Shown here: in pieces, positions 1-64,000 of the stretch
Layout of the letters: each line of letters opens with the position of its first letter
Position numbering within the stretch: the stretch's first letter is position 1
Virus record (IMG/VR): IMGVR_UViG_3300012928_002096
Location: 1,549 to 65,548 of that record
Strand: one strand, 5' to 3'
DNA: 64,000 nt
Source: a virus
Notes under the pieces: generated by a model
Database searches by the model: none
Told to the model about the DNA's origin: nothing
The model's input: the letters and a program-made list of their open reading frames with translations, nothing else
Program-made: the position numbers and the translations under genes

Positions 1-248
1 CTAATTGGGAAAAAGGAATACCTTCTTGGTATAAGTATGGCAAAAAGAAAACTACATATCAGCAATGGCGTGATGCAGGGTATGGCATTAAACGTTTACA
101 AGGTATGGTAAATTTTATGGAAAGCGAAGACTGGAGTAGACGTCTACCTGAAATGAAAGAATTTTTACATAGGTGTGATGTGCAACGTGGCAACAGTTTT
201 GCCACAGTCTTTCCAGAGATGAAGGACATATTCGATGGCCTTGAATAG
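1..248 (+). CDS. C-terminal end of a radical-SAM-family protein (5' truncated by window edge)
   Basis: Open frame from nt 3 to TAG at 246-248; ends ...FLHRCDVQRGNSFATVFPEMKDIFDGLE, resembling the D-x-x-R-x-x-x-F tails of the downstream rSAM paralogs. Confidence 0.55.
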   Translation, partial: NWEKGIPSWYKYGKKKTTYQQWRDAGYGIKRLQGMVNFMESEDWSRRLPEMKEFLHRCDVQRGNSFATVFPEMKDIFDGLE

Positions 249-1509
249 TCTTCCTTGTTACTATGCACTAGGCGGTTTGAACTTGAAGCAACAGTTTGCT
301 ACAAGTTGTCCACAGCAATCTGATAGATTACAGTGGTTGGCAAAAGGACATTTACCTAGTCAATATTTTAACAATGAAGAATTTAAAAAACACAGATTAG
401 ATTTGCTAAGAGGCAATTGGCCTACTGGTTGTGATATGTGCCAAATAGTCGAAGAACAAAAGTCCGGTATCAGTATGCGACAGGAAACACCACCTGATAC
501 ACGTTGGACTGATTATGGCACAGGTGCCACAAAGTTTGAAGGTTTAAAAACTATTGAAATACGTTTTAGTAATGCTTGTAATATGGCTTGTTTACATTGT
601 AGTGCAGCGTTTAGCAGCGGCTGGATGACAAAATTAAAACGCTATCAACCAGATGAAATTGATCGTGAACACCACTTGGTACAACTTACACAAGATATGC
701 ATAGAAAACACATAGATGAAGCAATGCGTATTGAGCTAGATACAAAAATGGCTCTAGAAGTAGTTGATGACCTTATTGAAAACTTTCCTAATTTAGAAAG
801 AGTTGATTTTGCAGGTGGAGAGGTGTTGTATCAAAAACCATTTCTACCTACACTTGATAGACTTGCAGAACATCCAAATGCAAAAAATATGTTTATAATG
901 TTTCATACAAATTTTAATGCTCCATTTGATCCTGTAGCTCTTAGTCACCGCTTGGATAAATTTGGCAGCAGTGAAGTAAAAATAAGTATTGATTGTAGTC
1001 CAGGAATGTATCAATATTTTAGAGGCGGCGATTGGGACGTATTAGCAAAAAATATTGCAACTTTTAAATCTGTAAGAAGTAGGAAAACAAAAATTTCATT
1101 AATATGCACAACAGGTGTATATCAACTTATGCAGTTTAAAGATATTATACAAGGATTTGTAGAATTAGAATGTGATTATATTAACATTAGTATTATATAC
1201 ACACCTGAATATTTAAATCCTGCTCTTATGATGTTGTATTACAAAGACGAAACTGAAAAAGAAATAAACAGTGCTATTGCATACTTAACTAAATTTACAT
1301 CAAAAGACAGAAGTGACTGTTTTATTGCTTATCAAGGCATAAAAAACATATGGGAATATATACATAACCATCGAGTAGAAGAAAAACATTGGACAGCATT
1401 TAAAGAATATATTAAAAAAACTGATGTTATATGGAAACAAGAATTTAACGACCACTTTACAAATTATCAATTTGATAAAAATACAAATAGGATATTAAGA
1501 AATGTTTGA
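235..1509 (+). CDS. Radical SAM protein with N-terminal twitch/SPASM-like Cys cluster
   Basis: CNMACLHC (CxxxCxxC), FAGGE motif, N-terminal PCYY...SCP...GCDMC. Confidence 0.9.
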   Translation: MALNSLPCYYALGGLNLKQQFATSCPQQSDRLQWLAKGHLPSQYFNNEEFKKHRLDLLRGNWPTGCDMCQIVEEQKSGISMRQETPPDTRWTDYGTGATKFEGLKTIEIRFSNACNMACLHCSAAFSSGWMTKLKRYQPDEIDREHHLVQLTQDMHRKHIDEAMRIELDTKMALEVVDDLIENFPNLERVDFAGGEVLYQKPFLPTLDRLAEHPNAKNMFIMFHTNFNAPFDPVALSHRLDKFGSSEVKISIDCSPGMYQYFRGGDWDVLAKNIATFKSVRSRKTKISLICTTGVYQLMQFKDIIQGFVELECDYINISIIYTPEYLNPALMMLYYKDETEKEINSAIAYLTKFTSKDRSDCFIAYQGIKNIWEYIHNHRVEEKHWTAFKEYIKKTDVIWKQEFNDHFTNYQFDKNTNRILRNV

Positions 1510-2326
1510 AACAAGTAATAAATTTTATGAAAAACTAGGAGATGAATTTATTATCACTAAAATAAACCATTTAGATATTGCGTTTAGTAAAAAATGGAAA
1601 CGTATAGGTGTAAATTTAAGTGGAGGTGCTGATAGTGCATTACTTTGCTTTGTATTAGGTAAGATAATTGTTGATAATAATTTAGATTGTAAAATAGATG
1701 TAATCACATATCAGCGTTGTTGGGAAACTAGACCTTGGCAAGGATGGTGGAGTATACAAGTTTTCAATAAATTACAAAGTTTATATCCTAATATTATAGA
1801 AAATAGACATACAACATTCATACCACCTGCATTAGAACACGGTGTAAGTGGTCCTATTATAGATGGTAGGAGCGGTGACCAAATTATTGTAGGCGAATTT
1901 AATAAATTTGCAAGTTGGGAGTATAATTTAGATGCTGTATTCAATGCTACAAGTAAGAATCCAGACGACTCACGTGAAGATCGTATGAAAAATAGAGATG
2001 GTGACGCAGAAAATGCAAAAAGTTGGGATTTAATTTGGTTCAGTCCTAAATTAAAAACACATTTTTGTCATCCGTTTAGGTTTGTCAAGAAGGATTGGAT
2101 TGTAGCTCAATATCATCTTTACAATATACTTGATTTATATTATACTACACGTAGTTGTGAAGGAGATATCAACCATAATCCCGCAGTATCTGATGTTGTA
2201 AAAGATTTTACTAAGTACACATTAGGTATGGAAGTTCCTGTGTGTAATGAATGCTGGTGGTGTGATGAAAGACAGTGGGCTGAACAAAGAGTGCCTGAAA
2301 TGATAAAGGAAATTGATGAGTTTTGA
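1502..2326 (+). CDS. QueC-like PP-loop ATP pyrophosphatase
   Basis: GVNLSGGADSALL PP-loop; C-terminal TRSCE...CNECWWCDER Zn-binding motif. Confidence 0.75.
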   Translation: MFETSNKFYEKLGDEFIITKINHLDIAFSKKWKRIGVNLSGGADSALLCFVLGKIIVDNNLDCKIDVITYQRCWETRPWQGWWSIQVFNKLQSLYPNIIENRHTTFIPPALEHGVSGPIIDGRSGDQIIVGEFNKFASWEYNLDAVFNATSKNPDDSREDRMKNRDGDAENAKSWDLIWFSPKLKTHFCHPFRFVKKDWIVAQYHLYNILDLYYTTRSCEGDINHNPAVSDVVKDFTKYTLGMEVPVCNECWWCDERQWAEQRVPEMIKEIDEF

Positions 2327-3494
2327 TACTATAGATCTGCTTACTGGGCACGTTTTCCAAGTTACTTGGGATACCGGACGTAGGTGTAACTACGACTGTA
2401 GCTATTGTCCTGTGCATAGGCACGATAATTTTTCACGACACGCAACTATTGACGAACTCAAAGACAATGTTGACTTTTTGTATGAATATATTGATTTACA
2501 CCTAGGGTATAGAAAGAGTAAGATTGCAAATATTGGATTTACAGGCGGAGAACCAACAGTCAATCCAAACTTTATACCATTTGCAAAATATTTAAGATCT
2601 GAGTATGATACCAAATATAGGGATAAATGGGAATGTGGTTTTGCATTGACATCAAATGGTGCAATGGGTGAAAAAATGGGTCAAGCAGTAATGGAAAATT
2701 TTGATCACGCTACTGTAAGTTATCATAGTGAAAGCGATCAAAAACTAAAAGATCAAGTTAGGAACAGAATATTACAATTTCATTACAAAGGACAAGAACA
2801 TAATTTCACTGTAAGTGTAAATGTTATGTTTCACGCTGAATATTTTGACGAGTGCAAAGACTTGTGTGCTTTCTTAGAACAACATCAAGTTGACTATGTA
2901 CCAAGAGTTATAGGAGAAGAGCCTGATAGTCGTCCTAGTTTTGCACACAAATATAATGACGAACAACTTGCGTGGTTCAAAGATTATTGGCGTGTAAAAA
3001 ATGAAAAGAAAAACGATGAAAAAGAAATTAGTAAAGTATTAAGTGCAGCAGGCGAAAAGAAAAACGAAAAGAAAAAACTTGGAAACAGTATAGGACGTCC
3101 TTGTTGCGGAAGTAGAGATATGTTACTACACGCTGGTGCAAAAAGTAAAAAAAGTAATTTTGTAGATTTCAGACAATTCAAAGGTTGGAGTTGTAGTGTA
3201 AATTGGTTTTTCTTACATCTTGAACAGCAAACAGATAGTGTATTTCATCATCAAACTTGCCAAGCAAAATTCGAACACGGTAAACGTGGACGCATTGGCA
3301 AACTTAGTGAAGGTAAGCAAATTATTGCTGACCTAAGACAAAAAATGGAAACTAACACTATGCCTACTATTATATGTCCAAAAATGACTTGCGGTTGCGG
3401 ATTGTGTGCGCCAAAAAGTATGCATCAAGATAGGTATTTAGAAGTTTTAGGAAATCACTTAGATACAGGAGTATTAAATGTTAATCACGGGTAA
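2313..3494 (+). CDS. Radical SAM protein with C-terminal SPASM-like domain
   Basis: CNYDCSYC, FTGGEPT, C-terminal FKGWSC...QTC...CPKMTCGCGLC. Confidence 0.9.
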   Translation: MMSFDTIDLLTGHVFQVTWDTGRRCNYDCSYCPVHRHDNFSRHATIDELKDNVDFLYEYIDLHLGYRKSKIANIGFTGGEPTVNPNFIPFAKYLRSEYDTKYRDKWECGFALTSNGAMGEKMGQAVMENFDHATVSYHSESDQKLKDQVRNRILQFHYKGQEHNFTVSVNVMFHAEYFDECKDLCAFLEQHQVDYVPRVIGEEPDSRPSFAHKYNDEQLAWFKDYWRVKNEKKNDEKEISKVLSAAGEKKNEKKKLGNSIGRPCCGSRDMLLHAGAKSKKSNFVDFRQFKGWSCSVNWFFLHLEQQTDSVFHHQTCQAKFEHGKRGRIGKLSEGKQIIADLRQKMETNTMPTIICPKMTCGCGLCAPKSMHQDRYLEVLGNHLDTGVLNVNHG

Positions 3495-4032
3495 TAAAGA
3501 TTCTGGTATAGCACAGGCGTTACACAAACTTTATCCTGATGCAGAATTTTGTAGTCAAAGTACAGGATATGATTTAGCACGTAAATTAGATCAAGAAAGA
3601 CTTGCAGAACGTGTATGCGAACACGATGTGTTTATTAATTGTAGTGCATTGTTTAAATTTCATCAGACTACACTTTTAAATATTGTATATCATAAATGTA
3701 TGTTAGAAAAACATTGGTGTCATATTGTTAATGTTGGCAGCACTACCGATCGTGTTAAAAAAGGCGGTAGTTGGTTGTACAATGCAGAAAAGAAAGCATT
3801 GAGAGATTATTCTAATACACTAGGATTAAATGGTGTTTGGCATAGTGGACCAAAAATAAGTTACATTAGTTTTGGAACATTAAGTAATAATCAGCATAAA
3901 CATCCTAACAGAACTGTTATAGATATAGACACCGCTACAAGTTACATAAAATGGGTAATAGATCAACCTAAAGAACTTTGTATAAATGAAATTAGTATTG
4001 ATCCTATGCAGCCCGAACACTGGAGAGGCTAA
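3478..4032 (+). CDS. Short-chain dehydrogenase/reductase (compact SDR)
   Basis: LITGNKDSGIA Rossmann start, FINCS, VNVGS, YxxxK (YNAEK). Confidence 0.75.
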   Translation: MLITGNKDSGIAQALHKLYPDAEFCSQSTGYDLARKLDQERLAERVCEHDVFINCSALFKFHQTTLLNIVYHKCMLEKHWCHIVNVGSTTDRVKKGGSWLYNAEKKALRDYSNTLGLNGVWHSGPKISYISFGTLSNNQHKHPNRTVIDIDTATSYIKWVIDQPKELCINEISIDPMQPEHWRG

Positions 4033-5237
4033 TGTCTTCCTTGCCGAAGTATGGGTGTTTACTACCTATGCATCATATGGCTATTCGTCCAGATGGACAA
4101 GTTATACCGTGTTGTTATTTTAGACACGAATATGTTCCTAAAGGTTTAAATCTATCTTTGGACAATCCTTTCGAACATCCTTTTATGAAACAAAACAGAC
4201 AAAGTGTTTTACTTGATGAAATGATTCCAGGGTGTAGTAAATGTTACGAAGATGAAAAAACATCTGGACAAAGTATGCGTACAGAAATTTTTAATTCTCC
4301 GTATAATTTTCTAAACTTACCAACAGATGATAGTAGAGGAAAAATACCAAAACTTACAAACATAGATATTACATTTAGTAATGTTTGTAATAATAAATGT
4401 AGGATGTGTGGACCAGAATTAAGTACACAATGGTATAGTGACGCAAAGAAAATGAATTATCCGTTTGAAAAGCGTGGAATTATTGCTGAAAACAAATGGA
4501 TAGAAAATGCAGATGTAAGCGACTTGACTTTTATTAAGTTTTTAGGCGGCGAGCCTTTGATGGAACAAGAAAAAATGATTAAACTATTGCAAAAATGTAA
4601 TAGAGAAAAATTAGTTGTACATATTACTACAAACGGTACTTTGTTACCAAATGAAACATTACATCAACTGCTGCAAGATTGTGAAAAAGTATATATGACT
4701 GTAAGCATTGACCAGTTTGGCGAATTCAATGACTTACTGCGGAAAGGCAGTCATTGGGATACTACGTTGAACAATATGTTTGCTATGAAAGAAGATTACG
4801 GAAGACATCATACAACAGTGCATAGTGTTACATCTATATACAATGTAAACTTGTGTAATCAACTTATAGATTTTTGTATTGCAGAAAAATTTAATCAAAA
4901 AAATTGTATTGTTGATGGACCTAATTGGATGATGCCAAGAAATTTACCTGAAGCAGTAAAACAAAAATGTATTGATATAGTAAAAAAGCATTTAGTCAGT
5001 GCAACCAATACAAAAATTAGACAATTTGGTGATGCAAAATTTCATTACGATTTATTGATAAAAGAATTAGAACAAGAAGGCGACTTTGGAATGTTTTTAC
5101 GCAACGACACACGTATAAACATAATACGTAATGAACATTGGAAAGACTTTAATCCTTGGTTGTTCAATGAAATTCAGCCATACTTTGAAGATACACAACT
5201 AGAACCTGGACAACTAGATTACTTACGTAACCTCTGA
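4032..5237 (+). CDS. Radical SAM protein with N-terminal twitch/SPASM domain
   Basis: CLLP...RPDGQVIPCC...GCSKC; CNNKCRMC; FLGGEP; ITTNGT. Confidence 0.9.
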   Translation: MSSLPKYGCLLPMHHMAIRPDGQVIPCCYFRHEYVPKGLNLSLDNPFEHPFMKQNRQSVLLDEMIPGCSKCYEDEKTSGQSMRTEIFNSPYNFLNLPTDDSRGKIPKLTNIDITFSNVCNNKCRMCGPELSTQWYSDAKKMNYPFEKRGIIAENKWIENADVSDLTFIKFLGGEPLMEQEKMIKLLQKCNREKLVVHITTNGTLLPNETLHQLLQDCEKVYMTVSIDQFGEFNDLLRKGSHWDTTLNNMFAMKEDYGRHHTTVHSVTSIYNVNLCNQLIDFCIAEKFNQKNCIVDGPNWMMPRNLPEAVKQKCIDIVKKHLVSATNTKIRQFGDAKFHYDLLIKELEQEGDFGMFLRNDTRINIIRNEHWKDFNPWLFNEIQPYFEDTQLEPGQLDYLRNL

Positions 5238-5264
5238 TAAATATATAAAACTATTGAGGATAAA

Positions 5265-5759
5265 ATGTTCCACACAAAAAACATAAACTACAAAATGTTG
5301 AGTAAAGATTCTTTGGATGCTGTAAGAAAATTTGTCACAACAGAAAAACATCTTTTTGATATGGGAATCTCGTATTTGCCACACAAACCTAAGAATCAAA
5401 GTCATAGATGGAAACCTTATACAAATTTACTTAGACCTATTACAAATTATCTCAAAGAAAAAGATTTAAACATTACCATAATAGGGTCAAATAGAATTGA
5501 AGGAAATACAAAAAGAAATTCATTTAAAGTACCAAATAAAGTTAACGGCTCTAATACAACTATTTTCATACCGTTGTTTGATTATTCAAGAGAACAAAAA
5601 ATATTACATTTTGCCAACACTAATTGTGCATTAAATTCTACATTAGTGTTTGATAATTCTTTATATAGACGCTGGGTTAATGAATCTAACATAAAGTTTT
5701 GTTTTTTAGTCTATGGGGTGAGCGAGTCTATTAGTATAGTTACTGAAAGGTTGTCATAA
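5265..5759 (+). CDS. Hypothetical protein (possible degenerate double-stranded beta-helix fold)
   Basis: 164-aa ORF in the operon, GAGG RBS; TIFIPL and FCFLV strands only loosely resemble neighbouring oxygenases. Confidence 0.45.
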   Translation: MFHTKNINYKMLSKDSLDAVRKFVTTEKHLFDMGISYLPHKPKNQSHRWKPYTNLLRPITNYLKEKDLNITIIGSNRIEGNTKRNSFKVPNKVNGSNTTIFIPLFDYSREQKILHFANTNCALNSTLVFDNSLYRRWVNESNIKFCFLVYGVSESISIVTERLS

Positions 5760-5760
5760 T

Positions 5761-6357
5761 TTGCAAATCGTATATGGAGAACCGAGGACAGGTTCTCATT
5801 TTGTAGCAAGGCATATTGCTAATAAAAATAATATGTTATTTTTGGGAGAATATTTTAAAACTCCAATACCTAATGCACAAGTAAATATTGAAGATAAAAT
5901 AAAATCTATTCCGGAAAACTCTGTAATAATAATTCATCCAGATTTGTCATATGGCTATTACACAGATACTTTTTACGATTGGTTATTTTCTAATCCATTA
6001 ATAGTTACAGAAACAAATGATCGCTGGCGACAAGTTATAAGCTGGGGTATAGCAGCTAAAACAACAAATTATCATAGTTTTAATATTTCAAAGCAACTCG
6101 ATCAATATATAATTTATAAAAGAGAATTTTTTGATATGTTAAAATATTCTATACAAAAGTTTGAAAGTACTAAACATCTTATTAATTACAAAGAAAGATA
6201 CACTTTACAAGACCTTGATAAAATATCTTTTGTAAATGGAAAATATAATCCTACCAAAAAAACCTACAAGCAAAATACTCAACAATTAAGTTTAATGTAT
6301 GAAAATATTGAAGAAGTAAAAGAATGGTATCAGGAAATAAGAATTAATAAAAATTGA
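5761..6357 (+). CDS. Sulfotransferase-like P-loop protein
   Basis: N-terminal IVYGEPRTGSHF resembles the 5'-PSB PAPS-binding motif; downstream R-x-Q-x-x-S-W; TTG start. Confidence 0.55.
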   Translation: MQIVYGEPRTGSHFVARHIANKNNMLFLGEYFKTPIPNAQVNIEDKIKSIPENSVIIIHPDLSYGYYTDTFYDWLFSNPLIVTETNDRWRQVISWGIAAKTTNYHSFNISKQLDQYIIYKREFFDMLKYSIQKFESTKHLINYKERYTLQDLDKISFVNGKYNPTKKTYKQNTQQLSLMYENIEEVKEWYQEIRINKN

Positions 6358-6386
6358 ATAAATACATTTGTATACAGGAGACTACA

Positions 6387-7037
6387 ATGGATCATAAACA
6401 AATTGAAAAAGCAGTCATTAGAAGCCAGCACTGTCAGCGTAATTGGGATTTGTCAAAGCAAATACCTGAAGAAGATTTAGATCTAATTCAACACGCTATA
6501 ACGCAATGTCCTAGCAAACAAAATGTTGCATTTTACAAAGCACATATGATTACCGATAGAAACTTAATAGAAGCAATCCACAGTAAAACAGAAGGTTTCA
6601 CAACCAACTTTGTTACAATGGAAGGCGAAACAAACAGCCAAACTTTAGCTAATTTGTTAATTGTTTTTGAGGCATATAACGGACATCTAAATAGAGATAA
6701 AAAAGTATTTAGAAATGACGAAATATTGAAGATGGATTTAGGAAAAGAACTTTCCGAAGCAGAGCAAGAAACATTTAAAAGAGATCAGCAAATGGCTGTG
6801 GGTATCGCAGCAGGATATGCAAATGTTACTAGTGCTATGATGGGCTATGGTACTGGTTGTTGTGCTTGCTTCGATGGTGATGCTATTGCAGAACTTTTAA
6901 ATTTAGATGGTCCTGTTTTGCTAATGATGGGAATAGGTTACAAAGATGCTACTCGTAATAGAAGAGAACATCACGAAACTGGTTTTATGTTTCCAACAAA
7001 GCCAAAACAGAAGATCAAAGTTAAAAAGCATTACTAA
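6387..7037 (+). CDS. Nitroreductase-family flavoprotein
   Basis: IRSQHCQRNWD, CPSKQN, AAMMGYGTGCC, LMMGIGY; AGGAG RBS at 6376. Confidence 0.8.
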   Translation: MDHKQIEKAVIRSQHCQRNWDLSKQIPEEDLDLIQHAITQCPSKQNVAFYKAHMITDRNLIEAIHSKTEGFTTNFVTMEGETNSQTLANLLIVFEAYNGHLNRDKKVFRNDEILKMDLGKELSEAEQETFKRDQQMAVGIAAGYANVTSAMMGYGTGCCACFDGDAIAELLNLDGPVLLMMGIGYKDATRNRREHHETGFMFPTKPKQKIKVKKHY

Positions 7038-7056
7038 TATTTCTATTAAATAATAG

Positions 7057-8385
7057 ATGAAAGACACCTTCTGTCCAATTCCTTGGAACTTCCAGGCTGT
7101 TCGAAACAATGGAGATATACGAATTTGCTGTCAAGCAAACGTAACACAAAACCAAGGAGTTATTCGACACACTGACGGCACACCCTACAACGCACAACGT
7201 GATTCTTTAGAGGATGCACGTAATGCAGACCTTATGAAAGCTGTAAGGAAAAATATGCTTGAAGGTATTTGGAGTCAAGAGTGCGGCAGATGTCAACAAG
7301 AAGAAGAAGCAGGGCTTAACAGCAGACGCCAATACGAACAGCAAAATTGGCCTACATTTACTATTGACAAAGCAAGAGATGTAACAGACGAAGACGGCAA
7401 TGTAAATGATATTCCTGTAACATATTATGATTTGCGTTTTGGAAATTTATGTAATCTTGCGTGTAGAATGTGTGGTCCAACAGATAGTCACACTTGGTTT
7501 GAACAATGGGTAGATTATCATAAAACAAATGATTACATTGATACACACGGTACTGTAACATTACAACGTAATGCAAAAGGTAGGTTATTTACAAATGATT
7601 ATGATTGGCACGGCAGCAATGTTTTTTGGGATAGCATAGAACAAAATATTCCAAACATAAGACACGTTTATATGGCAGGCGGTGAGCCAATGATGATAGA
7701 AAGGCACTATGAATTTTTGCAAAAATGTATTGATAGTGGCTATGCTAAAAAAATTATTATAGAATACAATACAAATATGACAGCATTACCTCCTCGTGTA
7801 TTAGCAATGTGGAAACATTTTAGGCAAGTTAGAGTAGGTGCAAGTATTGACGGTTTTGGTGATATGGTTGAATACCAACGTTGGCCTTTGAAATGGAAGA
7901 GTGCTTACAAAAATTTACAAAAACTAGATGACATATGTGTTGAAAATAAAAATATATTTGCTTGGCTTGCTTGTACTGTTACTGCATACAACGTTTTTCA
8001 TATACCAGAATTTATGTGGTGGAAGTTAAAAGAAAGTGGTTTCAAAAAAATAAACAGTTCAAAAAAACGACCAATTATTACACACCACGTTGCACACGGA
8101 CCAAAAAGAACTAATATAAAATTGCTAAGTACAGAACTAAAGGAGGAACTGTTTCATCATTATAAATTATGGGAAGAAAAATTTATACAAGACAATGAAA
8201 TAGATCCACATACAAAGGATAACGCAGTAAATATTTTGGACAGTATACTAAAATTTGCCAACAAAGAAGATTATGCACAAGACTACTTACAAGAATTTGT
8301 AAATTTTACTAATTACCTTGATAAAACAAGAAATCAAAGCATACTAGATGTAGCACCACAATACTCAAAAATATTTGACAAATAA
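7057..8385 (+). CDS. Radical SAM protein with N-terminal twitch/SPASM domain
   Basis: FCPIPW...GDIRICC...ECGRC; CNLACRMC; MAGGEP; YNTN. Confidence 0.92.
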   Translation: MKDTFCPIPWNFQAVRNNGDIRICCQANVTQNQGVIRHTDGTPYNAQRDSLEDARNADLMKAVRKNMLEGIWSQECGRCQQEEEAGLNSRRQYEQQNWPTFTIDKARDVTDEDGNVNDIPVTYYDLRFGNLCNLACRMCGPTDSHTWFEQWVDYHKTNDYIDTHGTVTLQRNAKGRLFTNDYDWHGSNVFWDSIEQNIPNIRHVYMAGGEPMMIERHYEFLQKCIDSGYAKKIIIEYNTNMTALPPRVLAMWKHFRQVRVGASIDGFGDMVEYQRWPLKWKSAYKNLQKLDDICVENKNIFAWLACTVTAYNVFHIPEFMWWKLKESGFKKINSSKKRPIITHHVAHGPKRTNIKLLSTELKEELFHHYKLWEEKFIQDNEIDPHTKDNAVNILDSILKFANKEDYAQDYLQEFVNFTNYLDKTRNQSILDVAPQYSKIFDK

Positions 8386-8393
8386 ATTAAGGA

Positions 8394-9530
8394 GTGTTAT
8401 ACTATAATATGACTGAAGACTTGAAATGGAGCAACTATGACTTCACGAAAATACCCTTTGATGATATTGTTAGCGTTGGTCAGCGTACTTTATTGTACCG
8501 TGACATATTCACAGTATCTTGGCTCCTCGGAAGATTCTGCAACTACCGATGCAGTTATTGTTGGCCTTATGCCCGTAGTGACCGTAAAGACCATCGTCCT
8601 ACCGAGCTATGCTTACGAACAATCGATGAAATAAAAAGGCAAGCACGTGAGAACGGATTTAATAGTTATCATTTTAGTCTTAGCGGTGGGGAGCCTACTT
8701 TCCATCCTGGCTACTTGGATATTTTACAGCATTTGGCTAATGATGTAGAAAACACAAATTATACTAGTATTCATATGACAAGTAATTGCAGTAGACCTAT
8801 AAAGTGGTTTGAAACATATGTAGAATATGCAAAACCTTTTCATAGAGCAAGTATTACAGCCAGTTTACATACAGAACACTTAAATACAAAGGAGAAGATG
8901 CAGGACTTTGCAGATAAATTAATCCTGTGTCAAGAACACGATGTACAGATTACCATTAATATGGTCATGGTACCTGATTGGTTCGAAAGAGACTGGGAAA
9001 ACGCACTGTTCTTCCACGAACAAGGAATCAACGTCACACTCAAGCCGCAATCCGATCCAACGGCTAGTAAAGTGGTTGAAGGGTACAAAGAAGAAGACCT
9101 AAAACGTTTATGGAACGGAATGCCTCAAAGAGCGTACACTGAAAGTAAAAGGCAGTGGAAAGGTAGACCTAAACCTAAATTTGAAGTTCCTAAAGATATG
9201 ATGTATATGCCAGATGCAAGTGTGCCTTGGCATATGCAAGTGGAATTTAGAGATAAAGCAGGAACAGCTTGGTATATGGATCAAGCAGAAAGATTCAACG
9301 CTTTTAATTTTAACAAATTTAAAGGATGGAAATGCAATGCAGGATATCAAGGAATTATTATTAGAGAGCCTGATGGAAGTATCAAACGTAGTTATTCTTG
9401 TCACGATGTTCCACTTGGCAACATAGAAACAGGATTTAAGTTATTTGATCATCCTATGCCTTGTATCACTGAAAGTTGTGTTAGTAGTGCAGATAGTAAA
9501 ATACCAAAAAGGAAAGAAAATGCATTATAA
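8394..9530 (+). CDS. Radical SAM protein with C-terminal SPASM-like domain
   Basis: CNYRCSYC, LSGGEPT, FKGWKCNAG...SYSC...PCITESC; paralog of 2313-3494. Confidence 0.9.
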   Translation: MLYYNMTEDLKWSNYDFTKIPFDDIVSVGQRTLLYRDIFTVSWLLGRFCNYRCSYCWPYARSDRKDHRPTELCLRTIDEIKRQARENGFNSYHFSLSGGEPTFHPGYLDILQHLANDVENTNYTSIHMTSNCSRPIKWFETYVEYAKPFHRASITASLHTEHLNTKEKMQDFADKLILCQEHDVQITINMVMVPDWFERDWENALFFHEQGINVTLKPQSDPTASKVVEGYKEEDLKRLWNGMPQRAYTESKRQWKGRPKPKFEVPKDMMYMPDASVPWHMQVEFRDKAGTAWYMDQAERFNAFNFNKFKGWKCNAGYQGIIIREPDGSIKRSYSCHDVPLGNIETGFKLFDHPMPCITESCVSSADSKIPKRKENAL

Positions 9531-10194
9531 GATTGTAGAAAATGCTTTTGATCAAAATATTATAGATACTATAATTGAATATTATGATAATAGATTTGCT
9601 GAAACACATTTAACAAATGGTATGTACAAAATTGAAGATCCGTGGAACCTAGATATTGTACAAGAGAATATAAAACCTGTTTTATCAAATTACTTTGACA
9701 CTAATTTAGAAAATATAGGAGATAATATATACAAACACAACGATCCATATTTTCCACATTGTGATACAAGTGTTGGTTATCCTTGTTTTAATGTTCTTAT
9801 TCCGTTAAAAGTACACAATGATTTAGAACAAAAGTTTTGCATATTTGATCAGTATATAAATGATTTTAGCAGTGGTGCAACTTGGATGGGCAAATGGTAT
9901 GCTGCTGCACCAGAGTTTGAACATAATAAAAAACGTAGGTTTCCTTTCAAAGACAGCATAGTAGAAAATAAAACAAATCTTGAAATAGATGAAGAAATGT
10001 TTACAAGTTGTTTAGAAGCACGTGGCAGAGATAGATTATTGTTTAAAAATTTATCTGGTATTGCTGTTGATTTTACACCTGGTAGTTTAATTATTTTTGA
10101 TAGCAAACATATTCATTGCACTGGTAGAATGGATTGTGATTGGAAAATGGGATTGAGTTTACGATTTGCAGGTGTATTTGGAGAAGAAGTGTAA
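9520..10194 (+). CDS. 2OG-Fe(II) oxygenase-like protein
   Basis: PHCD (HxD), VLIPL, GSLIIFDSKHIHC (distal His), SLRF; start moved to ATG 9520. Confidence 0.7.
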   Translation: MHYKIVENAFDQNIIDTIIEYYDNRFAETHLTNGMYKIEDPWNLDIVQENIKPVLSNYFDTNLENIGDNIYKHNDPYFPHCDTSVGYPCFNVLIPLKVHNDLEQKFCIFDQYINDFSSGATWMGKWYAAAPEFEHNKKRRFPFKDSIVENKTNLEIDEEMFTSCLEARGRDRLLFKNLSGIAVDFTPGSLIIFDSKHIHCTGRMDCDWKMGLSLRFAGVFGEEV

Positions 10195-10883
10195 TGTATT
10201 TTATTTCTGCACCTTTTGGAAACTATTTACAGTATACTAACTTTTTAAGTGGTAAGCCAGTAATAAGTGTGACAGGAACATTTACAGTAAAGCCACGCCC
10301 TGGACTAGCAAAACAAATTATCAAAACTCTTAGATATACTAAAACAGGTTGGCGTAATCAACTAGGTTTGCGTAACCCAGGTATATTCCAAGGAATAGAA
10401 AATACATCACCTAAAAGCGTAATGAGTATTGCAAGTTTAGAACCAAATGATTGGAAAATACTTTATGAAATAGTTCCTAAAGATATGAGTGTAGAATTAA
10501 ATATTAGTTGTCCTAATGTTGACAAGCATCCTAATCTAAGTAAAATTTTTTCTAAAGATGATAGGAAATGGTGCATTGTAAAAGTGCCACCAATTATTAC
10601 AAATAAACAAATTGACAGAATTGTTAATTTAGGATATAAACAAATACACGCAAGTAACACAGTGCCTACTGCAAAAGGCGGGCTAAGTGGTTCTGTAATA
10701 GTTGAACATACACTTAGAATACTAGACTATATAAAAACTACACATCCTGATGTTGAAGTTATTGCTGGTGGTGGTGTATACAGTAAACAAGATGCAAAAA
10801 CATATATTGATGCAGGTGCAGATCATATTAGTTTAGGAACTGTATGTTTTACGCCTTGGAAAATAAAAAGGATAATAAATTGA
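10194..10883 (+). CDS. pyrD: Dihydroorotate dehydrogenase-like FMN enzyme (short, class 1-like)
   Basis: ISAPFG, ELNISCPN, VKVPP, ASNT, GGLSG, IAGGGV, GADHISLGT. Confidence 0.75.
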   Translation: MYFISAPFGNYLQYTNFLSGKPVISVTGTFTVKPRPGLAKQIIKTLRYTKTGWRNQLGLRNPGIFQGIENTSPKSVMSIASLEPNDWKILYEIVPKDMSVELNISCPNVDKHPNLSKIFSKDDRKWCIVKVPPIITNKQIDRIVNLGYKQIHASNTVPTAKGGLSGSVIVEHTLRILDYIKTTHPDVEVIAGGGVYSKQDAKTYIDAGADHISLGTVCFTPWKIKRIIN

Positions 10884-11419
10884 AATATGCAATTACTGGA
10901 CATACAAACGGAATAGGTAAAGCATTTAGTGAATTACCAGAAGTAAAAGATAATTTTATTGGCTTCAGCAAATCAAATGGATACAATATTAAAGATGTTG
11001 AAGATAGAAGAAAAATTATTAAAGAAAGTATAGACTGTGATGTTTTTATAAACAATGCATATACATTGTATTATCAAACAGACTTGTTATACGAATTGCA
11101 TAAAAAATGGAAAGATAGTGATAAAATTATTATCAATATGGGCAGTAATACAACTGATGGTATGAAAGACTTTCCGCATACTTACACTGCCCACAAAGCA
11201 AGTTTAGAAACAGCAAGTTTGCAACTTAGCAATACTAAGGATATTTGCAGAGTTGCATTGTTGAAATTTGGCTATGTTGGTACTGAAAGAATATTAAAAT
11301 ATATGAAACCAGAACATTATATTCCTGTTGAAGATGCTGCAAAAATAATTTACCAGACAGTAGAATGGGCAAATAAATATAACGTAAGAACAATGACAAT
11401 TTTACCGAGAGAGCAATGA
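10880..11419 (+). CDS. Short-chain dehydrogenase/reductase
   Basis: AITGHTNGIGKA, FINNA, INMGS, YTAHK; TTG start. Confidence 0.8.
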   Translation: MKYAITGHTNGIGKAFSELPEVKDNFIGFSKSNGYNIKDVEDRRKIIKESIDCDVFINNAYTLYYQTDLLYELHKKWKDSDKIIINMGSNTTDGMKDFPHTYTAHKASLETASLQLSNTKDICRVALLKFGYVGTERILKYMKPEHYIPVEDAAKIIYQTVEWANKYNVRTMTILPREQ

Positions 11420-12018
11420 GTTATTATACAGAATTAGATTTACCAGAATTAGAATTATACGATGAATTCAATAAGTTAATGGACAATGGTACTATACATT
11501 GGTTTAGAGATGATTGTCAAGATCAAATTTGTATCAATAGTACAAAAAAAGATCCTGATAATTTTTTATTAGGTAGAGCGAGTTTATATTATGACTGGGA
11601 TAAATCTTATGAAGAAGATGGTAAAATAGTAACTCCTTTACGTAAACCACCGTTACGGGAACAACAGTTTACTACACTTTGCACAGCATTTAAAGGTACA
11701 CTGTTTGAAGAAGTTTACAATGCTCTCACAAAAAAATACAATGTTGGCAGAGTTAGAATAATGAATAGTCAACCAAAGACTTGTTTAACTTGGCATAGTG
11801 ATAATACAACTAGAATACATTATCCAATGAAAACACAAGATGGCTGTTTTATGATTATTGAAGACGAAGTAAAACATTTAGAAAAAAATAAATGGTATCA
11901 TACGGATACACGATACGAGCATACTGCAATGAACGCAAGCAGAGAAACTAGAATGCATTTGGTTGCTTGTGTGTTAGAGGAAAGGTTTGATGGAGAATAC
12001 AACAAAGTTATTAATTAA
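11416..12018 (+). CDS. AspH/Asp-Asn beta-hydroxylase-like 2OG-Fe(II) oxygenase
   Basis: RVRIM...LTWHSD...RIHYP...HTAMN...RMHLV. Confidence 0.8.
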   Translation: MSYYTELDLPELELYDEFNKLMDNGTIHWFRDDCQDQICINSTKKDPDNFLLGRASLYYDWDKSYEEDGKIVTPLRKPPLREQQFTTLCTAFKGTLFEEVYNALTKKYNVGRVRIMNSQPKTCLTWHSDNTTRIHYPMKTQDGCFMIIEDEVKHLEKNKWYHTDTRYEHTAMNASRETRMHLVACVLEERFDGEYNKVIN

Positions 12019-12703
12019 TCACGCTTTTTGTCATCTTATGCTTATACCTGCATTTTTGTATGGTGATGCTTGGATGTTCATAGCAGGATTTGCTTGGTGG
12101 TATGTAATTGCTATTGTTGCAATAAGTGGTGGATATCACAGATATTACAGTCATTTTAGTTTTAAGACACGCAAGTGGTATCCATATGCTGTAAATATTT
12201 TAGGAATGTTTGCAGGAGCAGGGCCAGCAATGACTTGGGCTGCAACACATAGACAACATCACGCATATAGTGACACTGAAGACGATCCCCACAGTCATAG
12301 TATCAAAGGTATTTGGAGTGTATATGTAAACACCTGGGGTTATGGTTTTAAAATTAAACGTAGATTTATAAAACGTTTACTACAAGATCCGTTGTTAAGA
12401 TGGTTCCACAAATATTACTTTCATTTAAATGTTGCAATTATTGTTGTGTTTACTGCTATTGATCCTATGCTTATGATATTTGGTTATGCTATGCCTGTTG
12501 TACTAGCATTTCACGGATATGGTTTGTTAAATGTTTTAGGACACAAAGATGCACAACCAAACAATAGTTGGATAGCAAACATATTAACTGCTGGCGAAGG
12601 TTGGCATAAAAATCATCATAAACGTGCAGGAAGTTATGAAATAGGACAAAAATGGTGGGAACTAGATCCTACTGCTTGGTTTATAAAAATAATTAAGGTT
12701 TAG
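11987..12703 (+). CDS. Membrane fatty-acid desaturase (delta-9-like)
   Basis: Three His boxes HRYYSH, HRQHH and GEGWHKNHH; hydrophobic segments; WWELDP tail. Confidence 0.9.
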   Translation: MMENTTKLLINHAFCHLMLIPAFLYGDAWMFIAGFAWWYVIAIVAISGGYHRYYSHFSFKTRKWYPYAVNILGMFAGAGPAMTWAATHRQHHAYSDTEDDPHSHSIKGIWSVYVNTWGYGFKIKRRFIKRLLQDPLLRWFHKYYFHLNVAIIVVFTAIDPMLMIFGYAMPVVLAFHGYGLLNVLGHKDAQPNNSWIANILTAGEGWHKNHHKRAGSYEIGQKWWELDPTAWFIKIIKV

Positions 12704-12704
12704 T

Positions 12705-13364
12705 ATGGACATTACTTTTGCAGCAATTGACTTAGGTATTAGTGCTTTAGAAAAACAAAAAATATTAAATGAGATACTTAGTGTTCCTGATGATTATTGG
12801 CATTACAATGAATTTAGAGGATGTCATATGCTAGGCATATACAACGGTGGCGGTAAACTAGGTGGTAGAGATGTAGCAGGAAATACTGCTAAAGGTGAAT
12901 TTGATTATACTCCAGCTGGTAAACTATGCCATTACACACGATATACATTAGAAAATAAAATGTTTCCTTTTATGGATCCTGTTGGCAGAGTAACAATACT
13001 ACGTACAAAAGTTAATGCTGGATTGTCTGTGCATTTAGATAGCACCTATGAAGAAATAGGTACATTACAACACAAGTTTAGATATGTTCTAAATGGTAAC
13101 ATTGACAAACTATATTTTTTAGATAGAGATCATAAAAAAATATTTGTGCCTGATTGTTATGATACCTATGTAATGGATGGTAGTCACGCACATAGTTTAG
13201 ATCCTGGCACAGAAGAAAAAATTACACTTTGTATAGGTGCTCCTTGGAAAGGAAAGCCTAATGCTAAGTATGATGAAATATTAAATAATTCATTATTTAA
13301 TTTTAAAGTAAGTAGACCAAGTTATTACAAGCAGGAATGGCTAGATCCATTTTTTAAAAAATGA
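12705..13364 (+). CDS. 2OG-Fe(II)/AspH-like oxygenase
   Basis: GRVTIL...SVHLD...KFRYV...DGSHAHSL. Confidence 0.65.
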   Translation: MDITFAAIDLGISALEKQKILNEILSVPDDYWHYNEFRGCHMLGIYNGGGKLGGRDVAGNTAKGEFDYTPAGKLCHYTRYTLENKMFPFMDPVGRVTILRTKVNAGLSVHLDSTYEEIGTLQHKFRYVLNGNIDKLYFLDRDHKKIFVPDCYDTYVMDGSHAHSLDPGTEEKITLCIGAPWKGKPNAKYDEILNNSLFNFKVSRPSYYKQEWLDPFFKK

Positions 13365-13957
13365 GAATTGTTACACTAGAACAATATGAAGAAAAATTTT
13401 TATCATATTGTAATAAGTTTTATAATTTAGATGATAGGAATAAAGATTGGTTTGATCCTGATTATGCAGGAAGCATACCAAATTCATACAAAAAATATCC
13501 ACTGTGGACTTTTCTCATAGACGACAACGATAACCTAATTGCATTGAGTTGTGTGCAAACACATTATTTTCCAGATGATTGTGCTAGGCTTTTAACAAGA
13601 ACATTTTACAATCCTGAATATAGACGCAAGCATTTAAAATATGAACATAATGAAAAAACACCTGCAATGTATATGCTTGAAGCACAACTTGAATTAACAA
13701 ACTATAAACATAATTTTATGAGTGTAGAATTTATAAGAAGAAAAAATTCACTAGTGAAATTGGCAAAAAAGCTCAACGATAAATATTCTACTAACTGGAA
13801 AGTGCTTGATAATTTATATCACACTTATCCAAACAGTGATGATCCACATAGTTGGCAACCAGTGTGTGTATTACAAACAGATAGTAAATTTCCGTTGAGA
13901 CACATATCGCAAACAGAATGGGAAAGCATATATGGCAGAAAAGTGTTTAATTCATAA
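13361..13957 (+). CDS. GNAT-like acyltransferase
   Basis: LIALSCV...ARLLTRTFYNPEYRRK resembles GNAT motif A. Confidence 0.5.
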   Translation: MRIVTLEQYEEKFLSYCNKFYNLDDRNKDWFDPDYAGSIPNSYKKYPLWTFLIDDNDNLIALSCVQTHYFPDDCARLLTRTFYNPEYRRKHLKYEHNEKTPAMYMLEAQLELTNYKHNFMSVEFIRRKNSLVKLAKKLNDKYSTNWKVLDNLYHTYPNSDDPHSWQPVCVLQTDSKFPLRHISQTEWESIYGRKVFNS

Positions 13958-14591
13958 TACTCGTAGAAGCAGAGTTGCAGGAAACAACGGACCAAGAAGA
14001 CATCAAATGAAAACACACGGTACAGTTACACAAAACGTACCTAAAGATGTATTAGAACAAATTTACCAAATTGCTGCTACATATAACGGAAATGATTTAG
14101 GCGGAGATAATTATCAGATATCACAGCATTGTGATGTAAAAACTGCATTTACTGCCAGTGAATCGTATTCACAAATTTTGTTGCAACAATTAAATGATGG
14201 CGCAGAAAATGAAGTTGATGAAACTAACTACACAACGTGGCGTAAAGACTTACAAACTAATCTAATTGAACAATACTTAGAAAACACGTTTAAAACACCG
14301 TATAGAGCCCGTATAAGCGTTATGCACGGGGGTAATGAACTAAATTACCACATAGACACTGATACAAGTGTGTTATGTCGTGTACAAATACCTGTAATTA
14401 CAGAAGGTAGTTTATTTCAATGGAAAACAAAAACTGAAGAAATTAGTTTAGATATGTTAACCGGCAATAGTTATTTTGTTAACACTGGTTGGCTACATAG
14501 AGTTACAAATGATAGTAACAACATAAGAATTGTTTTAATTTTTGGTGTTGACTATGACAATTTACCAAACAAAGAAAGTTTGCTAATTTGA
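13932..14591 (+). CDS. AspH-like 2OG-Fe(II) oxygenase
   Basis: RARIS...NYHID...RVQIP...GWLHRVTN...RIVLIF; true start may be ATG 14007. Confidence 0.75.
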   Translation: MAEKCLIHNTRRSRVAGNNGPRRHQMKTHGTVTQNVPKDVLEQIYQIAATYNGNDLGGDNYQISQHCDVKTAFTASESYSQILLQQLNDGAENEVDETNYTTWRKDLQTNLIEQYLENTFKTPYRARISVMHGGNELNYHIDTDTSVLCRVQIPVITEGSLFQWKTKTEEISLDMLTGNSYFVNTGWLHRVTNDSNNIRIVLIFGVDYDNLPNKESLLI

Positions 14592-15316
14592 CATATGTTG
14601 ATAAAAATGATTGGGTGTTTGATACAAAACAACTACAAACAGAGTTGCAAAAATTATTAGAAGAAAATAAAGTCAACAATCAACGAGATGGCAGTTTACA
14701 CGGGTTATGCCTAACTTCGCAGGACGGCAGTTTATACAATGGATTTAATTTTAATGTTGCTATACAATATCCTCCGTATGAACAACAAGATAAACAAGAT
14801 CCTAATCCTAAAATTTATTTTGATTTAGAATACGCTAAACAAAACAACATATATCATATGCTTGACTATGAAGTAGAAACAAATGCTTGTACAGGTATAT
14901 GGAAAGAAATAATAGACTTTTTGTACAGTAAAGGAATGAATCCACGTAGAGTAAGACTTTCTTACTTACCACCAGAAGGTGTTATTAATACACATAGCGA
15001 TGGAGGCGGATATAAATTTCATATACCGATATACACAGATGGTACAGATTTTGTACACGGAGACGAATCTTACACATTAGAAGAAGGTGGTAGTTATCTA
15101 GCAAGTGTTAATCCTTATCATTATGTAAAAAATAATGGTGACACAGATAGATGGCATCTAGTTGCTGATGTTTGGGACACAGTAGGAAACTTTAGGATTG
15201 GAAAAGTAGGGCAAGACGAATTTAATAATGAAAAAGTAAATGCAAAACTATGGCGTGATTATGTTAACGGAAAAATAGACACACCAAATAAAATTTTATT
15301 AGGAGCTGAAAACTAA
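14588..15316 (+). CDS. AspH-like 2OG-Fe(II) oxygenase
   Basis: RVRLS...NTHSD...KFHIP...YHYVKNNGDTDRWHLV. Confidence 0.8.
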   Translation: MTYVDKNDWVFDTKQLQTELQKLLEENKVNNQRDGSLHGLCLTSQDGSLYNGFNFNVAIQYPPYEQQDKQDPNPKIYFDLEYAKQNNIYHMLDYEVETNACTGIWKEIIDFLYSKGMNPRRVRLSYLPPEGVINTHSDGGGYKFHIPIYTDGTDFVHGDESYTLEEGGSYLASVNPYHYVKNNGDTDRWHLVADVWDTVGNFRIGKVGQDEFNNEKVNAKLWRDYVNGKIDTPNKILLGAEN

Positions 15317-16152
15317 TGCAAATGGACGCAGTAAGATATGAAATAGATTTTAACACTATGAGTGACTCAGAAATTGTAAACTGGGGTAAAAATATAGTAA
15401 AAGATAATGTTGTACTTGTTAGAAACCAAAACCTAGACGAAGCAGGCATACTAAGAGTTTGTGAATTAGTTGGCAATGTGCTGAAACCAAATCAATTTTT
15501 TATGCATCCAGATTACCCTGGCTTATTTAGAGTAACAAACGAACGTAAGGATGGCGATAAGATTGGTATCTTTGCAGACAAAGAACTAGACTGGCACAGT
15601 AACGGTAATGGTAGGAAAAGCGGCAAAGAGTGTTGTGTAGCCTTATATTGTATTCGTCCTGGTGAAAACAGTGTAACTAGTTTTTGTGATACTAGACAAG
15701 CATATAGAGATCTAAGCGAAGAAGATAAAAACTTTTACAAGCAAATAGATTGTACATTTAAATTTGAGAACGGAACATTTTATGACTTAGACGAAGATGA
15801 CAAAGAATTAAAAATGTTTCAAGGTGGCGCAAGAGATTTCAAGTATGGTGTTACAAAACCTTTGGTATATACGCATCCATATGATGGTGATGAAGGATTG
15901 TACTTTACATTTCATTACATTAGAGAAATGTGGCTTAGAGATAATCCAGAAGAGAAGTTGGACAAGCAACCTATCTTTGATAAATTAATGGCACATATTT
16001 TCCAAGACAAATATATTTGGCATCACGATGATTGGCAACCAGGTGATTTTATTTTTATGGATCAGTTTCATAGTATTCATAAACGTAATGCAGTCGAAGG
16101 TGATAGATTCTTATATAGACTAAGTTTTGATTATGAAGGTTGTTATGGATAA
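15316..16152 (+). CDS. TauD/TfdA-family dioxygenase
   Basis: DWHSN, TSFCDT, HPYDG, WQPGDFIFMDQ...HKR. Confidence 0.8.
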   Translation: MQMDAVRYEIDFNTMSDSEIVNWGKNIVKDNVVLVRNQNLDEAGILRVCELVGNVLKPNQFFMHPDYPGLFRVTNERKDGDKIGIFADKELDWHSNGNGRKSGKECCVALYCIRPGENSVTSFCDTRQAYRDLSEEDKNFYKQIDCTFKFENGTFYDLDEDDKELKMFQGGARDFKYGVTKPLVYTHPYDGDEGLYFTFHYIREMWLRDNPEEKLDKQPIFDKLMAHIFQDKYIWHHDDWQPGDFIFMDQFHSIHKRNAVEGDRFLYRLSFDYEGCYG

Positions 16153-16847
16153 TGCATTACTACGAACTAGAATGGACAGATGATTTCAAACTTATGTTTG
16201 AAATACTAACAAAGTTTTACGTTAGTATGCCTAGTATTCTAGATGATGAAACTCCAAGATTGCCTATTATTTTTGATAAATTAAAAGATGCATACGAAAA
16301 TCCTTTTAACAAGCATAAACAAGCATTATGGTTTGATAGAATAAAAGAACCAGATCAGGAAGTAAAATTAATACTTGAATTATTTGACAAATACAAATTC
16401 AAGCACAATATAGACTATTTTACACAATCTGGACATAAAGATATTACAGGTGAATTTTTACCACATAGACATATGCCAGGAAAAGTTAGACGTGGTGTTA
16501 CAGATGATGGTGCTGCTGTAGATAAAGTACAAACCGATGCAGTAGGCGAAAAAGGTACAGAAATACAAACTACAAATGTACAATTTACATTTCCGTATAT
16601 TAATTCACATTTAGGCGAAACACAATGGTCAGCAACATACGATGTGCCTTTCTTAGAAAGACGTAGATTTACAGAAGAAGAAATTACTGGCAGATACACA
16701 CTTAACACAAAGCCTGTTTTGTTTGATGTTAAGTCTTGGCACCAAGGACGTAATACAACAAATAATGAAGATAGAGTATTATTTGGTATACCAACTTTAT
16801 TTAATAATGTTAAAGAAGCAGTTAAATACCTAAGGAGATTACAATGA
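16140..16847 (+). CDS. 2OG-Fe(II)-like oxygenase, atypical HxH site
   Basis: LPHRH...QFTFP...PVLFDVKSWHQG...RVLF. Confidence 0.55.
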   Translation: MLWIMHYYELEWTDDFKLMFEILTKFYVSMPSILDDETPRLPIIFDKLKDAYENPFNKHKQALWFDRIKEPDQEVKLILELFDKYKFKHNIDYFTQSGHKDITGEFLPHRHMPGKVRRGVTDDGAAVDKVQTDAVGEKGTEIQTTNVQFTFPYINSHLGETQWSATYDVPFLERRRFTEEEITGRYTLNTKPVLFDVKSWHQGRNTTNNEDRVLFGIPTLFNNVKEAVKYLRRLQ

Positions 16848-17518
16848 ATAGATTGAGATATAAATTCGGAGATAGATTTGCAGAAACTAAAGGATACGAT
16901 GGGTTTGCTGCTGATAAAGATGAATTAAATAACTTCTTTGAACAAAAGGTAAAAGGAAAATTAGGTGATCATAACACTGTTGGTATAGATAGTACAAAGC
17001 AACATATATACAATGTTTGTTATGATTGTAATATACCTTTATGGAACGAAATATATAATCGTGTTACAAATATAGGTACGATGTGTGATGTAAAACTAAA
17101 TTGGGATGAAATAAAACATTGTATGCGTTTTACTTTTATATGGATGCCGCCAGGAGGAGATCTTACTCCACACACAGCTCATTACTTCAGAGCATTAAGT
17201 GCATTCAATACACCATTACGTGGCAAAACAGAAATAAGTTTCTACGAACATTTACCACAAGAAGATGGAACACACAAAGTCGGCAAAAAATTAGAAACGC
17301 ACGAATATTTCAATCCTAATTTTTTAAATGTAAATCGTTATCACGGTGTTGCAAATGATACAGAAGAAGAACGTATGATATTAAAAACACATTTACTTAT
17401 TGTGCCTTGGCAAAAACTTGTTAAAGCATACGAAGGTGATGATATTATTAATATGTTTGAAGAAACAGTTCCTTGGCAAAAACAAAAGAAAGAAACACAA
17501 GTCAAACGTCATGGATAA
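16844..17518 (+). CDS. 2OG-Fe(II)-like oxygenase with HxA motif
   Basis: MPPGGDLTPHTAH...FNTPL...LNVNRYHGV...RMILK. Confidence 0.6.
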   Translation: MNRLRYKFGDRFAETKGYDGFAADKDELNNFFEQKVKGKLGDHNTVGIDSTKQHIYNVCYDCNIPLWNEIYNRVTNIGTMCDVKLNWDEIKHCMRFTFIWMPPGGDLTPHTAHYFRALSAFNTPLRGKTEISFYEHLPQEDGTHKVGKKLETHEYFNPNFLNVNRYHGVANDTEEERMILKTHLLIVPWQKLVKAYEGDDIINMFEETVPWQKQKKETQVKRHG

Positions 17519-18299
17519 TTTTAACAAAGAAGAAATAATTAATCACGCACGTGAACACGGATGGTGGTTACAAAGAGATGTGCAAATGGATAGGAAGCAA
17601 TTTATGGAGTTTTGTAACCATATTGCTACACCTTGGTCGTGGAAAATACACGATATGCACGGAGAAGGCGATCTTAACGAAGAAGAAGTTGTAGATTGGT
17701 CAAGTGAAACTAGATTTATGAAACGTAGTTTGCCTTGGCACGCTGATAATCCTTGGAGTAAAGATTTTCAGTTTCCTTTACGTGCATTTTATGCAGTAAA
17801 TATACCTGATCCAAAAGACGGACCTTTAGAGTTTCTTAATCAAACAAAATGGTTTGAATCACTTGGCGAAAATCAAAAAGCAGACTTTAGATATATGAAA
17901 GTACTTGTGCAATGCTACAAAGGAAATTGCCAACCTTATTACGATGACTTTGTAAAAGTAAATCCAATTACAGGTAAAGAAAGTTTAAACTGGGGAAGTA
18001 AAGTTGTATACAGCGATGTATATGGGTTAGAACCTGATGAAGGACACGCACATAATCATTTTTCATTTACAATGGCAATTATGCGTGATAGGAATATTGT
18101 TCCTGATGAAGAAATATCTACTTGGTTTCAAGATATGATAGATAAAGGGCATCACGATATTGTTGAATTTAAAGAAGGTGATCTGCTTGTTAATGATAAT
18201 TGGACAACATTTCATTATAGAAGAACATTAACAAACCCTAACGAACGTTTACTTTATAGGAAAACATTGTTGCAACCATGGCAAAAATATATTGGCTAA
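17511..18299 (+). CDS. TauD/TfdA-family dioxygenase
   Basis: WHADN, NPITG, EFKEGDLLVNDNWTTFHYR...RLLYR; start moved to ATG 17511. Confidence 0.8.
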   Translation: MDNFNKEEIINHAREHGWWLQRDVQMDRKQFMEFCNHIATPWSWKIHDMHGEGDLNEEEVVDWSSETRFMKRSLPWHADNPWSKDFQFPLRAFYAVNIPDPKDGPLEFLNQTKWFESLGENQKADFRYMKVLVQCYKGNCQPYYDDFVKVNPITGKESLNWGSKVVYSDVYGLEPDEGHAHNHFSFTMAIMRDRNIVPDEEISTWFQDMIDKGHHDIVEFKEGDLLVNDNWTTFHYRRTLTNPNERLLYRKTLLQPWQKYIG

Positions 18300-18742
18300 C
18301 GATAAATGTAATTGGAAAAGATAATTATTTTAATGATTATCTCACAAATCCAGCAAAAAGATTTCAAACTGGTACAGGTAAAGCCTTAGGCAAAGATTAC
18401 TGGAAAATGTATGAACAGGCATATTTGTATGCTAAACACCAAGGACATATTATACTACGAGCAAAAGTTATTAACAAACGTAACGTGTTAAAAATATATC
18501 AAATATGGGATAGTAAAGATGTTCGTGAACAATGGGAACAAAAAGTTGATCCTAAATACTTTACTGCAACAGTACCACTTATTACATATCAATATCCTGT
18601 AAATGAAAAACAAAAAAACAAAATATTTGACTTAGTATTAAAAAGTAATAAAGTAATTTTACAGGCAGTAAGAGAAGATCATAGAACGCCAGGAATGACT
18701 ATAGGCGATCCTTTAAAGTTAGATGTACTTTATAAAACTTAA
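18278..18742 (+). CDS. Hypothetical protein, last gene of the enzyme island
   Basis: 154-aa ORF overlapping the upstream stop. Confidence 0.6.
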   Translation: MAKIYWLTINVIGKDNYFNDYLTNPAKRFQTGTGKALGKDYWKMYEQAYLYAKHQGHIILRAKVINKRNVLKIYQIWDSKDVREQWEQKVDPKYFTATVPLITYQYPVNEKQKNKIFDLVLKSNKVILQAVREDHRTPGMTIGDPLKLDVLYKT

Positions 18743-20673
18743 AGACCAAATTTACCAGATATATTACTGCTAAAAGGTTTCTCACTTTTCCATAATGGAC
18801 TATGCAAATATTTGTTTGTACTATCCCAAACACTATCATCTTCATCAAAATTTATTTCTGGAGAAACAGTGATAGTTCCTTGCATAGAACTATGGTTGCC
18901 ACAAATGTAATAAAAAGTTCCTGGTAATGTTGGTGTCCATTGTACGCCATTACCGCCGTATGAACCTTGACCTGTTGCGGCCGGAGTTGATACTTGATCG
19001 CCAGTACCAGTAGTTGCAGCATCTTTTATGTATATTGGATGTGTAACCCCTGCATTGTTTGTAATAGTAAGCGTATCTCCTACTTGTACAGCAATACTAT
19101 CATTATTACCTGATACACTACCATTTCTATCTGTTCCACTCATTACATATGCACTTGCTCCACTGTTTGTAGCAGTGATTGCATAAGATTCTGGTGTTGT
19201 TTTATCTGTGTATAGCTGATCACTTTTTGCATTTGCTTCAATATATGTTTTCATTTGTGCTGGTGTCATACCTGGATTTGCTTCTAATATACACGCAACC
19301 ATACCAGCAACTTGTGGTGATGCCATACTAGTACCTGATATTTTCATTAACTTATAATTGCTGTCTAATGGTGAATCAGGTCCGCCATATGTGCTGTATA
19401 ATGCACTTGTACCACCGTTATCAGTTGAACCTACACTTATAATTTCTGTACCTGGAGCAAATATATTTACACCCGGTCCTGCACAACTTGATTCGGCTTT
19501 TTGCTCTTTACTACCTGTATATGTATAATCTACATTTCCTACCATAAATGCATTTTCACTAAAAGGTGAACTACCGCGGAAGATAAATTCTTGAGAGCCA
19601 CTTCCAAATGCACACGTATCATCATAATGTGGGCCACTTGCTTTATCTATGTAATAATAACTGTTTCCTGCTGCTATACAAAATATAATACCAGCATCTA
19701 AACATTCTTGTAAGTCTGTATCTACACTAGCAACACGAACATTTATTCTTCTGTTTAGACCTATTACAGGCACAACACCTACATTAGCCCAAAGATTATT
19801 ACTACTGCTGCCATAATCTGAATAACTCCAACTGTTACCTAAAAAGGAACCACTAGCTGGTGTGCTTCTATTACCACCATAACCCCAACTTGCATTTACA
19901 ACTGTTGGACGTTTGAATCCTGTCTTAGGATCTATAGGCTTGTTGTTATGCCATCCTTTGATAACATCAAAACAATTAGTTACACTAATACCAGTACCCG
20001 AATCTCCTGTGCCTTCTAAACCAGCTACTTTTACAGAATATATGTGTGCATCTTTAGCCCAACCTTGTGTGCGGCCTGCTACTGTACCTGCACAATGACT
20101 TCCGTGACTGTCATAGTCTCTATAATGGTTAGCACTTTGTGATCCTGCAAGTCCACTTTCTGCGTACCAATCGATTTGCTTTACTCTGCTTATACCTGCA
20201 CTATCTGTAAATTCAGGATGATCAACTTGTAGTCCGCTGTCTTGTATTACAACGTCTACACCTTTTCCTGTAAGTGTATAATTAAATTGCTCTGTAATTG
20301 TTGCTGTACCATCAAAAACATCAAAGCCTTTAGCACATCTTATCAAACCCCAATTTAAATCGTTTGAGTTTCCGCTTTGAGTATTCTTTTTCCAATTAGC
20401 ACCACCTTGAAATGCATTAAACCCAATATCTATATCTTCTCTATCTTGTGGTGGTATTTGTACATCTACTACCCTATTATCACCTCTAAGTGCAGTAGCT
20501 TCTGCATCTGTTAATGCATAGTGTGTATTTCTTTGACTTAACGGTCTTGCATTTGCAACGTCTACTGTTCTATTTGGTATATCTCCAGCACCAGTTGATG
20601 CTATCATTTCTGCATTAAATGCATCGTAGTCTACACCTGCTTTAAGTGTGACAATATACTCTTTCTCGCTCAT
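18739..20673 (-). CDS. Subtilisin-like S8 serine protease with C-terminal cupredoxin-like domain
   Basis: Triad IQDSG / HGSHCAG / GTSMASP; HP...YYICGNHSSM type-1 Cu ligands. Confidence 0.9.
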   Translation of the reverse strand: MSEKEYIVTLKAGVDYDAFNAEMIASTGAGDIPNRTVDVANARPLSQRNTHYALTDAEATALRGDNRVVDVQIPPQDREDIDIGFNAFQGGANWKKNTQSGNSNDLNWGLIRCAKGFDVFDGTATITEQFNYTLTGKGVDVVIQDSGLQVDHPEFTDSAGISRVKQIDWYAESGLAGSQSANHYRDYDSHGSHCAGTVAGRTQGWAKDAHIYSVKVAGLEGTGDSGTGISVTNCFDVIKGWHNNKPIDPKTGFKRPTVVNASWGYGGNRSTPASGSFLGNSWSYSDYGSSSNNLWANVGVVPVIGLNRRINVRVASVDTDLQECLDAGIIFCIAAGNSYYYIDKASGPHYDDTCAFGSGSQEFIFRGSSPFSENAFMVGNVDYTYTGSKEQKAESSCAGPGVNIFAPGTEIISVGSTDNGGTSALYSTYGGPDSPLDSNYKLMKISGTSMASPQVAGMVACILEANPGMTPAQMKTYIEANAKSDQLYTDKTTPESYAITATNSGASAYVMSGTDRNGSVSGNNDSIAVQVGDTLTITNNAGVTHPIYIKDAATTGTGDQVSTPAATGQGSYGGNGVQWTPTLPGTFYYICGNHSSMQGTITVSPEINFDEDDSVWDSTNKYLHSPLWKSEKPFSSNISGKFGL

Positions 20674-20682
20674 TTAGGCTCC

Positions 20683-22806
20683 TTAGTGTAAGTCTACCCA
20701 AGCACCGTTTGCATATCCTTGGAATTTATTTGTAGTGGTATTATAAACCATATCACCATTTGCAGATGCTAATGCATCACGTTCTGTTGTTGTGAATGAT
20801 GCAAATCTTACTGGCGATTGTGTAATTACTACTGCATTACCTGCTGTCAAGTTTAAATTACTTGCCGCAGTTATTTCTGGCGTACCTGTGCTTGTGCTTT
20901 CAAAACGGTCTGCAATAACAGCATTGGTAACTGTTAAATTGTTTTCAACTGTAAGATCACTTTGACAAGTTACTGCTGGAATAATTACCATACCACTTGA
21001 ATCGTTTGTATCAACAGTTGATCCTGTGAAATCGTAGTTTCCTAAGGCAGCTGGTTGCAGTGCTGAATCAGCTTTTGTACCTTGAGCACTTGTAGCAGCA
21101 TCTGTAATGCCGTAACCTGCTAGTGTAGTTGGTGTACTAGTTACACCTGACCAAGCAACTCCACCTGCTGTACCGCTTACATTACCTGTTACGTCACCTG
21201 TAAGTGTGCCAGTGATTGTTACACCATTAGTGGTTGTTTGTAATTTTGAACTACCGTTGTAATATAATCTAACACCACCATCTTCTGTAGCATCTATTTG
21301 TACTTCATCATTTGCAGCATTTTTTATTTCTAGTAAATTTGATAAAATTTGTAATCCGCCATCACCAGCATCTTTAATTACACTTGCTGTGCCTGTGTGA
21401 TAAATTTGTAAATCATCGCCTGCACCAAATATTAATGTATCGTCAGAACCTGGACTTGCAGCATCACCAAACTTAATGTTGTAAGTTCCTGTTGTCATAT
21501 TGCCGCCAAGCACTGGACTTGTATCGCCTGAAAGTTCAGTTACACCAGTAACTGTAATGTCACCTTCTGCATTACTTGAAGTGCTTATATTTCCTGCACC
21601 AAGTATTTTAAAACTTTCTCCGCTATTGATTAATCTAATAGCACTATCGTCTGCACCAACACCAATGTTGCCAATGCCTCCGCCCGAACCACCTGATCCT
21701 ACAACGTCTACATCATTTACCCACGCACTACCGTTATATTTTAAAACTTGTCCAGCTTGTGGAGTACCAATAGTTACATTTCCTAAATCAGAAAGTGTGT
21801 TAGGTGCTAAGTTTACTTTACCTGCTACACCATCAACTAATATTGTTGAATCATCAGCTACAACTGTACCTGTTATAGAGGCTGCTTCTAAGTTGCCTGA
21901 AAAAATACCATCGCCTCTTACATCTAATGCTTTTAGTGGTTGATCCGTTTTAATACCTAAATAACCAAAACGGTTGAAAACCATTGCATTGTCTGTGCCT
22001 GTACCACCTGATTCGTTGTATGTTAAAAATACAATTCTACCTGGCATAATACCATCAGCAATAGCAGTGGTATACTTGTCAGCACCCATTTTAATTATAG
22101 CTGAGTTAGTGTAAGAATCTCCGTCATAGCCTTTTGAAATAAAGTTATATACTGTATCACCTGCTGTCAATACTGTTTTATTTGCAATAGTACCATTATG
22201 TCCTCTTGCTTCTAATGCTACACCATTTGTACTTGTTATAGTTGAATCAACAATAATATTTGCACTATCGCTACTTAATGTAAGCGCACCACCTGAAAAT
22301 GTATTGCTTGTTACATCAACCATTACATTGTTTAAGGAGTTAAAAACTGATGCTAGTACTTTATTATTGTTTCCGTCTACTAATACTGTGGAATCGTCAC
22401 CATATACACTACCTGATAAATCACCATCAAAACTACCGTTAAATAAGTTTGCAGCCATTGAGGTTGCATTTACATAACCACCTGCATCAATATTTAAGTT
22501 AACATCTATACTTCCGGTTGCGTTAATATTGCCTGTAGTATCAATATCGCCAGTACCAGTTATATCAAAGCTATTTAAATCAAGGTTGCCACCTAACTGT
22601 GGAGTTGTGTCGTCTACTACATCGCCTCCGCCGCCACCGCCGCCGGATCCTGATGATACTTGATTACCACCAACAGTCGTTCCGTCACCTACCCAAAGCG
22701 GTCCTACACTAGCGCCTGAATAGTCTGTAACGTAAATTAATTCACCTAATTCTGGGGTATAAGACAAACGCTCAGCATTAGTACCTCTTTTAATTCTCAA
22801 AGCCAT
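20683..22806 (-). CDS. Tail-fibre-like virion structural protein
   Basis: N-terminal RIKRGT...GELIYVTD...VGDG (Mtd_N-like), Gly linkers, repeated DDSTxLVDG and DTxPxLGGN modules, C-terminal GDMVYNTTTNKFQGY. Confidence 0.75.
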   Translation of the reverse strand: MALRIKRGTNAERLSYTPELGELIYVTDYSGASVGPLWVGDGTTVGGNQVSSGSGGGGGGGDVVDDTTPQLGGNLDLNSFDITGTGDIDTTGNINATGSIDVNLNIDAGGYVNATSMAANLFNGSFDGDLSGSVYGDDSTVLVDGNNNKVLASVFNSLNNVMVDVTSNTFSGGALTLSSDSANIIVDSTITSTNGVALEARGHNGTIANKTVLTAGDTVYNFISKGYDGDSYTNSAIIKMGADKYTTAIADGIMPGRIVFLTYNESGGTGTDNAMVFNRFGYLGIKTDQPLKALDVRGDGIFSGNLEAASITGTVVADDSTILVDGVAGKVNLAPNTLSDLGNVTIGTPQAGQVLKYNGSAWVNDVDVVGSGGSGGGIGNIGVGADDSAIRLINSGESFKILGAGNISTSSNAEGDITVTGVTELSGDTSPVLGGNMTTGTYNIKFGDAASPGSDDTLIFGAGDDLQIYHTGTASVIKDAGDGGLQILSNLLEIKNAANDEVQIDATEDGGVRLYYNGSSKLQTTTNGVTITGTLTGDVTGNVSGTAGGVAWSGVTSTPTTLAGYGITDAATSAQGTKADSALQPAALGNYDFTGSTVDTNDSSGMVIIPAVTCQSDLTVENNLTVTNAVIADRFESTSTGTPEITAASNLNLTAGNAVVITQSPVRFASFTTTERDALASANGDMVYNTTTNKFQGYANGAWVDLH

Positions 22807-22855
22807 ATGAAACTTCTCCTACAGTATTACTTTAAAGTATTTATCTCATATTTAA

Positions 22856-23149
22856 TTATTTGTTAAGCTTTAAAAAACGCTTTGTGCGTTTAGAGACATC
22901 TTTTTGAAGGCGCTTGGTATCTAGTCTAAAATCAACAGTATCTATTTTGTCATTGTATTCATCTAAGAATGAAGCAATAGTATCTGATGGATCCTCTACA
23001 TTTTTATTGTTATGTACATCAATTTCCCAAACTTTTTGGTCAAGAAAGGTTACAATTACTGTAGAAACGTATTCAATAGGGAGGTAATCATAATTGACTT
23101 CATCTAAAATTTCCTCCCAATAGTCGGTATCACTTGGTTCTTTAGGCAC
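22856..23149 (-). CDS. Hypothetical acidic protein
   Basis: ORF track 22856-23236; probable GTG start at 23149 overlapping the upstream stop. Confidence 0.6.
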   Translation of the reverse strand: MPKEPSDTDYWEEILDEVNYDYLPIEYVSTVIVTFLDQKVWEIDVHNNKNVEDPSDTIASFLDEYNDKIDTVDFRLDTKRLQKDVSKRTKRFLKLNK

Positions 23150-23747
23150 TTTCGGTTTTCTTTGCGGCTTTACGTTTAGTAGGAACAAGTTCTTCTGCTT
23201 GCTCTCTAAGTGCCTTTGCTTCTTTAAAAAGTGCATCAGCTTGTGATCTATATTGTGCCGCTAAGTCTTCGTTACTCATTACTCCGTCAGTAGAAACTTC
23301 TTCAGTGTATACAGCTGATGGATCAACTGTTTCTTTTGTGTCAGGTACAGTTTCGCCATCTGGGCCTTTTAGAGCTAAATCGGCTACTGTTACACCTTTT
23401 TGTTCAGCAATAATTTTATTCAATTCGTCTAAAGATATTGCATCAGAATTTGTTGGTGTCATTTCAACAATACTAGTTTCAACTTTTCTAAGTTTGCCTG
23501 TAGTATGAAATCCTGCTAACATATTTCTACCATCTGGTAGCATAGCTCTCGCCATTGCTTCACCAAACTCATATGCTTCTTGTCCGGCAGCTGATTCAAC
23601 TGCGGTAATTAGTGCATCGTGTTCCTCTGCACTTAAATTTTCTGTTTGACAAACCAAACAATTTTCTGGTTCGCCTGGAACAACTCTATAAGCTACTATA
23701 ACTTTTCGCTTATTAGATTTAATTCTTCCTACGTGTTTAAGAGCCAT
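23142..23747 (-). CDS. Hypothetical phage protein
   Basis: MALKHVGRIK... start at 23747 after a GGAGG RBS; coiled C-terminus. Confidence 0.75.
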   Translation of the reverse strand: MALKHVGRIKSNKRKVIVAYRVVPGEPENCLVCQTENLSAEEHDALITAVESAAGQEAYEFGEAMARAMLPDGRNMLAGFHTTGKLRKVETSIVEMTPTNSDAISLDELNKIIAEQKGVTVADLALKGPDGETVPDTKETVDPSAVYTEEVSTDGVMSNEDLAAQYRSQADALFKEAKALREQAEELVPTKRKAAKKTESA

Positions 23748-24003
23748 CTTCCGCCTCCGTTGTTGGTGCTGTTGGTGCTGCCGCAGCCGCTTTCTCTGCA
23801 GATTCAGCCGCTTCTTTAGCTTGTTTTGCTTGTTCTTCAACAGCTTTTAAGAAACCATCAAGCTTATTATAAAGAGCTCCGACATTTGCGAGCTCATTTG
23901 CTTTGAATGTTCCTCGTTCAGTAGAGAGCTCAATTACAGCTCTTGCTAATGCTAGATCTTGAATGTTTAGTTCATTTGGATCTGGTTGTGTTTGTTCAGT
24001 CAT
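23737..24003 (-). CDS. Small coiled-coil hypothetical protein
   Basis: 88 aa, AGGAG RBS upstream. Confidence 0.7.
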   Translation of the reverse strand: MTEQTQPDPNELNIQDLALARAVIELSTERGTFKANELANVGALYNKLDGFLKAVEEQAKQAKEAAESAEKAAAAAPTAPTTEAEDGS

Positions 24004-24040
24004 TACTCTTTTACTCCTTGTATAATATATATTTTCTTGA

Positions 24041-24316
24041 CTATCTTGTATACTTCAAATGTGGACAAGCTAACATAAAAAAGCTCATCTCTTTGGATAA
24101 TTCAAATCCAACTGTTGTTACACTTGAAATTGTATCGTTTTGTATAGATACATTTTCTCCTAAAAAGTATCTTCCTGTTAAATTATCTTCAATCCAATCA
24201 GAAAGAACTGCTTCTATGTTATAGGTTTTTTCCAAGTCAACAGTCTCGAAAGTAGGAGGGCAAAAGTTTACCCTCCTTATACCTAAAACATCTAGTGGAT
24301 TGGTTTTAACCTTCAC
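24041..24316 (-). CDS. Hypothetical protein
   Basis: 91 aa, start overlaps the upstream stop (GTGA). Confidence 0.65.
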   Translation of the reverse strand: MKVKTNPLDVLGIRRVNFCPPTFETVDLEKTYNIEAVLSDWIEDNLTGRYFLGENVSIQNDTISSVTTVGFELSKEMSFFMLACPHLKYTR

Positions 24317-25635
24317 GCAGCCTCCTCATAATGTGCAGTCATACCAAAAGGACCTTCTAAGTTTTTATCGTGATGACTATGAATAACAAATAATGTATCA
24401 CAGTAATTAGGATCTCCCCAACTATCCCAAGCATAGCCATCTGTAAACATAATAAATTTCTTAGGCTCAATGCCTTGATCCTTCATATATGTCCAATTTA
24501 CTTCAAAGTCAGTGCCGCCACCACCTTTAACTTCATAGTCACTGATATCGTCTCCGTCATCTGAACTATAAAATGCTTCATTATATACCTTAGTATCAAA
24601 ACACCATATTGTAATTTTGTAATCTTTGTACTCGTCCATAATACCTTTAACTTCACTTAAGAAGTCTTTAGCTTGCTTATCACCTATACTACCTGACATA
24701 TCAATACTAATACAAAGATCAATAGTTTCTTCAAAGTTCATACCTGGAAGTATAGCACCACTTTGCCAACCTTTGCGATTTGGTCTTACAAAAGTGTAAT
24801 CACTTTTAATTGTGCTTTGAATCTGCTGACGTAGTAACTGACGCCAATTCATTTTAGGCTCAGTAAGTTCTTTTATCATACGTGTAATTTCAGCTGGAGT
24901 ATTACCAGCACCTGCTGCCTGTGCGGCCGCCATCACTGCTTCTTTTATTTCGTCTTTAATTTTTTGCTTTTCGCCTTCAGATAATGTTTGACCTTTTCCT
25001 TTGCCTTTACCATCATCGTTGCCTTCACCGTTGCTTGCTGGCCCTTCGCCCCACTCAAAATGCTCATCTAACATTTCACCTAATTGTTCAATGTCAATTT
25101 TTTCTGCATCTTGGTACAATTGGTCGTATACTTCTTCACTAGTCCAATCTAAGTATTTGAAGTCTTGGAAACATTCTACTAGCTTTGGCTTCATACCAAT
25201 TCTATCTCTAACTAGAATATTGTTAACAATATAATCACAAGCAACATTGTAAAGATAAGGATTACGATCTTCTCTTCTTGTAAGATGATCAAATACCATA
25301 TGTAAAATTTCGTGTGCGATAACAAATTCTATTTCTTTGTTATCCATTGCATTAAAAAACTGTGTATTGAAGTATAAGTTTTTACCATCTACTGCCGCAG
25401 TAGGAATAGTTTCGTCTGCCGCAACAATTCGTAAACGTGTTGCCATATTACCGAAAAAAGGATGCCTTAGAAGCAACCCAACTCTTGCAGTAATAATTCT
25501 ATCTAGTACAACCTTTTGCATTTCTTCTAATGCTTCTGGTGTAATATTAGGATCTGGTTCCCAATTCTTTAGTTTGCTTGCAGTTTTTTCTGTAGACATT
25601 TTCATTGCTACATAGTGCGGCATAAAATCTAACAT
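24313..25635 (-). CDS. DUF2201-type metallopeptidase + vWA domain protein (MoxR partner)
   Basis: TAAVDG, FVIAHEILH (HExxH), IDMSGSI MIDAS, GGGTDF, FTDG. Confidence 0.88.
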   Translation of the reverse strand: MLDFMPHYVAMKMSTEKTASKLKNWEPDPNITPEALEEMQKVVLDRIITARVGLLLRHPFFGNMATRLRIVAADETIPTAAVDGKNLYFNTQFFNAMDNKEIEFVIAHEILHMVFDHLTRREDRNPYLYNVACDYIVNNILVRDRIGMKPKLVECFQDFKYLDWTSEEVYDQLYQDAEKIDIEQLGEMLDEHFEWGEGPASNGEGNDDGKGKGKGQTLSEGEKQKIKDEIKEAVMAAAQAAGAGNTPAEITRMIKELTEPKMNWRQLLRQQIQSTIKSDYTFVRPNRKGWQSGAILPGMNFEETIDLCISIDMSGSIGDKQAKDFLSEVKGIMDEYKDYKITIWCFDTKVYNEAFYSSDDGDDISDYEVKGGGGTDFEVNWTYMKDQGIEPKKFIMFTDGYAWDSWGDPNYCDTLFVIHSHHDKNLEGPFGMTAHYEEAA

Positions 25636-25665
25636 AGTTGTCCTCTTTTTATCAGTGCTGTAATA

Positions 25666-25694
25666 GTTATAACATTATTTAATATGATTGTCAA
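25666..25694 (-). promoter_or_regulatory. sigma70-type (early) promoter with extended -10
   Basis: Minus strand TTGACA-N17-TATAAC, TG at -15/-14, upstream of the vWA gene. Confidence 0.75.
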
Positions 25695-25707
25695 CCTTTA
25701 AATAGAA

Positions 25708-25735
25708 TAGTGGACAGTACGAATACTGCCCACTA
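25708..25735 (-). terminator. Intrinsic terminator hairpin with UUCG loop
   Basis: Minus strand TAGTGGGCAGTA-TTCG-TACTGTCCACTA then TTCTATTT, just after the MoxR stop. Confidence 0.7.
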
Positions 25736-25744
25736 GTTATTGGC

Positions 25745-26833
25745 TCAAGCGTTTTGAGCAGCCTTGATATACTTGCCATATCGCGAGTGAAACTCATCAA
25801 AACAAGCAACTTCATCAGGATCAATTGGAAGATTGTATTGTGTAAGAGCAAGCTTTATACCCATTACAACTAATTCAGTCTCAAAATTATCCATTGCAAA
25901 CCTTAAAAAGTTATCAACTTTTTTGTCGAACTTCTTGTCATTTGCATCACTTGCTTCTTTAAGCTCATAACAAAGAGACACAGTTAAGGAATACATTGCA
26001 CTGATTTCCTGTGTTTTTATCTCTTTTACCTTGCCATCTAAAATATCGGATGGATTAGGCATACTTCCCGCAATCTTACGATGAGCCATAAATTTTACAG
26101 CCAAACCTTCACCTACAGCACCAGCAACAAGGTCTGTAGTTGTAGATTCATCTGAATCATCTTCGTCTAGTAGTTCAGAAACAAACGACCAACTACGTGG
26201 CGTTGCAAAAGAACGACTTGGCGATTTAGGATCAAAATCATAAAGATCCTGTTTTGCAAATTGCAAGTAGCCAACAACATCTTTGTGTTGCTTGTTGTCA
26301 ACTGCCCACTCAAACCAATCATCAAACAATACTGAAAGTTCTAAGTGTATAAAGCGATTTGCAAGCGGAGCAGGCATTCGATACGTAACACCTTTGTCTG
26401 CTTCGCGGTTACCAGCGGCAACGATAATAACGTTGTCTGGTAATTTGTATTGTCCTACTCGACGATTTAGAATCAACTGATATGCTGCCGCTTGTACAGC
26501 AGGAGGAGCTGAGTTCATCTCGTCAAAGAATACAACAATGTTATCATATGCTTTTGCGAATTCTTCGTCTGGCAATTCGCTAGGTGCGCCCCACACCATT
26601 TTGCCTTGGTTAGCATCAAAGTACGGAATACCTTTGATGTCTGTTGGTTCCCACAGCGATAATCTAATATCAATTAGATGGCTGTTTTTCATACTATCAG
26701 TAATCTGCCTAATAATATCAGACTTACCAATACCTGGAGGACCCCATAAAAACACAGGTCGCTTCTTTTTAAATGCCCGATAAATGCTTTTCTTAGCTCG
26801 ATTCGGACTAACTTGTCTTGTCATTGTATCCAT
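25745..26833 (-). CDS. MoxR-like AAA+ ATPase
   Basis: Walker A GPPGIGKS, Walker B FFDEMN, AAGNR, LANRF, TPRSW. Confidence 0.92.
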   Translation of the reverse strand: MDTMTRQVSPNRAKKSIYRAFKKKRPVFLWGPPGIGKSDIIRQITDSMKNSHLIDIRLSLWEPTDIKGIPYFDANQGKMVWGAPSELPDEEFAKAYDNIVVFFDEMNSAPPAVQAAAYQLILNRRVGQYKLPDNVIIVAAGNREADKGVTYRMPAPLANRFIHLELSVLFDDWFEWAVDNKQHKDVVGYLQFAKQDLYDFDPKSPSRSFATPRSWSFVSELLDEDDSDESTTTDLVAGAVGEGLAVKFMAHRKIAGSMPNPSDILDGKVKEIKTQEISAMYSLTVSLCYELKEASDANDKKFDKKVDNFLRFAMDNFETELVVMGIKLALTQYNLPIDPDEVACFDEFHSRYGKYIKAAQNA

Positions 26834-26873
26834 TTTGTATTTCCTTGTTTGTTTGTATCAGTGCTTATACGTT

Positions 26874-26902
26874 ACATTAACATTTATTTGTTGCAGTGTC
26901 AA
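26874..26902 (-). promoter_or_regulatory. sigma70-type promoter
   Basis: AAAGG-TTGACA-N17-TAATGT upstream of MoxR. Confidence 0.6.
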
Positions 26903-26907
26903 CCTTT

Positions 26908-27303
26908 TTATATATCTTTATATTCAACAACTGCTGAAAGCTCGTCTACAAGAGCTTTACCATAATCTGTAAACAAGATACCTTGCTCCCATACAAAATG
27001 CTCTACATCTTGTATATGATAAAAAGTTTCTTGTTGTGCAATCCAACGGAGTGCTGTTGTACGATCGCCTGCACCAAGATTTATCACATCTTGCACACGG
27101 TCTTCAAATCGTGCAACACAGGCTGCTTCACGAATTTTCTCTTCAGCCATATTTTGCTCAAGAGTTTTGCAGTACTCATCCCAAGTTTTCTGCTTTTCTG
27201 CAGGAGTACAGTTATTCCAGTCTGCGTAAAAAGCTTCACGTGGACGGACACCATACACTTCTTTGTGTAAGTCTGAAATAGTATCTTCACAGTATGTAAA
27301 CAT
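26908..27303 (-). CDS. Hypothetical early protein
   Basis: 131-aa ORF with its own promoter and AGAGGG RBS. Confidence 0.75.
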   Translation of the reverse strand: MFTYCEDTISDLHKEVYGVRPREAFYADWNNCTPAEKQKTWDEYCKTLEQNMAEEKIREAACVARFEDRVQDVINLGAGDRTTALRWIAQQETFYHIQDVEHFVWEQGILFTDYGKALVDELSAVVEYKDI

Positions 27304-27339
27304 TTGAAAGCCCTCTTTGCTTTATTGCCCTATATATAC

Positions 27340-27368
27340 AATATAAGACATCTTTACACAAAGGTCAA
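27340..27368 (-). promoter_or_regulatory. sigma70-type promoter
   Basis: AAAGG-TTGACC-N17-TATATT. Confidence 0.6.
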
Positions 27369-27595
27369 CCTTTTTTCTTTAATTTTATTAAAAAACTTCC
27401 TGGATTATATTTTTGTTGATTACATTCTCTAACAAATGGATGATTACTTGCCCAAGTAGGAAATTCTCTCATCATAGCACCTTGGCCTGTGATTACAATA
27501 CATTGTCTATGTCCAAGATAATATGCTTGATCAACGGATTTTTTAAATTTACGCCAACCTTCGTGTATGTGAGCACCGTGTAAATCAATCCTCAT
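27365..27595 (-). CDS. Stand-alone Smr/MutS2 domain protein
   Basis: IDLHG, IVITGQG, NPGS motifs. Confidence 0.85.
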   Translation of the reverse strand: MRIDLHGAHIHEGWRKFKKSVDQAYYLGHRQCIVITGQGAMMREFPTWASNHPFVRECNQQKYNPGSFLIKLKKKG

Positions 27596-27968
27596 TTTGT
27601 CTTTTCATTGCTTTTGTAAGGCCGTACTTACGCAAATCACCACTAAACAATGTTAATTCAACTGCTTTCTTCTCATTTGTAACCGTTATGCTTCTATTTG
27701 TCAAATAATAAGGGCAATCGATAAACTTATCTAAAAATATTATAATTTGTGTTGTTAAAGGCATTTCACGTGGATATGGAATATCATATGTTGTTAGTCC
27801 TAATTCTTGTATTGCTTCATACCCTTCATCTGTTAAACGAAGTCCGCCTACTTCTTTATTTCTAGTATTATACCACCAAATATGTAAGTGTTCTTGTACT
27901 GAAATATCATTATAAGTTTTGCCTAATTCTTTTAGGAAAATTTTTGTGTATGTAATTTTATTAGACAT
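27585..27968 (-). CDS. Hypothetical protein (winged-helix-like segment possible)
   Basis: 127-aa ORF, GGLRLTDEG motif. Confidence 0.7.
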   Translation of the reverse strand: MSNKITYTKIFLKELGKTYNDISVQEHLHIWWYNTRNKEVGGLRLTDEGYEAIQELGLTTYDIPYPREMPLTTQIIIFLDKFIDCPYYLTNRSITVTNEKKAVELTLFSGDLRKYGLTKAMKRQNED

Positions 27969-28252
27969 TAGTCAATTTGTTCACCTTCGACTAATTTTAC
28001 TACTGTAAATTCATCTGTTTTGAACATTTCATTTAATTTCTTTGATAGATTAAATGCGTGACCTGGATTTGAAAAACTAGTTTTTTTATACTTTGGACCA
28101 GGGTAATTAGTTAAAGAATTACTACTTTTTAAATTAAATGGTTTATTTTTGTAAAACACAGCCCATATTGCATCTGCTTCTAAAACCTGCTCACATTTGT
28201 ATGTAACACTATTTGTAAATTCTAATAATACATTTGGCTTGGGTCTGCTCAT
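27968..28252 (-). CDS. Hypothetical protein
   Basis: 94 aa, GAGGA RBS, GATAAATA upstream. Confidence 0.75.
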   Translation of the reverse strand: MSRPKPNVLLEFTNSVTYKCEQVLEADAIWAVFYKNKPFNLKSSNSLTNYPGPKYKKTSFSNPGHAFNLSKKLNEMFKTDEFTVVKLVEGEQID

Positions 28253-28309
28253 ATGCGTATCCTCTTAGTTATATACGCATATATTTATCCTTTTTAAACT
28301 ATAGTTTAA

Positions 28310-28552
28310 TTATTTCCAGTCGGAATCAGCACCTATTACTACTTCAATATCTCCAATATCACCGCCTGCATTTTCTTTTACAAACTTTTCTAAATCACCA
28401 TTCATTCTTGCCATAACAATTCCTAAAGTAAATGCAAGATTTTTTGCTTGATTCATATCTAAACGTAATTCTCTTGCTCTGCTTGATTCTGCAGATTTAA
28501 CTTGCTGAATAAATTGTTGTATGCTACTGGTATTTAGAGGCTCTATTGACAT
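28310..28552 (-). CDS. Hypothetical protein
   Basis: 80-aa ORF coupled to the upstream gene. Confidence 0.65.
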   Translation of the reverse strand: MSIEPLNTSSIQQFIQQVKSAESSRARELRLDMNQAKNLAFTLGIVMARMNGDLEKFVKENAGGDIGDIEVVIGADSDWK

Positions 28553-29003
28553 TACTTAAGGCTGCTTTCATTTCTATTTCTGTTTTAAATGGACCCATAT
28601 ATTCATTTCTTTGTAAAGTAATCAATTTAGGGCAAAAACTTTTAAGCCAATTTACGTTAAATCTCACTAGATAATATCCAGCACAGTATAAACTTTTACT
28701 CTTCCTACTTTTTGTAAACAAAGGTAATTTACTTTGCAAATCATACATACTGTTAAATGGCAATGATCTAGTAGGATAGCCGTGTACTTCTTTATCTGTA
28801 TTATTTTCCGTAGGAATTTTTGCAACAAAAAGATCTTTGCCTAGTTTTCTTTTCAATGCATTTTCACTTTTGTAAAAGTCTATTTTACCTTTTGCACTGA
28901 CAACAAATCCTTCTTCTTCTTTTGCTAGTGTACCAACACGTACACCTGCATCTTCAACAATCCAAAATTTTCCATCTAAAATAGGTTTTGCTTTCACTGT
29001 CAT
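28524..29003 (-). CDS. Hypothetical protein
   Basis: 159-aa ORF, SLYCAGYY motif. Confidence 0.7.
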   Translation of the reverse strand: MTVKAKPILDGKFWIVEDAGVRVGTLAKEEEGFVVSAKGKIDFYKSENALKRKLGKDLFVAKIPTENNTDKEVHGYPTRSLPFNSMYDLQSKLPLFTKSRKSKSLYCAGYYLVRFNVNWLKSFCPKLITLQRNEYMGPFKTEIEMKAALSNVNRASKYQ

Positions 29004-29980
29004 ATATAATACCTCGCTTGTAACGGTTCTGCATATTGTGCCGCATTATCTGCAATACGCTGTAAATCCCACTTAGCACAAAACTTCATAAGTCTCATAC
29101 CTACTTGGCTAACGTTCTTACTGCTTGCTGATTGGATAGTGTTATTTATTTCTTGCTTTATGTTATCTGGTTGTGCAGTCAAATCACATAATGTAACATT
29201 TCTTGTGTAATCATCTAACACACGATGTTCTACACCTTCGTGATCAACCCAACGTTGCAACATCATATTGTTCCAATTGTAGCCTTTACTTTCTTTATCA
29301 GCAAATGCTTCTAGTAAGCCTACTTTGTTCTTTGTACCTTTTTTACGTACACCTGGATATGCACTAAACACGTTATCACTAGTGTCACCACGCATACACT
29401 TTTCAAACAACATAAATTGTGGTTCTGGAGCAGCCTTAGGCTCCTTAGTTTTCTTGTCTATTACAGATTTACCTTTGTCATCAAAGTAACCTTCGTGTGT
29501 AATTGTAACATTTTGTACACCGTTATATTGACGCACATTGGGTGCAATAAGTTGTGCAAAGTCACCATCTGTGCTAACAATCACGTGTTCATCATTTGGA
29601 TGTGCTTGCACCCAACCTGCTATAAGATCATCTGCTTCTAACACAGGATTATGTAAAACTGTGCAGTTTGTTTTGTCTGTAACAAACTCTTTGAACTCAT
29701 CAAATATTTCCCAAAAGATTTTATCTTCTTCTGCCTCACGTGGGCTCATAGCTTCACGATGTTCTTTACGGTTACGCTTGTAAGGCTCATAATAATCTTT
29801 ACGCCAACTACGTCCTTCTAAACAAAAAACAACGTGTGAACCGCTGAAGTCTTGCCACGCTTTCTTAATACTGTTAAGTGTAATGTGCATTGCCATACCT
29901 ACTTTAGTATCAATATCGCCACGTACTACGTGTCTAGCTCTAAAGAAAGTATTTGCTGTATCAATTAGTATGTAAGTCAT
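29000..29980 (-). CDS. rnh: T4-type RNase H / 5'-3' flap exonuclease
   Basis: ILIDTAN, EADD, VSTDGDFAQL, GDTSDNV..AYPG. Confidence 0.9.
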   Translation of the reverse strand: MTYILIDTANTFFRARHVVRGDIDTKVGMAMHITLNSIKKAWQDFSGSHVVFCLEGRSWRKDYYEPYKRNRKEHREAMSPREAEEDKIFWEIFDEFKEFVTDKTNCTVLHNPVLEADDLIAGWVQAHPNDEHVIVSTDGDFAQLIAPNVRQYNGVQNVTITHEGYFDDKGKSVIDKKTKEPKAAPEPQFMLFEKCMRGDTSDNVFSAYPGVRKKGTKNKVGLLEAFADKESKGYNWNNMMLQRWVDHEGVEHRVLDDYTRNVTLCDLTAQPDNIKQEINNTIQSASSKNVSQVGMRLMKFCAKWDLQRIADNAAQYAEPLQARYYI

Positions 29981-30365
29981 AAAACTCTTCTTCTACATAT
30001 CGTTTCAATTCGTGGTCACCAACATTGTCAGGTACTTCGTTTTTGTAAAACAATCTGTAGCTGTCACTGCCGTATTTCCCAATTCCATATAACATTGTAG
30101 CATCATTTCCGTCCCAAGTCAAGAACTCTTTACTCATTCTTTTCAAACGCTTATATCTTACGTTTACCATACCGAGACTTTCGATTATAGTTTTAATTGT
30201 TTTTTCGGGTGTGTTTAAGAAATGTACAGGAGTTGGCGCAGTTGCAAACAACGGAGGTAATACACGTTTTACTTGTTTTCTATTTGTACAATTTAAACAG
30301 ATAACACCTACCATATGTTGCCATACGTTTTCAACTTGCTGTTGAACCATTAGATCGTCACGCAT
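29961..30365 (-). CDS. MBD4-like HhH-GPD DNA glycosylase
   Basis: ICLNCT..KQ, HhH LYGIGKYGSDSYRLF, catalytic-type DHEL. Confidence 0.8.
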   Translation of the reverse strand: MRDDLMVQQQVENVWQHMVGVICLNCTNRKQVKRVLPPLFATAPTPVHFLNTPEKTIKTIIESLGMVNVRYKRLKRMSKEFLTWDGNDATMLYGIGKYGSDSYRLFYKNEVPDNVGDHELKRYVEEEFYDLHTN

Positions 30366-30790
30366 TACGAAACTTCACTTTTTCCTTGATCGATAGGTAC
30401 AACATTAATATAACCTGCGCCTCTATCTGTGTCTATTCCTTCTTCTACAAACATATTGTAAACAATATCTTTGAACCATCTATCAACAATTTGTTCTTCA
30501 GCATCGCCTTTTTCGCCATAGCCTGCGCCAATAAGTTGTTCAATAAAATATTTGTTCCAATCTAATTCAAAAAAACCATTTCTTACGTTATCTTGGTTAA
30601 CTTTGACATCAAGTACATTTACCCACGGTTCTTTCTTTTTTGTAGCATATGCTTTAGGATCACGAACTTTTAACTGTTCCATTTCTTTGGCTTCTAAAGC
30701 AGCCTTCTCTTCTGAAATACGCTGTTCTTCTTCTGCAATGCGTTTTTCTTCTGCTTCAATGCCAGTTACTTTTTTAAGCCATTGTTTCAT
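30365..30790 (-). CDS. Hypothetical phage protein
   Basis: 140 aa, FFELDWN...VDRWF. Confidence 0.7.
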   Translation of the reverse strand: MKQWLKKVTGIEAEEKRIAEEEQRISEEKAALEAKEMEQLKVRDPKAYATKKKEPWVNVLDVKVNQDNVRNGFFELDWNKYFIEQLIGAGYGEKGDAEEQIVDRWFKDIVYNMFVEEGIDTDRGAGYINVVPIDQGKSEVS

Positions 30791-30985
30791 TTATTTTCCA
30801 TTCACTGCTGGTATTCTATCAGCCCAAGGAAAACCATTTACAAGTTTTCTTAGTTCTGCACCTTCAAAGTTTTCCATACCAAGATAATGTGCAAGGGTTT
30901 CATTCTCAGGATCTATTTTGCTTAGTTCCCTAGTTAGATTATTGATCATATCATAATCCATTTGTGTTTTAATGTGCTTTCCCAT
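30791..30985 (-). CDS. Small hypothetical protein
   Basis: 64 aa, TAATG coupling with the upstream ORF. Confidence 0.6.
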   Translation of the reverse strand: MGKHIKTQMDYDMINNLTRELSKIDPENETLAHYLGMENFEGAELRKLVNGFPWADRIPAVNGK

Positions 30986-31143
30986 TAGTACTCCACTGTT
31001 TGTTTAAGATAATTAACTTCGACTTGTTTTGCGCCTAACGTATCGTCATATGATTCTTCCATTCTGTACGATACGCCTTGCTTATACAATTTTACATTTA
31101 GTTTGTTTATTTCTTTAACCATTGTATTGAGGTCTTTTACCAT
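30985..31143 (-). CDS. Small hypothetical protein (below ORF-track cutoff)
   Basis: MVKDLNTMVKEINKLNVKLYKQG...QTVEY*, 52 aa, stop overlaps the next ATG. Confidence 0.5.
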   Translation of the reverse strand: MVKDLNTMVKEINKLNVKLYKQGVSYRMEESYDDTLGAKQVEVNYLKQTVEY

Positions 31144-31236
31144 TTCGGCTACTTTTGGATCTTTCTTATTAATTTCCTTATTTTTTCATATTCCTCATCG
31201 CTTCTAATACCGTTAGGAACACTGTCAATATTCTTT

Positions 31237-32133
31237 TTAAGTTCCCCAGGCATTTCCGAATAAGCTGATGTGGAGTCTAGGCGAGAACCTCCACCCTCGT
31301 TCCATACAGAGGTCCGCCACCTCTTGTACGTTGAGAGTGTATTCTTCCGACCTACCCCCAAGCGGCATAAGATATACAGGAACGTTGACACCTGCTTCAC
31401 GATAGGCACTAACAGCTCTAGCGACTTCGTCAACATCGTCTTGATCAGCGACAACAAACTTGAGATACATATCGCTGCCGTTAACACGCCTATAGTCAGC
31501 AGCCACAGCAGGCTTAATAGCAGTTTCCCAAGGTTCTCCGCTAACGCTAAGTTTTGGGGAACAAGACCAAGTGACTTCAAATCTGTCTTGAGTGTTGAGG
31601 TAGTCATAGAAATCATCTTTAAGATGTTGTGTAGTATTTGTTTCAAATGTGACATTTTTCAAATCCCTCATCCGTGGATGTTCAAATAATTCTACGTACA
31701 GTCGTTGCCACGCCAACAACGGTTCGCCACCAGTCATAATCAAATGTACATCTTGGCCATTATCCATTGTCCATTTGCCTTCTGGTAATAAACTTAGTAA
31801 ATGTTCTACAACTTCATCTACATCTTTAAGCATATTGAAATGTTTAAATTCTGGATAGATACTTGCATATGTATCACAACCTGTGTGTACAATAGGCAGA
31901 TCATTAAATTCTTTTGTAGTTTCGTGAATGCCATCAGCAAGTAATTGCTTTACTTCTGCATTGTAACGTTCACCACGCTTGTGTTGTTCCCAACGATCGC
32001 CAACGCTTTTATCAACACCAAAATTCATACAGCGAAAGTTACAACCGAAGGTACGTAGGAATACACTAGGTACTCCTACAAACTTGCCTTCGCCTTGTAC
32101 ACTATAAAATGCTTCACTATAGCGTAACTTCAT
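31237..32133 (-). CDS. queE: 7-carboxy-7-deazaguanine synthase QueE (radical SAM)
   Basis: EAFYSVQGEG..GVPSVFLRTFGCNFRC...GCDT, MTGGEP, FETN, SCSPKL, FSPRLHISLFG. Confidence 0.93.
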   Translation of the reverse strand: MKLRYSEAFYSVQGEGKFVGVPSVFLRTFGCNFRCMNFGVDKSVGDRWEQHKRGERYNAEVKQLLADGIHETTKEFNDLPIVHTGCDTYASIYPEFKHFNMLKDVDEVVEHLLSLLPEGKWTMDNGQDVHLIMTGGEPLLAWQRLYVELFEHPRMRDLKNVTFETNTTQHLKDDFYDYLNTQDRFEVTWSCSPKLSVSGEPWETAIKPAVAADYRRVNGSDMYLKFVVADQDDVDEVARAVSAYREAGVNVPVYLMPLGGRSEEYTLNVQEVADLCMERGWRFSPRLHISLFGNAWGT

Positions 32134-32297
32134 TATAGTTCCTCCGCAATACCGAGGACTTCAGCAACAAGTAAACCTAAGGCTAACCAACCCCAACTAC
32201 CTGTTGCTAAAGCAACTACGCATCCTGCGATACGTACACCACTTTTTACTAAACTAATATAAAAGTGTTTTTTACTTACATCTACTGGTTCTGCCAT
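32133..32297 (-). CDS. Small membrane protein
   Basis: MAEPVDVSKKHFYISLVKSGVRIAGC...AEVLGIAEEL*, 54 aa, TAATG-coupled on both sides. Confidence 0.7.
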   Translation of the reverse strand: MAEPVDVSKKHFYISLVKSGVRIAGCVVALATGSWGWLALGLLVAEVLGIAEEL

Positions 32298-33004
32298 TAT
32301 GACCCCTGTGCAAATTGCTGTTGTAGTTTAACGTTATCGATAAACTCTTTTTTAGTTGCTGGATCATTTTTAAATGCACCACGTAACACTGTAGTTTGTG
32401 TTAAACTACTGTGTGCTTTGATACCTCTATTTTCACAACAACCGTGCGTGGCTTGTACATAAACACCAACATTTTCACTTCCTGTATGTTTCTGAATTTC
32501 ATCAGCAATCATTACATTTAGTTCTTCTTGTAGTGTTCCACGCATAGCACACCACTGTGCAATACGTGTGTATTTACTCAAACCTAGTAACTTAGGACCA
32601 GCAATAATACCAATGTATGCTACACCTTTAACAGTTTGGTGATGATGTGAACACAAACTTGTAAGTTCACTACGCACAACCAACATACCTTCATAACCTT
32701 CACCTTCATTTACATAATTAGGAAAAGCATTAGGTGCTGGCATTGGATTATATCGACCAGACATAATTTCGTTGACATACATTTTTGCCATACGTCTACC
32801 AGTGTCAATACTGTTAGGATCGTTCTCAGTATCGATAATCAATGTTTGTAAAACATCTTCAAACTTATAAGCAAGTTCGTTCTTGATCTCTTCAAGTTCC
32901 CACTCGCTTATGTGTTCACTAATATTATCATTTGCAAAAAAACGCACGTTATTTTTTTTAAGTCTTTCACGTACAACTTGACTGACTTTTACTTCTTCTG
33001 TCAT
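32297..33004 (-). CDS. folE: GTP cyclohydrolase I
   Basis: SLCSHH, GLSKYTR, LQEEL, ATHGCCENRG. Confidence 0.95.
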   Translation of the reverse strand: MTEEVKVSQVVRERLKKNNVRFFANDNISEHISEWELEEIKNELAYKFEDVLQTLIIDTENDPNSIDTGRRMAKMYVNEIMSGRYNPMPAPNAFPNYVNEGEGYEGMLVVRSELTSLCSHHHQTVKGVAYIGIIAGPKLLGLSKYTRIAQWCAMRGTLQEELNVMIADEIQKHTGSENVGVYVQATHGCCENRGIKAHSSLTQTTVLRGAFKNDPATKKEFIDNVKLQQQFAQGS

Positions 33005-33042
33005 TTAATTCTCCGAGTTATAGACGAGGATGTCTATTGTTT

Positions 33043-33071
33043 ATAGTAACACTATTTAGATCTTTTGTCAA
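33043..33071 (-). promoter_or_regulatory. sigma70-type promoter upstream of folE-queE, with embedded TAAATA
   Basis: TTGACA-AAAGATCTAAATAGTGT-TACTAT (17-nt spacer, TG extension). Confidence 0.7.
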
Positions 33072-33074
33072 CAA

Positions 33075-33281
33075 TTAACTAAAATATTTTTCAATCATTT
33101 CAATTCTATCACTGGCTGCCGCCATAGTGTCTAATTCATTTTGTATTGCTTCTACAATATCTGCGTGTTCGCCTATGCCAACACTTTGATTCATATATAC
33201 CATAATATTCGTTTTAGCTCTTTCTAGCTCGCCTTCGGCGTGCATCCTGGCAGCTTTGGCTAATTGTTCACTCATACTCAT
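33075..33281 (-). CDS. Small helical hypothetical protein
   Basis: 68 aa, VGIGEHADI motif. Confidence 0.75.
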   Translation of the reverse strand: MSMSEQLAKAARMHAEGELERAKTNIMVYMNQSVGIGEHADIVEAIQNELDTMAAASDRIEMIEKYFS

Positions 33282-33409
33282 TGGCTTTTCTCCTTTTTTA
33301 GTCTCTGTCTCTCTTCATATTGAGCTTTCTTTTCGAGGTATTGTTCCTCAGTTAAGCTATGCCAACCAATACATCTACCAGTTGGACTTCTTCCGCACCC
33401 ACAACTCAT
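33278..33409 (-). CDS. CDGSH-like Fe-S/Zn microprotein
   Basis: MSCGCGRSPTGRCIGWHSL..., 43 aa, GGAGGG RBS, ATGA overlap. Confidence 0.65.
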   Translation of the reverse strand: MSCGCGRSPTGRCIGWHSLTEEQYLEKKAQYEERQRLKKEKSQ

Positions 33410-33439
33410 ATTTCCCTCCTTGTTGTTTATAATTATTTA

Positions 33440-33967
33440 TTAATCATATTCCCAAGGAAAAACAATCCAAGTATCTTTTTCGCTAGTATCTATTTCTTCC
33501 CATACATAGTCTACATTGCCAAAATTTGTGTGTGTTTTCTCGCACATTGTAGCAAAACGGACATTTTCGTGCCAAACATCTTCCCACCCTATGCTATCAG
33601 GTAAACAACCCGATTCCCAGTCTTGTTTGATCCAATCAAACGTAGCGCCTGTGTCGTTGATATCATCTACAACTAATATTTGTTTACGCATTTTTGGTTT
33701 ACATTTTCCATCGTGATAACCTAGTGCATCTTCAGCCATCCATAAATTACTTTCTGGCTGTTCTTTACTATCACGTAAACGCACATCTAGTGTGTAATGA
33801 TTACAGTCTAGTAGGTGGCTTAATATTACACTTAAAGGCAATCCGCCTCTATTAAGTCCTACAATGTAATTAGGACGAAAATTATTTTTGTACATTTCAA
33901 GTGCTAACTTATGAGCGCATTTTTGTACATCATCCCAAGAATAATATTTCCTGTCTATTTTTTCCAT
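33440..33967 (-). CDS. Purine phosphoribosyltransferase (Gpt/Hpt-like, type I PRTase)
   Basis: IVGLNRGG, ILVVDDINDTGAT, WIVFPWE. Confidence 0.88.
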   Translation of the reverse strand: MEKIDRKYYSWDDVQKCAHKLALEMYKNNFRPNYIVGLNRGGLPLSVILSHLLDCNHYTLDVRLRDSKEQPESNLWMAEDALGYHDGKCKPKMRKQILVVDDINDTGATFDWIKQDWESGCLPDSIGWEDVWHENVRFATMCEKTHTNFGNVDYVWEEIDTSEKDTWIVFPWEYD

Positions 33968-34176
33968 TCGTCCATCTCTGTTTTTATTTCAGTAATTTTT
34001 TCGTGTGCAATGCCACGTGCCATTTCTTGCACTTGTTCTAGCATATGTTTACAAGTTGCGGCATCATATTTTTTATTGCTTATTTCAGAAAATTCATTCC
34101 GTACTCTGTGTGCTTGTATGCACAAATCTTTCATTGCATTGATTCTATCAATCCATTGCTCGATACTATGTTGCAT
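33955..34176 (-). CDS. Small hypothetical protein
   Basis: 73-aa coupled ORF. Confidence 0.65.
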   Translation of the reverse strand: MQHSIEQWIDRINAMKDLCIQAHRVRNEFSEISNKKYDAATCKHMLEQVQEMARGIAHEKITEIKTEMDEWKK

Positions 34177-34544
34177 TAAAATGGAACCTCTTCTTCATTT
34201 TTTCTGTTACCAACATAATCCTGATGTACCATTGCATATATGCTTTTAAAATTTTCATATGCTTTTTGTAATGCAGGATATTCATTACACATATCTTCTA
34301 CTTTGGATACTTCTGGCATTATATCTTCAAAAACAACTGGCGTATTATATCCAGTTAGTGTATAAACTTGATCTTCACCTGTTAATAAAGTATCTACAGT
34401 ATTTGTATCAATTGTAATAGTATCGGTTGAACTTATTGATGTTAAATCTATATCATATAAAGGATCGTACGTTGTTGTAACTTGAACATCGCTATCAATA
34501 AGATCCTCAGTAGTTATATGTACAGTTTCAGCGTGATCTCGCAT
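34176..34544 (-). CDS. Acidic hypothetical protein
   Basis: 122-aa coupled ORF. Confidence 0.65.
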   Translation of the reverse strand: MRDHAETVHITTEDLIDSDVQVTTTYDPLYDIDLTSISSTDTITIDTNTVDTLLTGEDQVYTLTGYNTPVVFEDIMPEVSKVEDMCNEYPALQKAYENFKSIYAMVHQDYVGNRKNEEEVPF

Positions 34545-34819
34545 TATAGATACCCCATATTTTCCATATGTCCTCTAAGATTTTCAATTGCCTCTAATAC
34601 ACCTGGCCAATCTTCATTTTGAATCATTTCACGTGCATCTCTACAATCTTCAAGCAATTGGGGATTTTCAGGCCACTCTTGAATATTATCTAAAATATGT
34701 TTTGCTTCTTCTTCAAACCACATTATACCTTCCAAAAATTCACCATCGTCTAAATATTCGATGGCACGTAAAACCCAGTAATATAAATTATCAGTTCCTT
34801 TTAGTTCACTCGAGTGCAT
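34544..34819 (-). CDS. Hypothetical protein
   Basis: 91-aa coupled ORF. Confidence 0.65.
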   Translation of the reverse strand: MHSSELKGTDNLYYWVLRAIEYLDDGEFLEGIMWFEEEAKHILDNIQEWPENPQLLEDCRDAREMIQNEDWPGVLEAIENLRGHMENMGYL

Positions 34820-35681
34820 TTCTGCTCCTTTCTAATTTGTATTGATCAAGACACATATCCTCAATCGTTTTTTCTAGTGTTACAAGGTCACTTAAATTAT
34901 CAACAACACTTGTAACAGCATCACCTTCTCTTCTTGGTGCCTCTACAGTAATTATTGATTTACCTGTAACTTTCTCCATAGTATTGATAACTTCACGTAC
35001 ACTATATCCTACGTTAGAACCAAGACATTCATAGTCTGTATTAGCTGGTCCTCGTTCAACGGCATTAGCAATGGCACTAGCCAAATCAGCAATGTGAATA
35101 TAATCACGAATACAAGTACCATCCCTAGTATCATAGTCCACGCCAAAGATCTTAAGGTCGGGTAGTTTCTCAGCAGCCACCATAGCAGCAACACGAATAA
35201 GATGGGTAGGAACGCCCAATTGACGATTATGCCCGTCAGTACCAGATACGTTAAAAAATCTAAATATAGTGTATCCATCAGCTTTCTCCTTTATTACATC
35301 TTCTGCGGCTACTTTGCTACGTGCATATGGACTTGCCATTTCCCAAGCACTACTTGTACTAGCAAACAAAACGTGTGGGCAAGTTGTCTTATTTAGAAGA
35401 TTTAGTGTACCCATTACATTTACTCTATAGTATTCACTAGGCTCCTTCATACTATCTGGCACAACACTACGGCCTGCTAAATGCACAATAGCATCATAAA
35501 TGCCACCAACATATTGCCCAGTAATATCAACATTATGAAAATCATCACAGTATGCAGATACATCATTGTGTTCGCCGTGAATATTAATATCCCAACCAAC
35601 AACAAAATGTCCACGTTCTTTTAGTAGTTTACAAACGTGACTACCTATGTATCCTGTTGCACCTGTAACTAAAACTTTCAA
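34806..35681 (-). CDS. galE: UDP-glucose 4-epimerase-like NAD-dependent epimerase
   Basis: TGATGYIGSH, HLAG, ASTS, YARSK, FRFFNV, GTCIRDYIH. Confidence 0.88.
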   Translation of the reverse strand: MKVLVTGATGYIGSHVCKLLKERGHFVVGWDINIHGEHNDVSAYCDDFHNVDITGQYVGGIYDAIVHLAGRSVVPDSMKEPSEYYRVNVMGTLNLLNKTTCPHVLFASTSSAWEMASPYARSKVAAEDVIKEKADGYTIFRFFNVSGTDGHNRQLGVPTHLIRVAAMVAAEKLPDLKIFGVDYDTRDGTCIRDYIHIADLASAIANAVERGPANTDYECLGSNVGYSVREVINTMEKVTGKSIITVEAPRREGDAVTSVVDNLSDLVTLEKTIEDMCLDQYKLERSRNALE

Positions 35682-36841
35682 TACTTTGTCTCCGCTACGT
35701 GATCTCTATAACGATTGCTATCTCTACGCCACTGTTCACCGTTGCCTTGCATAATATCAATATAACGATCAATTGTTGCACTAGTCCAATCACTAATCTT
35801 ACCTAAGTCTTTGTGTGGAGAATCTAGCAATGGCTGTAGTTTGTTGACTGCATCTTCTGTACTCCAAGGAACATACATTCTTGTGTAATCGTTTGCAAAT
35901 ATTTCAGGAAAACTTCTATATGCAGGAAACAATACATTACAACCTAATGCATCTGCTTCACTTACTGTATTACTTGTCCAGTCTTGTAATGCACAGTTAA
36001 ATAAAACTTTACTATGATTTACAATATGATAGTAATCATTCTTTTTTAAGTTTTCATAAATTTTTAAGCAACCTGCTTTTTCAAGAGCTCTTGCTCTATC
36101 AATATACTTTATATTGTTACTTCTTAATGGACCACCTTGTAGAATAGCAAACTCAATATCTGCATCATTGAGTTGTTCAGCAATATCCATAAAAAAATCT
36201 GGCTGTTTTTCTTGATCAAAACGTGCCGCAAATACTACACGATTTTCACGTTCGTCCCAAGGCTTAATTTCGCCTACTCTAAGTTGCACTTCTGTTTTAT
36301 CAAACGCAAGTCCACTTATGTTGTAAATAGGTGCTTTCCAGTTTGCTATTTTCATATGTGCAACCATTTCTTCATTACTTGCTAATACGCCTGTAACAAA
36401 CTCATTGCACATTTCTTCATACAAACTCATCCACTTGCCCATACCCCAAACGTGTACAAAGTCATCTGGATCTACAGCCTGTGCTAAACAACGTATCCAA
36501 ACTTGCGGGCGTTGTTCTGCTGGAATCTGATCCATAATGTAAGGCAACGATTCCATACCAGGCTGAAACATATCTTCAAAGAATACAACATCTTCGCCTG
36601 TAACTTCACCGTTACGCATCATTTGCACTAAGTTCATCATTTGCGACATTGCAAAGTAAGAACGGCCGTGTGCATCTAACACCTGACCGACTTGAATTGC
36701 TTTTGTGTTATCAATAGTAGTACCAGGCACACTAACCCAGTCGATGTCACGTCTTAAAAACGCTCTTCGTGACCACTCTTCTAACTGTAATGTGTACCTG
36801 CCTTCATAAGGCTCTAAGCCCATATAAAACAGTTTTCTCAT
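35678..36841 (-). CDS. GT-B (GT4-like) glycosyltransferase
   Basis: VVFAARFDQEKQP, LFNCALQDWTSNTVSEADALGCNVLFP. Confidence 0.82.
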   Translation of the reverse strand: MRKLFYMGLEPYEGRYTLQLEEWSRRAFLRRDIDWVSVPGTTIDNTKAIQVGQVLDAHGRSYFAMSQMMNLVQMMRNGEVTGEDVVFFEDMFQPGMESLPYIMDQIPAEQRPQVWIRCLAQAVDPDDFVHVWGMGKWMSLYEEMCNEFVTGVLASNEEMVAHMKIANWKAPIYNISGLAFDKTEVQLRVGEIKPWDERENRVVFAARFDQEKQPDFFMDIAEQLNDADIEFAILQGGPLRSNNIKYIDRARALEKAGCLKIYENLKKNDYYHIVNHSKVLFNCALQDWTSNTVSEADALGCNVLFPAYRSFPEIFANDYTRMYVPWSTEDAVNKLQPLLDSPHKDLGKISDWTSATIDRYIDIMQGNGEQWRRDSNRYRDHVAETKY

Positions 36842-37029
36842 TAATTACGTCCTTTATTCCGATTCTTAGCTCGGATCCAGTTTTTATATTTGGTGAAGGC
36901 CTGCCAAACACGGGCATCTTTTTTGTAAAGATCTGCCTGGTTAAATGGATAACCTTCTGTACGACAAAAATCGTGCAGTTCGTCTAAGTCGTTAAAGATT
37001 TTATTAACGACAGGATTTTTGATAGTCAT
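36841..37029 (-). CDS. Small hypothetical protein
   Basis: 62 aa, AAGGA RBS. Confidence 0.7.
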   Translation of the reverse strand: MTIKNPVVNKIFNDLDELHDFCRTEGYPFNQADLYKKDARVWQAFTKYKNWIRAKNRNKGRN

Positions 37030-37033
37030 TTCC

Positions 37034-37507
37034 TTAATAATCCTTTTTTGCTTCTAAGTTAGGATAAATGATTGAACAGCCGTTTTCGCCATCTTCGGCG
37101 ACATCAATTACAACAAACCGGCCTGGATATTTGTTGTTAATCTGTGTATACAAGTCATCTGCTATCATTTCACAAGACTTGTGGTTGAGTTCGATAGTTT
37201 TATCATCATATAAACTTTCTAACCAACGCTTGAATTGAATAAATTCAATATCTCTATCATTGTGCGTAACTTCAATTTGCACTTTGAAATGAAAGATGTG
37301 TCTATGTGCTACACCTAAAAAACTTACATCGTCCCAGCCACCTGTTGCTAGTGCTGGATCGTCTTTTGCCGCAGGATATAAATGTATACCTTCTTTACGA
37401 AATGTAACCCATATACTACGTTTTGCAATTTCTAATGTTTTATTCAATTTTGCATTTTCCTCTCTAAAGCGCCTTAACATATATTCATAATAACGTTCTT
37501 GGCTCAT
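37034..37507 (-). CDS. QueD/PTPS-paralog T-fold protein, DpdL-like (putative CDG decarboxylase)
   Basis: EGIH, LGVAHRHIF (LxxxHRHxF in place of QueD CxxxHGH), SCEMIA, VAEDGENG. Confidence 0.7.
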   Translation of the reverse strand: MSQERYYEYMLRRFREENAKLNKTLEIAKRSIWVTFRKEGIHLYPAAKDDPALATGGWDDVSFLGVAHRHIFHFKVQIEVTHNDRDIEFIQFKRWLESLYDDKTIELNHKSCEMIADDLYTQINNKYPGRFVVIDVAEDGENGCSIIYPNLEAKKDY

Positions 37508-37511
37508 ATTG

Positions 37512-38015
37512 TCAACCTATGATTTCGTCTGTGGTGTATTTAGACCAATCAGTAAAAACAGCCTTCTCTTTTAAATCGTGCATCCTATGCACCCATACAC
37601 CCGGATTAGTTGCATCAAAGTCTTTGTCATCTATTTTAAGACACGCATTATATCCTAGTTGACTTATGTATGGCAGTTTTGCACTAATCATTGGAATAAA
37701 ACGATTGTATTCAGTGTAACCGGATTCTAATACCCATTCTACATCTTTAATATCAAAATCTAATGTTATCCAAAAACCTTCTTTCAACAATGGAAAGATC
37801 ATATTATCATATGCTTCATTTGGTTCAAAGCTCATATTGGCACCAATATAAATATGATCAACACCTGCTTTGTTTGCGTGTTCAACAATATCTTCAAAGT
37901 TTTGTACACCTACAACGAACAGCGTTTTCTTACCAAACTTTGGCGTGTGTTCTACTTCTGTGCCAATAAAAAAGTTTACACTTTCATTTACACCGCTATC
38001 ATAATCTCTTTTCAT
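37512..38015 (-). CDS. Unknown protein inside the deazaguanine locus
   Basis: Likely start ATG 38015 (ATGA overlap); GTEVEHTP, HIYIGANMSF, NPGVWVH. Confidence 0.75.
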   Translation of the reverse strand: MKRDYDSGVNESVNFFIGTEVEHTPKFGKKTLFVVGVQNFEDIVEHANKAGVDHIYIGANMSFEPNEAYDNMIFPLLKEGFWITLDFDIKDVEWVLESGYTEYNRFIPMISAKLPYISQLGYNACLKIDDKDFDATNPGVWVHRMHDLKEKAVFTDWSKYTTDEIIG

Positions 38016-38185
38016 TGCTGTTTCACCTGATATATTTCGTTCCACGTATTCCAACGTTTTTTAATGTATTCATTTAACTGTTCTGGCGGATAATTTTTTT
38101 CTTTCATATTTGCAATAATCTTATCCAAATCTTCTAAAGCCATTTCTAATGCAAGTAACCTAAGTTCTTTTTCATTGGTATCCAT
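38012..38185 (-). CDS. Small hypothetical protein (below ORF-track cutoff)
   Basis: MDTNEKELRLLALEMALEDL...YQVKQQ*, 57 aa, overlaps both neighbours. Confidence 0.55.
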   Translation of the reverse strand: MDTNEKELRLLALEMALEDLDKIIANMKEKNYPPEQLNEYIKKRWNTWNEIYQVKQQ

Positions 38186-38384
38186 TTACATATATGCCTT
38201 TGTCTATTAGTTGTCTTTCTATTCTATAAATTTCATCTTTTAACCAAAGTTTTTCTGTTTTTAACCGTCTTAACTCTTCGGTAATATGATGAGTATATAA
38301 CTTTTGTATTTCTGTGTCAAGTGCTCTGTGTTTTTTTCTTAATTCTTCAAGGTGAGATATTAATTTATCGTTGTCGTCGCCCAT
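38172..38384 (-). CDS. DUF465/YdcH-like coiled-coil protein
   Basis: LEELRKKHRALDTEI...LKTEKLWLKDEI. Confidence 0.7.
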   Translation of the reverse strand: MGDDNDKLISHLEELRKKHRALDTEIQKLYTHHITEELRRLKTEKLWLKDEIYRIERQLIDKGIYVNGYQ

Positions 38385-39842
38385 TTAGATCTCCTCAAAT
38401 AGTTCTCCGAACTTTGTGCTTGCGTTTACAGTCTTTTTTCCTACATTAAGTCTTGTGCCTATAACTTGCATCCAAAACTTAGAATATTTTGTTATTAAAT
38501 CTAAACTTTTTTGTCTATCTTTTAAACTAAAGATCTCATCAACAACTTGTTTAAACTCTATACGTTCAAAACGTTCGTCAATCAACATATAAGGATATTC
38601 TCCTGTGTCATAACGTTCGTTTGCTCGTTGTGTGCTTTCAATGTGCATCCATACATTATGACCCATTTGTAATGCATAACTAAATGAGTCCCAACTTGTT
38701 TTGCCTTCTTTACCAATTTTATTCAAATCGCCTGGTTTGTAAATACAAATGTCTTTTATTTGACATTCTTTACTAATAGGAGAGTCTTCAAATGCTTTCA
38801 AAAGACCATCTGTTTCAAGTGCATCTTTAAATGTTCTTGTGTCTGTTGCATACTTCTTATCATCAGCGCCTGGCGACATCATATAACTCCACTTGCCACG
38901 ATCTTCAATACGTATTGTGTGATAAACTTGTCCATTTGCTGTTGCTAAGAAAGGCGATGCACAGTCATATGTAATCATAAAGTTTTTATTATGATACTTA
39001 CGCACTGCACGTTGGATATCTGTAAGCAATACAGCCCATTCTAACTTACTTGTGCCTAAGAAGTGCATAACATCGTGAACACCTTCTTCTAGTAACCCAT
39101 CGTGTATTTGATGCACAAGTCTACGCAATATCAAATCAACATCGCACATATTTTGTCCACCCATTGCCCAGCCATTAAAGTGTGTATCTGGAAACTGTGC
39201 TGGATCGCAATAGTGCTTGAACTCTTCATACCAACTATCTGCATCTGCGTGGTTACTACCTTGTAATACGTTCAGCACTTTGAAGTTGCCACGTCTATTT
39301 GCCATATAGTATTTTGCGTTTATGTGTGTTGCATCTACAGCATCTTGATAACTGTGAATATTTGCTGCCTTTGCTGCCTTAGGATCTTGGAAAGTCCAAG
39401 TTGGAATATCCAACATCATTCCATAGTCCATATATTCTTCCATCCAGTTAACAACAAGTTCACGTTTCTTTTGTGCTTTTGGACATTTAGGATTAGTCCA
39501 GTCACCTTCCCAAAGTCCTTTTGCAATTTGGAAACCACCAGAGTCACCAAGCAACCAACTATTTTCTCTATCGCGGTTGCGTAACATATCTTCTTTTTCT
39601 ACGTGTTTGTTTATATCTAAGTCTGCGTGTCCTGCAGAATACAAAGCCCACTTATAATGAAATGCTCCTTTATCAGGATTCAAAAAGTTTAGACTTTCTA
39701 CTTCATTAAGTCCAGATGGCACACGATTGTAATCAACGTATTCACCGAAACGTTGTTTACCTACAAATGTAGCATAAAAGCCACTTATACTTGGCAGAAA
39801 CACAGCATAATCATTCTGTGTTTGTGTTAGATCCTTTTTCAC
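38385..39842 (-). CDS. dpdA: TGT-fold transglycosylase, DpdA-like (7-deazaguanine insertion into DNA)
   Basis: LGDSGGFQ, MMLDIP, NVLQG, GWAMGG, HFLGTS, YDCAS; folE/queE context. Confidence 0.7.
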   Translation of the reverse strand: MKKDLTQTQNDYAVFLPSISGFYATFVGKQRFGEYVDYNRVPSGLNEVESLNFLNPDKGAFHYKWALYSAGHADLDINKHVEKEDMLRNRDRENSWLLGDSGGFQIAKGLWEGDWTNPKCPKAQKKRELVVNWMEEYMDYGMMLDIPTWTFQDPKAAKAANIHSYQDAVDATHINAKYYMANRRGNFKVLNVLQGSNHADADSWYEEFKHYCDPAQFPDTHFNGWAMGGQNMCDVDLILRRLVHQIHDGLLEEGVHDVMHFLGTSKLEWAVLLTDIQRAVRKYHNKNFMITYDCASPFLATANGQVYHTIRIEDRGKWSYMMSPGADDKKYATDTRTFKDALETDGLLKAFEDSPISKECQIKDICIYKPGDLNKIGKEGKTSWDSFSYALQMGHNVWMHIESTQRANERYDTGEYPYMLIDERFERIEFKQVVDEIFSLKDRQKSLDLITKYSKFWMQVIGTRLNVGKKTVNASTKFGELFEEI

Positions 39843-40230
39843 GTATTGCTCTCTTTTCTAAACTTAACTTATCTTTTTGACTCATTACATATGCGGCGCC
39901 TGCAAGAATTAAAATTGCGCCAGCTTCGGCAACTAGCACCCAAGGATTTGCGTCTTTACTGTGTAGCACAATTAATCTACACAATGCTGTCATTGCAATT
40001 ATAATAGGCAATGTAACAGGTATTCTGTTGCTAATAAAGTATGCACCAACCATACCTACAATCTCAGTATATATAAAAAGCAGAAATAAATCTGCAAGTT
40101 CTATCTTAAGATCCATAATCATAGAATATACATCTAAACCTGCCGCAACAACAGTAAGTATGCCTATTATAGAAAGCATACCTTTTTCTGTCATTACTGT
40201 AGTCCAGTGTAATCTATTTTTTTCTTGCAT
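39811..40230 (-). CDS. psiE: PsiE-family membrane protein
   Basis: ADLFLLFIYTEIVGM...IPVTLPIIIAMTALCRLIVL. Confidence 0.8.
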   Translation of the reverse strand: MQEKNRLHWTTVMTEKGMLSIIGILTVVAAGLDVYSMIMDLKIELADLFLLFIYTEIVGMVGAYFISNRIPVTLPIIIAMTALCRLIVLHSKDANPWVLVAEAGAILILAGAAYVMSQKDKLSLEKRAIREKGSNTNTE

Positions 40231-40958
40231 TATTTCTGTTGCGCTGGTAGAATGTAATCATATTTTGCCATACCACTGTCTACGCTAATTTTCATAGCAC
40301 CTTGATCAGTGATACTCATTGTTTTGTCACCATCTAAGTTTAGTATAGCAAGTGTTTGTGCAACTGGCCACGCCCAAGTATGTGTAAGTTTGCCTTCAAT
40401 ACCGTGTTCAAATGTAAATGAACCTGCGTGTGTTGCTTCGTCACCAAAGTAAAAGTTCAAGTTGTTATCTTCAGTCTTTACTTGGAACACTGTTTCTTCA
40501 CTGTGTGCGCCTGACATCAATTTCATACGTGCAATTGCTGCCATATTAGGCTGAATCTCAACATCATATGTGCTGACTTTGAACTTTACACTTTTTAGTT
40601 TTTCTTCAATAATTGCTTTGTTCATAAAACGATAATCATTTTCAAAATCACCCGATGCATTTTCAAAGTGTATGTGTGTTGGCATAACTTCGCCGTTGCG
40701 TTCTGCTTGTACAACTTCAATCTTTGCATTGTCTTTGTACTCTGGATTTTTCAAGTGATAATCTAATTTGCCAAGATCTGGCATACCAAATGTTCCGTTA
40801 AATTCACCAACTGGCGAATGTGTTGTTGCTGTCATAATCACACTACGATCATCAGCCATACTATCAATTTGAGTATCTTCTTCTGCTGTAACTTTCAGTG
40901 TAGTAATAAAACCTAGTCTGTGTGTATGACTCACAATGTCTTGTAGAATATCTTGCAT
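40230..40958 (-). CDS. Probable DNA polymerase sliding clamp (gp45-like)
   Basis: 242 aa, two-repeat alpha/beta pattern, ends YDYILPA; near DNA polymerase. Confidence 0.55.
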   Translation of the reverse strand: MQDILQDIVSHTHRLGFITTLKVTAEEDTQIDSMADDRSVIMTATTHSPVGEFNGTFGMPDLGKLDYHLKNPEYKDNAKIEVVQAERNGEVMPTHIHFENASGDFENDYRFMNKAIIEEKLKSVKFKVSTYDVEIQPNMAAIARMKLMSGAHSEETVFQVKTEDNNLNFYFGDEATHAGSFTFEHGIEGKLTHTWAWPVAQTLAILNLDGDKTMSITDQGAMKISVDSGMAKYDYILPAQQK

Positions 40959-40979
40959 ATTGTTCTCCGTTGTTGATTA

Positions 40980-41008
40980 ATTATACTAACTTTTGCTTTA
41001 TTTGTCAA
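40980..41008 (-). promoter_or_regulatory. Perfect-consensus sigma70 promoter
   Basis: TTGACA-AATAAAGCAAAAGTTAG-TATAAT. Confidence 0.85.
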
Positions 41009-41759
41009 GTGTTTGTTTCAATTTTGTGTTATAATAAACTGCTGCCGACAATGTATTTAGATTAATATTTTTTTCTGATGCCATTTTTAATAGAGCCTTT
41101 GTGTCTTTTGGAAAACACATTCCACCCCATCCACGTATACCTTCTTCTGGCCATACATAACTATGACTTGAACCTATACGTTTATCATCTGTAATACCTG
41201 CTTGCACTTCTTCATAGTCTAAATTATATGCTTTACAAAAATCAAAAATTTCATTGAAGAAACTTACTTTAGTTGCTAAGAAAGCATTTCTAAAATATTT
41301 TATAGCAATAGCTTCTTCTGGTGTAACAATGTTTATACGGCATTGAGGCCAATTAAAACTATATTGGTCACGCCAGTAATCTGTATCACCACTTAAAATA
41401 ATACAGTCTAATTGTTTAATATCATTCATATAGTTTTTTGCTCTAAGAAACTCTGGAGAAAAACATAATCTATGATTAGGAAAATTATTTTTTATATCTT
41501 GCCAGCCTTGTAAACTTATTGTGCTTTTGATTAATATAGGTGTTGTTTCATTACAAAGTTCTATAGTGCTGTACACAGCACTTACATCACAACTACCATC
41601 TTCTGCTGATGGAGTAGGTACACATATTACCACAGCACTTGTATTTGAAAAATCAGCATATTTGTCTTTAGGTGGATCGTGTATTTCAATTTCTCTTCTA
41701 TGGTCTTTGAATAGTAATTCGTATGCCTGTCCAACAAATCCGTATCCTGCTATAATCAT
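40998..41759 (-). CDS. ugd: UDP-glucose/GDP-mannose 6-dehydrogenase-like (N-terminal and central domains only)
   Basis: IAGYGFVG, ICVPTP, IKSTI, FSPEFLR, KYFRNAFLATKV, GWGGMCFPKD. Confidence 0.85.
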   Translation of the reverse strand: MIIAGYGFVGQAYELLFKDHRREIEIHDPPKDKYADFSNTSAVVICVPTPSAEDGSCDVSAVYSTIELCNETTPILIKSTISLQGWQDIKNNFPNHRLCFSPEFLRAKNYMNDIKQLDCIILSGDTDYWRDQYSFNWPQCRINIVTPEEAIAIKYFRNAFLATKVSFFNEIFDFCKAYNLDYEEVQAGITDDKRIGSSHSYVWPEEGIRGWGGMCFPKDTKALLKMASEKNINLNTLSAAVYYNTKLKQTLDK

Positions 41760-42469
41760 TGTGCTAACTTCGCTTCCTGAAAGTATCCAAGTCTTTCCCA
41801 AGTATCACGATAATCTTTAACATTGAAACAACGTTTTGTATCTAGCTTGACTGCTAATGGCCAATCATTACCACCTTCAACAATTTTGTCACCAAAGAAA
41901 TAAATTTTATCATTCTTGTTAAAATCTTCTAAGATTTGACTTTTATCTCCACCTTTACGATATATGTCTATTCCTGTTTCGCCACCTATAGTTGCAGTTA
42001 TATCAGGAAATTCTAAATTAATTTGGAAAGCAATACTTTCACGTTCTTTGTTTTGCAAATCGTGTTGTATATAAAGTTTACGTTCACCTAGTGTGCAATT
42101 ACGTCCTACTATACTAAAATTAATTGTACCTGTTCTTTCTTCTATATGATTACCTGTACGTAATGGAAAATTACTTGCTTGTAACCAACCGTGCATTAAA
42201 TTATACAATTCTTTAGGAGCATCAAATGTTTTACTTGCTACATTTTGTCCTTTTTTGTAGACATCATTGCCACTGCAATTATAACAAGACTCAACATTTT
42301 CACAAATATCTTCACCAAGCTGTTCGACTGTCTTATTATAATCGCTACCAGTTACTAACCATACTTTATTATGTGTAATAAATGATTTAAAAAATGTTTT
42401 AAACTCTGGATGAATAGTTTGTCTACTTGGTGTAAGTGTGCCGTCAACATCGAATATAAATTTATTCAT
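41756..42469 (-). CDS. Phosphomannomutase (eukaryotic-type, HAD-IIB)
   Basis: FDVDGTLT, VTGSD, IEERTGTINFSIVGR, FFGDK..EGGND. Confidence 0.88.
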   Translation of the reverse strand: MNKFIFDVDGTLTPSRQTIHPEFKTFFKSFITHNKVWLVTGSDYNKTVEQLGEDICENVESCYNCSGNDVYKKGQNVASKTFDAPKELYNLMHGWLQASNFPLRTGNHIEERTGTINFSIVGRNCTLGERKLYIQHDLQNKERESIAFQINLEFPDITATIGGETGIDIYRKGGDKSQILEDFNKNDKIYFFGDKIVEGGNDWPLAVKLDTKRCFNVKDYRDTWERLGYFQEAKLAQ

Positions 42470-42876
42470 TATACTTCACATACTCTCTTTCTTAAATCAC
42501 TAGTGCTAAATCTATGATCACGTTTATTAAAATACAAATCTATTTCACGCTTACGACAAATGTCTTTACCTGTAAAATCTTTGTCTCTGTATTCTTCTCC
42601 AAGTATTCTAACATCTATATGATACATTGTCAATATATCTTCTAGGTCTTTTTCAGTGCCATAAGGAATAATTTCATCAACATACTTTACACCTTTTAAT
42701 TGTGTATAGCGTTCGACAATAGTTTGCACAGGAGCATTTTTTTCTGATCGATCTACACTAGGATCCATTTGTAATGCACATATTAAATAATCGCATTGTT
42801 CTTTTGCTTCACGTAACATTTGTACGTGTCCTGCGTGTAATAAATCAAATGTTGAACAAGTAAATCCTACTTTCAT
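42469..42876 (-). CDS. TagD-like cytidylyltransferase
   Basis: FDLLHAGH (HIGH-type), ERYTQL...VDEII, RFSTS. Confidence 0.88.
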   Translation of the reverse strand: MKVGFTCSTFDLLHAGHVQMLREAKEQCDYLICALQMDPSVDRSEKNAPVQTIVERYTQLKGVKYVDEIIPYGTEKDLEDILTMYHIDVRILGEEYRDKDFTGKDICRKREIDLYFNKRDHRFSTSDLRKRVCEV

Positions 42877-43217
42877 TAATGATTCCGCCTACCATCAAAT
42901 GCACAAACAAAGTAAAGTTCTTGGTCTTTACCTTGATACATATCAGATTCTACTCTATGATGTATACCATCTTTAATCAATACAACATCACCAGGACCAA
43001 CTGCCATAGGCTCATCATTTAGATACATTGTGCCTTTACCTCTAATAAAGAAATAAATTTCTTCTTGTCCTTTGTGTATATGTCCTGACGTAGATTTGCC
43101 AGGCTTCATTGTTGTACTACTTAATACTAAATTTTGTAACAGTGTGTTATCTTTAACAATGTATCGTTCGTCTTGTTTAGCGATAACTCCACCAATATCT
43201 TGTATATCTACTTTCAA
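42876..43217 (-). CDS. Cupin-domain protein (mannose-6-phosphate isomerase-like)
   Basis: GHIHKGQEEIYFFIRG...GDVVLI..GIHHRV. Confidence 0.85.
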   Translation of the reverse strand: MKVDIQDIGGVIAKQDERYIVKDNTLLQNLVLSSTTMKPGKSTSGHIHKGQEEIYFFIRGKGTMYLNDEPMAVGPGDVVLIKDGIHHRVESDMYQGKDQELYFVCAFDGRRNH

Positions 43218-43498
43218 AAGTCTATCTCCCTTCCTTTATATTCCCAAGTTCCATATCTAGTTGGTTCGGCTTCTTTTGGCCCGCCATATTCTTTAGCTTT
43301 TTCTTCTGTAACTTTTTGTTCAGGTATATCAGGGTCTTTACGTGCATATTTTATATCACAATATCCACAAACAACATAATGTCCATCGTGTGGTATTCTA
43401 AGATAAACTTTTGGGTGGTCATTGTTATCTCCACTACACGCAACACTGTCGCCATCTATGTAAATAATGCGTTCTTCAAATCCTTCGATTCTTTCCAT
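43214..43498 (-). CDS. zf-CHCC (NDUFS6-like) + DUF1674 (SdhAF4-like) fusion
   Basis: VACSGDNNDHPKVYL...VVCGYC followed by EYGGPKEAEPTRYGTWEYKGREIDF; GGAG RBS before ATG 43498. Confidence 0.8.
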   Translation of the reverse strand: MERIEGFEERIIYIDGDSVACSGDNNDHPKVYLRIPHDGHYVVCGYCDIKYARKDPDIPEQKVTEEKAKEYGGPKEAEPTRYGTWEYKGREIDF

Positions 43499-43499
43499 A

Positions 43500-46163
43500 T
43501 TAACTCCATTCAAATAAATTGTTAAATGTTGTTTTTTGCTTTGTGCTTTCTAAGTCATATTTCAACACACCAATTAAGTTGTCTAGTTTGTTGTCAATAA
43601 TAACTTCTTCCATTGCATCGCCATCAAAAGGAAGCTCTTTAAACCAATCAGGAAGTCTTAGTTGATCTGTTGGATAAGCAACAGAAGTATATCCTAATGG
43701 ATTTTGTTTCAGTTTACAAACAATAACTTTCATACCATCTACAATTTCTTGGGAATATTTATCACCATTCATACGTTTCAATGTATTCCAGTTGATGCTT
43801 GCTCTTACGTGTCCAGGCATATTTGCTTTGCCTTGCTTTTCTTCTAGTCGTTGATAATGTCCAATCTTGTTTGCACGTTTGGGTGAACCTTTCTCAAATC
43901 CTGGACGTTCTTTAAACTCACGCCTAAATTCACTTATACTTTCTAGTAATTCTTTTTCGGGCTGTACTGCTAATACCATATCAAGCAATGTTTTCAAATA
44001 GTTTTGCATAAACACTGGAGTATCACTACGCTTTAAGTCCAAGCCCATAGCTTTAACTTTACCTAATGCACCATCCTTATCTTTTCTATCACCTTCTAAG
44101 TCATACACTCGCACTGCATAACGTTTCTTTGTAATAAACAAGCCTGTGTCTGCAACAACTTCTCTTGCGGCAGCAATAACCTCACTACGTGGGCGAGGAC
44201 AATGAAATGCGTCACGCATAAAATCTGGAAATGTTGTGTTTGCTTGTTCGCATAACTGGTCATACAATGTAATTACATTATCTTTACCCCAAGGCACAGT
44301 ACCAGCAGTAATTTCTTCTTCAAGTACAGGATACGCACTAAAGTAAACAGAGTCTGTATCACCATATATAATTGCTTTACCTACGTGATCATATTCGCCT
44401 GTAATAATCTTATTCACTTCACTTGCCATATGCTTTGCAATTTGTCTGCCAGTTAGTGTTGTTGACTGTCCAATACGTTTATCAAAAAATCTACAGCCTG
44501 GATTCAAAATAGCACCATACAAACTGTTCAAGTTAATCTTTTTGACAAGTTGTCTTTTGTCCCAAAATGCTATTTCTGTTTCGTTGCCTGCATCAATTGC
44601 TTTACGCATTTTTGCTTGTAATTCTTTACGCTCTGCATACCAACGTTTCAGCAAACCTGGAATAACACCTTCGACTTCTGTTGTAAACACAGTACCGTTA
44701 GCACTAAGCATCCACGGTTGATGGCTATCAAAAATAAGTTTGTATATTTCTGCACCACTTAGCACGTGGCTTGTACCATCTTCTAAATCTAATGTAAGTG
44801 CAACGTCTTTGCGTTGTTCCATTACAGCATCATATTCTAATGTAGCAAACTTACCTTCCCAACTTGCCGCAAAACTTTTCTTTTCAAGTGTTTGTGCATT
44901 GTGTAAAAACTCTTCAGTCAAGTCTGGACGTATTTGTCCAATAATAGTTTCTGGAGCCATATTCATTGCACGAATAATACTTGGATATAGACTGTTCAAG
45001 TCCATACTACCAATCCACTTATGTACACCTTTTTTAGGATACGCAACATAAGCACCTGCCGCGGCAGTTTGCCCTTCGTGTTGTACTCTGTTAGGTGCTT
45101 GCATACCTCTTCTGTGTGCTTCATTAACAATTGCTTGCTCTGTAACTGCAACTGCTCCTGCTGTTGTTTGTAATAACACAGTATTATCGTGTGCAATTTC
45201 ATTTGCAAGATCAATAAAGCGTAACTTCTTATCAATTTTATCTAGTAGTGCAACGTCTTGTCTATTGTATTCAATAAACTTTTTAAAGTCGTTGTTGTAA
45301 AGTTGATCAAGTGTGCCTTCATACACAGTCTTGTTTTCACCAACTTCCATTTCACCAATAGCATCAAGTCTGTATGTGTGACGTTCTTCATATGTATATT
45401 TGCGATACAGTTCAAGATAGTCCATATGCACTCTACCTATTGTATCAAACGTTTCAGCAGTTTTGCCAAACTTTTCAAACTCTCTACGTCTTGGAAGTTG
45501 CTTCCACAAACAAAAGCGCCTAGTGTCATCTTTGCTCAACACCCGTGAAACACGATTTACAGTGTAAGGAATATCATAACCTTCACTGTTCCAGCCGCTC
45601 AATATATCTGCATCTTCTATAACATCAAGAAATGCTTGTAGCATATCTCCTTCATTTTCATACAAATATGTATTATCAAAATCTGCACATTCTGCTTGTG
45701 CTTCTTCCATAGTTAGTGTTTTGGGCGGCAATGCAAATGTTACCAATGCATCTAACCATTGTAAATGCACAGTAATAGCAGTAATTGGCATAAAAGGATC
45801 GCTTGGATCAGCAAAGCCTCTATCTGGATCAAAATCAGTCTCAATATCAAAAAAGCAAACATTTAGTTTAGGAGCATCTTGGTTGAGATAGTGTTCACTC
45901 AAACATTGAAATATTGGATTTACATCCGACTCAAACATTTTTTTGCCTTTGTTAATGGCAAGTTCTTTTCTAAAATCTTTTGTATTTTTACAAACTACAC
46001 GTTGTAGTGGATCTCCATAAATGCTTTTGTATTTGCCACGTGGATCTTCATAGTAAAATGTATACTTTGCTTGATATTCAGTAAAATGCCTTTTACCATC
46101 CTTGCGTTCTACTGCACGGATAATATCTGCATCTCTATCAAAAAAAGCGTCTACGTATGGCAT
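43500..46163 (-). CDS. polB: Family B DNA polymerase
   Basis: Exo FDIETD, NSEGYD; Pol DLNSLYPS, KINLNSLYG, YGDTDS. Confidence 0.97.
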   Translation of the reverse strand: MPYVDAFFDRDADIIRAVERKDGKRHFTEYQAKYTFYYEDPRGKYKSIYGDPLQRVVCKNTKDFRKELAINKGKKMFESDVNPIFQCLSEHYLNQDAPKLNVCFFDIETDFDPDRGFADPSDPFMPITAITVHLQWLDALVTFALPPKTLTMEEAQAECADFDNTYLYENEGDMLQAFLDVIEDADILSGWNSEGYDIPYTVNRVSRVLSKDDTRRFCLWKQLPRRREFEKFGKTAETFDTIGRVHMDYLELYRKYTYEERHTYRLDAIGEMEVGENKTVYEGTLDQLYNNDFKKFIEYNRQDVALLDKIDKKLRFIDLANEIAHDNTVLLQTTAGAVAVTEQAIVNEAHRRGMQAPNRVQHEGQTAAAGAYVAYPKKGVHKWIGSMDLNSLYPSIIRAMNMAPETIIGQIRPDLTEEFLHNAQTLEKKSFAASWEGKFATLEYDAVMEQRKDVALTLDLEDGTSHVLSGAEIYKLIFDSHQPWMLSANGTVFTTEVEGVIPGLLKRWYAERKELQAKMRKAIDAGNETEIAFWDKRQLVKKINLNSLYGAILNPGCRFFDKRIGQSTTLTGRQIAKHMASEVNKIITGEYDHVGKAIIYGDTDSVYFSAYPVLEEEITAGTVPWGKDNVITLYDQLCEQANTTFPDFMRDAFHCPRPRSEVIAAAREVVADTGLFITKKRYAVRVYDLEGDRKDKDGALGKVKAMGLDLKRSDTPVFMQNYLKTLLDMVLAVQPEKELLESISEFRREFKERPGFEKGSPKRANKIGHYQRLEEKQGKANMPGHVRASINWNTLKRMNGDKYSQEIVDGMKVIVCKLKQNPLGYTSVAYPTDQLRLPDWFKELPFDGDAMEEVIIDNKLDNLIGVLKYDLESTKQKTTFNNLFEWS

Positions 46164-46181
46164 TTATATTCCTTTGTATTA

Positions 46182-46460
46182 TTATAGCACAAAAAGCTGT
46201 ACAAGAGCAATCGAATTCATTAGTACAAACCAAGCACAAAGTACGATTGCAAAGGCTGCTTTTCTAATTACTGTACTTATAACACCAAGTATACTTCCTA
46301 ACAAATATAAGGGTATAAAAAGCTCAGTAGCAGGATCTAACACAGTAAAAGTTAAGATAACACTGGCTGCCATCAATACTGTAGTTTCAACCATCTCACA
46401 ATAAAAAGCCACGGGTGATAACCTATAGCTTTCTTTTATATATTCTAAAATCTTATTCAT
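46182..46460 (-). CDS. Small membrane protein
   Basis: Three hydrophobic segments. Confidence 0.7.
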   Translation of the reverse strand: MNKILEYIKESYRLSPVAFYCEMVETTVLMAASVILTFTVLDPATELFIPLYLLGSILGVISTVIRKAAFAIVLCAWFVLMNSIALVQLFVL

Positions 46461-46719
46461 CAGTATCGTAACCTGTGGTAGCTACGATTGTTTCTAAATC
46501 CTCAAATTCATCAGATACTCTACTCCAATCACGTTTTTGTGCAACTTTTATTGCTTTATTGATTAGACTAGGCTTTACGTTTAGTTCTTCGGCTACTGCT
46601 TTTACAGTTTCTTTCAGTCCACCTTGTAGATCTTCGATTTCCTGTAATACAGTTACACCTTCTTTCACTAGGCGTTCTAACTTGGCCTTTTCCTCTGGGC
46701 CATACACACGGTCACTCAT
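46453..46719 (-). CDS. T4 DsbA-like small dsDNA-binding protein
   Basis: LKETVKAVAEELNVKPSLINKAIK helical pattern; located upstream of DNA polymerase. Confidence 0.55.
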   Translation of the reverse strand: MSDRVYGPEEKAKLERLVKEGVTVLQEIEDLQGGLKETVKAVAEELNVKPSLINKAIKVAQKRDWSRVSDEFEDLETIVATTGYDTDE

Positions 46720-46744
46720 ATAGTACTCCTTAGTTATTTGTTTT

Positions 46745-46773
46745 ATAGTAATAGAATATTGTCAAAATGTCAA
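46745..46773 (-). promoter_or_regulatory. sigma70-type promoter upstream of the DNA polymerase operon
   Basis: TTGACA-N17-TACTAT. Confidence 0.75.
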
Positions 46774-47216
46774 GCTTTAAATGACCCATCTACGTGTTTA
46801 TCTATATGCGCCAATATTTCATATCCTATAATTTCTGCTTTGTAATCTTGGTGGTCACCTAAGTAAAGATACTTATATCCTTGTGACTTCATCCAAGCAG
46901 GAACGTGGTGACTGAAGCGCCAACCAATACGCTTCCAAGGTTGTTCGTAATTCCAAGCAAATTGTTGACTAAATCCTACTTTATCATTAGGATACATTAA
47001 GGTCTGCTCCCAAGCAATAAGTTTATTATTTTCGTATAAGCAGTTCCAGGCATAAAGGTCAATATCATCCTGATATAAAGGATGTACACTTTCAAAATTT
47101 TTATGTTTGCAATATGTTACAAATACTTCTGTTGCTTCTTTAAGTGTTGGTTTAACATTCACAATGTCTGGATCTAATTCATAGTCTATCTTAGATAAAT
47201 CTATTCTACCGTACAT
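46770..47216 (-). CDS. ATE/Bpt-like aminoacyl-tRNA-protein transferase (C-domain-like)
   Basis: SQQFAWNY...IG...GYKYLYLG...YKAEIIGYEIL resembles the ATE_C YxYLG...YK motif. Confidence 0.55.
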   Translation of the reverse strand: MYGRIDLSKIDYELDPDIVNVKPTLKEATEVFVTYCKHKNFESVHPLYQDDIDLYAWNCLYENNKLIAWEQTLMYPNDKVGFSQQFAWNYEQPWKRIGWRFSHHVPAWMKSQGYKYLYLGDHQDYKAEIIGYEILAHIDKHVDGSFKA

Positions 47217-47892
47217 AATAACCTAACCTTTGTTCTTTGAAATATGGTTCAATATCTTCATACCAATCTTCATAAGGATTATCTATCCATTGATAACCTT
47301 CTTTGACAAGAGATTCTTTATACTCTGTTGTTGTATCTTGCCATATTGGTATATATTCATTCCATTTATCTTCAGTGGTGCCATCTGGATTACCACTAGG
47401 ACGGAAATGTATTTCAATAGGATTGTTTTCTTTGTATTCTACATTAATGATAGGTATGTCTATGGCTGCTAAAGGTTTTGGCAATACAGGTATATCATCA
47501 CTTTTTTTCCATCTTGTGAATTTTATGACATTTGTTTTATCATTCCAGCCTTGCCAATTATGTAAACAGTTCCACTCGTTGTTTTCTTTATAATATGTTG
47601 TTGAAAAATGTCTGCCTTCAAAATACTCACACCAAAAATATCCTGGTGGTACACTTGAAATATCCCCTTTTTCTAAAACTTTTATTGTTGTACAAATACC
47701 CATTCCACCTAAATTATATATAGGTCTTATTACGTATTCTTTTGTTTCAGGAATTTCTGTAGCACCTGGACCGCAACTGTATCCCATTGTTTCAGCTAGG
47801 TATAATTTATTCCACCACTTGTGTAAGTGTGGTAGTTGATTGTAAAGTTCGCGTTCTTCTAGATCGTAATCATCTATCCACTTCAGGCTCAT
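47206..47892 (-). CDS. ATP-grasp-like protein
   Basis: YVIRPIYNLGGMG, WCEYFEGRHFS, INVEY...IEIHFR. Confidence 0.55.
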   Translation of the reverse strand: MSLKWIDDYDLEERELYNQLPHLHKWWNKLYLAETMGYSCGPGATEIPETKEYVIRPIYNLGGMGICTTIKVLEKGDISSVPPGYFWCEYFEGRHFSTTYYKENNEWNCLHNWQGWNDKTNVIKFTRWKKSDDIPVLPKPLAAIDIPIINVEYKENNPIEIHFRPSGNPDGTTEDKWNEYIPIWQDTTTEYKESLVKEGYQWIDNPYEDWYEDIEPYFKEQRLGYYVR

Positions 47893-50623
47893 ACTTTCTT
47901 CTTAATTCCATATATTTTTGTCTTGCCTTTTCGTAGTTAGGTATACCACCAAATAGTGTTTTCTTTCTTTGCTCTTCTTGCTGATAATTATAGCCAAAAT
48001 TGATGTTCGGGTTATCACGGGCAATATACAAAATAGGATTTAATGTTTGGAAAACTTCCATCATTATCTCGTCTTGTTTATTTCCGTCTAGAAGATCATA
48101 TTCCTTCATATACGCTTCAAGTTTGTCAACAATTTTCATTATATCAATTGAATCTATAAGTGCTTTTAATTCATCTGGTTTATCTTGTAAATCTTGTATT
48201 TGATCTAATTCAGCACGGATAGCATCAGCCTCTTTGATTATATTTTCACGTGCTATTTTTCTTGGATTTACACCAATTTTCTTCAACCTTGATGCAACAT
48301 CTTCTTCAGATGCCCACCAGTCTTTATCTTCTATGTCTGTTTGTAAATCACCATCATAATACTTGTCAACAATATCAAAGTCTTCTCTGCTAACCAAAGC
48401 CTTAAAAAGTTTTCTTAGCATTGGTTCGTCAACAGTGCTAAATATACCTGCAAATGATGGTCTGTCTAATGCTAATTTAAATTGATCAGCAGTGCCCTTA
48501 GGTGCTACAAATGCAATAACATTTAAAGGACTACCTTTTCCAATTGATTTTGCAAATCTATCTAACAATGCTGCCATATATGGATTAGACTCGGTTGTAT
48601 CTTCTTTGAAAAATTTATATGTCCAAGCATCATCACCTCTGCCACCTAATTCTTCTTCTAAAAACTGTCCTGTTTCTTGTTTGAAACCTGGATATATTGT
48701 TTCAAGATATACTTTTTTAGAATTGTTCATTTTAAACAATCTGTCTATAGCAGCTAAAATAAGGTCTTCTTTTCTACTTGCCAAATCACGGACTATGCTC
48801 ATTTCGTCATCGTCTAATTCTACTTTTTCTTCAGTGTCAGGAATTTCAAACTGTCTTGCGTCTAGTCCTTCTTGTTGATATCTTTCGTCAAAGTATATGT
48901 TTGCATTGCCGCCGTCTACTTCACCGTCGCCGTCATTGTCCTTACCATCGCCAACTAGCCATATTCTATCTTTTGCAATTGATTGTTCATAAAACAATGA
49001 AGGATCTGTACCTGCACTTTGATACACTGTGCCTTCTTCTATGATGCCTTTTAGTCTTAAAGGACCTAAAGGAGCATATTCTTGAAATGGAGGCAAATGT
49101 GCATAAAATCTAACCATTTCTGGATATGTTTTATTCATTACATCAATGAATGCCTGTATTGCTCCATTTGTTTCTTCTGCAGAAGGTTGCCTATACAAGT
49201 CTGGCAACTCACCGCCGCTTTGTGATATTGCTTCTTTTAATAATTTATCTTCTAAAAGCACATCAAAAACTTCAGGTTCTATATCTGGTCTATCTCTAGA
49301 CATAACACGCATAATTTCAAATTGCTTTCCGTCGCTGGACACAGTTATACTATCATCTGTAAACTGAATTGCACTATGATATAGTCTTGGATTGATTCTT
49401 TTTATTCTAATTAGATGTGCTATGAATATACGGTTATATAGATCTGGACTTAATTCGTCTACCATACGTTGACTTAGTATTTTATTTGTTAATGCATTGT
49501 ATTCTTTTGCAACTATGTCATAATCTTTAGCATTAGCAAGTTGCATTAATGCTTCTTCGATGCTCATTTCGTCACTTTGAACACGAGCAGAAGTAAAAAC
49601 AGCAAAATAATTATTTTTAAATGCTTTTTCTATTTTTTCTGCTAATTGTCTTGCAGTGATTTGGTCAATGTTTGCTGTATCATTTTGTTCCGACTTAGCA
49701 TCTTCAGCTGCTTGCTTTTCGATTCTATCTTGAATACCAGCAGTATTACGTTCAAATTGAAATTGTGCAATACCTGCAAAGTGTAGATACAATAATTTTG
49801 GTTTAGTTAATTCTTCTCTTGCTATTTTAGGACCTAAGTAGGTAACTTGTAAAAATCTAAGTCTTTCAAAATCTGGTATTAGGTTAACCATTCCACCAAT
49901 TTTATTTTGTGTTTTGAAATTAGGACTTAAAGGACGTAAAACAGCTCTCAAATTATCAAATAATATATCAGCATTACGAGATTTATTAAGTATTAAATCT
50001 ATTGTATCGTCAGCCCAGTCTTTTATATTTTTTTCAGTTTGCCCACCAAAATTTTGGCCTTTCCATTGTTCGTTTATAATAGGAGTTATTACAGCAGCCC
50101 AACCATCTCTACCTATTGATTGTAAAAAACTTGCATAATCTGTAACTTGAGATACATCGCTATTTGCAAACTTTTGTCCATCAAATGCTCTACGTACTTT
50201 TTTGAAGTTAGCCAACGCATTATCTAGTTCTCTATTCTTTAAGAAACCTAAGTTGTTCAAAGGAGCTAGTAAAAGTTTACCATCTTCTTGATTTATAACA
50301 CCATTAATTGTAAGAGGTCTTACTTTTGTGTTATCTGCCATATCTGCAATTTGTATATTAATACTTTTTTGCCATCTTCGTATAGCATTACCTAATGCTT
50401 GGTCAAAAACTCCTGTTTCTCCGCCAGTCCACGCTTTTGTATTATTGGGCCACCACGAACCTTCTTGTCTTTCTCCGAGTGCTAAACTGTGTTTTGCCAT
50501 TGCTCGTTGTATTGATTTGATTAGTTCTTTATCAACACTGTCAGGGCCTACATAAACGTTGATGTTTCTGTTGCCAGCAAAGGCCTGTAAAGCATCTTCT
50601 TTTAAGACGTCAAAAAGTTTCAT
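47870..50623 (-). CDS. Large virion-associated protein with a PG-binding-like N-terminus and two annexin-like repeats
   Basis: IKSIQRAM...GVFDQALGNAIRRWQ; two A..(I/F)..A...DE...(D)Y/F..V...Y...L repeats; DNDGDGEVDG. Confidence 0.55.
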   Translation of the reverse strand: MKLFDVLKEDALQAFAGNRNINVYVGPDSVDKELIKSIQRAMAKHSLALGERQEGSWWPNNTKAWTGGETGVFDQALGNAIRRWQKSINIQIADMADNTKVRPLTINGVINQEDGKLLLAPLNNLGFLKNRELDNALANFKKVRRAFDGQKFANSDVSQVTDYASFLQSIGRDGWAAVITPIINEQWKGQNFGGQTEKNIKDWADDTIDLILNKSRNADILFDNLRAVLRPLSPNFKTQNKIGGMVNLIPDFERLRFLQVTYLGPKIAREELTKPKLLYLHFAGIAQFQFERNTAGIQDRIEKQAAEDAKSEQNDTANIDQITARQLAEKIEKAFKNNYFAVFTSARVQSDEMSIEEALMQLANAKDYDIVAKEYNALTNKILSQRMVDELSPDLYNRIFIAHLIRIKRINPRLYHSAIQFTDDSITVSSDGKQFEIMRVMSRDRPDIEPEVFDVLLEDKLLKEAISQSGGELPDLYRQPSAEETNGAIQAFIDVMNKTYPEMVRFYAHLPPFQEYAPLGPLRLKGIIEEGTVYQSAGTDPSLFYEQSIAKDRIWLVGDGKDNDGDGEVDGGNANIYFDERYQQEGLDARQFEIPDTEEKVELDDDEMSIVRDLASRKEDLILAAIDRLFKMNNSKKVYLETIYPGFKQETGQFLEEELGGRGDDAWTYKFFKEDTTESNPYMAALLDRFAKSIGKGSPLNVIAFVAPKGTADQFKLALDRPSFAGIFSTVDEPMLRKLFKALVSREDFDIVDKYYDGDLQTDIEDKDWWASEEDVASRLKKIGVNPRKIARENIIKEADAIRAELDQIQDLQDKPDELKALIDSIDIMKIVDKLEAYMKEYDLLDGNKQDEIMMEVFQTLNPILYIARDNPNINFGYNYQQEEQRKKTLFGGIPNYEKARQKYMELRRKYEPEVDR

Positions 50624-51370
50624 TTACATTCCCATTTTTTTATTCAGTGCAGCATATAGTTGGTCTTTTATACTTTCAACACTAGATTCTTTGGCCATTT
50701 TTGTAGCAGTGGCGTACATAACAGCTTTAGCATCTTTGCCATAACGGTCTTTGAAATCACCTTTATTCTTTTTCATACCTTTGACGTACTTTTCTTTTTT
50801 CTTTTCCTCGCCTTTGGTAAGTTCACGTTCACTTATTGACTCTTCCATACTAGTAGCTGCCGCTTGTGCTGCTTTTTGTATTTCAGGTTCACTAGCATCT
50901 GGCATTATTGCCTTAATAGCACGATATATTGCTTTGTATAATTCTCCTGTAGGACTAAAACCAATTTTTTTAGCAATACTTCCTTGCCCAAAACTTTTAT
51001 CTATTGCTTTAGTAAATGCATCATCATCTGCTTCGCCTACAAGTTTGCCTCTAGCAGGGTGTGGAGTTTCATTACCACCTGGTTTACTTTTTTTCTTAAT
51101 AGCATCTTTTGCTTTAAGTTGTCCTTCTGAGCCTGTTTTATAGCCTTCAGTTAAAGTAATACCAGCAAGTGCAGCAAAGTCACTTACACTGTAATCTTTA
51201 TCCATTTGTAATGAACCTTCTGGCACTGTTGCACTTTCTGTAATGAAATCTACTTTTGCTTCAGGTGCTGGAGCATTGCCACCTGCTTGTGCTCTTAGTG
51301 CTTCAAGTTCTTGCTTTGGATCTACAGGATCCATAGCGAATAGTTTGTGCTGTAGTGCATTATAATCCAT
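50624..51370 (-). CDS. Probable internal head protein with Lys-rich module
   Basis: SE-RELTKGEEKKKEKYVKGMKK...YATATKMAKE. Confidence 0.65.
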   Translation of the reverse strand: MDYNALQHKLFAMDPVDPKQELEALRAQAGGNAPAPEAKVDFITESATVPEGSLQMDKDYSVSDFAALAGITLTEGYKTGSEGQLKAKDAIKKKSKPGGNETPHPARGKLVGEADDDAFTKAIDKSFGQGSIAKKIGFSPTGELYKAIYRAIKAIMPDASEPEIQKAAQAAATSMEESISERELTKGEEKKKEKYVKGMKKNKGDFKDRYGKDAKAVMYATATKMAKESSVESIKDQLYAALNKKMGM

Positions 51371-51495
51371 TAATTTTTCCTTTTCTTCTTACCAGCGCAA
51401 TGTGCCTTTTGTGAGAAGCCTTTGGGATTAGAGCAGTTAATACTTTTTTTGTATTTAGAACTCCACTTTTCCTTTATAACTTCTTTTATTTTCAT
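51370..51495 (-). CDS. Basic microprotein (below ORF-track cutoff)
   Basis: MKIKEVIKEKWSSKYKKSINCSNPKGFSQKAHCAGKKKRKN*, TAATG-coupled. Confidence 0.7.
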   Translation of the reverse strand: MKIKEVIKEKWSSKYKKSINCSNPKGFSQKAHCAGKKKRKN

Positions 51496-52158
51496 TTACA
51501 TTTTTACACAGTTATCTACTGTCTTGCCGCCTTTTTTCTTAGTACCCATACGCTTGTAGCCTTTCCAGCATACTTTGCCGTCTACGCCTTTTTGCTTTTC
51601 TTCTGGTAATGTAGTGTAACTAGGGTTACCACAATCTGGGCAACACCCTATGTTTTCGGTGATTTCTTTCATTTTCATAGCTAAACTTCCTTTATATGTG
51701 CTAAATTCCTCTTTTGTTAGAACTGGTTTGTGACGCTTTGGTTTTGCGGATTCTGGTAGTTTAGGTGAATCCATATTCATTTCATAATCTAAACTGTGGA
51801 ATACGCTGCTCAAATAGTCTGCTGCTTTTGTGATTTTGGCTTGCTGCCAACCTTCAATGCCCTCTGCTTCACTTACGTTTTTCATCATTTCGTGTAGCTT
51901 GATAGCATACTTTGCGATCTTATACAAATCACTACGAGCCATTTGTACTTCGTGATCACGCTCCGCGGCATCTGCTAGATCCGCAAGACCTTCTTTAACT
52001 TTCTTTTTTGGAAGATGTTTATCTTTGATTGCGCCTTTTTCTTCTTCGCTTGCGCCTTCGCGACCAGCCTTCTGTAGTTCCTCAAAACCTTTTTTACCGT
52101 ATTTTTTAATACCTATGTGTCTTTGAAGGCCGCTTTCTTTTGTGGCTTTTTCAGTCAT
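51496..52158 (-). CDS. Probable internal head protein, modular
   Basis: DHEVQMARSDL...WQQAKITKAADYL domain; C-terminal CWKGYKRMGTKKKGGKTVDNCV module. Confidence 0.7.
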   Translation of the reverse strand: MTEKATKESGLQRHIGIKKYGKKGFEELQKAGREGASEEEKGAIKDKHLPKKKVKEGLADLADAAERDHEVQMARSDLYKIAKYAIKLHEMMKNVSEAEGIEGWQQAKITKAADYLSSVFHSLDYEMNMDSPKLPESAKPKRHKPVLTKEEFSTYKGSLAMKMKEITENIGCCPDCGNPSYTTLPEEKQKGVDGKVCWKGYKRMGTKKKGGKTVDNCVKM

Positions 52159-52185
52159 TATAATGCTCCAATAGTAATTACTATA

Positions 52186-52374
52186 CTATTTATCTTTAGA
52201 GCGTTTACTGTTCTTCTTCTTAGGCTTGCCACCTAGGATGTTTGTGTCAATATCTAAGGCATTTTTTACTGTGCCATCTGGGTTTTTCATTTGTCTACTG
52301 ACCAATCCACCAACAGGCGCTGCTACTGTTGCTACTGCGGCTGCTGTTGTTTCACATAACTCTTTTATCTTCAT
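52186..52374 (-). CDS. Small basic protein with leader MKIKELCE
   Basis: 62 aa, Ala-rich then Lys-rich. Confidence 0.65.
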   Translation of the reverse strand: MKIKELCETTAAAVATVAAPVGGLVSRQMKNPDGTVKNALDIDTNILGGKPKKKNSKRSKDK

Positions 52375-53105
52375 TTTTTCTTTCTACCTGATTTCATATT
52401 CGCACACCAGTGATACATTTTTGCCTTTTCACCGCTTGCTTTTTTAGCACGTTTACGTAAATCTGTTACACTACCATTACAACTAGCACCTGAACGCTTT
52501 ACACGCCCTGGTCTGCTTTTGCCTTTTTTCTTACCATCTGCAAAGTTTTCACCAACTGCTTGTTTAATTGCTTTTGCTGTTCGTTCAAACTTGTGATCTT
52601 TATACTTAAAGCCAATTCCTCCAGCATCTTCCCAAGCATTTATATTAACACCGTAATCGTCAATTAATATGTTAGGACTACCATCTTCGTTTTTGGCAAA
52701 CTTTGGTTTGTTATGTGTAATAAACACATCTTTTGGCGGAAAAAATGCTAGATTATTTTTTATCCATTCACGCTTATGTGGTTCTGATCTTGGATCATCA
52801 GCTAATGGTGAACTACATATAAAATATTGCCCTTTTACTTTTTTAACAAGTCCTAGTAGATCTTTTGCTTGGGGCAGTAAAGGTAAATTCAACCAAAATT
52901 CATCAGTGTCTCTTATTTTTTGTAGTGCATCATCTATGTTATGTTGTTTGTTAATTTGTGTAAAATGGTCAACTTGCATTATTTTAGCCCATTCACCAAA
53001 AAAGTCAGCAAGAACACCATCCATATCAATATAGATTTCTGTATTAGGATTTAATCCTATTTCCTCTCTAAGGTTAATAAAATTTTCTAATTCACCAATC
53101 TTCAT
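52371..53105 (-). CDS. 5'(3')-deoxyribonucleotidase (HAD, NT5C-like) with basic C-terminal module
   Basis: YIDMDGVLADF, ICSSP, ILIDDY..NINAW..AGGIG. Confidence 0.85.
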   Translation of the reverse strand: MKIGELENFINLREEIGLNPNTEIYIDMDGVLADFFGEWAKIMQVDHFTQINKQHNIDDALQKIRDTDEFWLNLPLLPQAKDLLGLVKKVKGQYFICSSPLADDPRSEPHKREWIKNNLAFFPPKDVFITHNKPKFAKNEDGSPNILIDDYGVNINAWEDAGGIGFKYKDHKFERTAKAIKQAVGENFADGKKKGKSRPGRVKRSGASCNGSVTDLRKRAKKASGEKAKMYHWCANMKSGRKKK

Positions 53106-53430
53106 TATCGTTCTCTGTTAGTGCAGCAAATATTCTACCTGGTTTTTTAGGTTTTTGCACTACTTCTTCTAATGTATGTCCACCTTCCATAATTGCTAAT
53201 TCATATGCACTATAACACGGAACTTCATTTTCTGCAAGTCCTAAATTATATAATACATTTGTGCTATTACCCTTAACTTTTTTCTTATGTGTTGGTGGGC
53301 GTCCATCTTTATCGACCTTAAAGCCAAACTTTGCTGCTTCTATACTGGTTTGATTAGGTCCTACGTCCGGTGTTGTGTTAACACCTTTTACAATTCTACC
53401 TACGCCTTCATCTAAATCATAAATTCTCAT
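53092..53430 (-). CDS. Hypothetical protein with leader MRIYDLDE
   Basis: GVGRIVKGVNTTPDV...FGFKVDKDGRPP. Confidence 0.7.
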   Translation of the reverse strand: MRIYDLDEGVGRIVKGVNTTPDVGPNQTSIEAAKFGFKVDKDGRPPTHKKKVKGNSTNVLYNLGLAENEVPCYSAYELAIMEGGHTLEEVVQKPKKPGRIFAALTENDNEDW

Positions 53431-53657
53431 TTTGATTTTTTCCTGCTGCGTAAACCTGGAGGATACTCTTGTCCTTTCCAGTACGGACGGCTAAACCATA
53501 ATTTGAACCAATCTTCATCGCCGGGTTGTATATTATTCTTACGTTGTATTCTTGCTTTTTCAGTGCCTGTGTGACTTATATTTTCAGGCACATATGGTGT
53601 AAATCCTGTAAATTTATTCTTAATACCAGCAAGGTGTTGTAAGTCGGCGATATCCAT
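53427..53657 (-). CDS. Small hypothetical protein
   Basis: 76 aa, IQPGDEDWFKLWFSRP. Confidence 0.7.
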   Translation of the reverse strand: MDIADLQHLAGIKNKFTGFTPYVPENISHTGTEKARIQRKNNIQPGDEDWFKLWFSRPYWKGQEYPPGLRSRKKSK

Positions 53658-54181
53658 TATGTTGCCGCTTTTCTTGCCTGTACAATTGCCCTCGCTAAAT
53701 CTGCTGGTGCTGCTCTTGGGAACTCTCTTCTCATATCAGCGAGCAACTGTTTGTCTGTTTTGTAATTAAGGCGTTTTTTTGCATATCTCATATAATCCTT
53801 AAATGGATCTTTTTTACCGTGCATAATTCTATCGCCAATACCTTTAACAAAATCCACAACGCCTTCGGTGACTTCTTCCATTTCGTCATTAATAAGTTCA
53901 CCAACAATCATTTTGATATCTTGTTTATTAAGTAGTTCATTAGGAGCAAAAGGTAATTGATATTTTGCACAGTAATTTTTTAATCCGTTGTTGACCATAT
54001 CATACAAGCCTTTTGTTTGCTTGCTTTTTTTATAATCTTCAAACGCAGGAAAAAATGACTTCCTATAAAACATAGGATCGTTTCTAATATATATTTTTAA
54101 GTCTTCCGCAACGTCATAATCTGGACTTGGATAGATTTCTTTAGGAATATCTATGTCGTGGAATTCATTAATTTTTACCAT
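53657..54181 (-). CDS. Hypothetical protein
   Basis: 174 aa; NDPMFYRK domain plus VTE-GVVDFVKG module. Confidence 0.7.
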   Translation of the reverse strand: MVKINEFHDIDIPKEIYPSPDYDVAEDLKIYIRNDPMFYRKSFFPAFEDYKKSKQTKGLYDMVNNGLKNYCAKYQLPFAPNELLNKQDIKMIVGELINDEMEEVTEGVVDFVKGIGDRIMHGKKDPFKDYMRYAKKRLNYKTDKQLLADMRREFPRAAPADLARAIVQARKAAT

Positions 54182-54299
54182 TTTCTTCTAACCTTTTTTT
54201 GAGATTTTCTATCTCTTTTTTTAATGCTTCAATTGTTTCTTGTGCCTTTTTAAGCTCTTCTAGTCCTCTATATCCGTATTCAGTATAGCCATCTACCAT
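54168..54299 (-). CDS. Small coiled-coil peptide (below ORF-track cutoff)
   Basis: MVDGYTEYGYRGLEELKKAQETIEALKKEIENLKKRLEENGKN*. Confidence 0.45.
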   Translation of the reverse strand: MVDGYTEYGYRGLEELKKAQETIEALKKEIENLKKRLEENGKN

Positions 54300-54865
54300 T
54301 TTCTACAACTCCAGTAACGTGCCTTATGACGCGGTCCTGGATTGTCGCAGTTATGTCTAGCACGAAAACTTCTGCGTCTTGCAGCATTGTTCTTTTTAAT
54401 TTTCATACCTTTTTGTCCAAAGTTTACTTTTACAACATTACCTTTTGGATTTTTGACATATACTTTAAACTTCTTTACATCACCTGCCATAGGCTTGCCT
54501 AGTTTAACTTTACGTCCTTGATATTCTGCTTCCCATACACCGTCTTCATCAACGTATCCAGGGTAACCAAAATATTCGTGAAAGTCTTGATCGTCCTCAA
54601 GAGTAATTTCACTTACATTATCAAAGTCTTCCGTTGCGTTTATTTCGAAATCATTAAGTCCTAGTTCAAATAGTTTCATTGCTACTCCTTCTATTTCATT
54701 TTCATTCAATGCAAACGGAGTGTCAATAGTAACTGTAGAAGAATTATTGTTTTCTTCTAAGGTATATTCACTTACATTTTCTAATAGTTCATTACTTGCA
54801 GTAGATACAGTTTCTGCTACAAGTTGATGATCAAAGTCTGCAAAGGTTATACTTAAATAGTGCAT
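54293..54865 (-). CDS. Protein with acidic N-domain and basic C-terminal module
   Basis: EAEYQGRKVKLGKP...RRSFRARHNCDNPGPRHKARYWSCRKW. Confidence 0.75.
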   Translation of the reverse strand: MHYLSITFADFDHQLVAETVSTASNELLENVSEYTLEENNNSSTVTIDTPFALNENEIEGVAMKLFELGLNDFEINATEDFDNVSEITLEDDQDFHEYFGYPGYVDEDGVWEAEYQGRKVKLGKPMAGDVKKFKVYVKNPKGNVVKVNFGQKGMKIKKNNAARRRSFRARHNCDNPGPRHKARYWSCRKW

Positions 54866-54869
54866 AATA

Positions 54870-55559
54870 CTATTTATCTGTAAAAACTAATTGCTCTATC
54901 CTTTGTATATTATCCCCAACTAACATTTGAGCTATTAGTAATGTTTTAGCGTCACGTACATAAAAGTAGTAACCTTTAACATATCTACTATTTGTAATAC
55001 TTTCTTTGGCTTTGTCACCTATCTTTGCCAGGTGTGGATTTTCGTCTATCCATTTTACTAAGCTAGGTGTTCCTAACTTCTTTCCAAGTGTTACTTTATA
55101 CTGATATTGCGGTTCTTTGTCAACTAAAATAACATTTTTATTTTCTTGTAAAAATTGTATTTGTAAAGGATCGGGTTCATAAAACTCCACCCAATTTTCT
55201 TTGATATTATTTGATAAACTTGTTAAGAACTTCCTATCATTGCTGTATAAATTGAGTCTATGCATTTCAACTCGCACTAAGTAATCTACATCATTCCTTA
55301 TTAAATGTCTGTAAATTGTTATTGCATCATAATAATGTTTTGTATCAATAGATTCTTTAAATCTACTGCCAACAGGTAATGTTATTTGAGGTTTTCTAAA
55401 ATTATGATATCTGTTACATTCATCTAGCTTGCCTTTTGCATAACTTAATGTGCCTTCTTTTTGAAACTCAGTACGGAAAAAAGTAGCACATTGATTACGT
55501 ATACAAAGTTTGTAAAGATACTTGTTATAATGTAACTTTTTACTTTCATACAGTTTCAT
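54870..55559 (-). CDS. Hypothetical protein
   Basis: 229-aa ORF coupled to clpA. Confidence 0.7.
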   Translation of the reverse strand: MKLYESKKLHYNKYLYKLCIRNQCATFFRTEFQKEGTLSYAKGKLDECNRYHNFRKPQITLPVGSRFKESIDTKHYYDAITIYRHLIRNDVDYLVRVEMHRLNLYSNDRKFLTSLSNNIKENWVEFYEPDPLQIQFLQENKNVILVDKEPQYQYKVTLGKKLGTPSLVKWIDENPHLAKIGDKAKESITNSRYVKGYYFYVRDAKTLLIAQMLVGDNIQRIEQLVFTDK

Positions 55560-57792
55560 TTTCTTCTACCAAACAATCTAATTTGATTTCATCTTCTCTG
55601 AAATCGATTGTAACACTTCCGCCATTTTTAAGTTCACCAAAAAGTATTTTTTTACTTAGAGGACGTTTAATTTGTGCATCAATTACACGCTGTAACGGTC
55701 TTGCACCCATTTTAGGATTGAATCCTTTGTCAACTAAGAAGTCAAGAGCTTCGTCAGTAATGTCAATAGCAATATCTTTTTCTTGTACTTGTTGTTTTAG
55801 CTCTAGTAAAAACTTACCTACAATTTTCATCATTACTGGCTTGTCAAGTTTACCAAATGTAATAACACCATCTAGCCTGTTTCTAAACTCAGGTGGAAAA
55901 TATTTTTTAAAGTCAGTATCTTCATAGTCTTTATCGCTATCTTCACCAAAACCAATTGCATTTTTCTCAGCATCTTGTGACCCTAAGTTAGTAGTTAGTA
56001 TAAGTGTAGCATTACGTGCATCTGCTTCTTTACCGTTACTGCCTGTTACTCTACCATTGTCCATAATTTGTAACAAAATAGTGCTGATGTCTGGATGTGC
56101 TTTTTCTATTTCATCTAAAAGTAATACACAGTTTGGATTTTCTTGCAGTTTAGTAATAAGTTGGCCTGCGTCTTCTTCAAAACCTACATAACCTGGAGGC
56201 GAGCCAATCAGTTTACTAATACTATGCTTTTCTTGGAATTCACTCATATCAAAACGCACAAGTTTTACACCCAAATGATGTGCTAGTTGCTTGCTTAGTT
56301 CTGTTTTACCAACACCTGTTGGACCCATAAACACAAAACTACCAATTGGTTTGTTTTCACTTTTTAGTCCTGCTTGTGCTACTAAGATTTTATCAACAAT
56401 ATCTTCGATAGCATTGTCTTGACCATACACAACTGTTTTTAGATTATCTTCTAAGTTTGCTAAGTTTTCGCTTTCACGTTCTTTTACCTGTTCTTCAGGC
56501 AAGTTAATCATTTTTGCTAATTCAAACTGTATACTTTCTTCAGTTACAACTTTATTTTCAACTTGATCATTTACTTTGAATCTACTACAAGCAACATCAA
56601 TCAAATCTATTGCTTTATCAGGCAATTTTTTATCAGTTTGATATTTTACGCTAAGTTTTACGGCTGCGTTTATTGCTTCTTCTGTAATAGTAGTATTATG
56701 ATAACTTTCATAATATTGTTTAATACCTTTAAGTATTCTTACAGTGTTTTCTTGTGAAGGTTCGTCAACATTTACCCTTTGAAATCTTCTCATCAACGCA
56801 CGATCTTTTTCAAAGAACTTACGATACTCTTCCCAAGTTGTACTTGCAACAACTTTCAAGTTACCTTTAGTCAAAGCAGGCTTTAACATATTTGCCATAT
56901 CATTTGCACTGTTACTACCGCTTGCACCAGCACCACTTATCATATGTGCTTCGTCGATAAACATAATAGTTTTGCCTTTTTTCTGCAATGCAGAAATAAC
57001 CAACTTGAAACGCTCTTCAAAATCTCCTCTATACTTTGATCCTGCTAACATACTGCCAATATCCAATGTATAAACATTGTATTCTTTTAAAAACTCTGGT
57101 ACACTTCCGTGGACAATATTGTATGCAAGTCCTTCAGCAATAGCAGTCTTACCCACACCTGGTTCACCAACCATTAGCACATTACTTTTGCTTCTTCTAC
57201 CAAGTGCAAGTGCTACTTGCTCTAGTTCTTCACTGCGTCCAATAATAGGATCAATTTTATTATTTTTAACAAGACTGTTTAAGTCGCTTGTAAACTCTTT
57301 TAGTGCTTTATTAGCAATACCCATATTTTCTTGTGGGTTGTCATCGTCACTTCTATCAAATTCTGTGCTAATATAGTCTGCAAATTGCTGTTTATTTACA
57401 CCAGCCTGCTGTGTAATAAAATACGCATAACTTTTCTTTTCACTTAGTATACTTAGAAATACATCTGATATTTCTATCATATTACGCATACTAAACAATA
57501 CTTGTGTAAACGCTCTATTCAATACACGTTCTACTGTTTGTGTCTTAGCAGGTTTATATTCTTTACCTTTCTCAACTAAAATATTATCAAGTTTAGTTCT
57601 GAGATAATTTTCCAAATTCTTTTTAATATATTCAACGTCTGTGCCAAATCCTGTGACAAGTTCACTGAAATTATTTTCACACAACATTGCATATAGTAAA
57701 TGTTCTAATGTCACATACTCGTGACGTAGTTTTACTGCGTCTTTGACTACTTTATCAAATACAAGTTGTAATTCTTTAGACGGTTCTACCAT
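55546..57792 (-). CDS. clpA: ATP-dependent Clp protease ATP-binding subunit ClpA
   Basis: Clp_N (HEYVTLEHLL), two AAA modules (GEPGVGKT, GPTGVGKT), IGF ClpP-docking loop (NAIGFG), MGARPL. Confidence 0.95.
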   Translation of the reverse strand: MVEPSKELQLVFDKVVKDAVKLRHEYVTLEHLLYAMLCENNFSELVTGFGTDVEYIKKNLENYLRTKLDNILVEKGKEYKPAKTQTVERVLNRAFTQVLFSMRNMIEISDVFLSILSEKKSYAYFITQQAGVNKQQFADYISTEFDRSDDDNPQENMGIANKALKEFTSDLNSLVKNNKIDPIIGRSEELEQVALALGRRSKSNVLMVGEPGVGKTAIAEGLAYNIVHGSVPEFLKEYNVYTLDIGSMLAGSKYRGDFEERFKLVISALQKKGKTIMFIDEAHMISGAGASGSNSANDMANMLKPALTKGNLKVVASTTWEEYRKFFEKDRALMRRFQRVNVDEPSQENTVRILKGIKQYYESYHNTTITEEAINAAVKLSVKYQTDKKLPDKAIDLIDVACSRFKVNDQVENKVVTEESIQFELAKMINLPEEQVKERESENLANLEDNLKTVVYGQDNAIEDIVDKILVAQAGLKSENKPIGSFVFMGPTGVGKTELSKQLAHHLGVKLVRFDMSEFQEKHSISKLIGSPPGYVGFEEDAGQLITKLQENPNCVLLLDEIEKAHPDISTILLQIMDNGRVTGSNGKEADARNATLILTTNLGSQDAEKNAIGFGEDSDKDYEDTDFKKYFPPEFRNRLDGVITFGKLDKPVMMKIVGKFLLELKQQVQEKDIAIDITDEALDFLVDKGFNPKMGARPLQRVIDAQIKRPLSKKILFGELKNGGSVTIDFREDEIKLDCLVEENETV

Positions 57793-58312
57793 TTACTTTC
57801 CTTTTATATTTTTTATGTCTTTTCTTTTCTGCTAAGTTTAATTTTAATTTAGACACTCTATTAATGAATTGCACACCTTGTAAATGATCATACTCGTGTA
57901 AGAATATTCTTGCATCAATATCATCAAATTTTGTTTCTACGTGTATTACGCTTTTACCATCTGGTGTAATAGTATCAAATTCTACCATACAACTCATAGG
58001 ACGTCTTACTTTCAAAAACAAGTCAGGATGACTCAAACAACCTTCAACACCTAGTTCAAGTTCTTTACTCAAACCTTTAATCATTGGATTAATTACTGTA
58101 GTTATGTCGCCATATTGTTTATTAAGCATAGTTCTCATAACAAAAATTTGTCCGTCAAATCCTACTTGATTTGCACTGAGTCCTAAACCGTGATGCTTAC
58201 GCATTACGTCCATCATATCAAATGCAATTGGCGCCGGATGTATATTTGTAATATCAAACGGTCGTACAGAATTTTCTAACATAACATCAGGTGCGAGAAT
58301 TAAGTTCATCAT
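57776..58312 (-). CDS. def: Peptide deformylase
   Basis: GLGLSANQVG, EGCLS, HEYDHLQG. Confidence 0.95.
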   Translation of the reverse strand: MMNLILAPDVMLENSVRPFDITNIHPAPIAFDMMDVMRKHHGLGLSANQVGFDGQIFVMRTMLNKQYGDITTVINPMIKGLSKELELGVEGCLSHPDLFLKVRRPMSCMVEFDTITPDGKSVIHVETKFDDIDARIFLHEYDHLQGVQFINRVSKLKLNLAEKKRHKKYKRKVNGRTV

Positions 58313-59090
58313 TTAACTGTCTTATCCTATCTAAATCTTCATACCTATCTAATTTAGGCGTAGTTCCTTTTACTTCAACATACACGTTGCCTGTACGTTG
58401 TGTTTTATAATCTTTGATTCCGTAACCTGGAATACTTAATATTGTGCCTGGATGTGTGCCTGGAGGAATCTTAATAGCAATTGTGCCTCCTCCTAATTTG
58501 TCTATAGTTGTTTCTGTGCCTAAAATAAGTTCTAATACATTTATACTACAAAATGTTCTCAAATGCAACCTATCTCTTACATATTTTGGATGACTTTTAA
58601 CATTTATTTTAGCAAGTAAGTTTCCCCTTGGTAGTTGTTTAAAATAGTTGTCACCTAAGCCTGCAAGTTGTAATATTTGTCCGCTTTCAATGCCTGCTGG
58701 TACGTGAATATTTGCAACTACTTCTTCACCAGAACGTAACTGATATCTGCCAATAATATTTTTGCCTTGTATAACATCTTCTAAATTAACATTTACATTA
58801 ATAGTAACATCTTGATTTCGCCTTTGTACTCTTCTGCCTTGGTGAAAAAACGCTCCAAAAATATCATTCATATTTTGACTGTTGAAATTCATTTCTGGTC
58901 TAGGAGGAGCATCATAATGAGCCTTTTTATCAGGATCTTTTAGCGTGTCATATGCTTCATTTATTTCTTGAAACATTTTTTGGTCACCACCTTTGTCAGG
59001 GTGATGCTTCATTGCTAATTTTTTATATGCTCGTTTGAGTTCTTCAGGAGATGCTGATTTGTCAACACCTAACCGCTTGTAATAGTCCAT
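58287..59090 (-). CDS. dnaJ: DnaJ/CbpA-type co-chaperone (no Zn finger)
   Basis: J domain YKKLAMKHHPDKGG; DnaJ_C region. Confidence 0.9.
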   Translation of the reverse strand: MDYYKRLGVDKSASPEELKRAYKKLAMKHHPDKGGDQKMFQEINEAYDTLKDPDKKAHYDAPPRPEMNFNSQNMNDIFGAFFHQGRRVQRRNQDVTINVNVNLEDVIQGKNIIGRYQLRSGEEVVANIHVPAGIESGQILQLAGLGDNYFKQLPRGNLLAKINVKSHPKYVRDRLHLRTFCSINVLELILGTETTIDKLGGGTIAIKIPPGTHPGTILSIPGYGIKDYKTQRTGNVYVEVKGTTPKLDRYEDLDRIRQLNDELNSRT

Positions 59091-59109
59091 ACTATTACTT
59101 ATTTAGACC

Positions 59110-59583
59110 CTAGCGTTTTTTACTTGAACTTGATTGTTTACCTGCGTATGCTTGTCCACCAAAGAATGCTGCAACTATTGCTGCAACAGAAACAAAGTAA
59201 GTTGCTGCCATTGAGCCTAGTATATCTCCGGCTGTTTCTAAGTTTGCAAATACAGCCAATACTACTGCAAAAGGATATAGTAACATTCCAAACAAAGCAA
59301 ACCAAGCCATTTTACGTTGTGCGTCACGCATTGCATCAGCATCTTCAAGTGCTTTGCGTCTAAATTCTAACTCCATTGCCTTTTCTTCAGCATCAACCCA
59401 TCCATCTCCATTTATATCAGCAGGATGATAAGTTTGCTGAACAGGCGCAGGTGCTGCTACTGGTGCCGCTGCTGGCGCTGCTGCCGGTGTTGGTGTAGGA
59501 GCTGGTGCTGGTGCAGGAGTTGCTGCTTTTGGTGCAGGTGCTGCTCCACCGCTCTTAAGTTCCTCAGGTTTTTTTCTTGGCAT
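59110..59583 (-). CDS. Two-TM membrane protein with Pro/Ala-rich N-terminus (holin candidate)
   Basis: PA/PT repeats, DINGDGWVD, two TM helices, basic C-terminus; downstream of lysis genes. Confidence 0.6.
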   Translation of the reverse strand: MPRKKPEELKSGGAAPAPKAATPAPAPAPTPTPAAAPAAAPVAAPAPVQQTYHPADINGDGWVDAEEKAMELEFRRKALEDADAMRDAQRKMAWFALFGMLLYPFAVVLAVFANLETAGDILGSMAATYFVSVAAIVAAFFGGQAYAGKQSSSSKKR

Positions 59584-59860
59584 TTTTACCCTCCAATTTG
59601 TTTAGTCTTGCCTCGATTGAATCTATTTTAGCTGTAATTTTTGGATACTTTTTACGCCAAGCATCTTCAGGTTGTTCCAGCCAAGTTAAGCCCCAACGTT
59701 CAACTAAGTAGTCGACCATAAGATCAAATTTTGCATAACCCCAAAGTCCTACTCTTGTTGTGCTTAAATATGCCAAAACCATTGCACCTGCAATACTACC
59801 GGCAATACTAGTATAGATCCAAGTTCTATCGCTAGCCATATTTTGTATCATTTCCCACAT
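59564..59860 (-). CDS. Small membrane protein
   Basis: One TM helix and a coiled C-terminus. Confidence 0.65.
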   Translation of the reverse strand: MWEMIQNMASDRTWIYTSIAGSIAGAMVLAYLSTTRVGLWGYAKFDLMVDYLVERWGLTWLEQPEDAWRKKYPKITAKIDSIEARLNKLEGKNAKKKT

Positions 59861-59884
59861 AAACAGCCCTCCTATTATGTGTAT

Positions 59885-60307
59885 TTACCATAAATCAGTA
59901 TTACACCAGTATTGTTCTGCACCAGGCTGAAGTGAATCACAGCCACGTATTAGTAATTCGATCATTTCTGTAAGGTCTTGTGAAATACCTGTAATTATTG
60001 CAAGAAAAATAAACAAGAAAAATAGTATAAATGGACTTGAAAGAATTAACCACCAATAAGTTCTAAATATTCCGTATCCGTGTGCTTTACGATATTCTCT
60101 TTTGCGTTGGAACCAATGCACAATTCCTTTTATAATGTTTTTGATTCCTTCAACAAACCATTCGCCTATAAAGTGTCTAATAACTCTAACAACAATAAGG
60201 ATTGGACTTGCAATAACTTCCCAAATTAAAAGCAATGCATCTACAATAAGATCAACTACGTGATCTACTGTCCACCATTCCTTAAAACGTTGCCAACGAC
60301 TTTTCAT
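59885..60307 (-). CDS. Membrane protein
   Basis: Two hydrophobic segments. Confidence 0.65.
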   Translation of the reverse strand: MKSRWQRFKEWWTVDHVVDLIVDALLLIWEVIASPILIVVRVIRHFIGEWFVEGIKNIIKGIVHWFQRKREYRKAHGYGIFRTYWWLILSSPFILFFLFIFLAIITGISQDLTEMIELLIRGCDSLQPGAEQYWCNTDLW

Positions 60308-60801
60308 TTTTCAGCCCTATACCTTCTTATACTTATACTTCTATGCGGATTATATCTTTCATACCTAACTTTATTGTCTTGATTGCCGCCTAAAATTACC
60401 CAGTATTCTTTGCCGTTGTAAATTTGTGTTTCTACATAAAATCCAACGTGTCCTTTCCACCCTTCATCACCTCTTGGAAAAATAACAATATCACCACGGC
60501 GTATATCGTGGCGTTGTACAGTATCTCCCCAATTCAAAAAACTTCTTGCTAATAATGGATTATCACTTACAGATTCACTGCCTGGAATATTGTCCTGTGC
60601 TAATACTGCATTTACAAACGCTGCACACCATTCTGTATACAGCGGGTCAACACCTACTAATTCTTTTATTTGCTTTCTATGTTGACGTTCTTCTAGTCCA
60701 ACGTACGGTTGAGCTGTGCCTATACTATCATCTGTAGTGACTTGACAACCTAATAATATAAAACTTAAAAGTAGAATTATATTATTCTTGAACCACAGCA
60801 T
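60304..60801 (-). CDS. TIGR02594-like NlpC/P60-CHAP peptidase, predicted lipoprotein
   Basis: Lipobox FILLGC; WCAAFVN, ARSFLNWG, GHVGFY, LGGNQ. Confidence 0.8.
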   Translation of the reverse strand: MLWFKNNIILLLSFILLGCQVTTDDSIGTAQPYVGLEERQHRKQIKELVGVDPLYTEWCAAFVNAVLAQDNIPGSESVSDNPLLARSFLNWGDTVQRHDIRRGDIVIFPRGDEGWKGHVGFYVETQIYNGKEYWVILGGNQDNKVRYERYNPHRSISIRRYRAEK

Positions 60802-61171
60802 TATCCATTGCTTCTTCTGCTTGTTCGTAGTAACCTTCATACGCTGCTATTATTGCTTGTTGCTGTTGCACTAATGCACGTATATCTGAAAAGTTCAAAC
60901 CTAAATTTCCGTATCCATCTCCTGTAAGTGCATATAATGCAAAGGCTTGTCCTTCTGTTTCAAGTTTATTAATTACTGCGTCTACATTACCTTCGTTGAT
61001 TACTATCCATTCTACTTTACGCATATTAAGTTCGTCAACTGGAGGCAACTGTAGTGTTGGTTTTTCAATTGGTTTAGAGCTTACTTCAATCTGCTGTGGC
61101 TTCGTCGAGCAGGCCGCGAGACTTATAAGTATCGTAAAGCCAAGGACACTCTTTGTTAAAAGCGATGTCAT
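60782..61171 (-). CDS. o-spanin-like lipoprotein
   Basis: Signal peptide with lipobox LAAC; Pro-rich then helical; start lies inside the i-spanin 3' end. Confidence 0.7.
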   Translation of the reverse strand: MTSLLTKSVLGFTILISLAACSTKPQQIEVSSKPIEKPTLQLPPVDELNMRKVEWIVINEGNVDAVINKLETEGQAFALYALTGDGYGNLGLNFSDIRALVQQQQAIIAAYEGYYEQAEEAMDNAVVQE

Positions 61172-61574
61172 TTTTTGCTGTCCTTTCTTTTTCATTGAGT
61201 TCTGCCCCCGACAATAATTCAAAGCATCTACCAGCATTTTCTGTGCCTCTATTTACTGCACGTTCTATACCATCTGCATTTGCTATGGCTGCTGCTGTCA
61301 AATCGATTTCTTGTAATTTATCTGCTAATTTTTGATTTTGTCTACGTATAGCAGTATAAGCATTATTTAAACTAGATATTTCGTTTTGAGCACTTGCATA
61401 GTCTGCTTGTAAACTTTCAAGTGCTTGCTCGTTTGTTTCAACTGCTATTTCTAATTTTGCGTTGTTTTCATTTAGTATTGCAATACGGGCTTGTGTGTCA
61501 TTATAATACCAATAACCTATGCCGCCCATAGCACACATAACTAAAAACATTACTGCTGCTAGTTTCAAGCCCAT
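61086..61574 (-). CDS. i-spanin-like protein
   Basis: N-terminal TM, long coiled coil, C-terminal Cys pair. Confidence 0.7.
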   Translation of the reverse strand: MGLKLAAVMFLVMCAMGGIGYWYYNDTQARIAILNENNAKLEIAVETNEQALESLQADYASAQNEISSLNNAYTAIRRQNQKLADKLQEIDLTAAAIANADGIERAVNRGTENAGRCFELLSGAELNEKERTAKNDIAFNKECPWLYDTYKSRGLLDEATAD

Positions 61575-61585
61575 ACCTTTACCAC

Positions 61586-62449
61586 CTACCCTAATAACTT
61601 TCCCAGTGTATTTGGTCCTACAATACCGTCTGCAACAAGACCATTTGCACTTTGCCACTCTTTAACAATACGTGCAGTACCAGGTCCAAAAATACCATCA
61701 GCAGGTGAAATATCAAGTCTTTCTTGTACTTCTGCTACTAATGGACCACGTGAACCTTGACGTATTGTTTGGTTAGTGTTAAGTTCTTTTTCTTCTTCTG
61801 GTTCTATTTCCATATCACCGCCTAAAACATCTAATGCGTGTGCCCAATGTTTTTTACGATCTTCTAGTCCAATAGTACCTCCGTTGATACGTTTGGTCAT
61901 TTTTAAAATGTCCATATTATCACAGTGTTTGTTAATATTGTTTTCGTCCCAGAACCAGCAAGCACTATCTAATGCACCTTTTTTGGTACGCACATAATCT
62001 ACTGCTTCTTCTGGTGTCATTTCTACATCTTCTGCGAATTCTGTGTAATTGTATCTTCCTGTAAGTTGTAGTATTCCGCCACCACGGAATCTCCAGCCGT
62101 CGCCGCTGTCAACATCACCATTGTCCATTCTGTTGGCATATATGACGTTAGCAATCCTTTCAGGTTGTCTATGATATTCGTTTGCATCTCTACCAGCCCT
62201 TTTAAAATATTTTGGAAATATAACATTTAGTGCTTTTGCACTGTAATTCAAGTTTTCACTTAGCACTCTAAAACCACCTGATTCGTGTCCACATTGTGCA
62301 ATAAATCCTGCAACTCTTGGTATTGTATTGACATCCCACAACGGCAGTATTTCAAGCATTGCTTCATACCAATCTTCCCAATCACTTCTATGGATTAGTT
62401 CTTCTGCCATCCACGGTTCAAAATCAAAATCAAAATCTTCTTTAGCCAT
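61586..62449 (-). CDS. GH19 chitinase-class endolysin with C-terminal peptidoglycan-binding domain
   Basis: FIAQCGHESGGF, FRGGGILQLTGRYNY, TKRINGGTIGLEDR; ADGIFGPGT and ADGIVGPNT. Confidence 0.92.
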   Translation of the reverse strand: MAKEDFDFDFEPWMAEELIHRSDWEDWYEAMLEILPLWDVNTIPRVAGFIAQCGHESGGFRVLSENLNYSAKALNVIFPKYFKRAGRDANEYHRQPERIANVIYANRMDNGDVDSGDGWRFRGGGILQLTGRYNYTEFAEDVEMTPEEAVDYVRTKKGALDSACWFWDENNINKHCDNMDILKMTKRINGGTIGLEDRKKHWAHALDVLGGDMEIEPEEEKELNTNQTIRQGSRGPLVAEVQERLDISPADGIFGPGTARIVKEWQSANGLVADGIVGPNTLGKLLG

Positions 62450-62615
62450 TTTTAGTTTCCTTTACTTCCGGGGTGCAGGCTTCACAACTGCAAGATTCAC
62501 ATAATTTTATTATTGTATTTGGTGAAGCATAGTTAGGTACACCACAATGTCCAGGGTGTCCGCAGTTTTTACAATATGTTCCGTTATAGTCTTTCGACCA
62601 CGAGTGTATGTCCAT
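62442..62615 (-). CDS. Cys/His-rich microprotein (below ORF-track cutoff)
   Basis: MDIHSWSKDYNGTYCKNCGHPGHC...LCESCSCEAC...NG*, 57 aa. Confidence 0.55.
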   Translation of the reverse strand: MDIHSWSKDYNGTYCKNCGHPGHCGVPNYASPNTIIKLCESCSCEACTPEVKETKNG

Positions 62616-63279
62616 TGTTTTCCAGTGTTAACGTTTTGTCACCGTATTTGGTAACATTGTAGTCTCCAAGGTATTTAGTTAAAAACAATATTTCAGGATA
62701 TGCTTCTATGTTTATTTTTTCATTGATTTGCACATCTTCTGTTTTATTAAAATCTTTGATAGTAAATGCTATTGGATCAGCATATACCTTTTTAATAATA
62801 ATATTTTCGCCTATAAAGTCTACTTGCCCTGCTAAACTTGAAAAGAATGTTTCTGCATTTTCCATTACAGTTAAACTATATGTTCTTGCATCAATTGGTA
62901 CTATTTCTTGCAAATTATCGATAGTTGCATCATAACTGCTGAAGTTTTTGTAGTATCTAAATTTAAAAGATTCTGTAGCTGAAAGTTCTCCAATACCATA
63001 TAGCATTGATACAATGTTTTCATTTACACTTGTGTTTCTTTCCATTTCTACAAAAACTTTGTAAGTGCCATTATCTAGTTCACTTACAGTAGAGTCTGCG
63101 TCTAAAACAAAGTCATATGATTTTTCAATAAATTCTACTAAATCTTTTGCTGCGGCAGCTTCGCTTACACTAAAACTTACTACAACAACATCTTCGTCAT
63201 CACCCATTTTACTTTTAAAATTATCTATTTCAAAAACCGGATTTAATAGATCACGCAAGTCTCCATTTCTCAAACCCAT
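62584..63279 (-). CDS. Hypothetical phage protein
   Basis: 231 aa, KSKMGDDEDVVVVSF...DLVEFIE...VLDAD. Confidence 0.75.
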   Translation of the reverse strand: MGLRNGDLRDLLNPVFEIDNFKSKMGDDEDVVVVSFSVSEAAAAKDLVEFIEKSYDFVLDADSTVSELDNGTYKVFVEMERNTSVNENIVSMLYGIGELSATESFKFRYYKNFSSYDATIDNLQEIVPIDARTYSLTVMENAETFFSSLAGQVDFIGENIIIKKVYADPIAFTIKDFNKTEDVQINEKINIEAYPEILFLTKYLGDYNVTKYGDKTLTLENNGHTLVVERL

Positions 63280-63782
63280 TATACTGCTCCTGGTACTTCT
63301 TCTTGTGTAGGAGCAGGTTGCACTGTTTCTGCACTCGGTTGCTCTTCTTTATCATACAAATCTTTATCGCCACTGTAGATATCTAATATCAAACTTTTTG
63401 GCATTTTGATTTCTACTACCCAAACTGGCACTTTGTCTAGTTTACCTTTTTTTGTACCTGGACGAATGTCTCCTGGCTTGCGTATTTGTCGTGCTTTTAT
63501 AATATGTGTTTTTTCAAAATTAATTTTACAACCATAATCAAGCAAAATTTTACCACCTGCTGGATCTGGCATATCTTTGCGTGGCCACATAAATGAACAA
63601 GTTACCCAATGTCTTTCAATTTTTGGACCTGCTGCTAGTTCGCCTTCGCTCCAATTTTCAAAAACATATAAACCTAAACTATCTATTACTCTTTCGAAAT
63701 CTTTTAAAATTGTAAAAGCTTTATCGTTTTCGTGAATAGTTTGTAAATTTTGTATTACGTCTAAAGTATCTAAAACAGCCAT
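63279..63782 (-). CDS. Hypothetical phage protein
   Basis: 167 aa, GAGGA RBS, late-promoter motif upstream. Confidence 0.75.
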   Translation of the reverse strand: MAVLDTLDVIQNLQTIHENDKAFTILKDFERVIDSLGLYVFENWSEGELAAGPKIERHWVTCSFMWPRKDMPDPAGGKILLDYGCKINFEKTHIIKARQIRKPGDIRPGTKKGKLDKVPVWVVEIKMPKSLILDIYSGDKDLYDKEEQPSAETVQPAPTQEEVPGAV

Positions 63783-63801
63783 AGTAGTCCTCGCTTTAGT
63801 A

Positions 63802-63809
63802 TATTTATC
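63802..63809 (-). promoter_or_regulatory. T4-type late promoter motif GATAAATA (representative copy)
   Basis: Same octamer on - strand before gene starts at 22838-22845, 28282-28289, 52187-52194 and 54871-54878, and on + strand at 5236-5243; compare T4 TATAAATA. Confidence 0.6.
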
Positions 63810-63929
63810 ATAATACTAATCTAACCTGTTTAGAATTCAACACGCACTTAATGATTTGGTGATCAATGTAAATACAATTGCAGGGGGACCTGCGTGGTCT
63901 CATCTGCTTCCATAAAAAGGAGACATTAT

Positions 63930-64000
63930 ATGGGTGCAAAAGCTAAAGCCAAAAGGCAAGCAAGCAACAATGTTGTAAAATTTAACAACTATCTTCCAAA
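63930..64000 (+). CDS. 5' end of a divergent gene (possibly PhoH-like), truncated by window edge
   Basis: AAGGAG RBS, MGAKAKAKRQASNNVVKFNNYLP...; product is a guess. Confidence 0.5.
   Translation, partial: MGAKAKAKRQASNNVVKFNNYLP

What the first reader, a model, noticed from the sequence alone, without database searches (positions are those of the whole stretch)
43214..43498. Fusion of a complex I accessory Zn finger (zf-CHCC/NDUFS6-like) with a complex II assembly factor (DUF1674/SdhAF4-like)
Seen in one 94-aa ORF: C-x7-HPKVYL-x10-CGYC (CHCC ligands), then GGPKEAEPTRYGTWEYKGREIDF ending exactly at the C-terminus, matching the DUF1674 consensus GGPxGxEPTRYGDWExKGRxxDF with Asp replaced by Thr. 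Known: both families are typical of Alphaproteobacteria and mitochondria, normally as separate genes; NDUFS6 acts in late complex I assembly and SDHAF4/Sdh8 chaperones flavinated SdhA. Inference: a single phage protein that tunes or hijacks both respiratory entry points (boosting energy or limiting ROS), placed directly downstream of DNA polymerase. It also points to an alphaproteobacterial host.
Basis: partly seen in the sequence, partly recalled or inferred. Interest (0 to 1): 0.85.

Follow-up and report, generated by a model that had tools for sequence, protein, structure and literature searches.

The report
Phage fusion: NDUFS6-like finger plus SDHAF4 tail
An uncultured marine giant phage carries a real, conserved 94-residue gene that joins a zinc finger like a respiratory complex I subunit to the tail that normally docks an assembly factor onto succinate dehydrogenase; this combination was found only in phages, and its effect on host respiration is untested.

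Summary
The ORF lies on the minus strand at 43214-43498 (94 aa). It passes Pfam's curated cut-offs for both zf-CHCC (38.3 bits) and DUF1674 (46.4 bits). An AlphaFold model of residues 10-55 matches NDUFS6/NUMM chains. All four mutagenesis-tested SDHA-binding residues of human SDHAF4 are kept.

The fusion is conserved, always directly after polB, in at least 11 IMG/VR contigs, with three linker lengths. Both halves are under strong purifying selection. No fusion appeared among 80 cellular DUF1674 loci, the 150 best hits of a 1.84-billion-representative search, cultured phages, PHROGs or the literature.

Both halves belong to phage-specific subfamilies. The zinc finger reads C-x6-H with NDHP. 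The tail reads GTWE..G(R/K)E(I/V)DF, where cells have GDWE..GRC.DF.

Unexpectedly, the same phage-type tail also ends an AspH-like oxygenase, a class-3 lipase, a DUF1289 protein and a membrane Cys-rich protein. I therefore read the tail as a portable docking peptide for host SdhA-type flavoprotein. Its effect on respiration, any complex I binding and the host are all untested.

Verdict: a new variant of known kinds, of moderately high interest.

The parts
43214..43498 (-). The fusion gene: 94 codons plus a TGA stop (protein P0001)
   Evidence: It is conserved in IMG/VR loci L006-L014 and L124.
43346..43450 (-). zf-CHCC (NDUFS6/NUMM-like) zinc ribbon, residues 17-51. The ligand codons are C21 at 43436-43438, H28 at 43415-43417, C44 at 43367-43369 and C47 at 43358-43360.
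   Evidence: Pfam PF10276 scored 38.3 bits. The four ligands are invariant across 54 sequences. In the AF2 model residues 10-55 have pLDDT of about 72. The top 33 Foldseek hits are all NDUFS6/NUMM chains or their isolated bacterial homologues (2jvm, 2jrr), including Paracoccus 8qby_R.
43298..43345 (-). Variable linker, residues 52-67
   Evidence: The linker is 13 residues shorter in the L009/L012/L003 alleles. It is longer and different in L124. pLDDT is below 50 from residue 59 onward.
43217..43297 (-). SDHAF4/DUF1674-type C-terminal tail, residues 68-94, ending in Asp-Phe-COOH
   Evidence: Pfam PF07896 scored 46.4 bits. phmmer matched human SDHAF4 chain 8dyd_C at residues 70-98. E70, E78, D93 and F94 correspond to E84, E92, D107 and F108 of SDHAF4. 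T84 replaces D98.
43504..43507 (-). GGAG ribosome-binding site, 5 nt before the ATG and inside the last codons of polB
   Evidence: Read directly from the sequence.
43500..46163 (-). T4-type family B DNA polymerase. Its stop codon lies 1 nt before the fusion gene's ATG.
   Evidence: It is 59% identical to polB of the complete 342.6-kb phage G311.
42876..43217 (-). Downstream cupin gene. Its TTG start overlaps the fusion gene's stop (TTGA). It is the first of a cupin, cytidylyltransferase, PMM and UGDH-like run.

Best explanation
This is a phage host-takeover or auxiliary protein built from two modules of respiratory-chain origin. The C-terminal 27 residues are a phage-adapted copy of the SDHAF4 tail. 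This peptide is disordered on its own. In the cellular protein it folds onto free, flavinylated SdhA, plugs the dicarboxylate site with its terminal Asp-Phe and covers the SdhB interface. I infer that the phage tail still docks onto the host's SdhA-type flavoprotein. I also infer that marine phages use it as a portable address tag, and that here it carries an NDUFS6/NUMM-like zinc ribbon as payload or adaptor. The zinc ribbon may additionally bind the peripheral arm of host complex I, as its cellular relatives do. Shown: the architecture, its conservation, purifying selection, its restriction to phages, retention of the tested SDHA-contact residues, and reuse of the tail on unrelated domains. 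Inferred: binding to SdhA, any binding to complex I, and whether the effect helps assembly or sequesters the enzyme.
For: Both Pfam families score above their curated cut-offs. phmmer hits human SDHAF4 (8dyd/8dye) with the tail, and hits Paracoccus complex I subunit 8qby_R and NDUFS6 with the N-terminal half. The fold model's top 33 hits are all NDUFS6/NUMM chains or their isolated bacterial homologues, and the tail is predicted to be disordered. The four SDHAF4 residues shown by mutagenesis to be needed for SDHA binding or SDHAF2 displacement (E84, E92, D107, F108; PMC10784507) are all kept, as are R95, K102 and G103. The fusion is conserved after polB with three linker lengths. dN/dS is 0.05-0.15 for the finger and about 0-0.05 for the tail. 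The same phage-type tail ends an AspH-like oxygenase (L120/L121), a class-3 lipase (L122), a DUF1289 protein (P0073), a coiled-coil protein, and a TM plus Cys-rich protein encoded directly after a zf-CHCC gene in L132. The complete relative G311 has the tail but no SdhA-like flavoprotein of its own, so any such target must be host-encoded.
Against: No binding or physiological data exist. Asp98, whose side chain hydrogen-bonds the catalytic Thr308 of SDHA, is Thr in every phage tail, and Cys105 is Glu. The target or binding mode may therefore have shifted. Most phage zf-CHCC genes are stand-alone. Many lie in sugar-nucleotide clusters, which hints at a non-respiratory role for that half. The host is unknown, so it cannot be checked whether it has SdhA, an SDHAF4 homologue or a NUMM-bearing complex I. 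The AF2 model has only moderate confidence (mean pLDDT 56.8).
Confidence: 0.45

Rival explanations
1. The protein is a bifunctional respiratory helper. The zinc ribbon acts as a NUMM/NDUFS6 subunit or late assembly factor of host complex I. The tail acts as a true SDHAF4 that promotes SdhA-SdhB assembly. The phage thereby sustains or tunes both electron entry points, and the fusion is mere gene compaction.
For: Both halves are bona fide family members by HMM and by fold. Both families co-occur as separate genes in Alphaproteobacteria. A zf-CHCC gene and a tail-bearing gene are adjacent in L132 and coexist in the complete genome G311.
Against: Of the 80 best phage zf-CHCC loci, only 10 are fused, so the two functions are not generally linked. 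The tail is attached to unrelated enzymes in other phages. The short-linker alleles leave only about 5 residues between the modules, which makes simultaneous service to two separate complexes awkward. The D98T change removes a conserved SDHA contact.
Confidence: 0.2
2. Both modules have been exapted and no longer act on respiration. The zinc ribbon serves in, or regulates, the phage's sugar-nucleotide or DNA-modification gene clusters. The tail recognises some other partner, such as another flavoprotein (NadB, for example) or a phage protein.
For: zf-CHCC genes sit beside UGDH-like genes in 16 of 80 loci and beside KdsA-like genes in 8. In G311 and L236 they lie between an NDP-hexose methyltransferase and an epimerase/aminotransferase. 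In the window the gene heads a run of cupin, cytidylyltransferase, PMM and UGDH genes. Both halves carry phage-specific signature changes. The gene is the most diverged in its neighbourhood, as host-interaction or accessory cassettes often are.
Against: The neighbours are heterogeneous and include UvsW, DUF6267 and many unknowns, so the sugar link may only reflect accessory-gene islands. The residues that make the SDHA contacts are kept under very strong purifying selection. G311 encodes no SdhA-like flavoprotein of its own, though other phage-encoded partners were not examined.
Confidence: 0.25
3. The fusion is an artefact of assembly or a frameshift, or a recent and functionless read-through of two genes.
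For: The gene is short, and the data come from metagenomic assemblies.
Against: The same architecture occurs in independent samples and assemblies from ENA and IMG/VR. It appears with three different linkers and at 51-97% identity. It has no internal stops, and both halves are under purifying selection.
Confidence: 0.02

Closest known systems
SDHAF4 / Sdh8 / bacterial DUF1674 (Pfam PF07896; human SDHA-SDHAF4 structures 8DYD and 8DYE)
   Same: The C-terminal motif GGP..EPTR(Y/F)G.WE.KG...DF ends the protein. E84, E92, R95, K102, G103, D107 and F108 are all kept. The segment is predicted to be disordered when free.
   Different: Asp98 becomes Thr and Cys105 becomes Glu in all phage tails seen, whereas 80 of 80 cellular loci keep GDWE. 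The N-terminal part is a folded zinc ribbon rather than a low-complexity stretch. The gene is viral.
NDUFS6 / NUMM and the alphaproteobacterial zf-CHCC subunit of complex I (Pfam PF10276; Paracoccus 8QBY chain R; NMR structures 2JRR and 2JVM)
   Same: It has the CHCC ligand set, the HP.V(Y/W) strand and the C.YC knuckle. It is 40% identical to 8qby_R over 48 columns at rmsd 1.9 Å, and its small size resembles the bacterial forms.
   Different: The Cys-to-His loop is two to three residues shorter (C-x6-H, NDHP signature) than in the bacterial forms aligned. It lacks the mitochondrial N-terminal extension. It carries a C-terminal SDHAF4 tail. Binding to complex I is untested.
Other rare DUF1674-tail fusions noted earlier in this scan, in cellular genomes (GNAT::tail e1-5262785; STAS::tail e1-3945261)
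   Same: They follow the same logic: the SdhA-docking tail is appended to a folded domain.
   Different: Those are cellular genes, and their tail type was not compared here. These are unchecked AI notes that I did not test.
Phage auxiliary metabolic genes that act on host energy metabolism, such as cyanophage PTOX and photosynthesis genes (from my own knowledge)
   Same: A host-derived energy-metabolism module is carried by a marine phage.
   Different: Those encode enzymes or subunits. This one encodes an accessory-subunit fold plus an assembly-factor docking peptide. No paper on phage SDHAF4-like or NDUFS6-like genes was found.

Membership tests
zf-CHCC / NDUFS6-NUMM (PF10276) | Profile HMM match above the curated gathering score | tested here: met
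   38.3 bits against a cut-off of 27, covering profile positions 2-37 of 37.
zf-CHCC / NDUFS6-NUMM (PF10276) | Cys-His-Cys-Cys zinc ligand set | tested here: met
   C21, H28, C44 and C47 are present, and they are invariant in a 54-sequence alignment. The spacing is C-x6-H, two to three residues shorter than in the bacterial homologues aligned.
zf-CHCC / NDUFS6-NUMM (PF10276) | NDUFS6-type zinc-ribbon fold | tested here: met
   In the AF2 model residues 10-55 have pLDDT of about 72. The top 33 Foldseek PDB hits are all NDUFS6/NUMM chains or their isolated bacterial homologues. The hit to 8qby_R has TM 0.68 by target and rmsd 1.9 Å. Model confidence is only moderate.
zf-CHCC / NDUFS6-NUMM (PF10276) | Binds the peripheral arm of complex I as a subunit or late assembly factor | not testable with these tools
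   No complex prediction or host genome was available.
SDHAF4 / DUF1674 (PF07896) | Profile HMM match above the curated gathering score, ending at the C-terminus | tested here: met
   46.4 bits against a cut-off of 23.5, covering profile positions 10-50 of 50 at residues 54-94 of 94.
SDHAF4 / DUF1674 (PF07896) | Strictly conserved terminal Asp-Phe, which occupies the SDHA dicarboxylate site | tested here: met
   D93-F94-COOH is present. The requirement comes from PMC10784507.
SDHAF4 / DUF1674 (PF07896) | Glu84 and Glu92 equivalents, needed for initial attachment to SDHA Arg171 | tested here: met
   E70 and E78 align to E84 and E92.
SDHAF4 / DUF1674 (PF07896) | Asp98 equivalent (GDWE), which hydrogen-bonds the catalytic Thr308 of SDHA | tested here: not met
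   The position is T84. All 54 viral tails have Thr and all 80 cellular loci have Asp. Pfam does not treat this residue as defining.
SDHAF4 / DUF1674 (PF07896) | Binds flavinylated SdhA and promotes its handover to SdhB | not testable with these tools
   Only single-chain prediction is available, and the host SdhA is unknown.

The most novel reading that the evidence does not exclude
Marine phages have turned the SDHAF4 tail into a portable address tag. A phage-specific variant (EPTR(Y/F).TWE.KG(R/K)(E/D)(I/V)DF-COOH) is appended to many different payloads. These include NDUFS6-like zinc ribbons, DUF1289, a TM plus Cys-rich module, an AspH-like oxygenase and a class-3 lipase. The tag would deliver them to the host's succinate dehydrogenase flavoprotein. 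That would be an unrecognised host-takeover strategy aimed at the junction of the TCA cycle and the respiratory chain, with the window's gene physically linking complex I-type and complex II-type modules.
Probability: 0.3. Interest if true: 0.85.

Novelty: new variant of a known kind. Interest (0 to 1): 0.65.

Why it matters
If the tail still docks onto SdhA, these phages act on the host's respiratory machinery through assembly-factor mimicry rather than through extra enzymes. That would be a new class of auxiliary or host-takeover gene. It would also supply a natural set of SdhA-directed peptides with defined substitutions (D98T, C105E) for studying complex II assembly. The fusion also works as a Rosetta-stone hint that NUMM-type and SDHAF4-type proteins can act together. 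Finally, it marks a large, uncultured group of marine T4-like and jumbo phages whose hosts could be narrowed to bacteria that have these factors.

Tried and rejected
1. I looked for relatives in cultured phages. tblastn of P0001 and of the commonest tail protein against 50,697 phage records found nothing, and PHROGs found nothing.

2. I searched the literature for DUF1674 plus phage, zf-CHCC, the PF numbers, and SDHAF4 plus virus. Nothing relevant turned up.

3. I asked whether zf-CHCC proteins ending in ...K(D/N)GI(D/E)NDF carry a degenerate SDHAF4 tail. hhalign gave probability 0.6%, so I rejected the idea.

4. I asked whether the TM plus Cys-rich module in L132 is NqrM. The Pfam hit was only 10.1 bits (E 0.74), so it is not supported.

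5. I asked whether stand-alone zinc-finger genes are recent truncations of the fusion. No tail remnant lies downstream in any frame, so I rejected this.

6. I asked whether the phage encodes its own SdhA-like target. The complete relative G311 has none, and the single PF00890 hit in G001 covers only the FAD-binding N-terminus (profile positions 2-37) of a 354-aa frame, probably the UDP-galactopyranose mutase seen in L015.

7. A joint MAFFT alignment that included tail-only proteins misaligned them onto the finger. I discarded it before structure prediction.

8. The dN/dS values for L124 came from a mis-framed extraction and are void.

9. I tried to infer the host from tRNAs, but the window has none. 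Genome handles carry no taxonomy, so SAR11 and other candidates could not be told apart.

Full report
**What is there**

The finding is a minus-strand ORF, with ATG at 43498 and TGA at 43216-43214, encoding 94 aa. Its ATG lies 1 nt after the stop of a T4-type family B DNA polymerase (43500-46163). It is preceded by GGAG at a 5-nt spacing. Its stop overlaps the TTG start of a cupin gene. That cupin heads a run of cytidylyltransferase, phosphomannomutase, a truncated UGDH-like gene, a 242-aa conserved gene that earlier notes on this window call a sliding clamp (no Pfam hit here), and psiE.

The window is an IMG/VR viral record of 67 kb, rated 19% complete, with 35% G+C and no tRNA. Its polB is about 50% identical to those of Sinorhizobium phage Phosso and Agrobacterium phage Atu_ph07. 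It is 59% identical to the polB of a complete 342.6-kb marine phage with terminal repeats, G311. The window is therefore a fragment of an uncultured marine jumbo phage.

**Checking the observation**

Pfam places zf-CHCC (PF10276) at residues 17-51 with 38.3 bits against a cut-off of 27. It places DUF1674 (PF07896) at residues 54-94 with 46.4 bits against a cut-off of 23.5, ending on the last residue.

phmmer against PDB sequences matches the N-terminal half to three kinds of entry:
- the alphaproteobacterial NMR structures 2JRR and 2JVM;
- the zf-CHCC subunit of Paracoccus denitrificans complex I (8QBY chain R);
- mitochondrial NDUFS6/NUMM.

The same search matches the C-terminal 29 residues to human SDHAF4 in its complexes with SDHA (8DYD and 8DYE).

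An AlphaFold2 model built from a 54-sequence alignment gives a five-stranded zinc ribbon for residues 10-55, with pLDDT of about 72. Residues 59-93 score below 50. The top 33 Foldseek hits in the PDB are all NDUFS6/NUMM chains or their isolated bacterial homologues 2JVM and 2JRR. The hit to 8qby_R has 40% identity, rmsd 1.9 Å and TM 0.68 by target.

**Functional residues of the tail**

In human SDHAF4 the terminal D107-F108 sit in the SDHA dicarboxylate site against H407 and R451. E84 and E92 contact R171. Mutating any of these impairs SDHA binding or the displacement of SDHAF2 (PMC10784507). By the HMMER alignment these residues are E70, E78, D93 and F94 in the phage protein, and all are kept.

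The paper's contact table also lists R95, K102 and G103, which are kept. It lists D98, whose carboxylate hydrogen-bonds the catalytic Thr308 of SDHA. That position is Thr84 here.

**Is the fusion real, conserved and selected?**

The 5.8-billion-protein search found three fused clusters at 97, 69 and 66% identity, plus zf-only relatives. On ENA contigs the 80-aa allele sits in the same order: polB, fusion, cupin, cytidylyltransferase, PMM, UGDH. IMG/VR holds nine further fused loci of this kind and a more divergent one, L124. L124 passes both Pfam models.

Linkers come in three forms:
- about 5 residues;
- 18-19 residues, as in the window;
- about 24 residues, in L124.

Nei-Gojobori estimates give dN/dS of 0.05-0.15 for the zinc-finger half and about 0-0.05 for the tail, at dS of 0.2-1.7. 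An artefact or a dying read-through is excluded.

**A hypervariable cassette in a conserved backbone**

The fusion gene is the most diverged gene of its neighbourhood.
- L124 has a polB 91% identical to the window's and a cytidylyltransferase 96% identical. Its fusion gene is only 51% identical.
- Against L009, dS is 1.40 for the fusion gene but 0.16-0.64 for six flanking genes. dN/dS stays at 0.06.

This fits exchange of old, divergent alleles by recombination, with the fused architecture retained. The gene is short, so this estimate is noisy.

In G311 the slot between polB and the putative clamp gene holds different cargo: an SGNH-like gene and a methyltransferase.

**Is the fusion a transduced host gene?**

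No cellular fusion was found.
- The best 80 of at least 519 DUF1674 loci in GTDB species genomes (Alpha- and Gammaproteobacteria, Burkholderiales) have no zf-CHCC pattern within 1.5 kb.
- Four of five marine proteobacterial genomes checked (four labelled alphaproteobacterial or Rickettsiales, one only Pseudomonadota) carry a zf-CHCC match; in the two cases where the contigs can be compared it lies away from the DUF1674 gene.
- DUF1674 is present in 198 of 301 sampled alphaproteobacterial genomes.
- In the exhaustive HMMER search of 1.84 billion cluster representatives, none of the 150 best hits covers both halves.
- In the ESM Atlas, 95 of the 100 nearest large clusters carry zf-CHCC as their only common Pfam family.

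Two caveats apply. Clustering at 50% identity can hide fused members behind single-domain representatives.

**Both halves belong to phage-specific subfamilies**

All 54 IMG/VR loci carrying the tail read EPTR(Y/F).TWE.KG(R/K)(E/D)(I/V)DF. All 80 cellular loci read GDWE, mostly followed by GRC.DF.

The phage zinc fingers read C.GE.NDHP.VYY.(V/I)P..G..(V/I)CGYCDIKF. Cellular ones read CDGG.G.LGHPRV(Y/W)L. At least 126 IMG/VR contigs carry the phage type. Of the best 80:
- 10 are fused to the tail;
- 3 end in ...GIDNDF, which shows no profile similarity to DUF1674;
- the rest are stand-alone genes of about 50-80 aa.

No tail remnant lies downstream of the stand-alone genes. Neither half has a PHROG family or a cultured-phage homologue. 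The carriers are T4-like. The UvsW of one of them (L202) is at most 56% identical to those of OM43, SAR11 and cyanobacterial myophages.

**The unexpected part: the tail is modular**

The same phage-type tail closes several other proteins:
- a 229-aa protein with an Asp/Asn beta-hydroxylase (2OG oxygenase) domain, in the complete genome G311 and in a second contig (L120 and L121);
- a 308-aa open frame with a class-3 lipase domain (L122);
- a DUF1289 Cys-rich protein (P0073, 58.8 bits);
- coiled-coil proteins;
- a very common 68-81-aa family with no other recognised domain;
- an 81-aa protein with a transmembrane helix and a Cys cluster (L132).

In L132 the gene for the last of these overlaps, by ATGA, the end of a stand-alone zf-CHCC gene. 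The linker of the L124 fusion (IIDPDQFNNKAQKQE) recurs in the N-terminal part of the stand-alone tail protein P0043. This points to shuffling between these genes.

G311 carries both a stand-alone zf-CHCC and the oxygenase::tail gene, but no SdhA-family flavoprotein.

**How it most likely works**

Established knowledge (PMC10784507) is that the SDHAF4 C-terminal segment is disordered when free and folds onto SDHA. There it blocks the substrate site and occupies the SDHB and SDHAF2 surfaces.

The phage tail keeps the mutagenesis-validated contacts under very strong purifying selection, and it is predicted to be disordered. I therefore infer, with confidence of about 0.45, that it docks onto the host's SdhA-type flavoprotein. 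I also infer that phages use it as a portable address tag. In this gene it brings along an NDUFS6/NUMM-like zinc ribbon, which may itself bind complex I.

Several things are not shown:
- whether the invariant D98T and C105E changes reflect adaptation to a particular host SdhA or a shift to another target;
- whether the zinc ribbon acts on complex I at all.

The last point is in doubt because phage zf-CHCC genes are often embedded in sugar-nucleotide clusters. The rival readings follow from these gaps: a bifunctional assembly helper (0.2), exapted modules with non-respiratory targets (0.25), and an artefact (0.02).

**Host**

An alphaproteobacterial host is plausible, given the polB affinities and the distribution of both families. 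It is not established. DUF1674 is also common in Gammaproteobacteria and Burkholderiales, and the tools gave no taxonomy for the sampled genomes.

**Novelty and score**

No paper, PHROG family or cultured phage carries either module. Earlier notes of this scan describe bacterial SDHAF4-like genes heading sdh operons, and rare cellular tail fusions with GNAT and STAS domains. They do not mention phage versions. Those notes are unchecked leads, and I did not test them.

This is a new domain architecture, together with new viral subfamilies of two known families. I class it as a new variant of a known kind, with interest 0.65. If the portable-tag reading is right (probability about 0.3), it would deserve about 0.85.

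Noticed in passing
L120:9401-10087 (= complete 342.6-kb phage G311) and L121: A 229-aa protein joins an Asp/Asn beta-hydroxylase (2OG oxygenase) domain (35.4 bits) to the phage-type SDHAF4 tail (37.7 bits).
   Followed up: partly
L122:9164-10087: A 308-aa open frame joins a class-3 lipase domain (70 bits) to the phage-type SDHAF4 tail (45.5 bits). It was seen in a single contig.
   Followed up: partly
L132:9639-10054: A stand-alone zf-CHCC gene (57 aa) overlaps, by ATGA, the start of an 81-aa gene that encodes a TM helix, a Cys cluster and the phage-type tail. The 104-aa ORF upstream at 8578-8892 looks ClpS-like by eye (no family search was run on it). The NqrM resemblance is not significant.
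   Followed up: partly
P0073 (metagenomic protein, 87 aa): A DUF1289 Cys-rich domain (58.8 bits) is fused to the phage-type SDHAF4 tail. L111, L125 and L127 carry a similar GCGRSPTGKC module.
   Followed up: partly
window 40230-43500; L238:4291-5787 (G311): The stretch between polB and the conserved 242-aa gene that earlier notes call a clamp is a variable cargo slot. In the window's lineage it holds the fusion plus sugar-nucleotide genes. In G311 it holds an SGNH-like gene plus a methyltransferase. The cupin is missing in L012 and L124.
   Followed up: partly
L239:1168-4472 (G311), L236, L170, L015: Stand-alone phage zf-CHCC genes repeatedly sit inside NDP-sugar or glycosylation clusters. Their neighbours include a probable C-methyltransferase, epimerase and aminotransferase (named by eye from the sequences), a UGDH-like gene in 16 of 80 loci, a KdsA-like gene in 8 of 80, and glycosyltransferases. 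The meaning is unknown.
   Followed up: partly
window 43217-43498 compared with L009, L003, L012 and L124: The fusion gene is far more diverged than its flanks: 51-75% identity against 89-98% for polB, and dS of 1.40 against 0.16-0.64 for the flanks. dN/dS stays at about 0.06. This suggests exchange of old alleles by recombination.
   Followed up: yes
P0024, P0037, P0046; L205, L230, L237: A subgroup of phage zf-CHCC proteins ends in a conserved ...MDK(H/Y)(F/Y)NG(T/S)T(Y/F).K(D/N)GI(D/E)NDF-COOH. It shares the terminal Asp-Phe with SDHAF4 but has no detectable profile similarity to it.
   Followed up: yes
window 39811-40230 (-): A phage-encoded PsiE homologue (phosphate-starvation-inducible, 70.7 bits) lies just downstream of the 242-aa putative clamp gene.
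   Followed up: no

What the first reader, a model, noticed from the sequence alone, without database searches (positions are those of the whole stretch)
43214..43498. Fusion of a complex I accessory Zn finger (zf-CHCC/NDUFS6-like) with a complex II assembly factor (DUF1674/SdhAF4-like)
Seen in one 94-aa ORF: C-x7-HPKVYL-x10-CGYC (CHCC ligands), then GGPKEAEPTRYGTWEYKGREIDF ending exactly at the C-terminus, matching the DUF1674 consensus GGPxGxEPTRYGDWExKGRxxDF with Asp replaced by Thr. Known: both families are typical of Alphaproteobacteria and mitochondria, normally as separate genes; NDUFS6 acts in late complex I assembly and SDHAF4/Sdh8 chaperones flavinated SdhA. Inference: a single phage protein that tunes or hijacks both respiratory entry points (boosting energy or limiting ROS), placed directly downstream of DNA polymerase. 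It also points to an alphaproteobacterial host.
Basis: partly seen in the sequence, partly recalled or inferred. Interest (0 to 1): 0.85.

Follow-up and report, generated by a model that had tools for sequence, protein, structure and literature searches.

The report
Phage NDUFS6-like zinc finger fused to SDHAF4 tail
A marine jumbo-phage gene really does join a complex I accessory zinc finger to the tail of a complex II assembly factor, and it is the fused form of a gene pair that recurs in ocean viruses but was not found linked in the bacteria searched.

Summary
The 94-aa ORF at 43214-43498 (minus strand) passes both Pfam models above their curated cut-offs: zf-CHCC over residues 17-51 and DUF1674/SDHAF4 over residues 54-94. 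It keeps the Zn ligands, and the tail ends exactly at the C-terminus.

It is a real gene. It has its own GGAG ribosome-binding site and sits in an operon behind the DNA polymerase. Both halves are under strong purifying selection (dN/dS 0-0.27). The exact protein occurs on 78 marine contigs.

No cellular fusion was found in any search. Cells that carry both genes keep them unlinked. Viral contigs are different: 15 of 80 DUF1674 loci have a zf-CHCC fused or adjacent, against 0 of 80 cellular loci (p = 3e-5).

The picture is also wider than the finding:
- Phage zf-CHCC (at least 125 contigs) and the phage SDHAF4 tail (at least 117 contigs) are both common.
- The tail is fused to at least 11 other partners, including 2OG oxygenases, an IscA-like protein, NUDIX, a DNA methylase and a lipase.

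My best reading is a fused two-gene respiratory accessory module acting on host complex I and SdhA. Binding and direction of effect are inferred, not shown. The host is an alpha- or gammaproteobacterium, not resolved further.

The parts
43214..43498 (-). 94-aa gene (P0001) including its TGA stop: NDUFS6-type zinc finger, linker and SDHAF4-type C-terminal tail
   Evidence: The exact protein is on 78 contigs. dN/dS is 0-0.27.
43504..43507 (-). GGAG ribosome-binding site, 5 nt upstream of the ATG, inside the last codons of the DNA polymerase gene
   Evidence: Read directly from the sequence.
43346..43450 (-). zf-CHCC domain, residues 17-51. Zn ligands are C21 (43436-43438), H28 (43415-43417), C44 (43367-43369) and C47 (43358-43360). 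Asp48 follows at 43355-43357.
   Evidence: Pfam. PDB sequence hits 2jrr, 2jvm and 8qby_R. AF2 model with four strands. Best Foldseek hit is 8qby_R, rmsd 1.9 A over 47 columns, E 2.9e-3. Asp48 of Pd-NDUFS6 bridges a Ca2+ to NDUFS8 (PMC11522691).
43292..43345 (-). Variable linker, residues 52-69. A 13-residue block is absent in the 81-aa alleles.
   Evidence: Alignment of alleles. Model pLDDT is below 50 from residue 59 onward.
43217..43291 (-). SDHAF4/DUF1674 core tail, residues 70-94, ending in Asp-Phe at the free C-terminus. Phage-type substitutions are T84 (cells have Asp), Y87 and E91 (cells have Cys, Ala or Val).
   Evidence: Pfam. 8dyd_C alignment. SDHAF4 contact list. 80 of 80 cellular loci have GDW.
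43500..46163 (-). Family B DNA polymerase. Its stop lies 1 nt before the fusion gene's ATG, so the two share an operon.
40998..43217 (-). Downstream co-oriented genes: cupin (its TTG start overlaps the fusion gene's stop), cytidylyltransferase, phosphomannomutase and UDP-glucose dehydrogenase
   Evidence: The same order is seen.

Best explanation
The ORF is a genuine, widely distributed gene of an uncultured marine jumbo phage. It is the fused form of a two-gene viral module, zf-CHCC plus DUF1674. These are two small host-type accessory factors of the respiratory chain, and they lie side by side in either order in other ocean viruses. The fusion most likely arose inside the phage gene pool when two adjacent genes merged, followed by trimming of the linker. 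The N-terminal half is an NDUFS6-type zinc-binding four-strand sandwich. In alphaproteobacterial complex I this fold sits on NDUFS1/NuoG and NDUFS8/NuoI and stabilises the NADH-oxidising module. The C-terminal half is a disordered SDHAF4 tail. In the solved human complex this tail lies over the flavoprotein SdhA and puts its terminal Asp-Phe into the dicarboxylate site, shielding the FAD of unassembled SdhA until SdhB docks. I infer that the phage makes this protein together with its DNA polymerase. The purpose would be to keep the catalytic heads of complex I and complex II assembled, and their flavins shielded from side reactions, while host gene expression fails. That would sustain NADH and succinate oxidation during a long infection. 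On this reading the fusion mainly guarantees co-expression of two tiny proteins rather than physically bridging the two complexes. What is shown: domain identities, ligand and contact residues, fold, purifying selection, abundance, viral linkage and lack of cellular linkage. What is inferred: the binding partners, the direction of the effect (support rather than block) and the physiological benefit.
For: Both Pfam models pass their cut-offs. The zinc-finger half aligns to the Paracoccus complex I NDUFS6 subunit 8qby_R and keeps C21, H28, C44, C47 and Asp48. In the AF2 model it has four strands, and its best Foldseek match is 8qby_R, followed by dozens of NDUFS6 chains. The tail aligns to human SDHAF4 8dyd_C. 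It keeps the equivalents of E84, E92, D107 and F108, whose mutation impairs SDHA binding or SDHAF2 displacement (PMC10784507). The residues I map by alignment offset as SdhA-side contacts (human T308, D194, H407, R451) are invariant in five alphaproteobacterial SdhAs. Both halves have dN/dS of 0-0.27, with near-saturated synonymous change. The exact protein is on 78 contigs of up to 214 kb, always in the same operon, and a 91%-identical allele sits in a different phage context. In viral contigs zf-CHCC is fused (10) or adjacent (5) in 15 of 80 DUF1674 loci, against 0 of 80 cellular loci within a wider flank (Fisher p = 3e-5). In the adjacent pairs the reading frames overlap by 4-16 nt. L135's linker carries a segment that looks similar by eye to the N-terminal part of a stand-alone phage DUF1674 (P0043), as expected if a whole gene merged; this was not aligned or scored. 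Cells that have DUF1674 also have zf-CHCC elsewhere in the genome: 5 of 5 and 4 of 5 genomes.
Against: There is no direct evidence of binding to complex I or SdhA. The host is unknown, so it is not shown that it has an NDUFS6-type complex I or an SDHAF4-dependent SDH. The phage tail lineage has changed two side chains that contact SDHA in the human complex. D98 became Thr; it normally H-bonds the catalytic Thr308. R101 became Tyr, Asn or others. Cys105 has also become Glu. All three changes are conserved in the phage lineage, so altered rather than host-like function is possible. The same tail is fused in viruses to a C5 DNA methylase, NUDIX, a lipase, 2OG oxygenases and an IscA-like protein, and in cells to FMN dehydrogenases and others. 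A fusion partner therefore need not be functionally related to the tail. Most phage zf-CHCC genes (70 of 80 sampled) have no DUF1674 nearby. No SdhE, NDUFA12 or NDUFS4 homologue was found in the phage fragments held.
Confidence: 0.5

Rival explanations
1. Antagonist. The protein is a dominant-negative mimic. The tail plugs the dicarboxylate site and holds SdhA away from SdhB, and the zinc finger competes with the host's NDUFS6-type subunit. The phage thereby throttles or re-routes the TCA cycle and respiration instead of supporting them.
For: In the human complex the terminal Asp acts as a dicarboxylate mimic, the Phe occludes the substrate site, and the factor clashes with SDHB's position. 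The phage lineage carries conserved changes at two SDHA-contacting side chains and at the Cys position that no cellular locus sampled shows. The phage zinc finger has a shorter Cys-His loop than cellular ones.
Against: All four residues tested as essential for SDHAF4 function are retained, so there is no loss-of-release signature to point to. Blocking assembly of new SDH would act slowly compared with an infection cycle. Marine phage auxiliary genes more often sustain host energy supply (my own background knowledge).
Confidence: 0.2
2. Portable tag. The SDHAF4 tail in marine viruses is a general C-terminal docking or regulatory peptide. It could recruit whatever it is attached to onto SdhA, or fold back as a dicarboxylate mimic. 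The phage zinc finger would then have a phage-specific role unrelated to complex I, and the 'complex I plus complex II' reading would be a coincidence of family names.
For: 48 of 80 viral tails are attached to one of at least 11 different N-terminal parts, including enzymes with no respiratory role. Two partner types are 2OG oxygenases, which make succinate. Phage zinc fingers carry at least four alternative C-terminal tails, one of which also ends in Asp-Phe. The phage-type zinc finger forms its own short-loop clade, and the four members whose contexts were examined lie on phage-like contigs.
Against: zf-CHCC is enriched as neighbour or fusion partner of viral DUF1674 (15 of 80, against none of 80 cellular DUF1674 loci), in both gene orders and in two tail lineages. 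That argues for a specific link. The zinc finger keeps Asp48, which in Pd-NDUFS6 bridges a Ca2+ to NDUFS8.
Confidence: 0.17
3. Physical tether. The zinc finger docks on complex I while the tail holds SdhA. This would bring the succinate dehydrogenase flavoprotein to the NADH dehydrogenase arm, or concentrate SdhA at the membrane.
For: The tail is also found behind predicted membrane anchors in viral proteins (a TM helix plus Cys motif in L139, L183, L188 and L190; P0048). A short flexible linker is conserved in two lengths.
Against: Split, adjacent versions of the pair exist in both orders, so covalent linkage is not required. The 13-residue linker deletion shows that distance is not constrained. 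Nothing is known that would benefit from such a bridge.
Confidence: 0.08
4. Not functional: an assembly chimera, a read-through artefact or a decaying gene.
For: A truncated, apparently frameshifted variant (P0018, 48 aa) exists in metagenomes.
Against: The same fused ORF occurs in many independent assemblies and samples. It has an in-frame linker indel, strong purifying selection on both halves and its own ribosome-binding site.
Confidence: 0.02

Closest known systems
NDUFS6 / NUMM / Pd-NDUFS6, the zf-CHCC accessory subunit of mitochondrial and alphaproteobacterial complex I (PF10276; PDB 8qby chain R, 2jrr, 2jvm)
   Same: The N-terminal half passes the HMM. It has the CHCC zinc ligands and the Asp after the CxxC. 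Its predicted four-strand fold is best matched by Pd-NDUFS6. At about 55 residues it is the same size as the bacterial stand-alone form, which lacks the mitochondrial N-terminal domain.
   Different: It is encoded by a phage. Its Cys-His loop is 2-3 residues shorter than in cellular homologues (C-x6-H). It belongs to a short-loop clade whose examined members lie on phage-like contigs. It carries a C-terminal extension that cellular bacterial forms lack. Association with complex I is untested.
SDHAF4 / Sdh8, the DUF1674 assembly factor of succinate dehydrogenase (PF07896; PDB 8dyd/8dye chain C, 2k5k)
   Same: The C-terminal 25 residues match the family's only ordered, functional region. The equivalents of E84, E92, D107 and the C-terminal F108 are kept, and the region is predicted to be disordered when free.
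   Different: Thr replaces the Asp that H-bonds the catalytic Thr of SDHA. Glu replaces Cys105. Tyr or Asn replaces R101. The usual low-complexity N-terminal region is replaced by a folded zinc finger. It is phage-encoded.
Phage auxiliary metabolic genes that sustain host energy conversion (for example cyanophage psbA and PTOX; my background knowledge)
   Same: It is a host-type gene for a small part of an energy-converting membrane complex, carried by a marine phage and expressed with replication genes.
   Different: It targets accessory or assembly factors of respiratory complexes I and II rather than photosynthetic core subunits. I found no paper reporting either family as a viral gene.
Cellular and viral multi-domain DUF1674 proteins (FMN_dh-DUF1674 and others in bacteria; 2OG oxygenase-, IscA-, NUDIX-, methylase- and lipase-DUF1674 in viral contigs)
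   Same: The same C-terminal tail is appended to a folded N-terminal domain.
   Different: Here the partner is itself a respiratory-complex accessory protein, and the same two genes also occur as adjacent separate genes in other viruses.

Membership tests
zf-CHCC / NDUFS6 (PF10276) | Match to the family HMM above the gathering score | tested here: met
   38.3 bits against a cut-off of 27, covering profile positions 2-37 of 37
zf-CHCC / NDUFS6 (PF10276) | Cys-His-Cys-Cys zinc ligands | tested here: met
   C21, H28, C44 and C47 are present. C21, H28 and C44 are invariant and C47 nearly invariant in 22 phage homologues.
zf-CHCC / NDUFS6 (PF10276) | Four-strand beta sandwich like the complex I subunit | tested here: met
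   The AF2 model has four strands at pLDDT about 70. The Foldseek top hit is 8qby_R (rmsd 1.9 A over 47 columns, probability 1.0, E 2.9e-3), followed by over 30 NDUFS6 chains. Model confidence is moderate.
zf-CHCC / NDUFS6 (PF10276) | Asp after CxxC that bridges a Ca2+ to NDUFS8 in Paracoccus complex I | tested here: met
   Asp48 aligns with Pd-NDUFS6 Asp48.
zf-CHCC / NDUFS6 (PF10276) | Is a bound subunit of complex I | not testable with these tools
   This needs biochemistry or a reliable multi-subunit prediction with the true host's NuoG and NuoI.
SDHAF4 / DUF1674 (PF07896) | Match to the family HMM above the gathering score | tested here: met
   46.4 bits against a cut-off of 23.5, covering profile positions 10-50 of 50
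SDHAF4 / DUF1674 (PF07896) | Asp-Phe at the extreme C-terminus (strictly conserved; dicarboxylate mimic) | tested here: met
   D93-F94 is followed by the stop codon. Its role is described in PMC10784507.
SDHAF4 / DUF1674 (PF07896) | The two conserved Glu residues that contact SDHA Arg171 (human E84 and E92) | tested here: met
   E70 and E78 are invariant in alignment A2.
SDHAF4 / DUF1674 (PF07896) | Asp of the GDWE motif (human D98, H-bond to SDHA Thr308) | tested here: not met
   This position is Thr84 in all ten fused alleles and in 20 further phage tails. It is Asp in 80 of 80 cellular loci. This residue is a conserved contact, not one tested by mutagenesis in the paper, so I treat the gene as a divergent member rather than excluding it.
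SDHAF4 / DUF1674 (PF07896) | Binds flavinylated SdhA and hands it to SdhB | not testable with these tools
   This needs binding and assembly assays.
Phage auxiliary metabolic gene | Host-type metabolic gene inside a bona fide phage genome, conserved and under selection | tested here: met
   It lies in a viral record with phage replication genes. Cellular homologues of both halves exist. dN/dS is 0-0.27.

The most novel reading that the evidence does not exclude
Ocean phages have turned the roughly 25-residue SDHAF4 tail into a portable handle for the host's succinate dehydrogenase flavoprotein. They attach it to an NDUFS6-like complex I subunit, an Fe-S carrier, succinate-producing 2OG oxygenases, membrane anchors and even DNA- and nucleotide-modifying enzymes. 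Phage functions would thereby be wired directly to the host's succinate/FAD node. The window's gene would be the commonest example of a previously unrecognised viral strategy for taking control of respiratory-chain assembly.
Probability: 0.15. Interest if true: 0.85.

Novelty: new variant of a known kind. Interest (0 to 1): 0.62.

Why it matters
Neither SDHAF4 nor NDUFS6 homologues appear in the papers I could search as viral genes. Here both are common in marine viral contigs and are repeatedly linked or fused. If the halves act as their cellular relatives do, phages manipulate the assembly or stability of the two electron-entry complexes of respiration in abundant ocean heterotrophs. That would be a respiratory counterpart of cyanophage photosystem genes, with consequences for how infected cells process carbon.

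For mitochondrial biology there are two gains. The viral gene pair and fusion are independent genomic evidence that these two 'mitochondrial-type' factors work in one context. The natural tail variants (Asp to Thr, Cys to Glu) and the many natural fusions are ready-made probes of how the SDHAF4 tail engages SdhA in bacteria, where the family is uncharacterised.

Tried and rejected
- **Complex prediction.** I ran the tail (residues 57-94, alignment A2) with SdhA from a low-GC alphaproteobacterial genome (alignment A3). The tool gave no verdict, with score 0.00 in both runs. This is not evidence either way.
- **Cultured phages and phage families.** There was no tblastn match in INPHARED and no PHROG family for the fusion or its stand-alone relatives. 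NCBIfam gave nothing.
- **Host clues.** The window has no tRNAs. The viral records held contain no CsgG and no SdhE/Sdh5, NDUFA12 or NDUFS4. One zinc-finger-only member is filed in a Cryomorphaceae MAG; I regard this as probable mis-binning, not host evidence.
- **Limits of the 'no cellular fusion' result.** The mixed alignment A1 could not be used for the genome scan, so a tail alignment was used instead. The 50%-representative library did not list the fusion cluster itself. The profile word search did not list two known fusion clusters. All of these searches can therefore miss fusions; 'no cellular fusion' means not found, not proven absent.
- **Extended matches in four cellular genomes.** These turned out to be plain DUF1674 proteins without a zinc finger. 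L033 was likewise not a fusion.
- **NqrM resemblance.** I suspected that the TM-helix-plus-Cys partner of some viral tails is NqrM-like. Pfam gives only sub-threshold hits (about 10 bits against a cut-off of 22, E 0.5-0.7), so this is not claimed.
- **Structure model.** The whole-protein fold has low overall confidence (mean pLDDT 57.7). Only the zinc-finger part was used.
Full report
**1. The observation**

On the minus strand an ORF runs from the ATG at 43498 to a TGA at 43214-43216 and encodes 94 residues. An earlier in-frame TTG at 43513 is not conserved in relatives, which all begin at the Met of the 94-aa form. A GGAG lies 5 nt upstream of the ATG (43504-43507). The polymerase stop is 1 nt before the ATG. 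The next gene, a cupin, starts at a TTG that overlaps the stop.

Pfam finds two families, both above their curated cut-offs:

| Family | Bits | Cut-off | Residues | Profile positions |
|---|---|---|---|---|
| zf-CHCC | 38.3 | 27 | 17-51 | 2-37 of 37 |
| DUF1674 | 46.4 | 23.5 | 54-94 | 10-50 of 50 |

The tail ends in Asp-Phe at the very C-terminus. A Thr stands where cellular proteins have the Asp of GDWE.

**2. Context**

The window is part of a 67-kb IMG/VR viral record that CheckV rates 19% complete, which implies a genome of roughly 350 kb. G+C content is 35%.

The gene directly upstream is a family B DNA polymerase. Its best cultured relatives are the jumbo phages Sinorhizobium phage Phosso (50%) and Agrobacterium phage Atu_ph07 (48%). 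Downstream in the same orientation are a cupin, a cytidylyltransferase, a phosphomannomutase, a UDP-glucose dehydrogenase and PsiE. Elsewhere the window holds five radical-SAM genes, two TauD-type dioxygenases and a ClpB-like ATPase.

**3. It is a real, selected and abundant gene**

- The exact protein is recorded on 78 contigs, the longest 214 kb. The places examined, including Tara Oceans assemblies, show the same polymerase-fusion-cupin operon.
- Nine IMG/VR contigs retrieved carry alleles of 70-97% identity in two length forms, 94 and 81 aa. The forms differ by a clean 13-residue linker deletion. A tenth, more divergent allele (L135, 51%) turned up later.
- One 91%-identical allele (L004) sits among entirely different phage genes.
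- Pairwise dN/dS is 0.02-0.27 for the zinc-finger half and 0-0.06 for the tail, with synonymous sites near saturation. Both halves are therefore maintained by selection.

**4. What the halves are**

*The N-terminal half.* It aligns to the NMR structures 2jrr and 2jvm and to chain R of Paracoccus denitrificans complex I (8qby). That subunit, Pd-NDUFS6, is a four-strand sandwich that binds Zn. It contacts mainly NDUFS1 and NDUFS8, stabilises the N-module, and its Asp48 bridges a Ca2+ to NDUFS8 (PMC11522691). The phage protein has the four ligands and an Asp at the aligned position 48.

An AlphaFold2 model gives four strands at pLDDT about 70 and a disordered tail. Its best Foldseek match in the PDB is 8qby_R (rmsd 1.9 A over 47 columns, E 2.9e-3), followed by NDUFS6 chains from many complex I structures.

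*The C-terminal half.* It aligns to human SDHAF4 (8dyd chain C). In that structure only the last 34 residues are ordered. D107 mimics a dicarboxylate at SDHA His407 and Arg451, and F108 occludes the substrate site. E84 and E92 contact Arg171. Mutating any of these impairs binding or the displacement of SDHAF2 (PMC10784507).

The phage tail keeps all four, as E70, E78, D93 and F94. By alignment offset I map human T308, D194, H407 and R451 onto positions that are invariant in five alphaproteobacterial SdhAs.

Three positions differ from cellular proteins (supplement of PMC10784507):
- D98, which H-bonds Thr308, is Thr.
- R101, which forms a salt bridge to Asp194, is Tyr or Asn.
- Cys105, which makes a backbone contact only, is Glu.

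All 80 cellular loci sampled have Asp at the first position and Cys, Ala or Val at the last. The Thr/Glu signature therefore marks a phage lineage.

**5. Is the fusion cellular?**

It was not found in cells.

- HMMER against 1.84 billion representative proteins gave 175 hits, each covering only one half.
- A scan of one genome per species found more than 466 DUF1674 loci in Alpha- and Gammaproteobacteria. The best 80 all match only the tail, and none has a zinc finger within 3 kb.
- In 301 sampled genomes of the same class as G004 (an alphaproteobacterium), no listed match includes the zinc finger. The four extended matches I checked were plain DUF1674 proteins.
- A profile word search of 5.8 billion proteins listed only the phage cluster as carrying both families.

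Cells that have DUF1674 do have a zf-CHCC gene, but elsewhere in the genome (5 of 5 and 4 of 5 genomes). These searches are imperfect (see Tried and rejected), so the statement is 'not found'.

**6. The wider viral picture**

This part goes beyond the finding.

*Viral DUF1674 tails.* A pattern scan of IMG/VR found 117 viral loci with a DUF1674 tail. Architectures among the best 80:

| N-terminal part | Loci |
|---|---|
| Short stand-alone protein | 32 |
| zf-CHCC | 10 |
| 2OG-FeII_Oxy_5 | 8 |
| Coiled-coil peptide | 5 |
| TM helix plus Cys motif | 4 |
| C5 DNA methylase | 4 |
| Unknown 253-aa part | 3 |
| NUDIX | 3 |
| CxC-rich peptide | 3 |
| Asp/Arg hydroxylase-like | 2 |
| IscA-type Fe-S_biosyn | 2 |
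| Unknown 168-175-aa part | 2 |
| Lipase_3 | 1 |
| Unknown 111-aa part | 1 |

*Viral zinc fingers.* A second scan found 125 viral loci with the phage-type zinc finger. Of the best 80, 70 are zinc finger only and 10 are fused. Other zinc-finger proteins carry different C-terminal tails, one of which also ends in Asp-Phe.

*Adjacent pairs.* In five further viral loci the two genes are separate but adjacent, and their reading frames overlap by 4-16 nt:
- zinc finger then DUF1674 in L198 and L139
- DUF1674 then zinc finger in L154, L159 and L160

In total, zf-CHCC is fused or adjacent in 15 of 80 viral DUF1674 loci, against 0 of 80 cellular loci examined over a wider flank (Fisher p = 3e-5).

*How the fusion arose.* The divergent fusion L135 has a zinc finger that by eye resembles that of the split pair L139. 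Its linker holds a segment that likewise looks similar to the N-terminal region of a stand-alone phage DUF1674, P0043. I did not align or score either resemblance. That is what a merger of two neighbouring genes would leave behind. The window's 94-aa and 81-aa forms look like later stages of linker trimming.

*Other contexts.* Contigs carrying zinc-finger-only relatives are phage-like. One is 346 kb and has heme oxygenase, a bilin reductase and curli genes beside the zinc finger. Curli genes, radical-SAM genes and LPS genes were reported as features of marine pelagimyophages (PMC7029224), but no CsgG is in the records held here. Long cellular proteins with a DUF1674 tail also exist, such as FMN_dh-DUF1674. 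Tail promiscuity is therefore not purely viral.

**7. Mechanism**

I think the gene most likely supplies two host-type accessory functions at once.
- The zinc finger binds the NuoG/NuoI face of complex I and stabilises the NADH-oxidising module.
- The disordered tail caps flavinylated SdhA and passes it to SdhB.

Together these would preserve NADH and succinate oxidation and limit flavin side reactions while the host's own synthesis fails. Co-transcription with the DNA polymerase fits expression during replication. The phage's own succinate-producing 2OG dioxygenases, and the 2OG oxygenase-tail fusions in other viruses, hint at a link to succinate handling.

All of this rests on homology, retained contact residues and gene linkage. 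None of it is shown. Because split pairs exist in both orders and the linker length is free, I take the fusion to secure co-expression rather than to bridge the complexes.

The rivals are an antagonist or mimic role (favoured by the lineage-specific changes at two SDHA-contacting positions), a general docking-tag role for the tail with an unrelated role for the zinc finger (favoured by the many unrelated partners), and a physical tether. An artefact is effectively excluded.

**8. Host**

Both families also co-occur in Gammaproteobacteria. The polymerase's nearest cultured relatives infect rhizobia, but at only about 50% identity. A low-GC, 1.4-Mb genome from the class-level sample around G004 (G201) has both small genes. 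Its zinc finger is 39% identical to the phage's, and its DUF1674 tail ending is shared with one viral stand-alone lineage. That genome could not be named.

**9. Comparison with what is known, and novelty**

Each half is a member, the tail a divergent one, of a known family. Fusions of the DUF1674 tail to other domains exist. What I could not find described is:
- either family as a viral gene
- their recurrent viral linkage
- this fusion

Searches for DUF1674, zf-CHCC, SDHAF4 or NDUFS6 together with auxiliary metabolic genes returned only mitochondrial and unrelated papers, and the pelagimyophage survey does not mention them. I rate it a new variant of a known kind, of moderate to high interest. 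The mechanism is inferred, and the promiscuity of the tail tempers the 'dual hijack' reading.

Noticed in passing
IMG/VR loci L126-L205 (for example L155 886-1593, L172 1240-1752, L191 394-1581, L169 1123-1674, L149 712-1587, L146 901-1587): The SDHAF4/DUF1674 tail is a promiscuous C-terminal module in marine viral contigs. Pfam confirms fusions to 2OG-FeII_Oxy_5, IscA-type Fe-S_biosyn, C5 DNA methylase, NUDIX, Lipase_3 and Asp/Arg hydroxylase-like domains, plus several unknown N-terminal parts. Each architecture but two (Lipase_3 and an unknown 111-aa part) is seen on more than one contig.
   Followed up: partly
L198 682-1013; L154 481-766; L159 1444-1955; L139 1501-1901: Separate zf-CHCC and DUF1674 genes lie adjacent in viral contigs, in both orders, with overlapping reading frames. 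These are the split form of the window's fusion.
   Followed up: yes
L139 1656-1898; L183 1315-1560 (also L188, L190): About 81-aa viral proteins with an N-terminal TM helix, a GSCGG..C..C motif and a phage-type SDHAF4 tail. Pfam gives only sub-threshold hits to NqrM (Na+-NQR maturation) and to the FeoB-associated Cys-rich protein family.
   Followed up: partly
Proteins P0024 and P0037 (clusters of 462 and 30 members); contigs L099 and L100: Phage-context zf-CHCC proteins with a different C-terminal tail that also ends in Asn-Asp-Phe. This may be a second dicarboxylate-mimic-like tail. Other zinc-finger proteins carry a 'SWEDETV...' tail (P0013, P0016, P0017).
   Followed up: no
Proteins P0043 (res 44-60) and P0020 (res 3-19): A shared 'YPDGYS.EW' segment precedes the tail in a stand-alone phage DUF1674 and the zinc finger in a phage zf-CHCC protein (59% identity over 17 residues). 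This suggests past shuffling between the two genes.
   Followed up: partly
window 235-9530 (+): There are five radical-SAM ORFs in a row, one with a SPASM domain, in a co-oriented block. This is possibly a peptide- or sugar-modification cluster.
   Followed up: no
window 15316-16152 and 17439-18299 (+): There are two TauD/TfdA-family 2OG-dependent dioxygenases, which are succinate-producing enzymes, in the same phage as the SDHAF4-tail gene.
   Followed up: no
window 18739-20673 (-): A 644-aa ORF combines a subtilase domain with a plastocyanin/azurin-like copper-binding domain.
   Followed up: no
window 55546-57792 (-): A 748-aa ClpB/ClpA-type double AAA+ chaperone with a Clp_N domain is encoded by the phage.
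   Followed up: no
window 39811-40230 (-) and 40998-43217 (-): A PsiE (phosphate-starvation-inducible) homologue and a four-gene sugar-nucleotide cluster lie directly downstream of the fusion gene. The arrangement is conserved in related contigs.
   Followed up: partly
L101 (345.6-kb contig), genes at 468-7173 and 8001-8896: A probable jumbo-phage contig carries heme oxygenase, a ferredoxin-dependent bilin reductase, CsgF, CsgG, curlin-repeat proteins and OMP decarboxylase around a zinc-finger-only gene.
   Followed up: no
Proteins P0375, P0387 and P0449 (FMN_dh + DUF1674); P0356 and P0366 (DUF1674 + shikimate dehydrogenase); P0358 and P0382 (DUF1674 + Wzy_C): Long cellular proteins on Mb-scale contigs combine DUF1674 with other domains. 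Where DUF1674 is listed first, the C-terminal Asp-Phe would not be free, so some may be gene-call mergers.
   Followed up: no
Protein P0191 (59-aa zinc-finger-only member of the fusion's 90% cluster): It is deposited in NCBI as a hypothetical protein of a Cryomorphaceae (Bacteroidota) MAG. This is probably a phage contig binned into a MAG, but it is a host lead nobody has checked.
   Followed up: no

What the first reader, a model, noticed from the sequence alone, without database searches (positions are those of the whole stretch)
43214..43498. Fusion of a complex I accessory Zn finger (zf-CHCC/NDUFS6-like) with a complex II assembly factor (DUF1674/SdhAF4-like)
Seen in one 94-aa ORF: C-x7-HPKVYL-x10-CGYC (CHCC ligands), then GGPKEAEPTRYGTWEYKGREIDF ending exactly at the C-terminus, matching the DUF1674 consensus GGPxGxEPTRYGDWExKGRxxDF with Asp replaced by Thr. 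Known: both families are typical of Alphaproteobacteria and mitochondria, normally as separate genes; NDUFS6 acts in late complex I assembly and SDHAF4/Sdh8 chaperones flavinated SdhA. Inference: a single phage protein that tunes or hijacks both respiratory entry points (boosting energy or limiting ROS), placed directly downstream of DNA polymerase. It also points to an alphaproteobacterial host.
Basis: partly seen in the sequence, partly recalled or inferred. Interest (0 to 1): 0.85.

Follow-up and report, generated by a model that had tools for sequence, protein, structure and literature searches.

The report
Phage NDUFS6-like zinc ribbon with SDHAF4 tail
A marine jumbo phage carries a small, well-conserved gene that joins a copy of a respiratory complex I zinc-finger subunit to the succinate-dehydrogenase-binding tail of assembly factor SDHAF4. 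This points to phages acting on host respiratory enzymes, although binding and effect are untested.

Summary
Window 43214-43498 (- strand) encodes a 94-aa protein, and both halves pass Pfam's curated cut-offs: zf-CHCC at residues 17-51 and DUF1674/SDHAF4 at residues 54-94.

Conserved features:
- All four Zn ligands and the Asp after CGYC.
- The four SDHAF4 residues shown by mutagenesis to matter, including the terminal Asp-Phe.

Distribution of the fusion:
- It occurs only in uncultured marine phage contigs, as at least three alleles 51-97% identical.
- Both halves are under strong purifying selection.
- It was not found in 401 alphaproteobacterial genomes, a pattern scan of GTDB species genomes, 1.84 billion representative proteins or 50,697 GenBank phages.

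- The tail belongs to a subtype (GTWE...REIDF) seen so far only in phage or metagenome sequences. It is a portable C-terminal module, also fused in phages to lipase, hydroxylase and NUDIX domains, and in bacteria to phosphoglycerate kinase. The complex I / complex II pairing is therefore one of several arrangements. It does recur as fusion, adjacency and separate genes.
- zf-CHCC is also common in Gammaproteobacteria, so family presence alone does not name the host. The phage zinc ribbon is nevertheless alphaproteobacterial in type.

Binding to SdhA or complex I, and whether the effect helps or inhibits, remain inferred.

The parts
43214..43498 (-). Whole gene: 94 codons plus the TGA stop (43216-43214). 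Encodes the zf-CHCC + DUF1674 fusion protein P0001.
   Evidence: The identical protein is on 78 public contigs. DNA contigs of other studies cover it with 0 differences.
43346..43450 (-). NDUFS6-like zinc ribbon (zf-CHCC), residues 17-51. Ligands are C21, H28, C44 and C47. Asp48 corresponds to Pd-NDUFS6 Asp48.
   Evidence: Pfam 38.3 bits against a cut-off of 27. PDB sequence matches to 2jrr, 2jvm and 8qby_R. AF2 pLDDT is about 72 over residues 11-53. The top 33 Foldseek hits are all NDUFS6/zf-CHCC chains. dN/dS is 0.02-0.27.
43295..43345 (-). Linker, residues 52-68. Residues 56-68 are absent from the 80-81-aa alleles. Predicted disordered.
   Evidence: Alignment A1 and DNA alignment. pLDDT is below 50 for residues 59-75. 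The third allele (L219) has a linker of similar length after a shared DPD.
43217..43294 (-). SDHAF4/DUF1674-type C-terminal peptide, residues 69-94, of the phage T/E subtype. E70, E78, D93 and F94 correspond to human SDHAF4 E84, E92, D107 and F108.
   Evidence: Pfam 46.4 bits against a cut-off of 23.5. Alignment to 8dyd_C. Residue roles are from PMC10784507. pN 0-0.07 against pS 0.18-1.0. T/E against D/C covariation.
43504..43507 (-). Shine-Dalgarno-like GGAG, 5 nt before the ATG, inside the last codons of the polymerase gene.
   Evidence: Read from the sequence. Function is inferred.
43500..46163 (-). Family B DNA polymerase (887 aa). Its stop lies 1 nt before the fusion gene's ATG.
   Evidence: Pfam DNA_pol_B_exo1 and DNA_pol_B on the syntenic gene. 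50% identity to Sinorhizobium phage Phosso and 48% to Agrobacterium phage Atu_ph07. 59% identity to the polymerase of the complete 342.6-kb phage G513.
42876..43217 (-). Cupin_2 gene (113 aa) in a variable slot directly after the fusion gene. Its TTG start overlaps the fusion's TGA (TTGA).
   Evidence: Pfam 47.3 bits. In relatives the slot holds the cupin, a 164-aa ORF whose N-terminus looks like a short-chain dehydrogenase (not scanned), or nothing. A cupin-less joint 42877->43212 is seen in run X4.
40998..42876 (-). Sugar-nucleotide module downstream: cytidylyltransferase (42469-42876), phosphomannomutase (41756-42469) and a UDP-glucose/GDP-mannose dehydrogenase-like gene (40998-41801).
   Evidence: Pfam. 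Synteny in L001, L013 and L167.

Best explanation
The gene encodes one small phage protein made of two host-mimicking docking modules joined by a disordered linker.

Module 1 (residues about 10-53) is a zinc ribbon of the alphaproteobacterial/mitochondrial NDUFS6 type. In Paracoccus complex I the equivalent 62-aa subunit binds Zn and sits on NDUFS1 (NuoG) and NDUFS8 (NuoI), stabilising the NADH-oxidising module. The phage copy keeps all four ligands and the Asp after CGYC. It is inferred to dock at the same place on the host enzyme.

Module 2 (residues about 69-94) is the functional core of SDHAF4. That core is a peptide which is disordered alone and folds onto free, flavinylated SdhA. Its terminal Asp-Phe enters the dicarboxylate site, and two upstream Glu contact an SdhA Arg. 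All four residues are kept. The phage tail is inferred to bind host SdhA in the same way, because the related complete phage genome encodes no SdhA-like flavoprotein.

The most likely net role is AMG-like: keeping or protecting the host's two respiratory dehydrogenases during infection. The fusion is most likely an arrangement for co-expression of two modules that this phage lineage also carries as adjacent or separate genes, not a physical bridge between the complexes.

Shown here: domain identity, residue conservation, phage restriction, purifying selection and recurrence of the pairing. Inferred: both binding events, and the sign of the effect.
For: - Both Pfam models pass their curated cut-offs.
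- PDB sequence matches: Pd complex I zf-CHCC subunit 8qby_R (E 2.9e-6), bacterial homologues 2jrr and 2jvm, and human SDHAF4 8dyd_C (E 5.7e-6, residues 66-94 aligned to the chain's C-terminus).
- Functional residues: SDHAF4 E84, E92, D107 and F108 are needed for binding or for SDHAF2 displacement (PMC10784507). They align to E70, E78, D93 and F94, which are invariant in all fusion alleles.
- Pd-NDUFS6 binds Zn, contacts NDUFS1 and NDUFS8, and uses Asp48 to bridge a Ca ion (PMC11522691). The phage protein has Asp48 after CGYC.
- Fold: the top 33 Foldseek hits are all NDUFS6/zf-CHCC chains, with rmsd 1.5-2 A over about 50 residues.
- Selection: tail pN 0-0.07 against pS 0.18-1.0. Finger dN/dS 0.02-0.27.
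- Recurrence: alleles of 94 aa, 80-81 aa and a third at 51% identity sit in backbones whose polymerase is at least 90% identical. The 94-aa allele also occurs at an unrelated locus (L012).
- Other arrangements: the finger gene lies directly upstream of a tail-bearing gene in L257. Both are present as separate genes in the complete 342.6-kb relative G513.
- No FAD_binding_2 flavoprotein in G513 or G000, so the partner would be the host's.
- The phage also encodes ClpB-like and DnaJ chaperones, which fits a proteostasis/assembly theme.
- Weak hint of expression: one 160-nt contig from a metatranscriptome library, 100% identical, spans the finger-tail junction.
Against: - No binding, localisation or activity was tested.
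- The tail differs from every cellular homologue examined at two covarying positions: Thr for the invariant Asp of GDWE, and Glu for Cys. This could mean altered function rather than simple mimicry.
- The tail is also attached to unrelated enzymes in phages and cells. This weakens any argument from the fusion itself to a complex I / complex II link.
- zf-CHCC proteins are widespread in Gammaproteobacteria, whereas supernumerary complex I subunits are reported absent from most prokaryotic enzymes (PMC11522691). The family is therefore unlikely to be tied to complex I everywhere.
- No NDUFA12 or NDUFS4 homologue was found in these phage records.
- The host is unknown.
- The one SAR11 (Pelagibacteraceae) homologue examined has lost two of its Zn ligands.
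Confidence: 0.45

Rival explanations
1. Same binding, opposite sign. The protein is a dominant-negative mimic. The T/E-type tail plugs the dicarboxylate site of SdhA and blocks hand-over to SdhB. The finger competes with the host's own NDUFS6-like subunit. The phage thereby throttles or redirects respiration and the TCA cycle.
For: - SDHAF4 occludes the substrate site, and its position clashes with SDHB binding.
- The phage tail keeps the binding residues but changes an Asp that is invariant in all cellular homologues examined, with a covarying Cys-to-Glu change. This pattern is typical of viral mimics, which is my inference.
- The tail rides on many carriers, as would suit a self-sufficient inhibitory peptide.
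Against: - SDHAF4 binds only unassembled SdhA, so pre-existing complex II would escape.
- There is no evidence on affinity or release.
- D-type tails also occur in viral contigs (20 of 57 loci).
Confidence: 0.25
2. The tail is a general-purpose C-terminal tag whose partner is not SdhA. The partner could be another enzyme of the same flavoprotein fold (L-aspartate oxidase, fumarate reductase) or an unrelated adaptor. The finger domain is just one of many cargoes.
For: - In phages the tail is fused to Lipase_3, Asp/Arg hydroxylase, NUDIX, unknown domains and small peptides.
- In Alphaproteobacteria it is fused to phosphoglycerate kinase and a methyltransferase.
Against: - The only experimentally defined partner of this motif is SDHA, and every residue shown to matter there is conserved.
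- Cellular DUF1674 proteins also have variable, disordered N-termini, so variable carriers are normal for the family.
Confidence: 0.15
3. The zinc ribbon works in phage DNA replication or transcription, since it is translationally coupled to DNA polymerase, and has nothing to do with complex I.
For: - The gene starts 1 nt after the polymerase stop.
- Other finger-only copies lie next to Toprim-like genes.
- zf-CHCC is not restricted to organisms with supernumerary complex I subunits.
Against: - The gene sits in several unrelated contexts, including sugar-modification islands and small ORF arrays.
- It groups with the alphaproteobacterial type that is a proven complex I subunit, not with generic ribbons.
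- No PHROG or DNA-binding family matches it.
Confidence: 0.08
4. Assembly chimera, sequencing error or a recently transduced host gene.
For: None found.
Against: - At least 10 independent IMG/VR contigs and 19 DNA runs from about 10 studies hold it.
- Alleles differ mostly at synonymous sites.
- No cellular genome searched has the fusion or the T/E tail.
Confidence: 0.02

Closest known systems
NDUFS6 / NUMM / Pd-NDUFS6 (zf-CHCC, PF10276), supernumerary Zn-binding subunit of complex I in mitochondria and Alphaproteobacteria
   Same: - CHCC ligands, the Asp after CGYC, and the size of the bacterial form (about 60 aa, no N-terminal domain).
- A predicted beta-strand fold.
- Sequence and fold matches to 8qby_R, 2jrr and 2jvm.
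- Groups with the alphaproteobacterial type.
   Different: - Phage-encoded.
- Shorter Cys-His loop (x6 against x8-9).
- Forms its own clade, 40-50% identical to cellular copies.
- Carries a C-terminal SDHAF4 tail.
- Association with complex I was not tested.
SDHAF4 / Sdh8 (DUF1674, PF07896), assembly factor of the complex II flavoprotein
   Same: - The C-terminal ~26-40-residue motif ends in Asp-Phe at the very C-terminus.
- Equivalents of E84, E92, D107 and F108 are present.
- Predicted disordered when alone.
   Different: - Thr replaces the Asp of GDWE and Glu replaces the Cys of GRC.DF. This subtype is seen in 41 metagenomic proteins and 37 viral loci, and in none of the 71 cellular loci scanned for tail type. 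The further cellular tails read later are also D-type.
- The N-terminal part is a folded zinc ribbon, not a disordered region.
- Phage-encoded.
Cellular DUF1674 fusions (phosphoglycerate kinase-DUF1674; class I methyltransferase-DUF1674) in Alphaproteobacteria
   Same: The same tail sits at the extreme C-terminus of an unrelated folded domain.
   Different: - D-type tail.
- The carriers are metabolic enzymes.
- None of them carries zf-CHCC.
Phage auxiliary metabolic genes for electron transport (for example cyanophage plastocyanin, ferredoxin, PTOX; from my own knowledge)
   Same: A host-derived small component of an energy-conserving electron transport chain is carried by a marine phage.
   Different: - Those encode electron carriers or oxidases.
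- This one encodes an accessory-subunit and assembly-factor mimic of respiratory dehydrogenases.
- I found no report of such genes in phages.

Membership tests
zf-CHCC / NDUFS6 family (PF10276) | Matches the family HMM above the curated cut-off | tested here: met
   38.3 bits against 27, residues 17-51, profile positions 2-37 of 37.
zf-CHCC / NDUFS6 family (PF10276) | Cys-His-Cys-Cys zinc ligands in register | tested here: met
   C21, H28, C44 and C47 align with the ligand columns of 2jrr, 2jvm and 8qby_R. They are invariant in six of the seven distinct fusion alleles seen. The metagenomic protein P0003 has Tyr in place of C47.
zf-CHCC / NDUFS6 family (PF10276) | NDUFS6-type fold (small beta-sheet zinc ribbon) | tested here: met
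   AF2 model with four strands and pLDDT about 72. The top 33 Foldseek PDB hits are all NDUFS6/zf-CHCC, though E-values are only 4e-3 to 6e-2 for so small a domain.
zf-CHCC / NDUFS6 family (PF10276) | Is a subunit of, or binds to, respiratory complex I (NDUFS1/NDUFS8 interface) | not testable with these tools
   Needs biochemistry or a structure. The host is unknown.
SDHAF4 / DUF1674 (PF07896) | Matches the family HMM above the curated cut-off | tested here: met
   46.4 bits against 23.5, residues 54-94, profile positions 10-50 of 50.
SDHAF4 / DUF1674 (PF07896) | Motif ends in Asp-Phe at the free C-terminus. This is strictly conserved in homologues and required for displacing SDHAF2. | tested here: met
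   D93-F94 followed by the stop.
SDHAF4 / DUF1674 (PF07896) | The two conserved Glu that contact SDHA Arg171 (human E84, E92) | tested here: met
   E70 and E78 align to them. They are invariant in 15 T/E-type tails.
SDHAF4 / DUF1674 (PF07896) | Canonical GDWE and GRC.DF residues of cellular members | tested here: not met
   GTWE and GREIDF instead. Whether these positions are defining is not known. The T and E changes covary perfectly.
SDHAF4 / DUF1674 (PF07896) | Binds flavinylated SdhA | not testable with these tools
   It cannot be settled here. It needs pull-down or calorimetry.
Phage auxiliary metabolic gene (AMG) | Host-derived metabolic gene encoded in a bona fide phage genome, conserved and under selection | tested here: met
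   - IMG/VR record with phage polymerase and PHROG matches.
- The related genome G513 has terminal repeats and is 100% complete.
- Purifying selection.
- The finger half has alphaproteobacterial affinity.
Phage auxiliary metabolic gene (AMG) | Expressed during infection and altering host metabolism | tested here: inconclusive
   One 160-nt contig from an RNA library lies on the gene. DNA carry-over is not excluded. No functional data exist.

The most novel reading that the evidence does not exclude
The SDHAF4-type C-terminal peptide has become a portable viral effector module. It is a roughly 26-40-residue 'SdhA plug' of a phage-specific T/E subtype. Marine phages bolt it onto many different proteins: an NDUFS6-like finger, lipase, hydroxylase, NUDIX and small peptides. 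They use it to capture or re-purpose the host succinate dehydrogenase flavoprotein. The NDUFS6 mimic acts on complex I in parallel. Together these would define a previously unrecognised class of phage factors that act on the assembly of respiratory complexes rather than on electron carriers.
Probability: 0.2. Interest if true: 0.85.

Novelty: new variant of a known kind. Interest (0 to 1): 0.68.

Why it matters
Both halves belong to well-studied families with solved structures and mapped functional residues, so the hypothesis can be tested directly with peptides and point mutants.

If the binding holds, three things follow:
- It would be the first case, as far as the literature I could search shows, of phage genes that mimic an accessory subunit and an assembly factor of respiratory complexes I and II.
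- Viral 'auxiliary metabolism' would extend from carriers and enzymes to the assembly layer of the respiratory chain.
- The phage-specific T/E variant and the many carriers of the tail would give a natural set of variants for studying how SDHAF4 engages and releases SdhA.

The gene is common in marine metagenomes (19 DNA runs, about 10 studies). Any effect on host respiration could therefore matter ecologically.

Tried and rejected
- Complex prediction: SAR11 SdhA (27-row alignment) with tail residues 52-94 scored 0.00, with the verdict 'no answer'. It counts neither for nor against binding.
- GenBank phages (50,697 records): tblastn with the whole protein found nothing at E<=1e-3. At E<=10 there was only a spurious terminase hit. 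megablast of the surrounding 5 kb found nothing.
- Longer homologues: none.
- PHROGs and NCBIfam: no informative family for the protein.
- NqrM lead: the membrane-helix plus Cys-motif N-terminus of the L257 tail protein reminded me of NqrM. Neither Pfam nor NCBIfam supports this. Dropped.
- NDUFAF5 lead: the methyltransferase fused to DUF1674 in L269 resembles NDUFAF5 from memory. Pfam, PDB and Atlas return only generic methyltransferases. Untested.
- Cupin link: a cupin follows the tail gene in the window, L001 and L013, and a different cupin follows it in L044 and L214. Other alleles have another gene or none in that slot. I treat this as a variable island, not a functional pair.
- Other complex I accessory genes (NDUFA12, NDUFS4) and an SdhA-like flavoprotein: not found in G000, G513 or the other phage records searched.
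- DUF1674 elsewhere in five finger-only phage records: none. Most of these records are fragments.
- Promoter and terminator scan: counts were at chance level. tRNAs: none.
- Host identification: not achieved. Only G118 could be named, as Pelagibacteraceae, through an exact protein look-up.
- Literature: no paper links DUF1674, SDHAF4 or NDUFS6 to phages. The pelagimyophage survey does not mention them.
Full report
**1. Observation**

Window 43214-43498 on the - strand is an open frame of 94 codons. Pfam places zf-CHCC (PF10276) on residues 17-51 at 38.3 bits (cut-off 27). It places DUF1674 (PF07896) on residues 54-94 at 46.4 bits (cut-off 23.5). A six-frame scan of the whole 67-kb record finds one place for each family, and it is the same ORF.

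- The ATG lies 1 nt after the stop of an 887-aa family B DNA polymerase, with GGAG 5 nt upstream.
- The TGA stop overlaps the TTG start of a Cupin_2 gene.

**2. What carries it**

The record is an IMG/VR virus contig that CheckV rates 19% complete, which implies a genome of roughly 350 kb.

- The polymerase is 50% identical to Sinorhizobium phage Phosso and 48% to Agrobacterium phage Atu_ph07.
- It is 59% identical to the polymerase of G513, a complete 342,607-bp IMG/VR phage with terminal repeats.
- The exact protein is on record from 78 contigs, the longest 213,808 bp.
- The window is 34.9% G+C.
- It also holds a block of radical-SAM and oxygenase genes, a ClpB-like ATPase and a DnaJ.

**3. 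The fusion family**

Full-length relatives exist only in metagenomic or viral contigs. There are three allele types:

| Allele | Length | Identity to P0001 | Note |
|---|---|---|---|
| 94-aa form | 94 aa | 91-97% | |
| Short form | 80-81 aa | about 70-80% | lacks 13 linker residues |
| Third allele (L219) | | 51% | own linker |

- The backbones of all three share a polymerase at least 90% identical and a cytidylyltransferase 96-99% identical. Diverged versions of the same architecture have therefore been exchanged at one locus.
- The 94-aa form also occurs at an unrelated locus (L012).
- A syntenic relative has the finger only, ending where the short alleles continue into the tail.
- The slot after the gene holds a cupin, a 164-aa ORF whose N-terminus looks like a short-chain dehydrogenase (not scanned), or nothing.
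- Between alleles the tail shows pN 0-0.07 against pS 0.18-1.0. The finger shows dN/dS 0.02-0.27. Both halves are read as protein and are constrained.

**4. Not a host gene**

- An exhaustive HMMER pass over 1.84 billion representative proteins gave 175 hits. Each covers one half only.
- A pattern scan of 185,579 species genomes returned only DUF1674-half matches. The patterns were specific, so this tests close relatives.
- In 401 alphaproteobacterial genomes, 268 had a match. The two halves lie at different places, and none of the 150 matches listed spans both.
- No longer forms exist.
- No GenBank phage matched.

**5. The tail**

Aligned to human SDHAF4 (8dyd_C), residues E70, E78, D93 and F94 correspond to E84, E92, D107 and F108. 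PMC10784507 reports the following for SDHAF4:

- It is disordered when alone.
- Its last 34-43 residues order on SDHA.
- D107 mimics the dicarboxylate, and F108 occludes the site.
- E84 and E92 contact SDHA R171.
- Mutating these residues impairs binding or SDHAF2 displacement.

The window's tail differs from cellular ones at two covarying positions:

| Source | T/E type (GTWE...G[RK]E[IV]DF) | D/C type (GDWE...GRC.DF) | Other D types |
|---|---|---|---|
| Proteins collected | 41 | 62 | 7 |
| 71 cellular loci scanned for tail type | 0 | 70 | 1 |
| 57 IMG/VR loci with a tail | 37 | 9 | 11 |

No protein combines T with a non-E residue or E with D. The eight cellular tails read are also D-type. 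SAR11's own protein ends GDWEKKGIVSDF.

Carriers in phages are varied (Pfam):
- the NDUFS6-like finger (10 loci);
- Lipase_3;
- an Asp/Arg-hydroxylase domain;
- NUDIX;
- two unknown domains;
- many 37-84-aa proteins with unrelated N-termini.

In Alphaproteobacteria I also found the tail fused to phosphoglycerate kinase (two genomes) and to a class I methyltransferase.

The tail is therefore a portable C-terminal module. Its need for a free C-terminus explains why it always sits last.

**6. The finger**

- PDB sequence matches are 2jrr and 2jvm (alphaproteobacterial NMR structures), 8qby_R (the Paracoccus complex I subunit) and many NDUFS6 chains.
- PMC11522691 describes Pd-NDUFS6 as a Zn-binding beta-sandwich on NDUFS1 and NDUFS8 that stabilises the N-module. 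Its Asp48 bridges a Ca ion to NDUFS8. The phage protein has the same Asp after CGYC.
- The AF2 model has pLDDT about 72 over the finger and below 50 over the linker and tail.
- Its first 33 Foldseek hits are all NDUFS6/zf-CHCC chains.
- zf-CHCC is not alpha-specific. 79 of 101 sampled Gammaproteobacteria genomes have a match. One of them, G446, is unpublished; without it the count is 78 of 100.
- The gammaproteobacterial proteins form a distinct sequence type.
- In a tree of 52 finger cores the gamma type is split off at 100/100.
- In the same tree the phage sequences form one group (76/78) next to a small-genome marine alphaproteobacterium (94/95, long-branch caution).
- In the same tree the 94-aa fusion groups with finger-only proteins, and the 80-aa fusion groups with a different finger-only protein. 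The tail has therefore been gained or lost more than once.
- Finger-only genes are frequent in marine phage contigs in varied contexts.

**7. Is the pairing meaningful?**

For a functional pairing:
- Three diverged fusion alleles are maintained.
- In L257 a finger-only gene directly precedes, with a 4-nt overlap, a different tail-bearing gene.
- The complete genome G513 holds exactly one of each as separate genes. The tail there is on the hydroxylase-like protein at 94 kb and the finger is at 131 kb.

Against:
- The tail is promiscuous.
- Five finger-only records have no tail.

My reading is that this phage lineage keeps both modules and that fusion is one convenient arrangement. The fusion does not by itself show that the two act together.

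**8. Partner**

G513 and the window's record encode no SdhA-type flavoprotein, NDUFA12 or NDUFS4. Any SdhA or complex I partner would therefore be the host's.

**9. Occurrence and expression**

- Nineteen DNA runs from about ten marine studies hold most of the 2-kb stretch. One run may be the source.
- Contigs from two other studies cover the whole gene without differences.
- One 160-nt contig from a metatranscriptome library (window 43229-43384, residues about 39-90, 100% identical) crosses the finger-tail junction. The tool warns that DNA can be present in such libraries, so this is only a hint.

**10. Host**

The host is unknown. The evidence for an alphaproteobacterial host is suggestive only:
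- The finger's sequence type and tree position.
- Local similarity to Pelagibacteraceae and another small-genome marine alphaproteobacterium.
- The polymerase's nearest cultured relatives.

**11. Mechanism**

Best supported: two independent host-mimic docking modules, as set out in the best explanation.

Shown: family membership by HMM, conservation of the experimentally mapped residues, fold of the finger, phage restriction, selection and recurrence.

Inferred: binding of the finger to NuoG/NuoI, binding of the tail to free flavinylated SdhA, and a supportive role.

The sign of the effect is the main open point. The invariant-Asp-to-Thr change could mark a dominant-negative plug.

**12. Novelty**

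Both families are known. What appears new:
- their presence in phages;
- the fusion;
- the phage-specific tail subtype;
- the use of the tail as a movable module.

I found no paper on any of these. The library searched is incomplete, so this is not proof of absence.

**13. Unpublished genomes**

The SdhA alignment excluded the unpublished genome G043.

Noticed in passing
window 235-18300 (+): Dense block of oxidative and radical enzymes in a phage. It holds five radical SAM proteins (one with SPASM), a nitroreductase, a DHO_dh-like protein, a fatty-acid desaturase, an Asp/Arg beta-hydroxylase and two TauD/TfdA dioxygenases. It looks like a peptide or small-molecule modification cluster.
   Followed up: no
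window 18742-20673 (-): A 644-aa protein joins a subtilase S8 domain to a plastocyanin/azurin-like copper-binding domain.
   Followed up: no
window 55549-59090 (-): The phage encodes a ClpB/ClpA-like double-AAA+ chaperone (748 aa) and a DnaJ with J and C-terminal domains (267 aa). A DUF2201 metallopeptidase/VWA protein and a MoxR-like AAA pair lie at 24316-26833.
   Followed up: no
window 42876-43217 and the junctions at 43212-43217 and 42872-42880: The gene slot after the fusion is a swap site. It holds a cupin here, a 164-aa ORF whose N-terminus looks like a short-chain dehydrogenase (not scanned) in L010/L011, and nothing in L016-L018. A cupin-less joint is seen in run X4. The sequence TGAAAGTAG recurs at both borders of the cupin gene.
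   Followed up: partly
IMG/VR loci L209, L226, L228, L249-L251, L250/L254, L247: SDHAF4-type tails sit at the C-terminus of Lipase_3, Asp/Arg-hydroxylase-like, unknown, NUDIX and MazG-like (weak) proteins in viral contigs.
   Followed up: partly
L265 (G269), L267 (G105), L269 (G051): Alphaproteobacterial genomes encode phosphoglycerate kinase with a C-terminal DUF1674 tail (two genomes), and a class I SAM methyltransferase with the same tail. From memory the methyltransferase resembles the complex I assembly factor NDUFAF5, but this was not confirmed.
   Followed up: partly
L257:2127-2551: A finger-only zf-CHCC gene overlaps by 4 nt the start of a gene encoding a membrane helix, a Cys motif and a T/E-type tail. 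No family was found for the N-terminus of the latter.
   Followed up: partly
L176:215-448 (G118, Pelagibacteraceae): The SAR11 zf-CHCC homologue (78 aa) lacks the first Cys and the His ligand. It keeps a C-terminal half very like the phage proteins (GYVVCGYC).
   Followed up: no
L186-L201 (Gammaproteobacteria genomes): A distinct, widespread gammaproteobacterial zf-CHCC subtype (DLPLSCP...LWNSHPRV...CPYCG) occurs in 79 of 101 genomes sampled, one of them unpublished. Its function is unknown to me.
   Followed up: partly
proteins P0202, P0201 (tail-only) and P0229, P0020 (finger-only): A short motif YPDGYS.EW occurs near the N-terminus of both a stand-alone tail protein and finger-only proteins. 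This hints at a further shared module.
   Followed up: no
window 41008-40980 (-): A perfect sigma-70 consensus (TTGACA, 17 nt, TATAAT) lies upstream of the 242-aa gene at 40230-40958. Overall promoter-like counts are at chance level.
   Followed up: no
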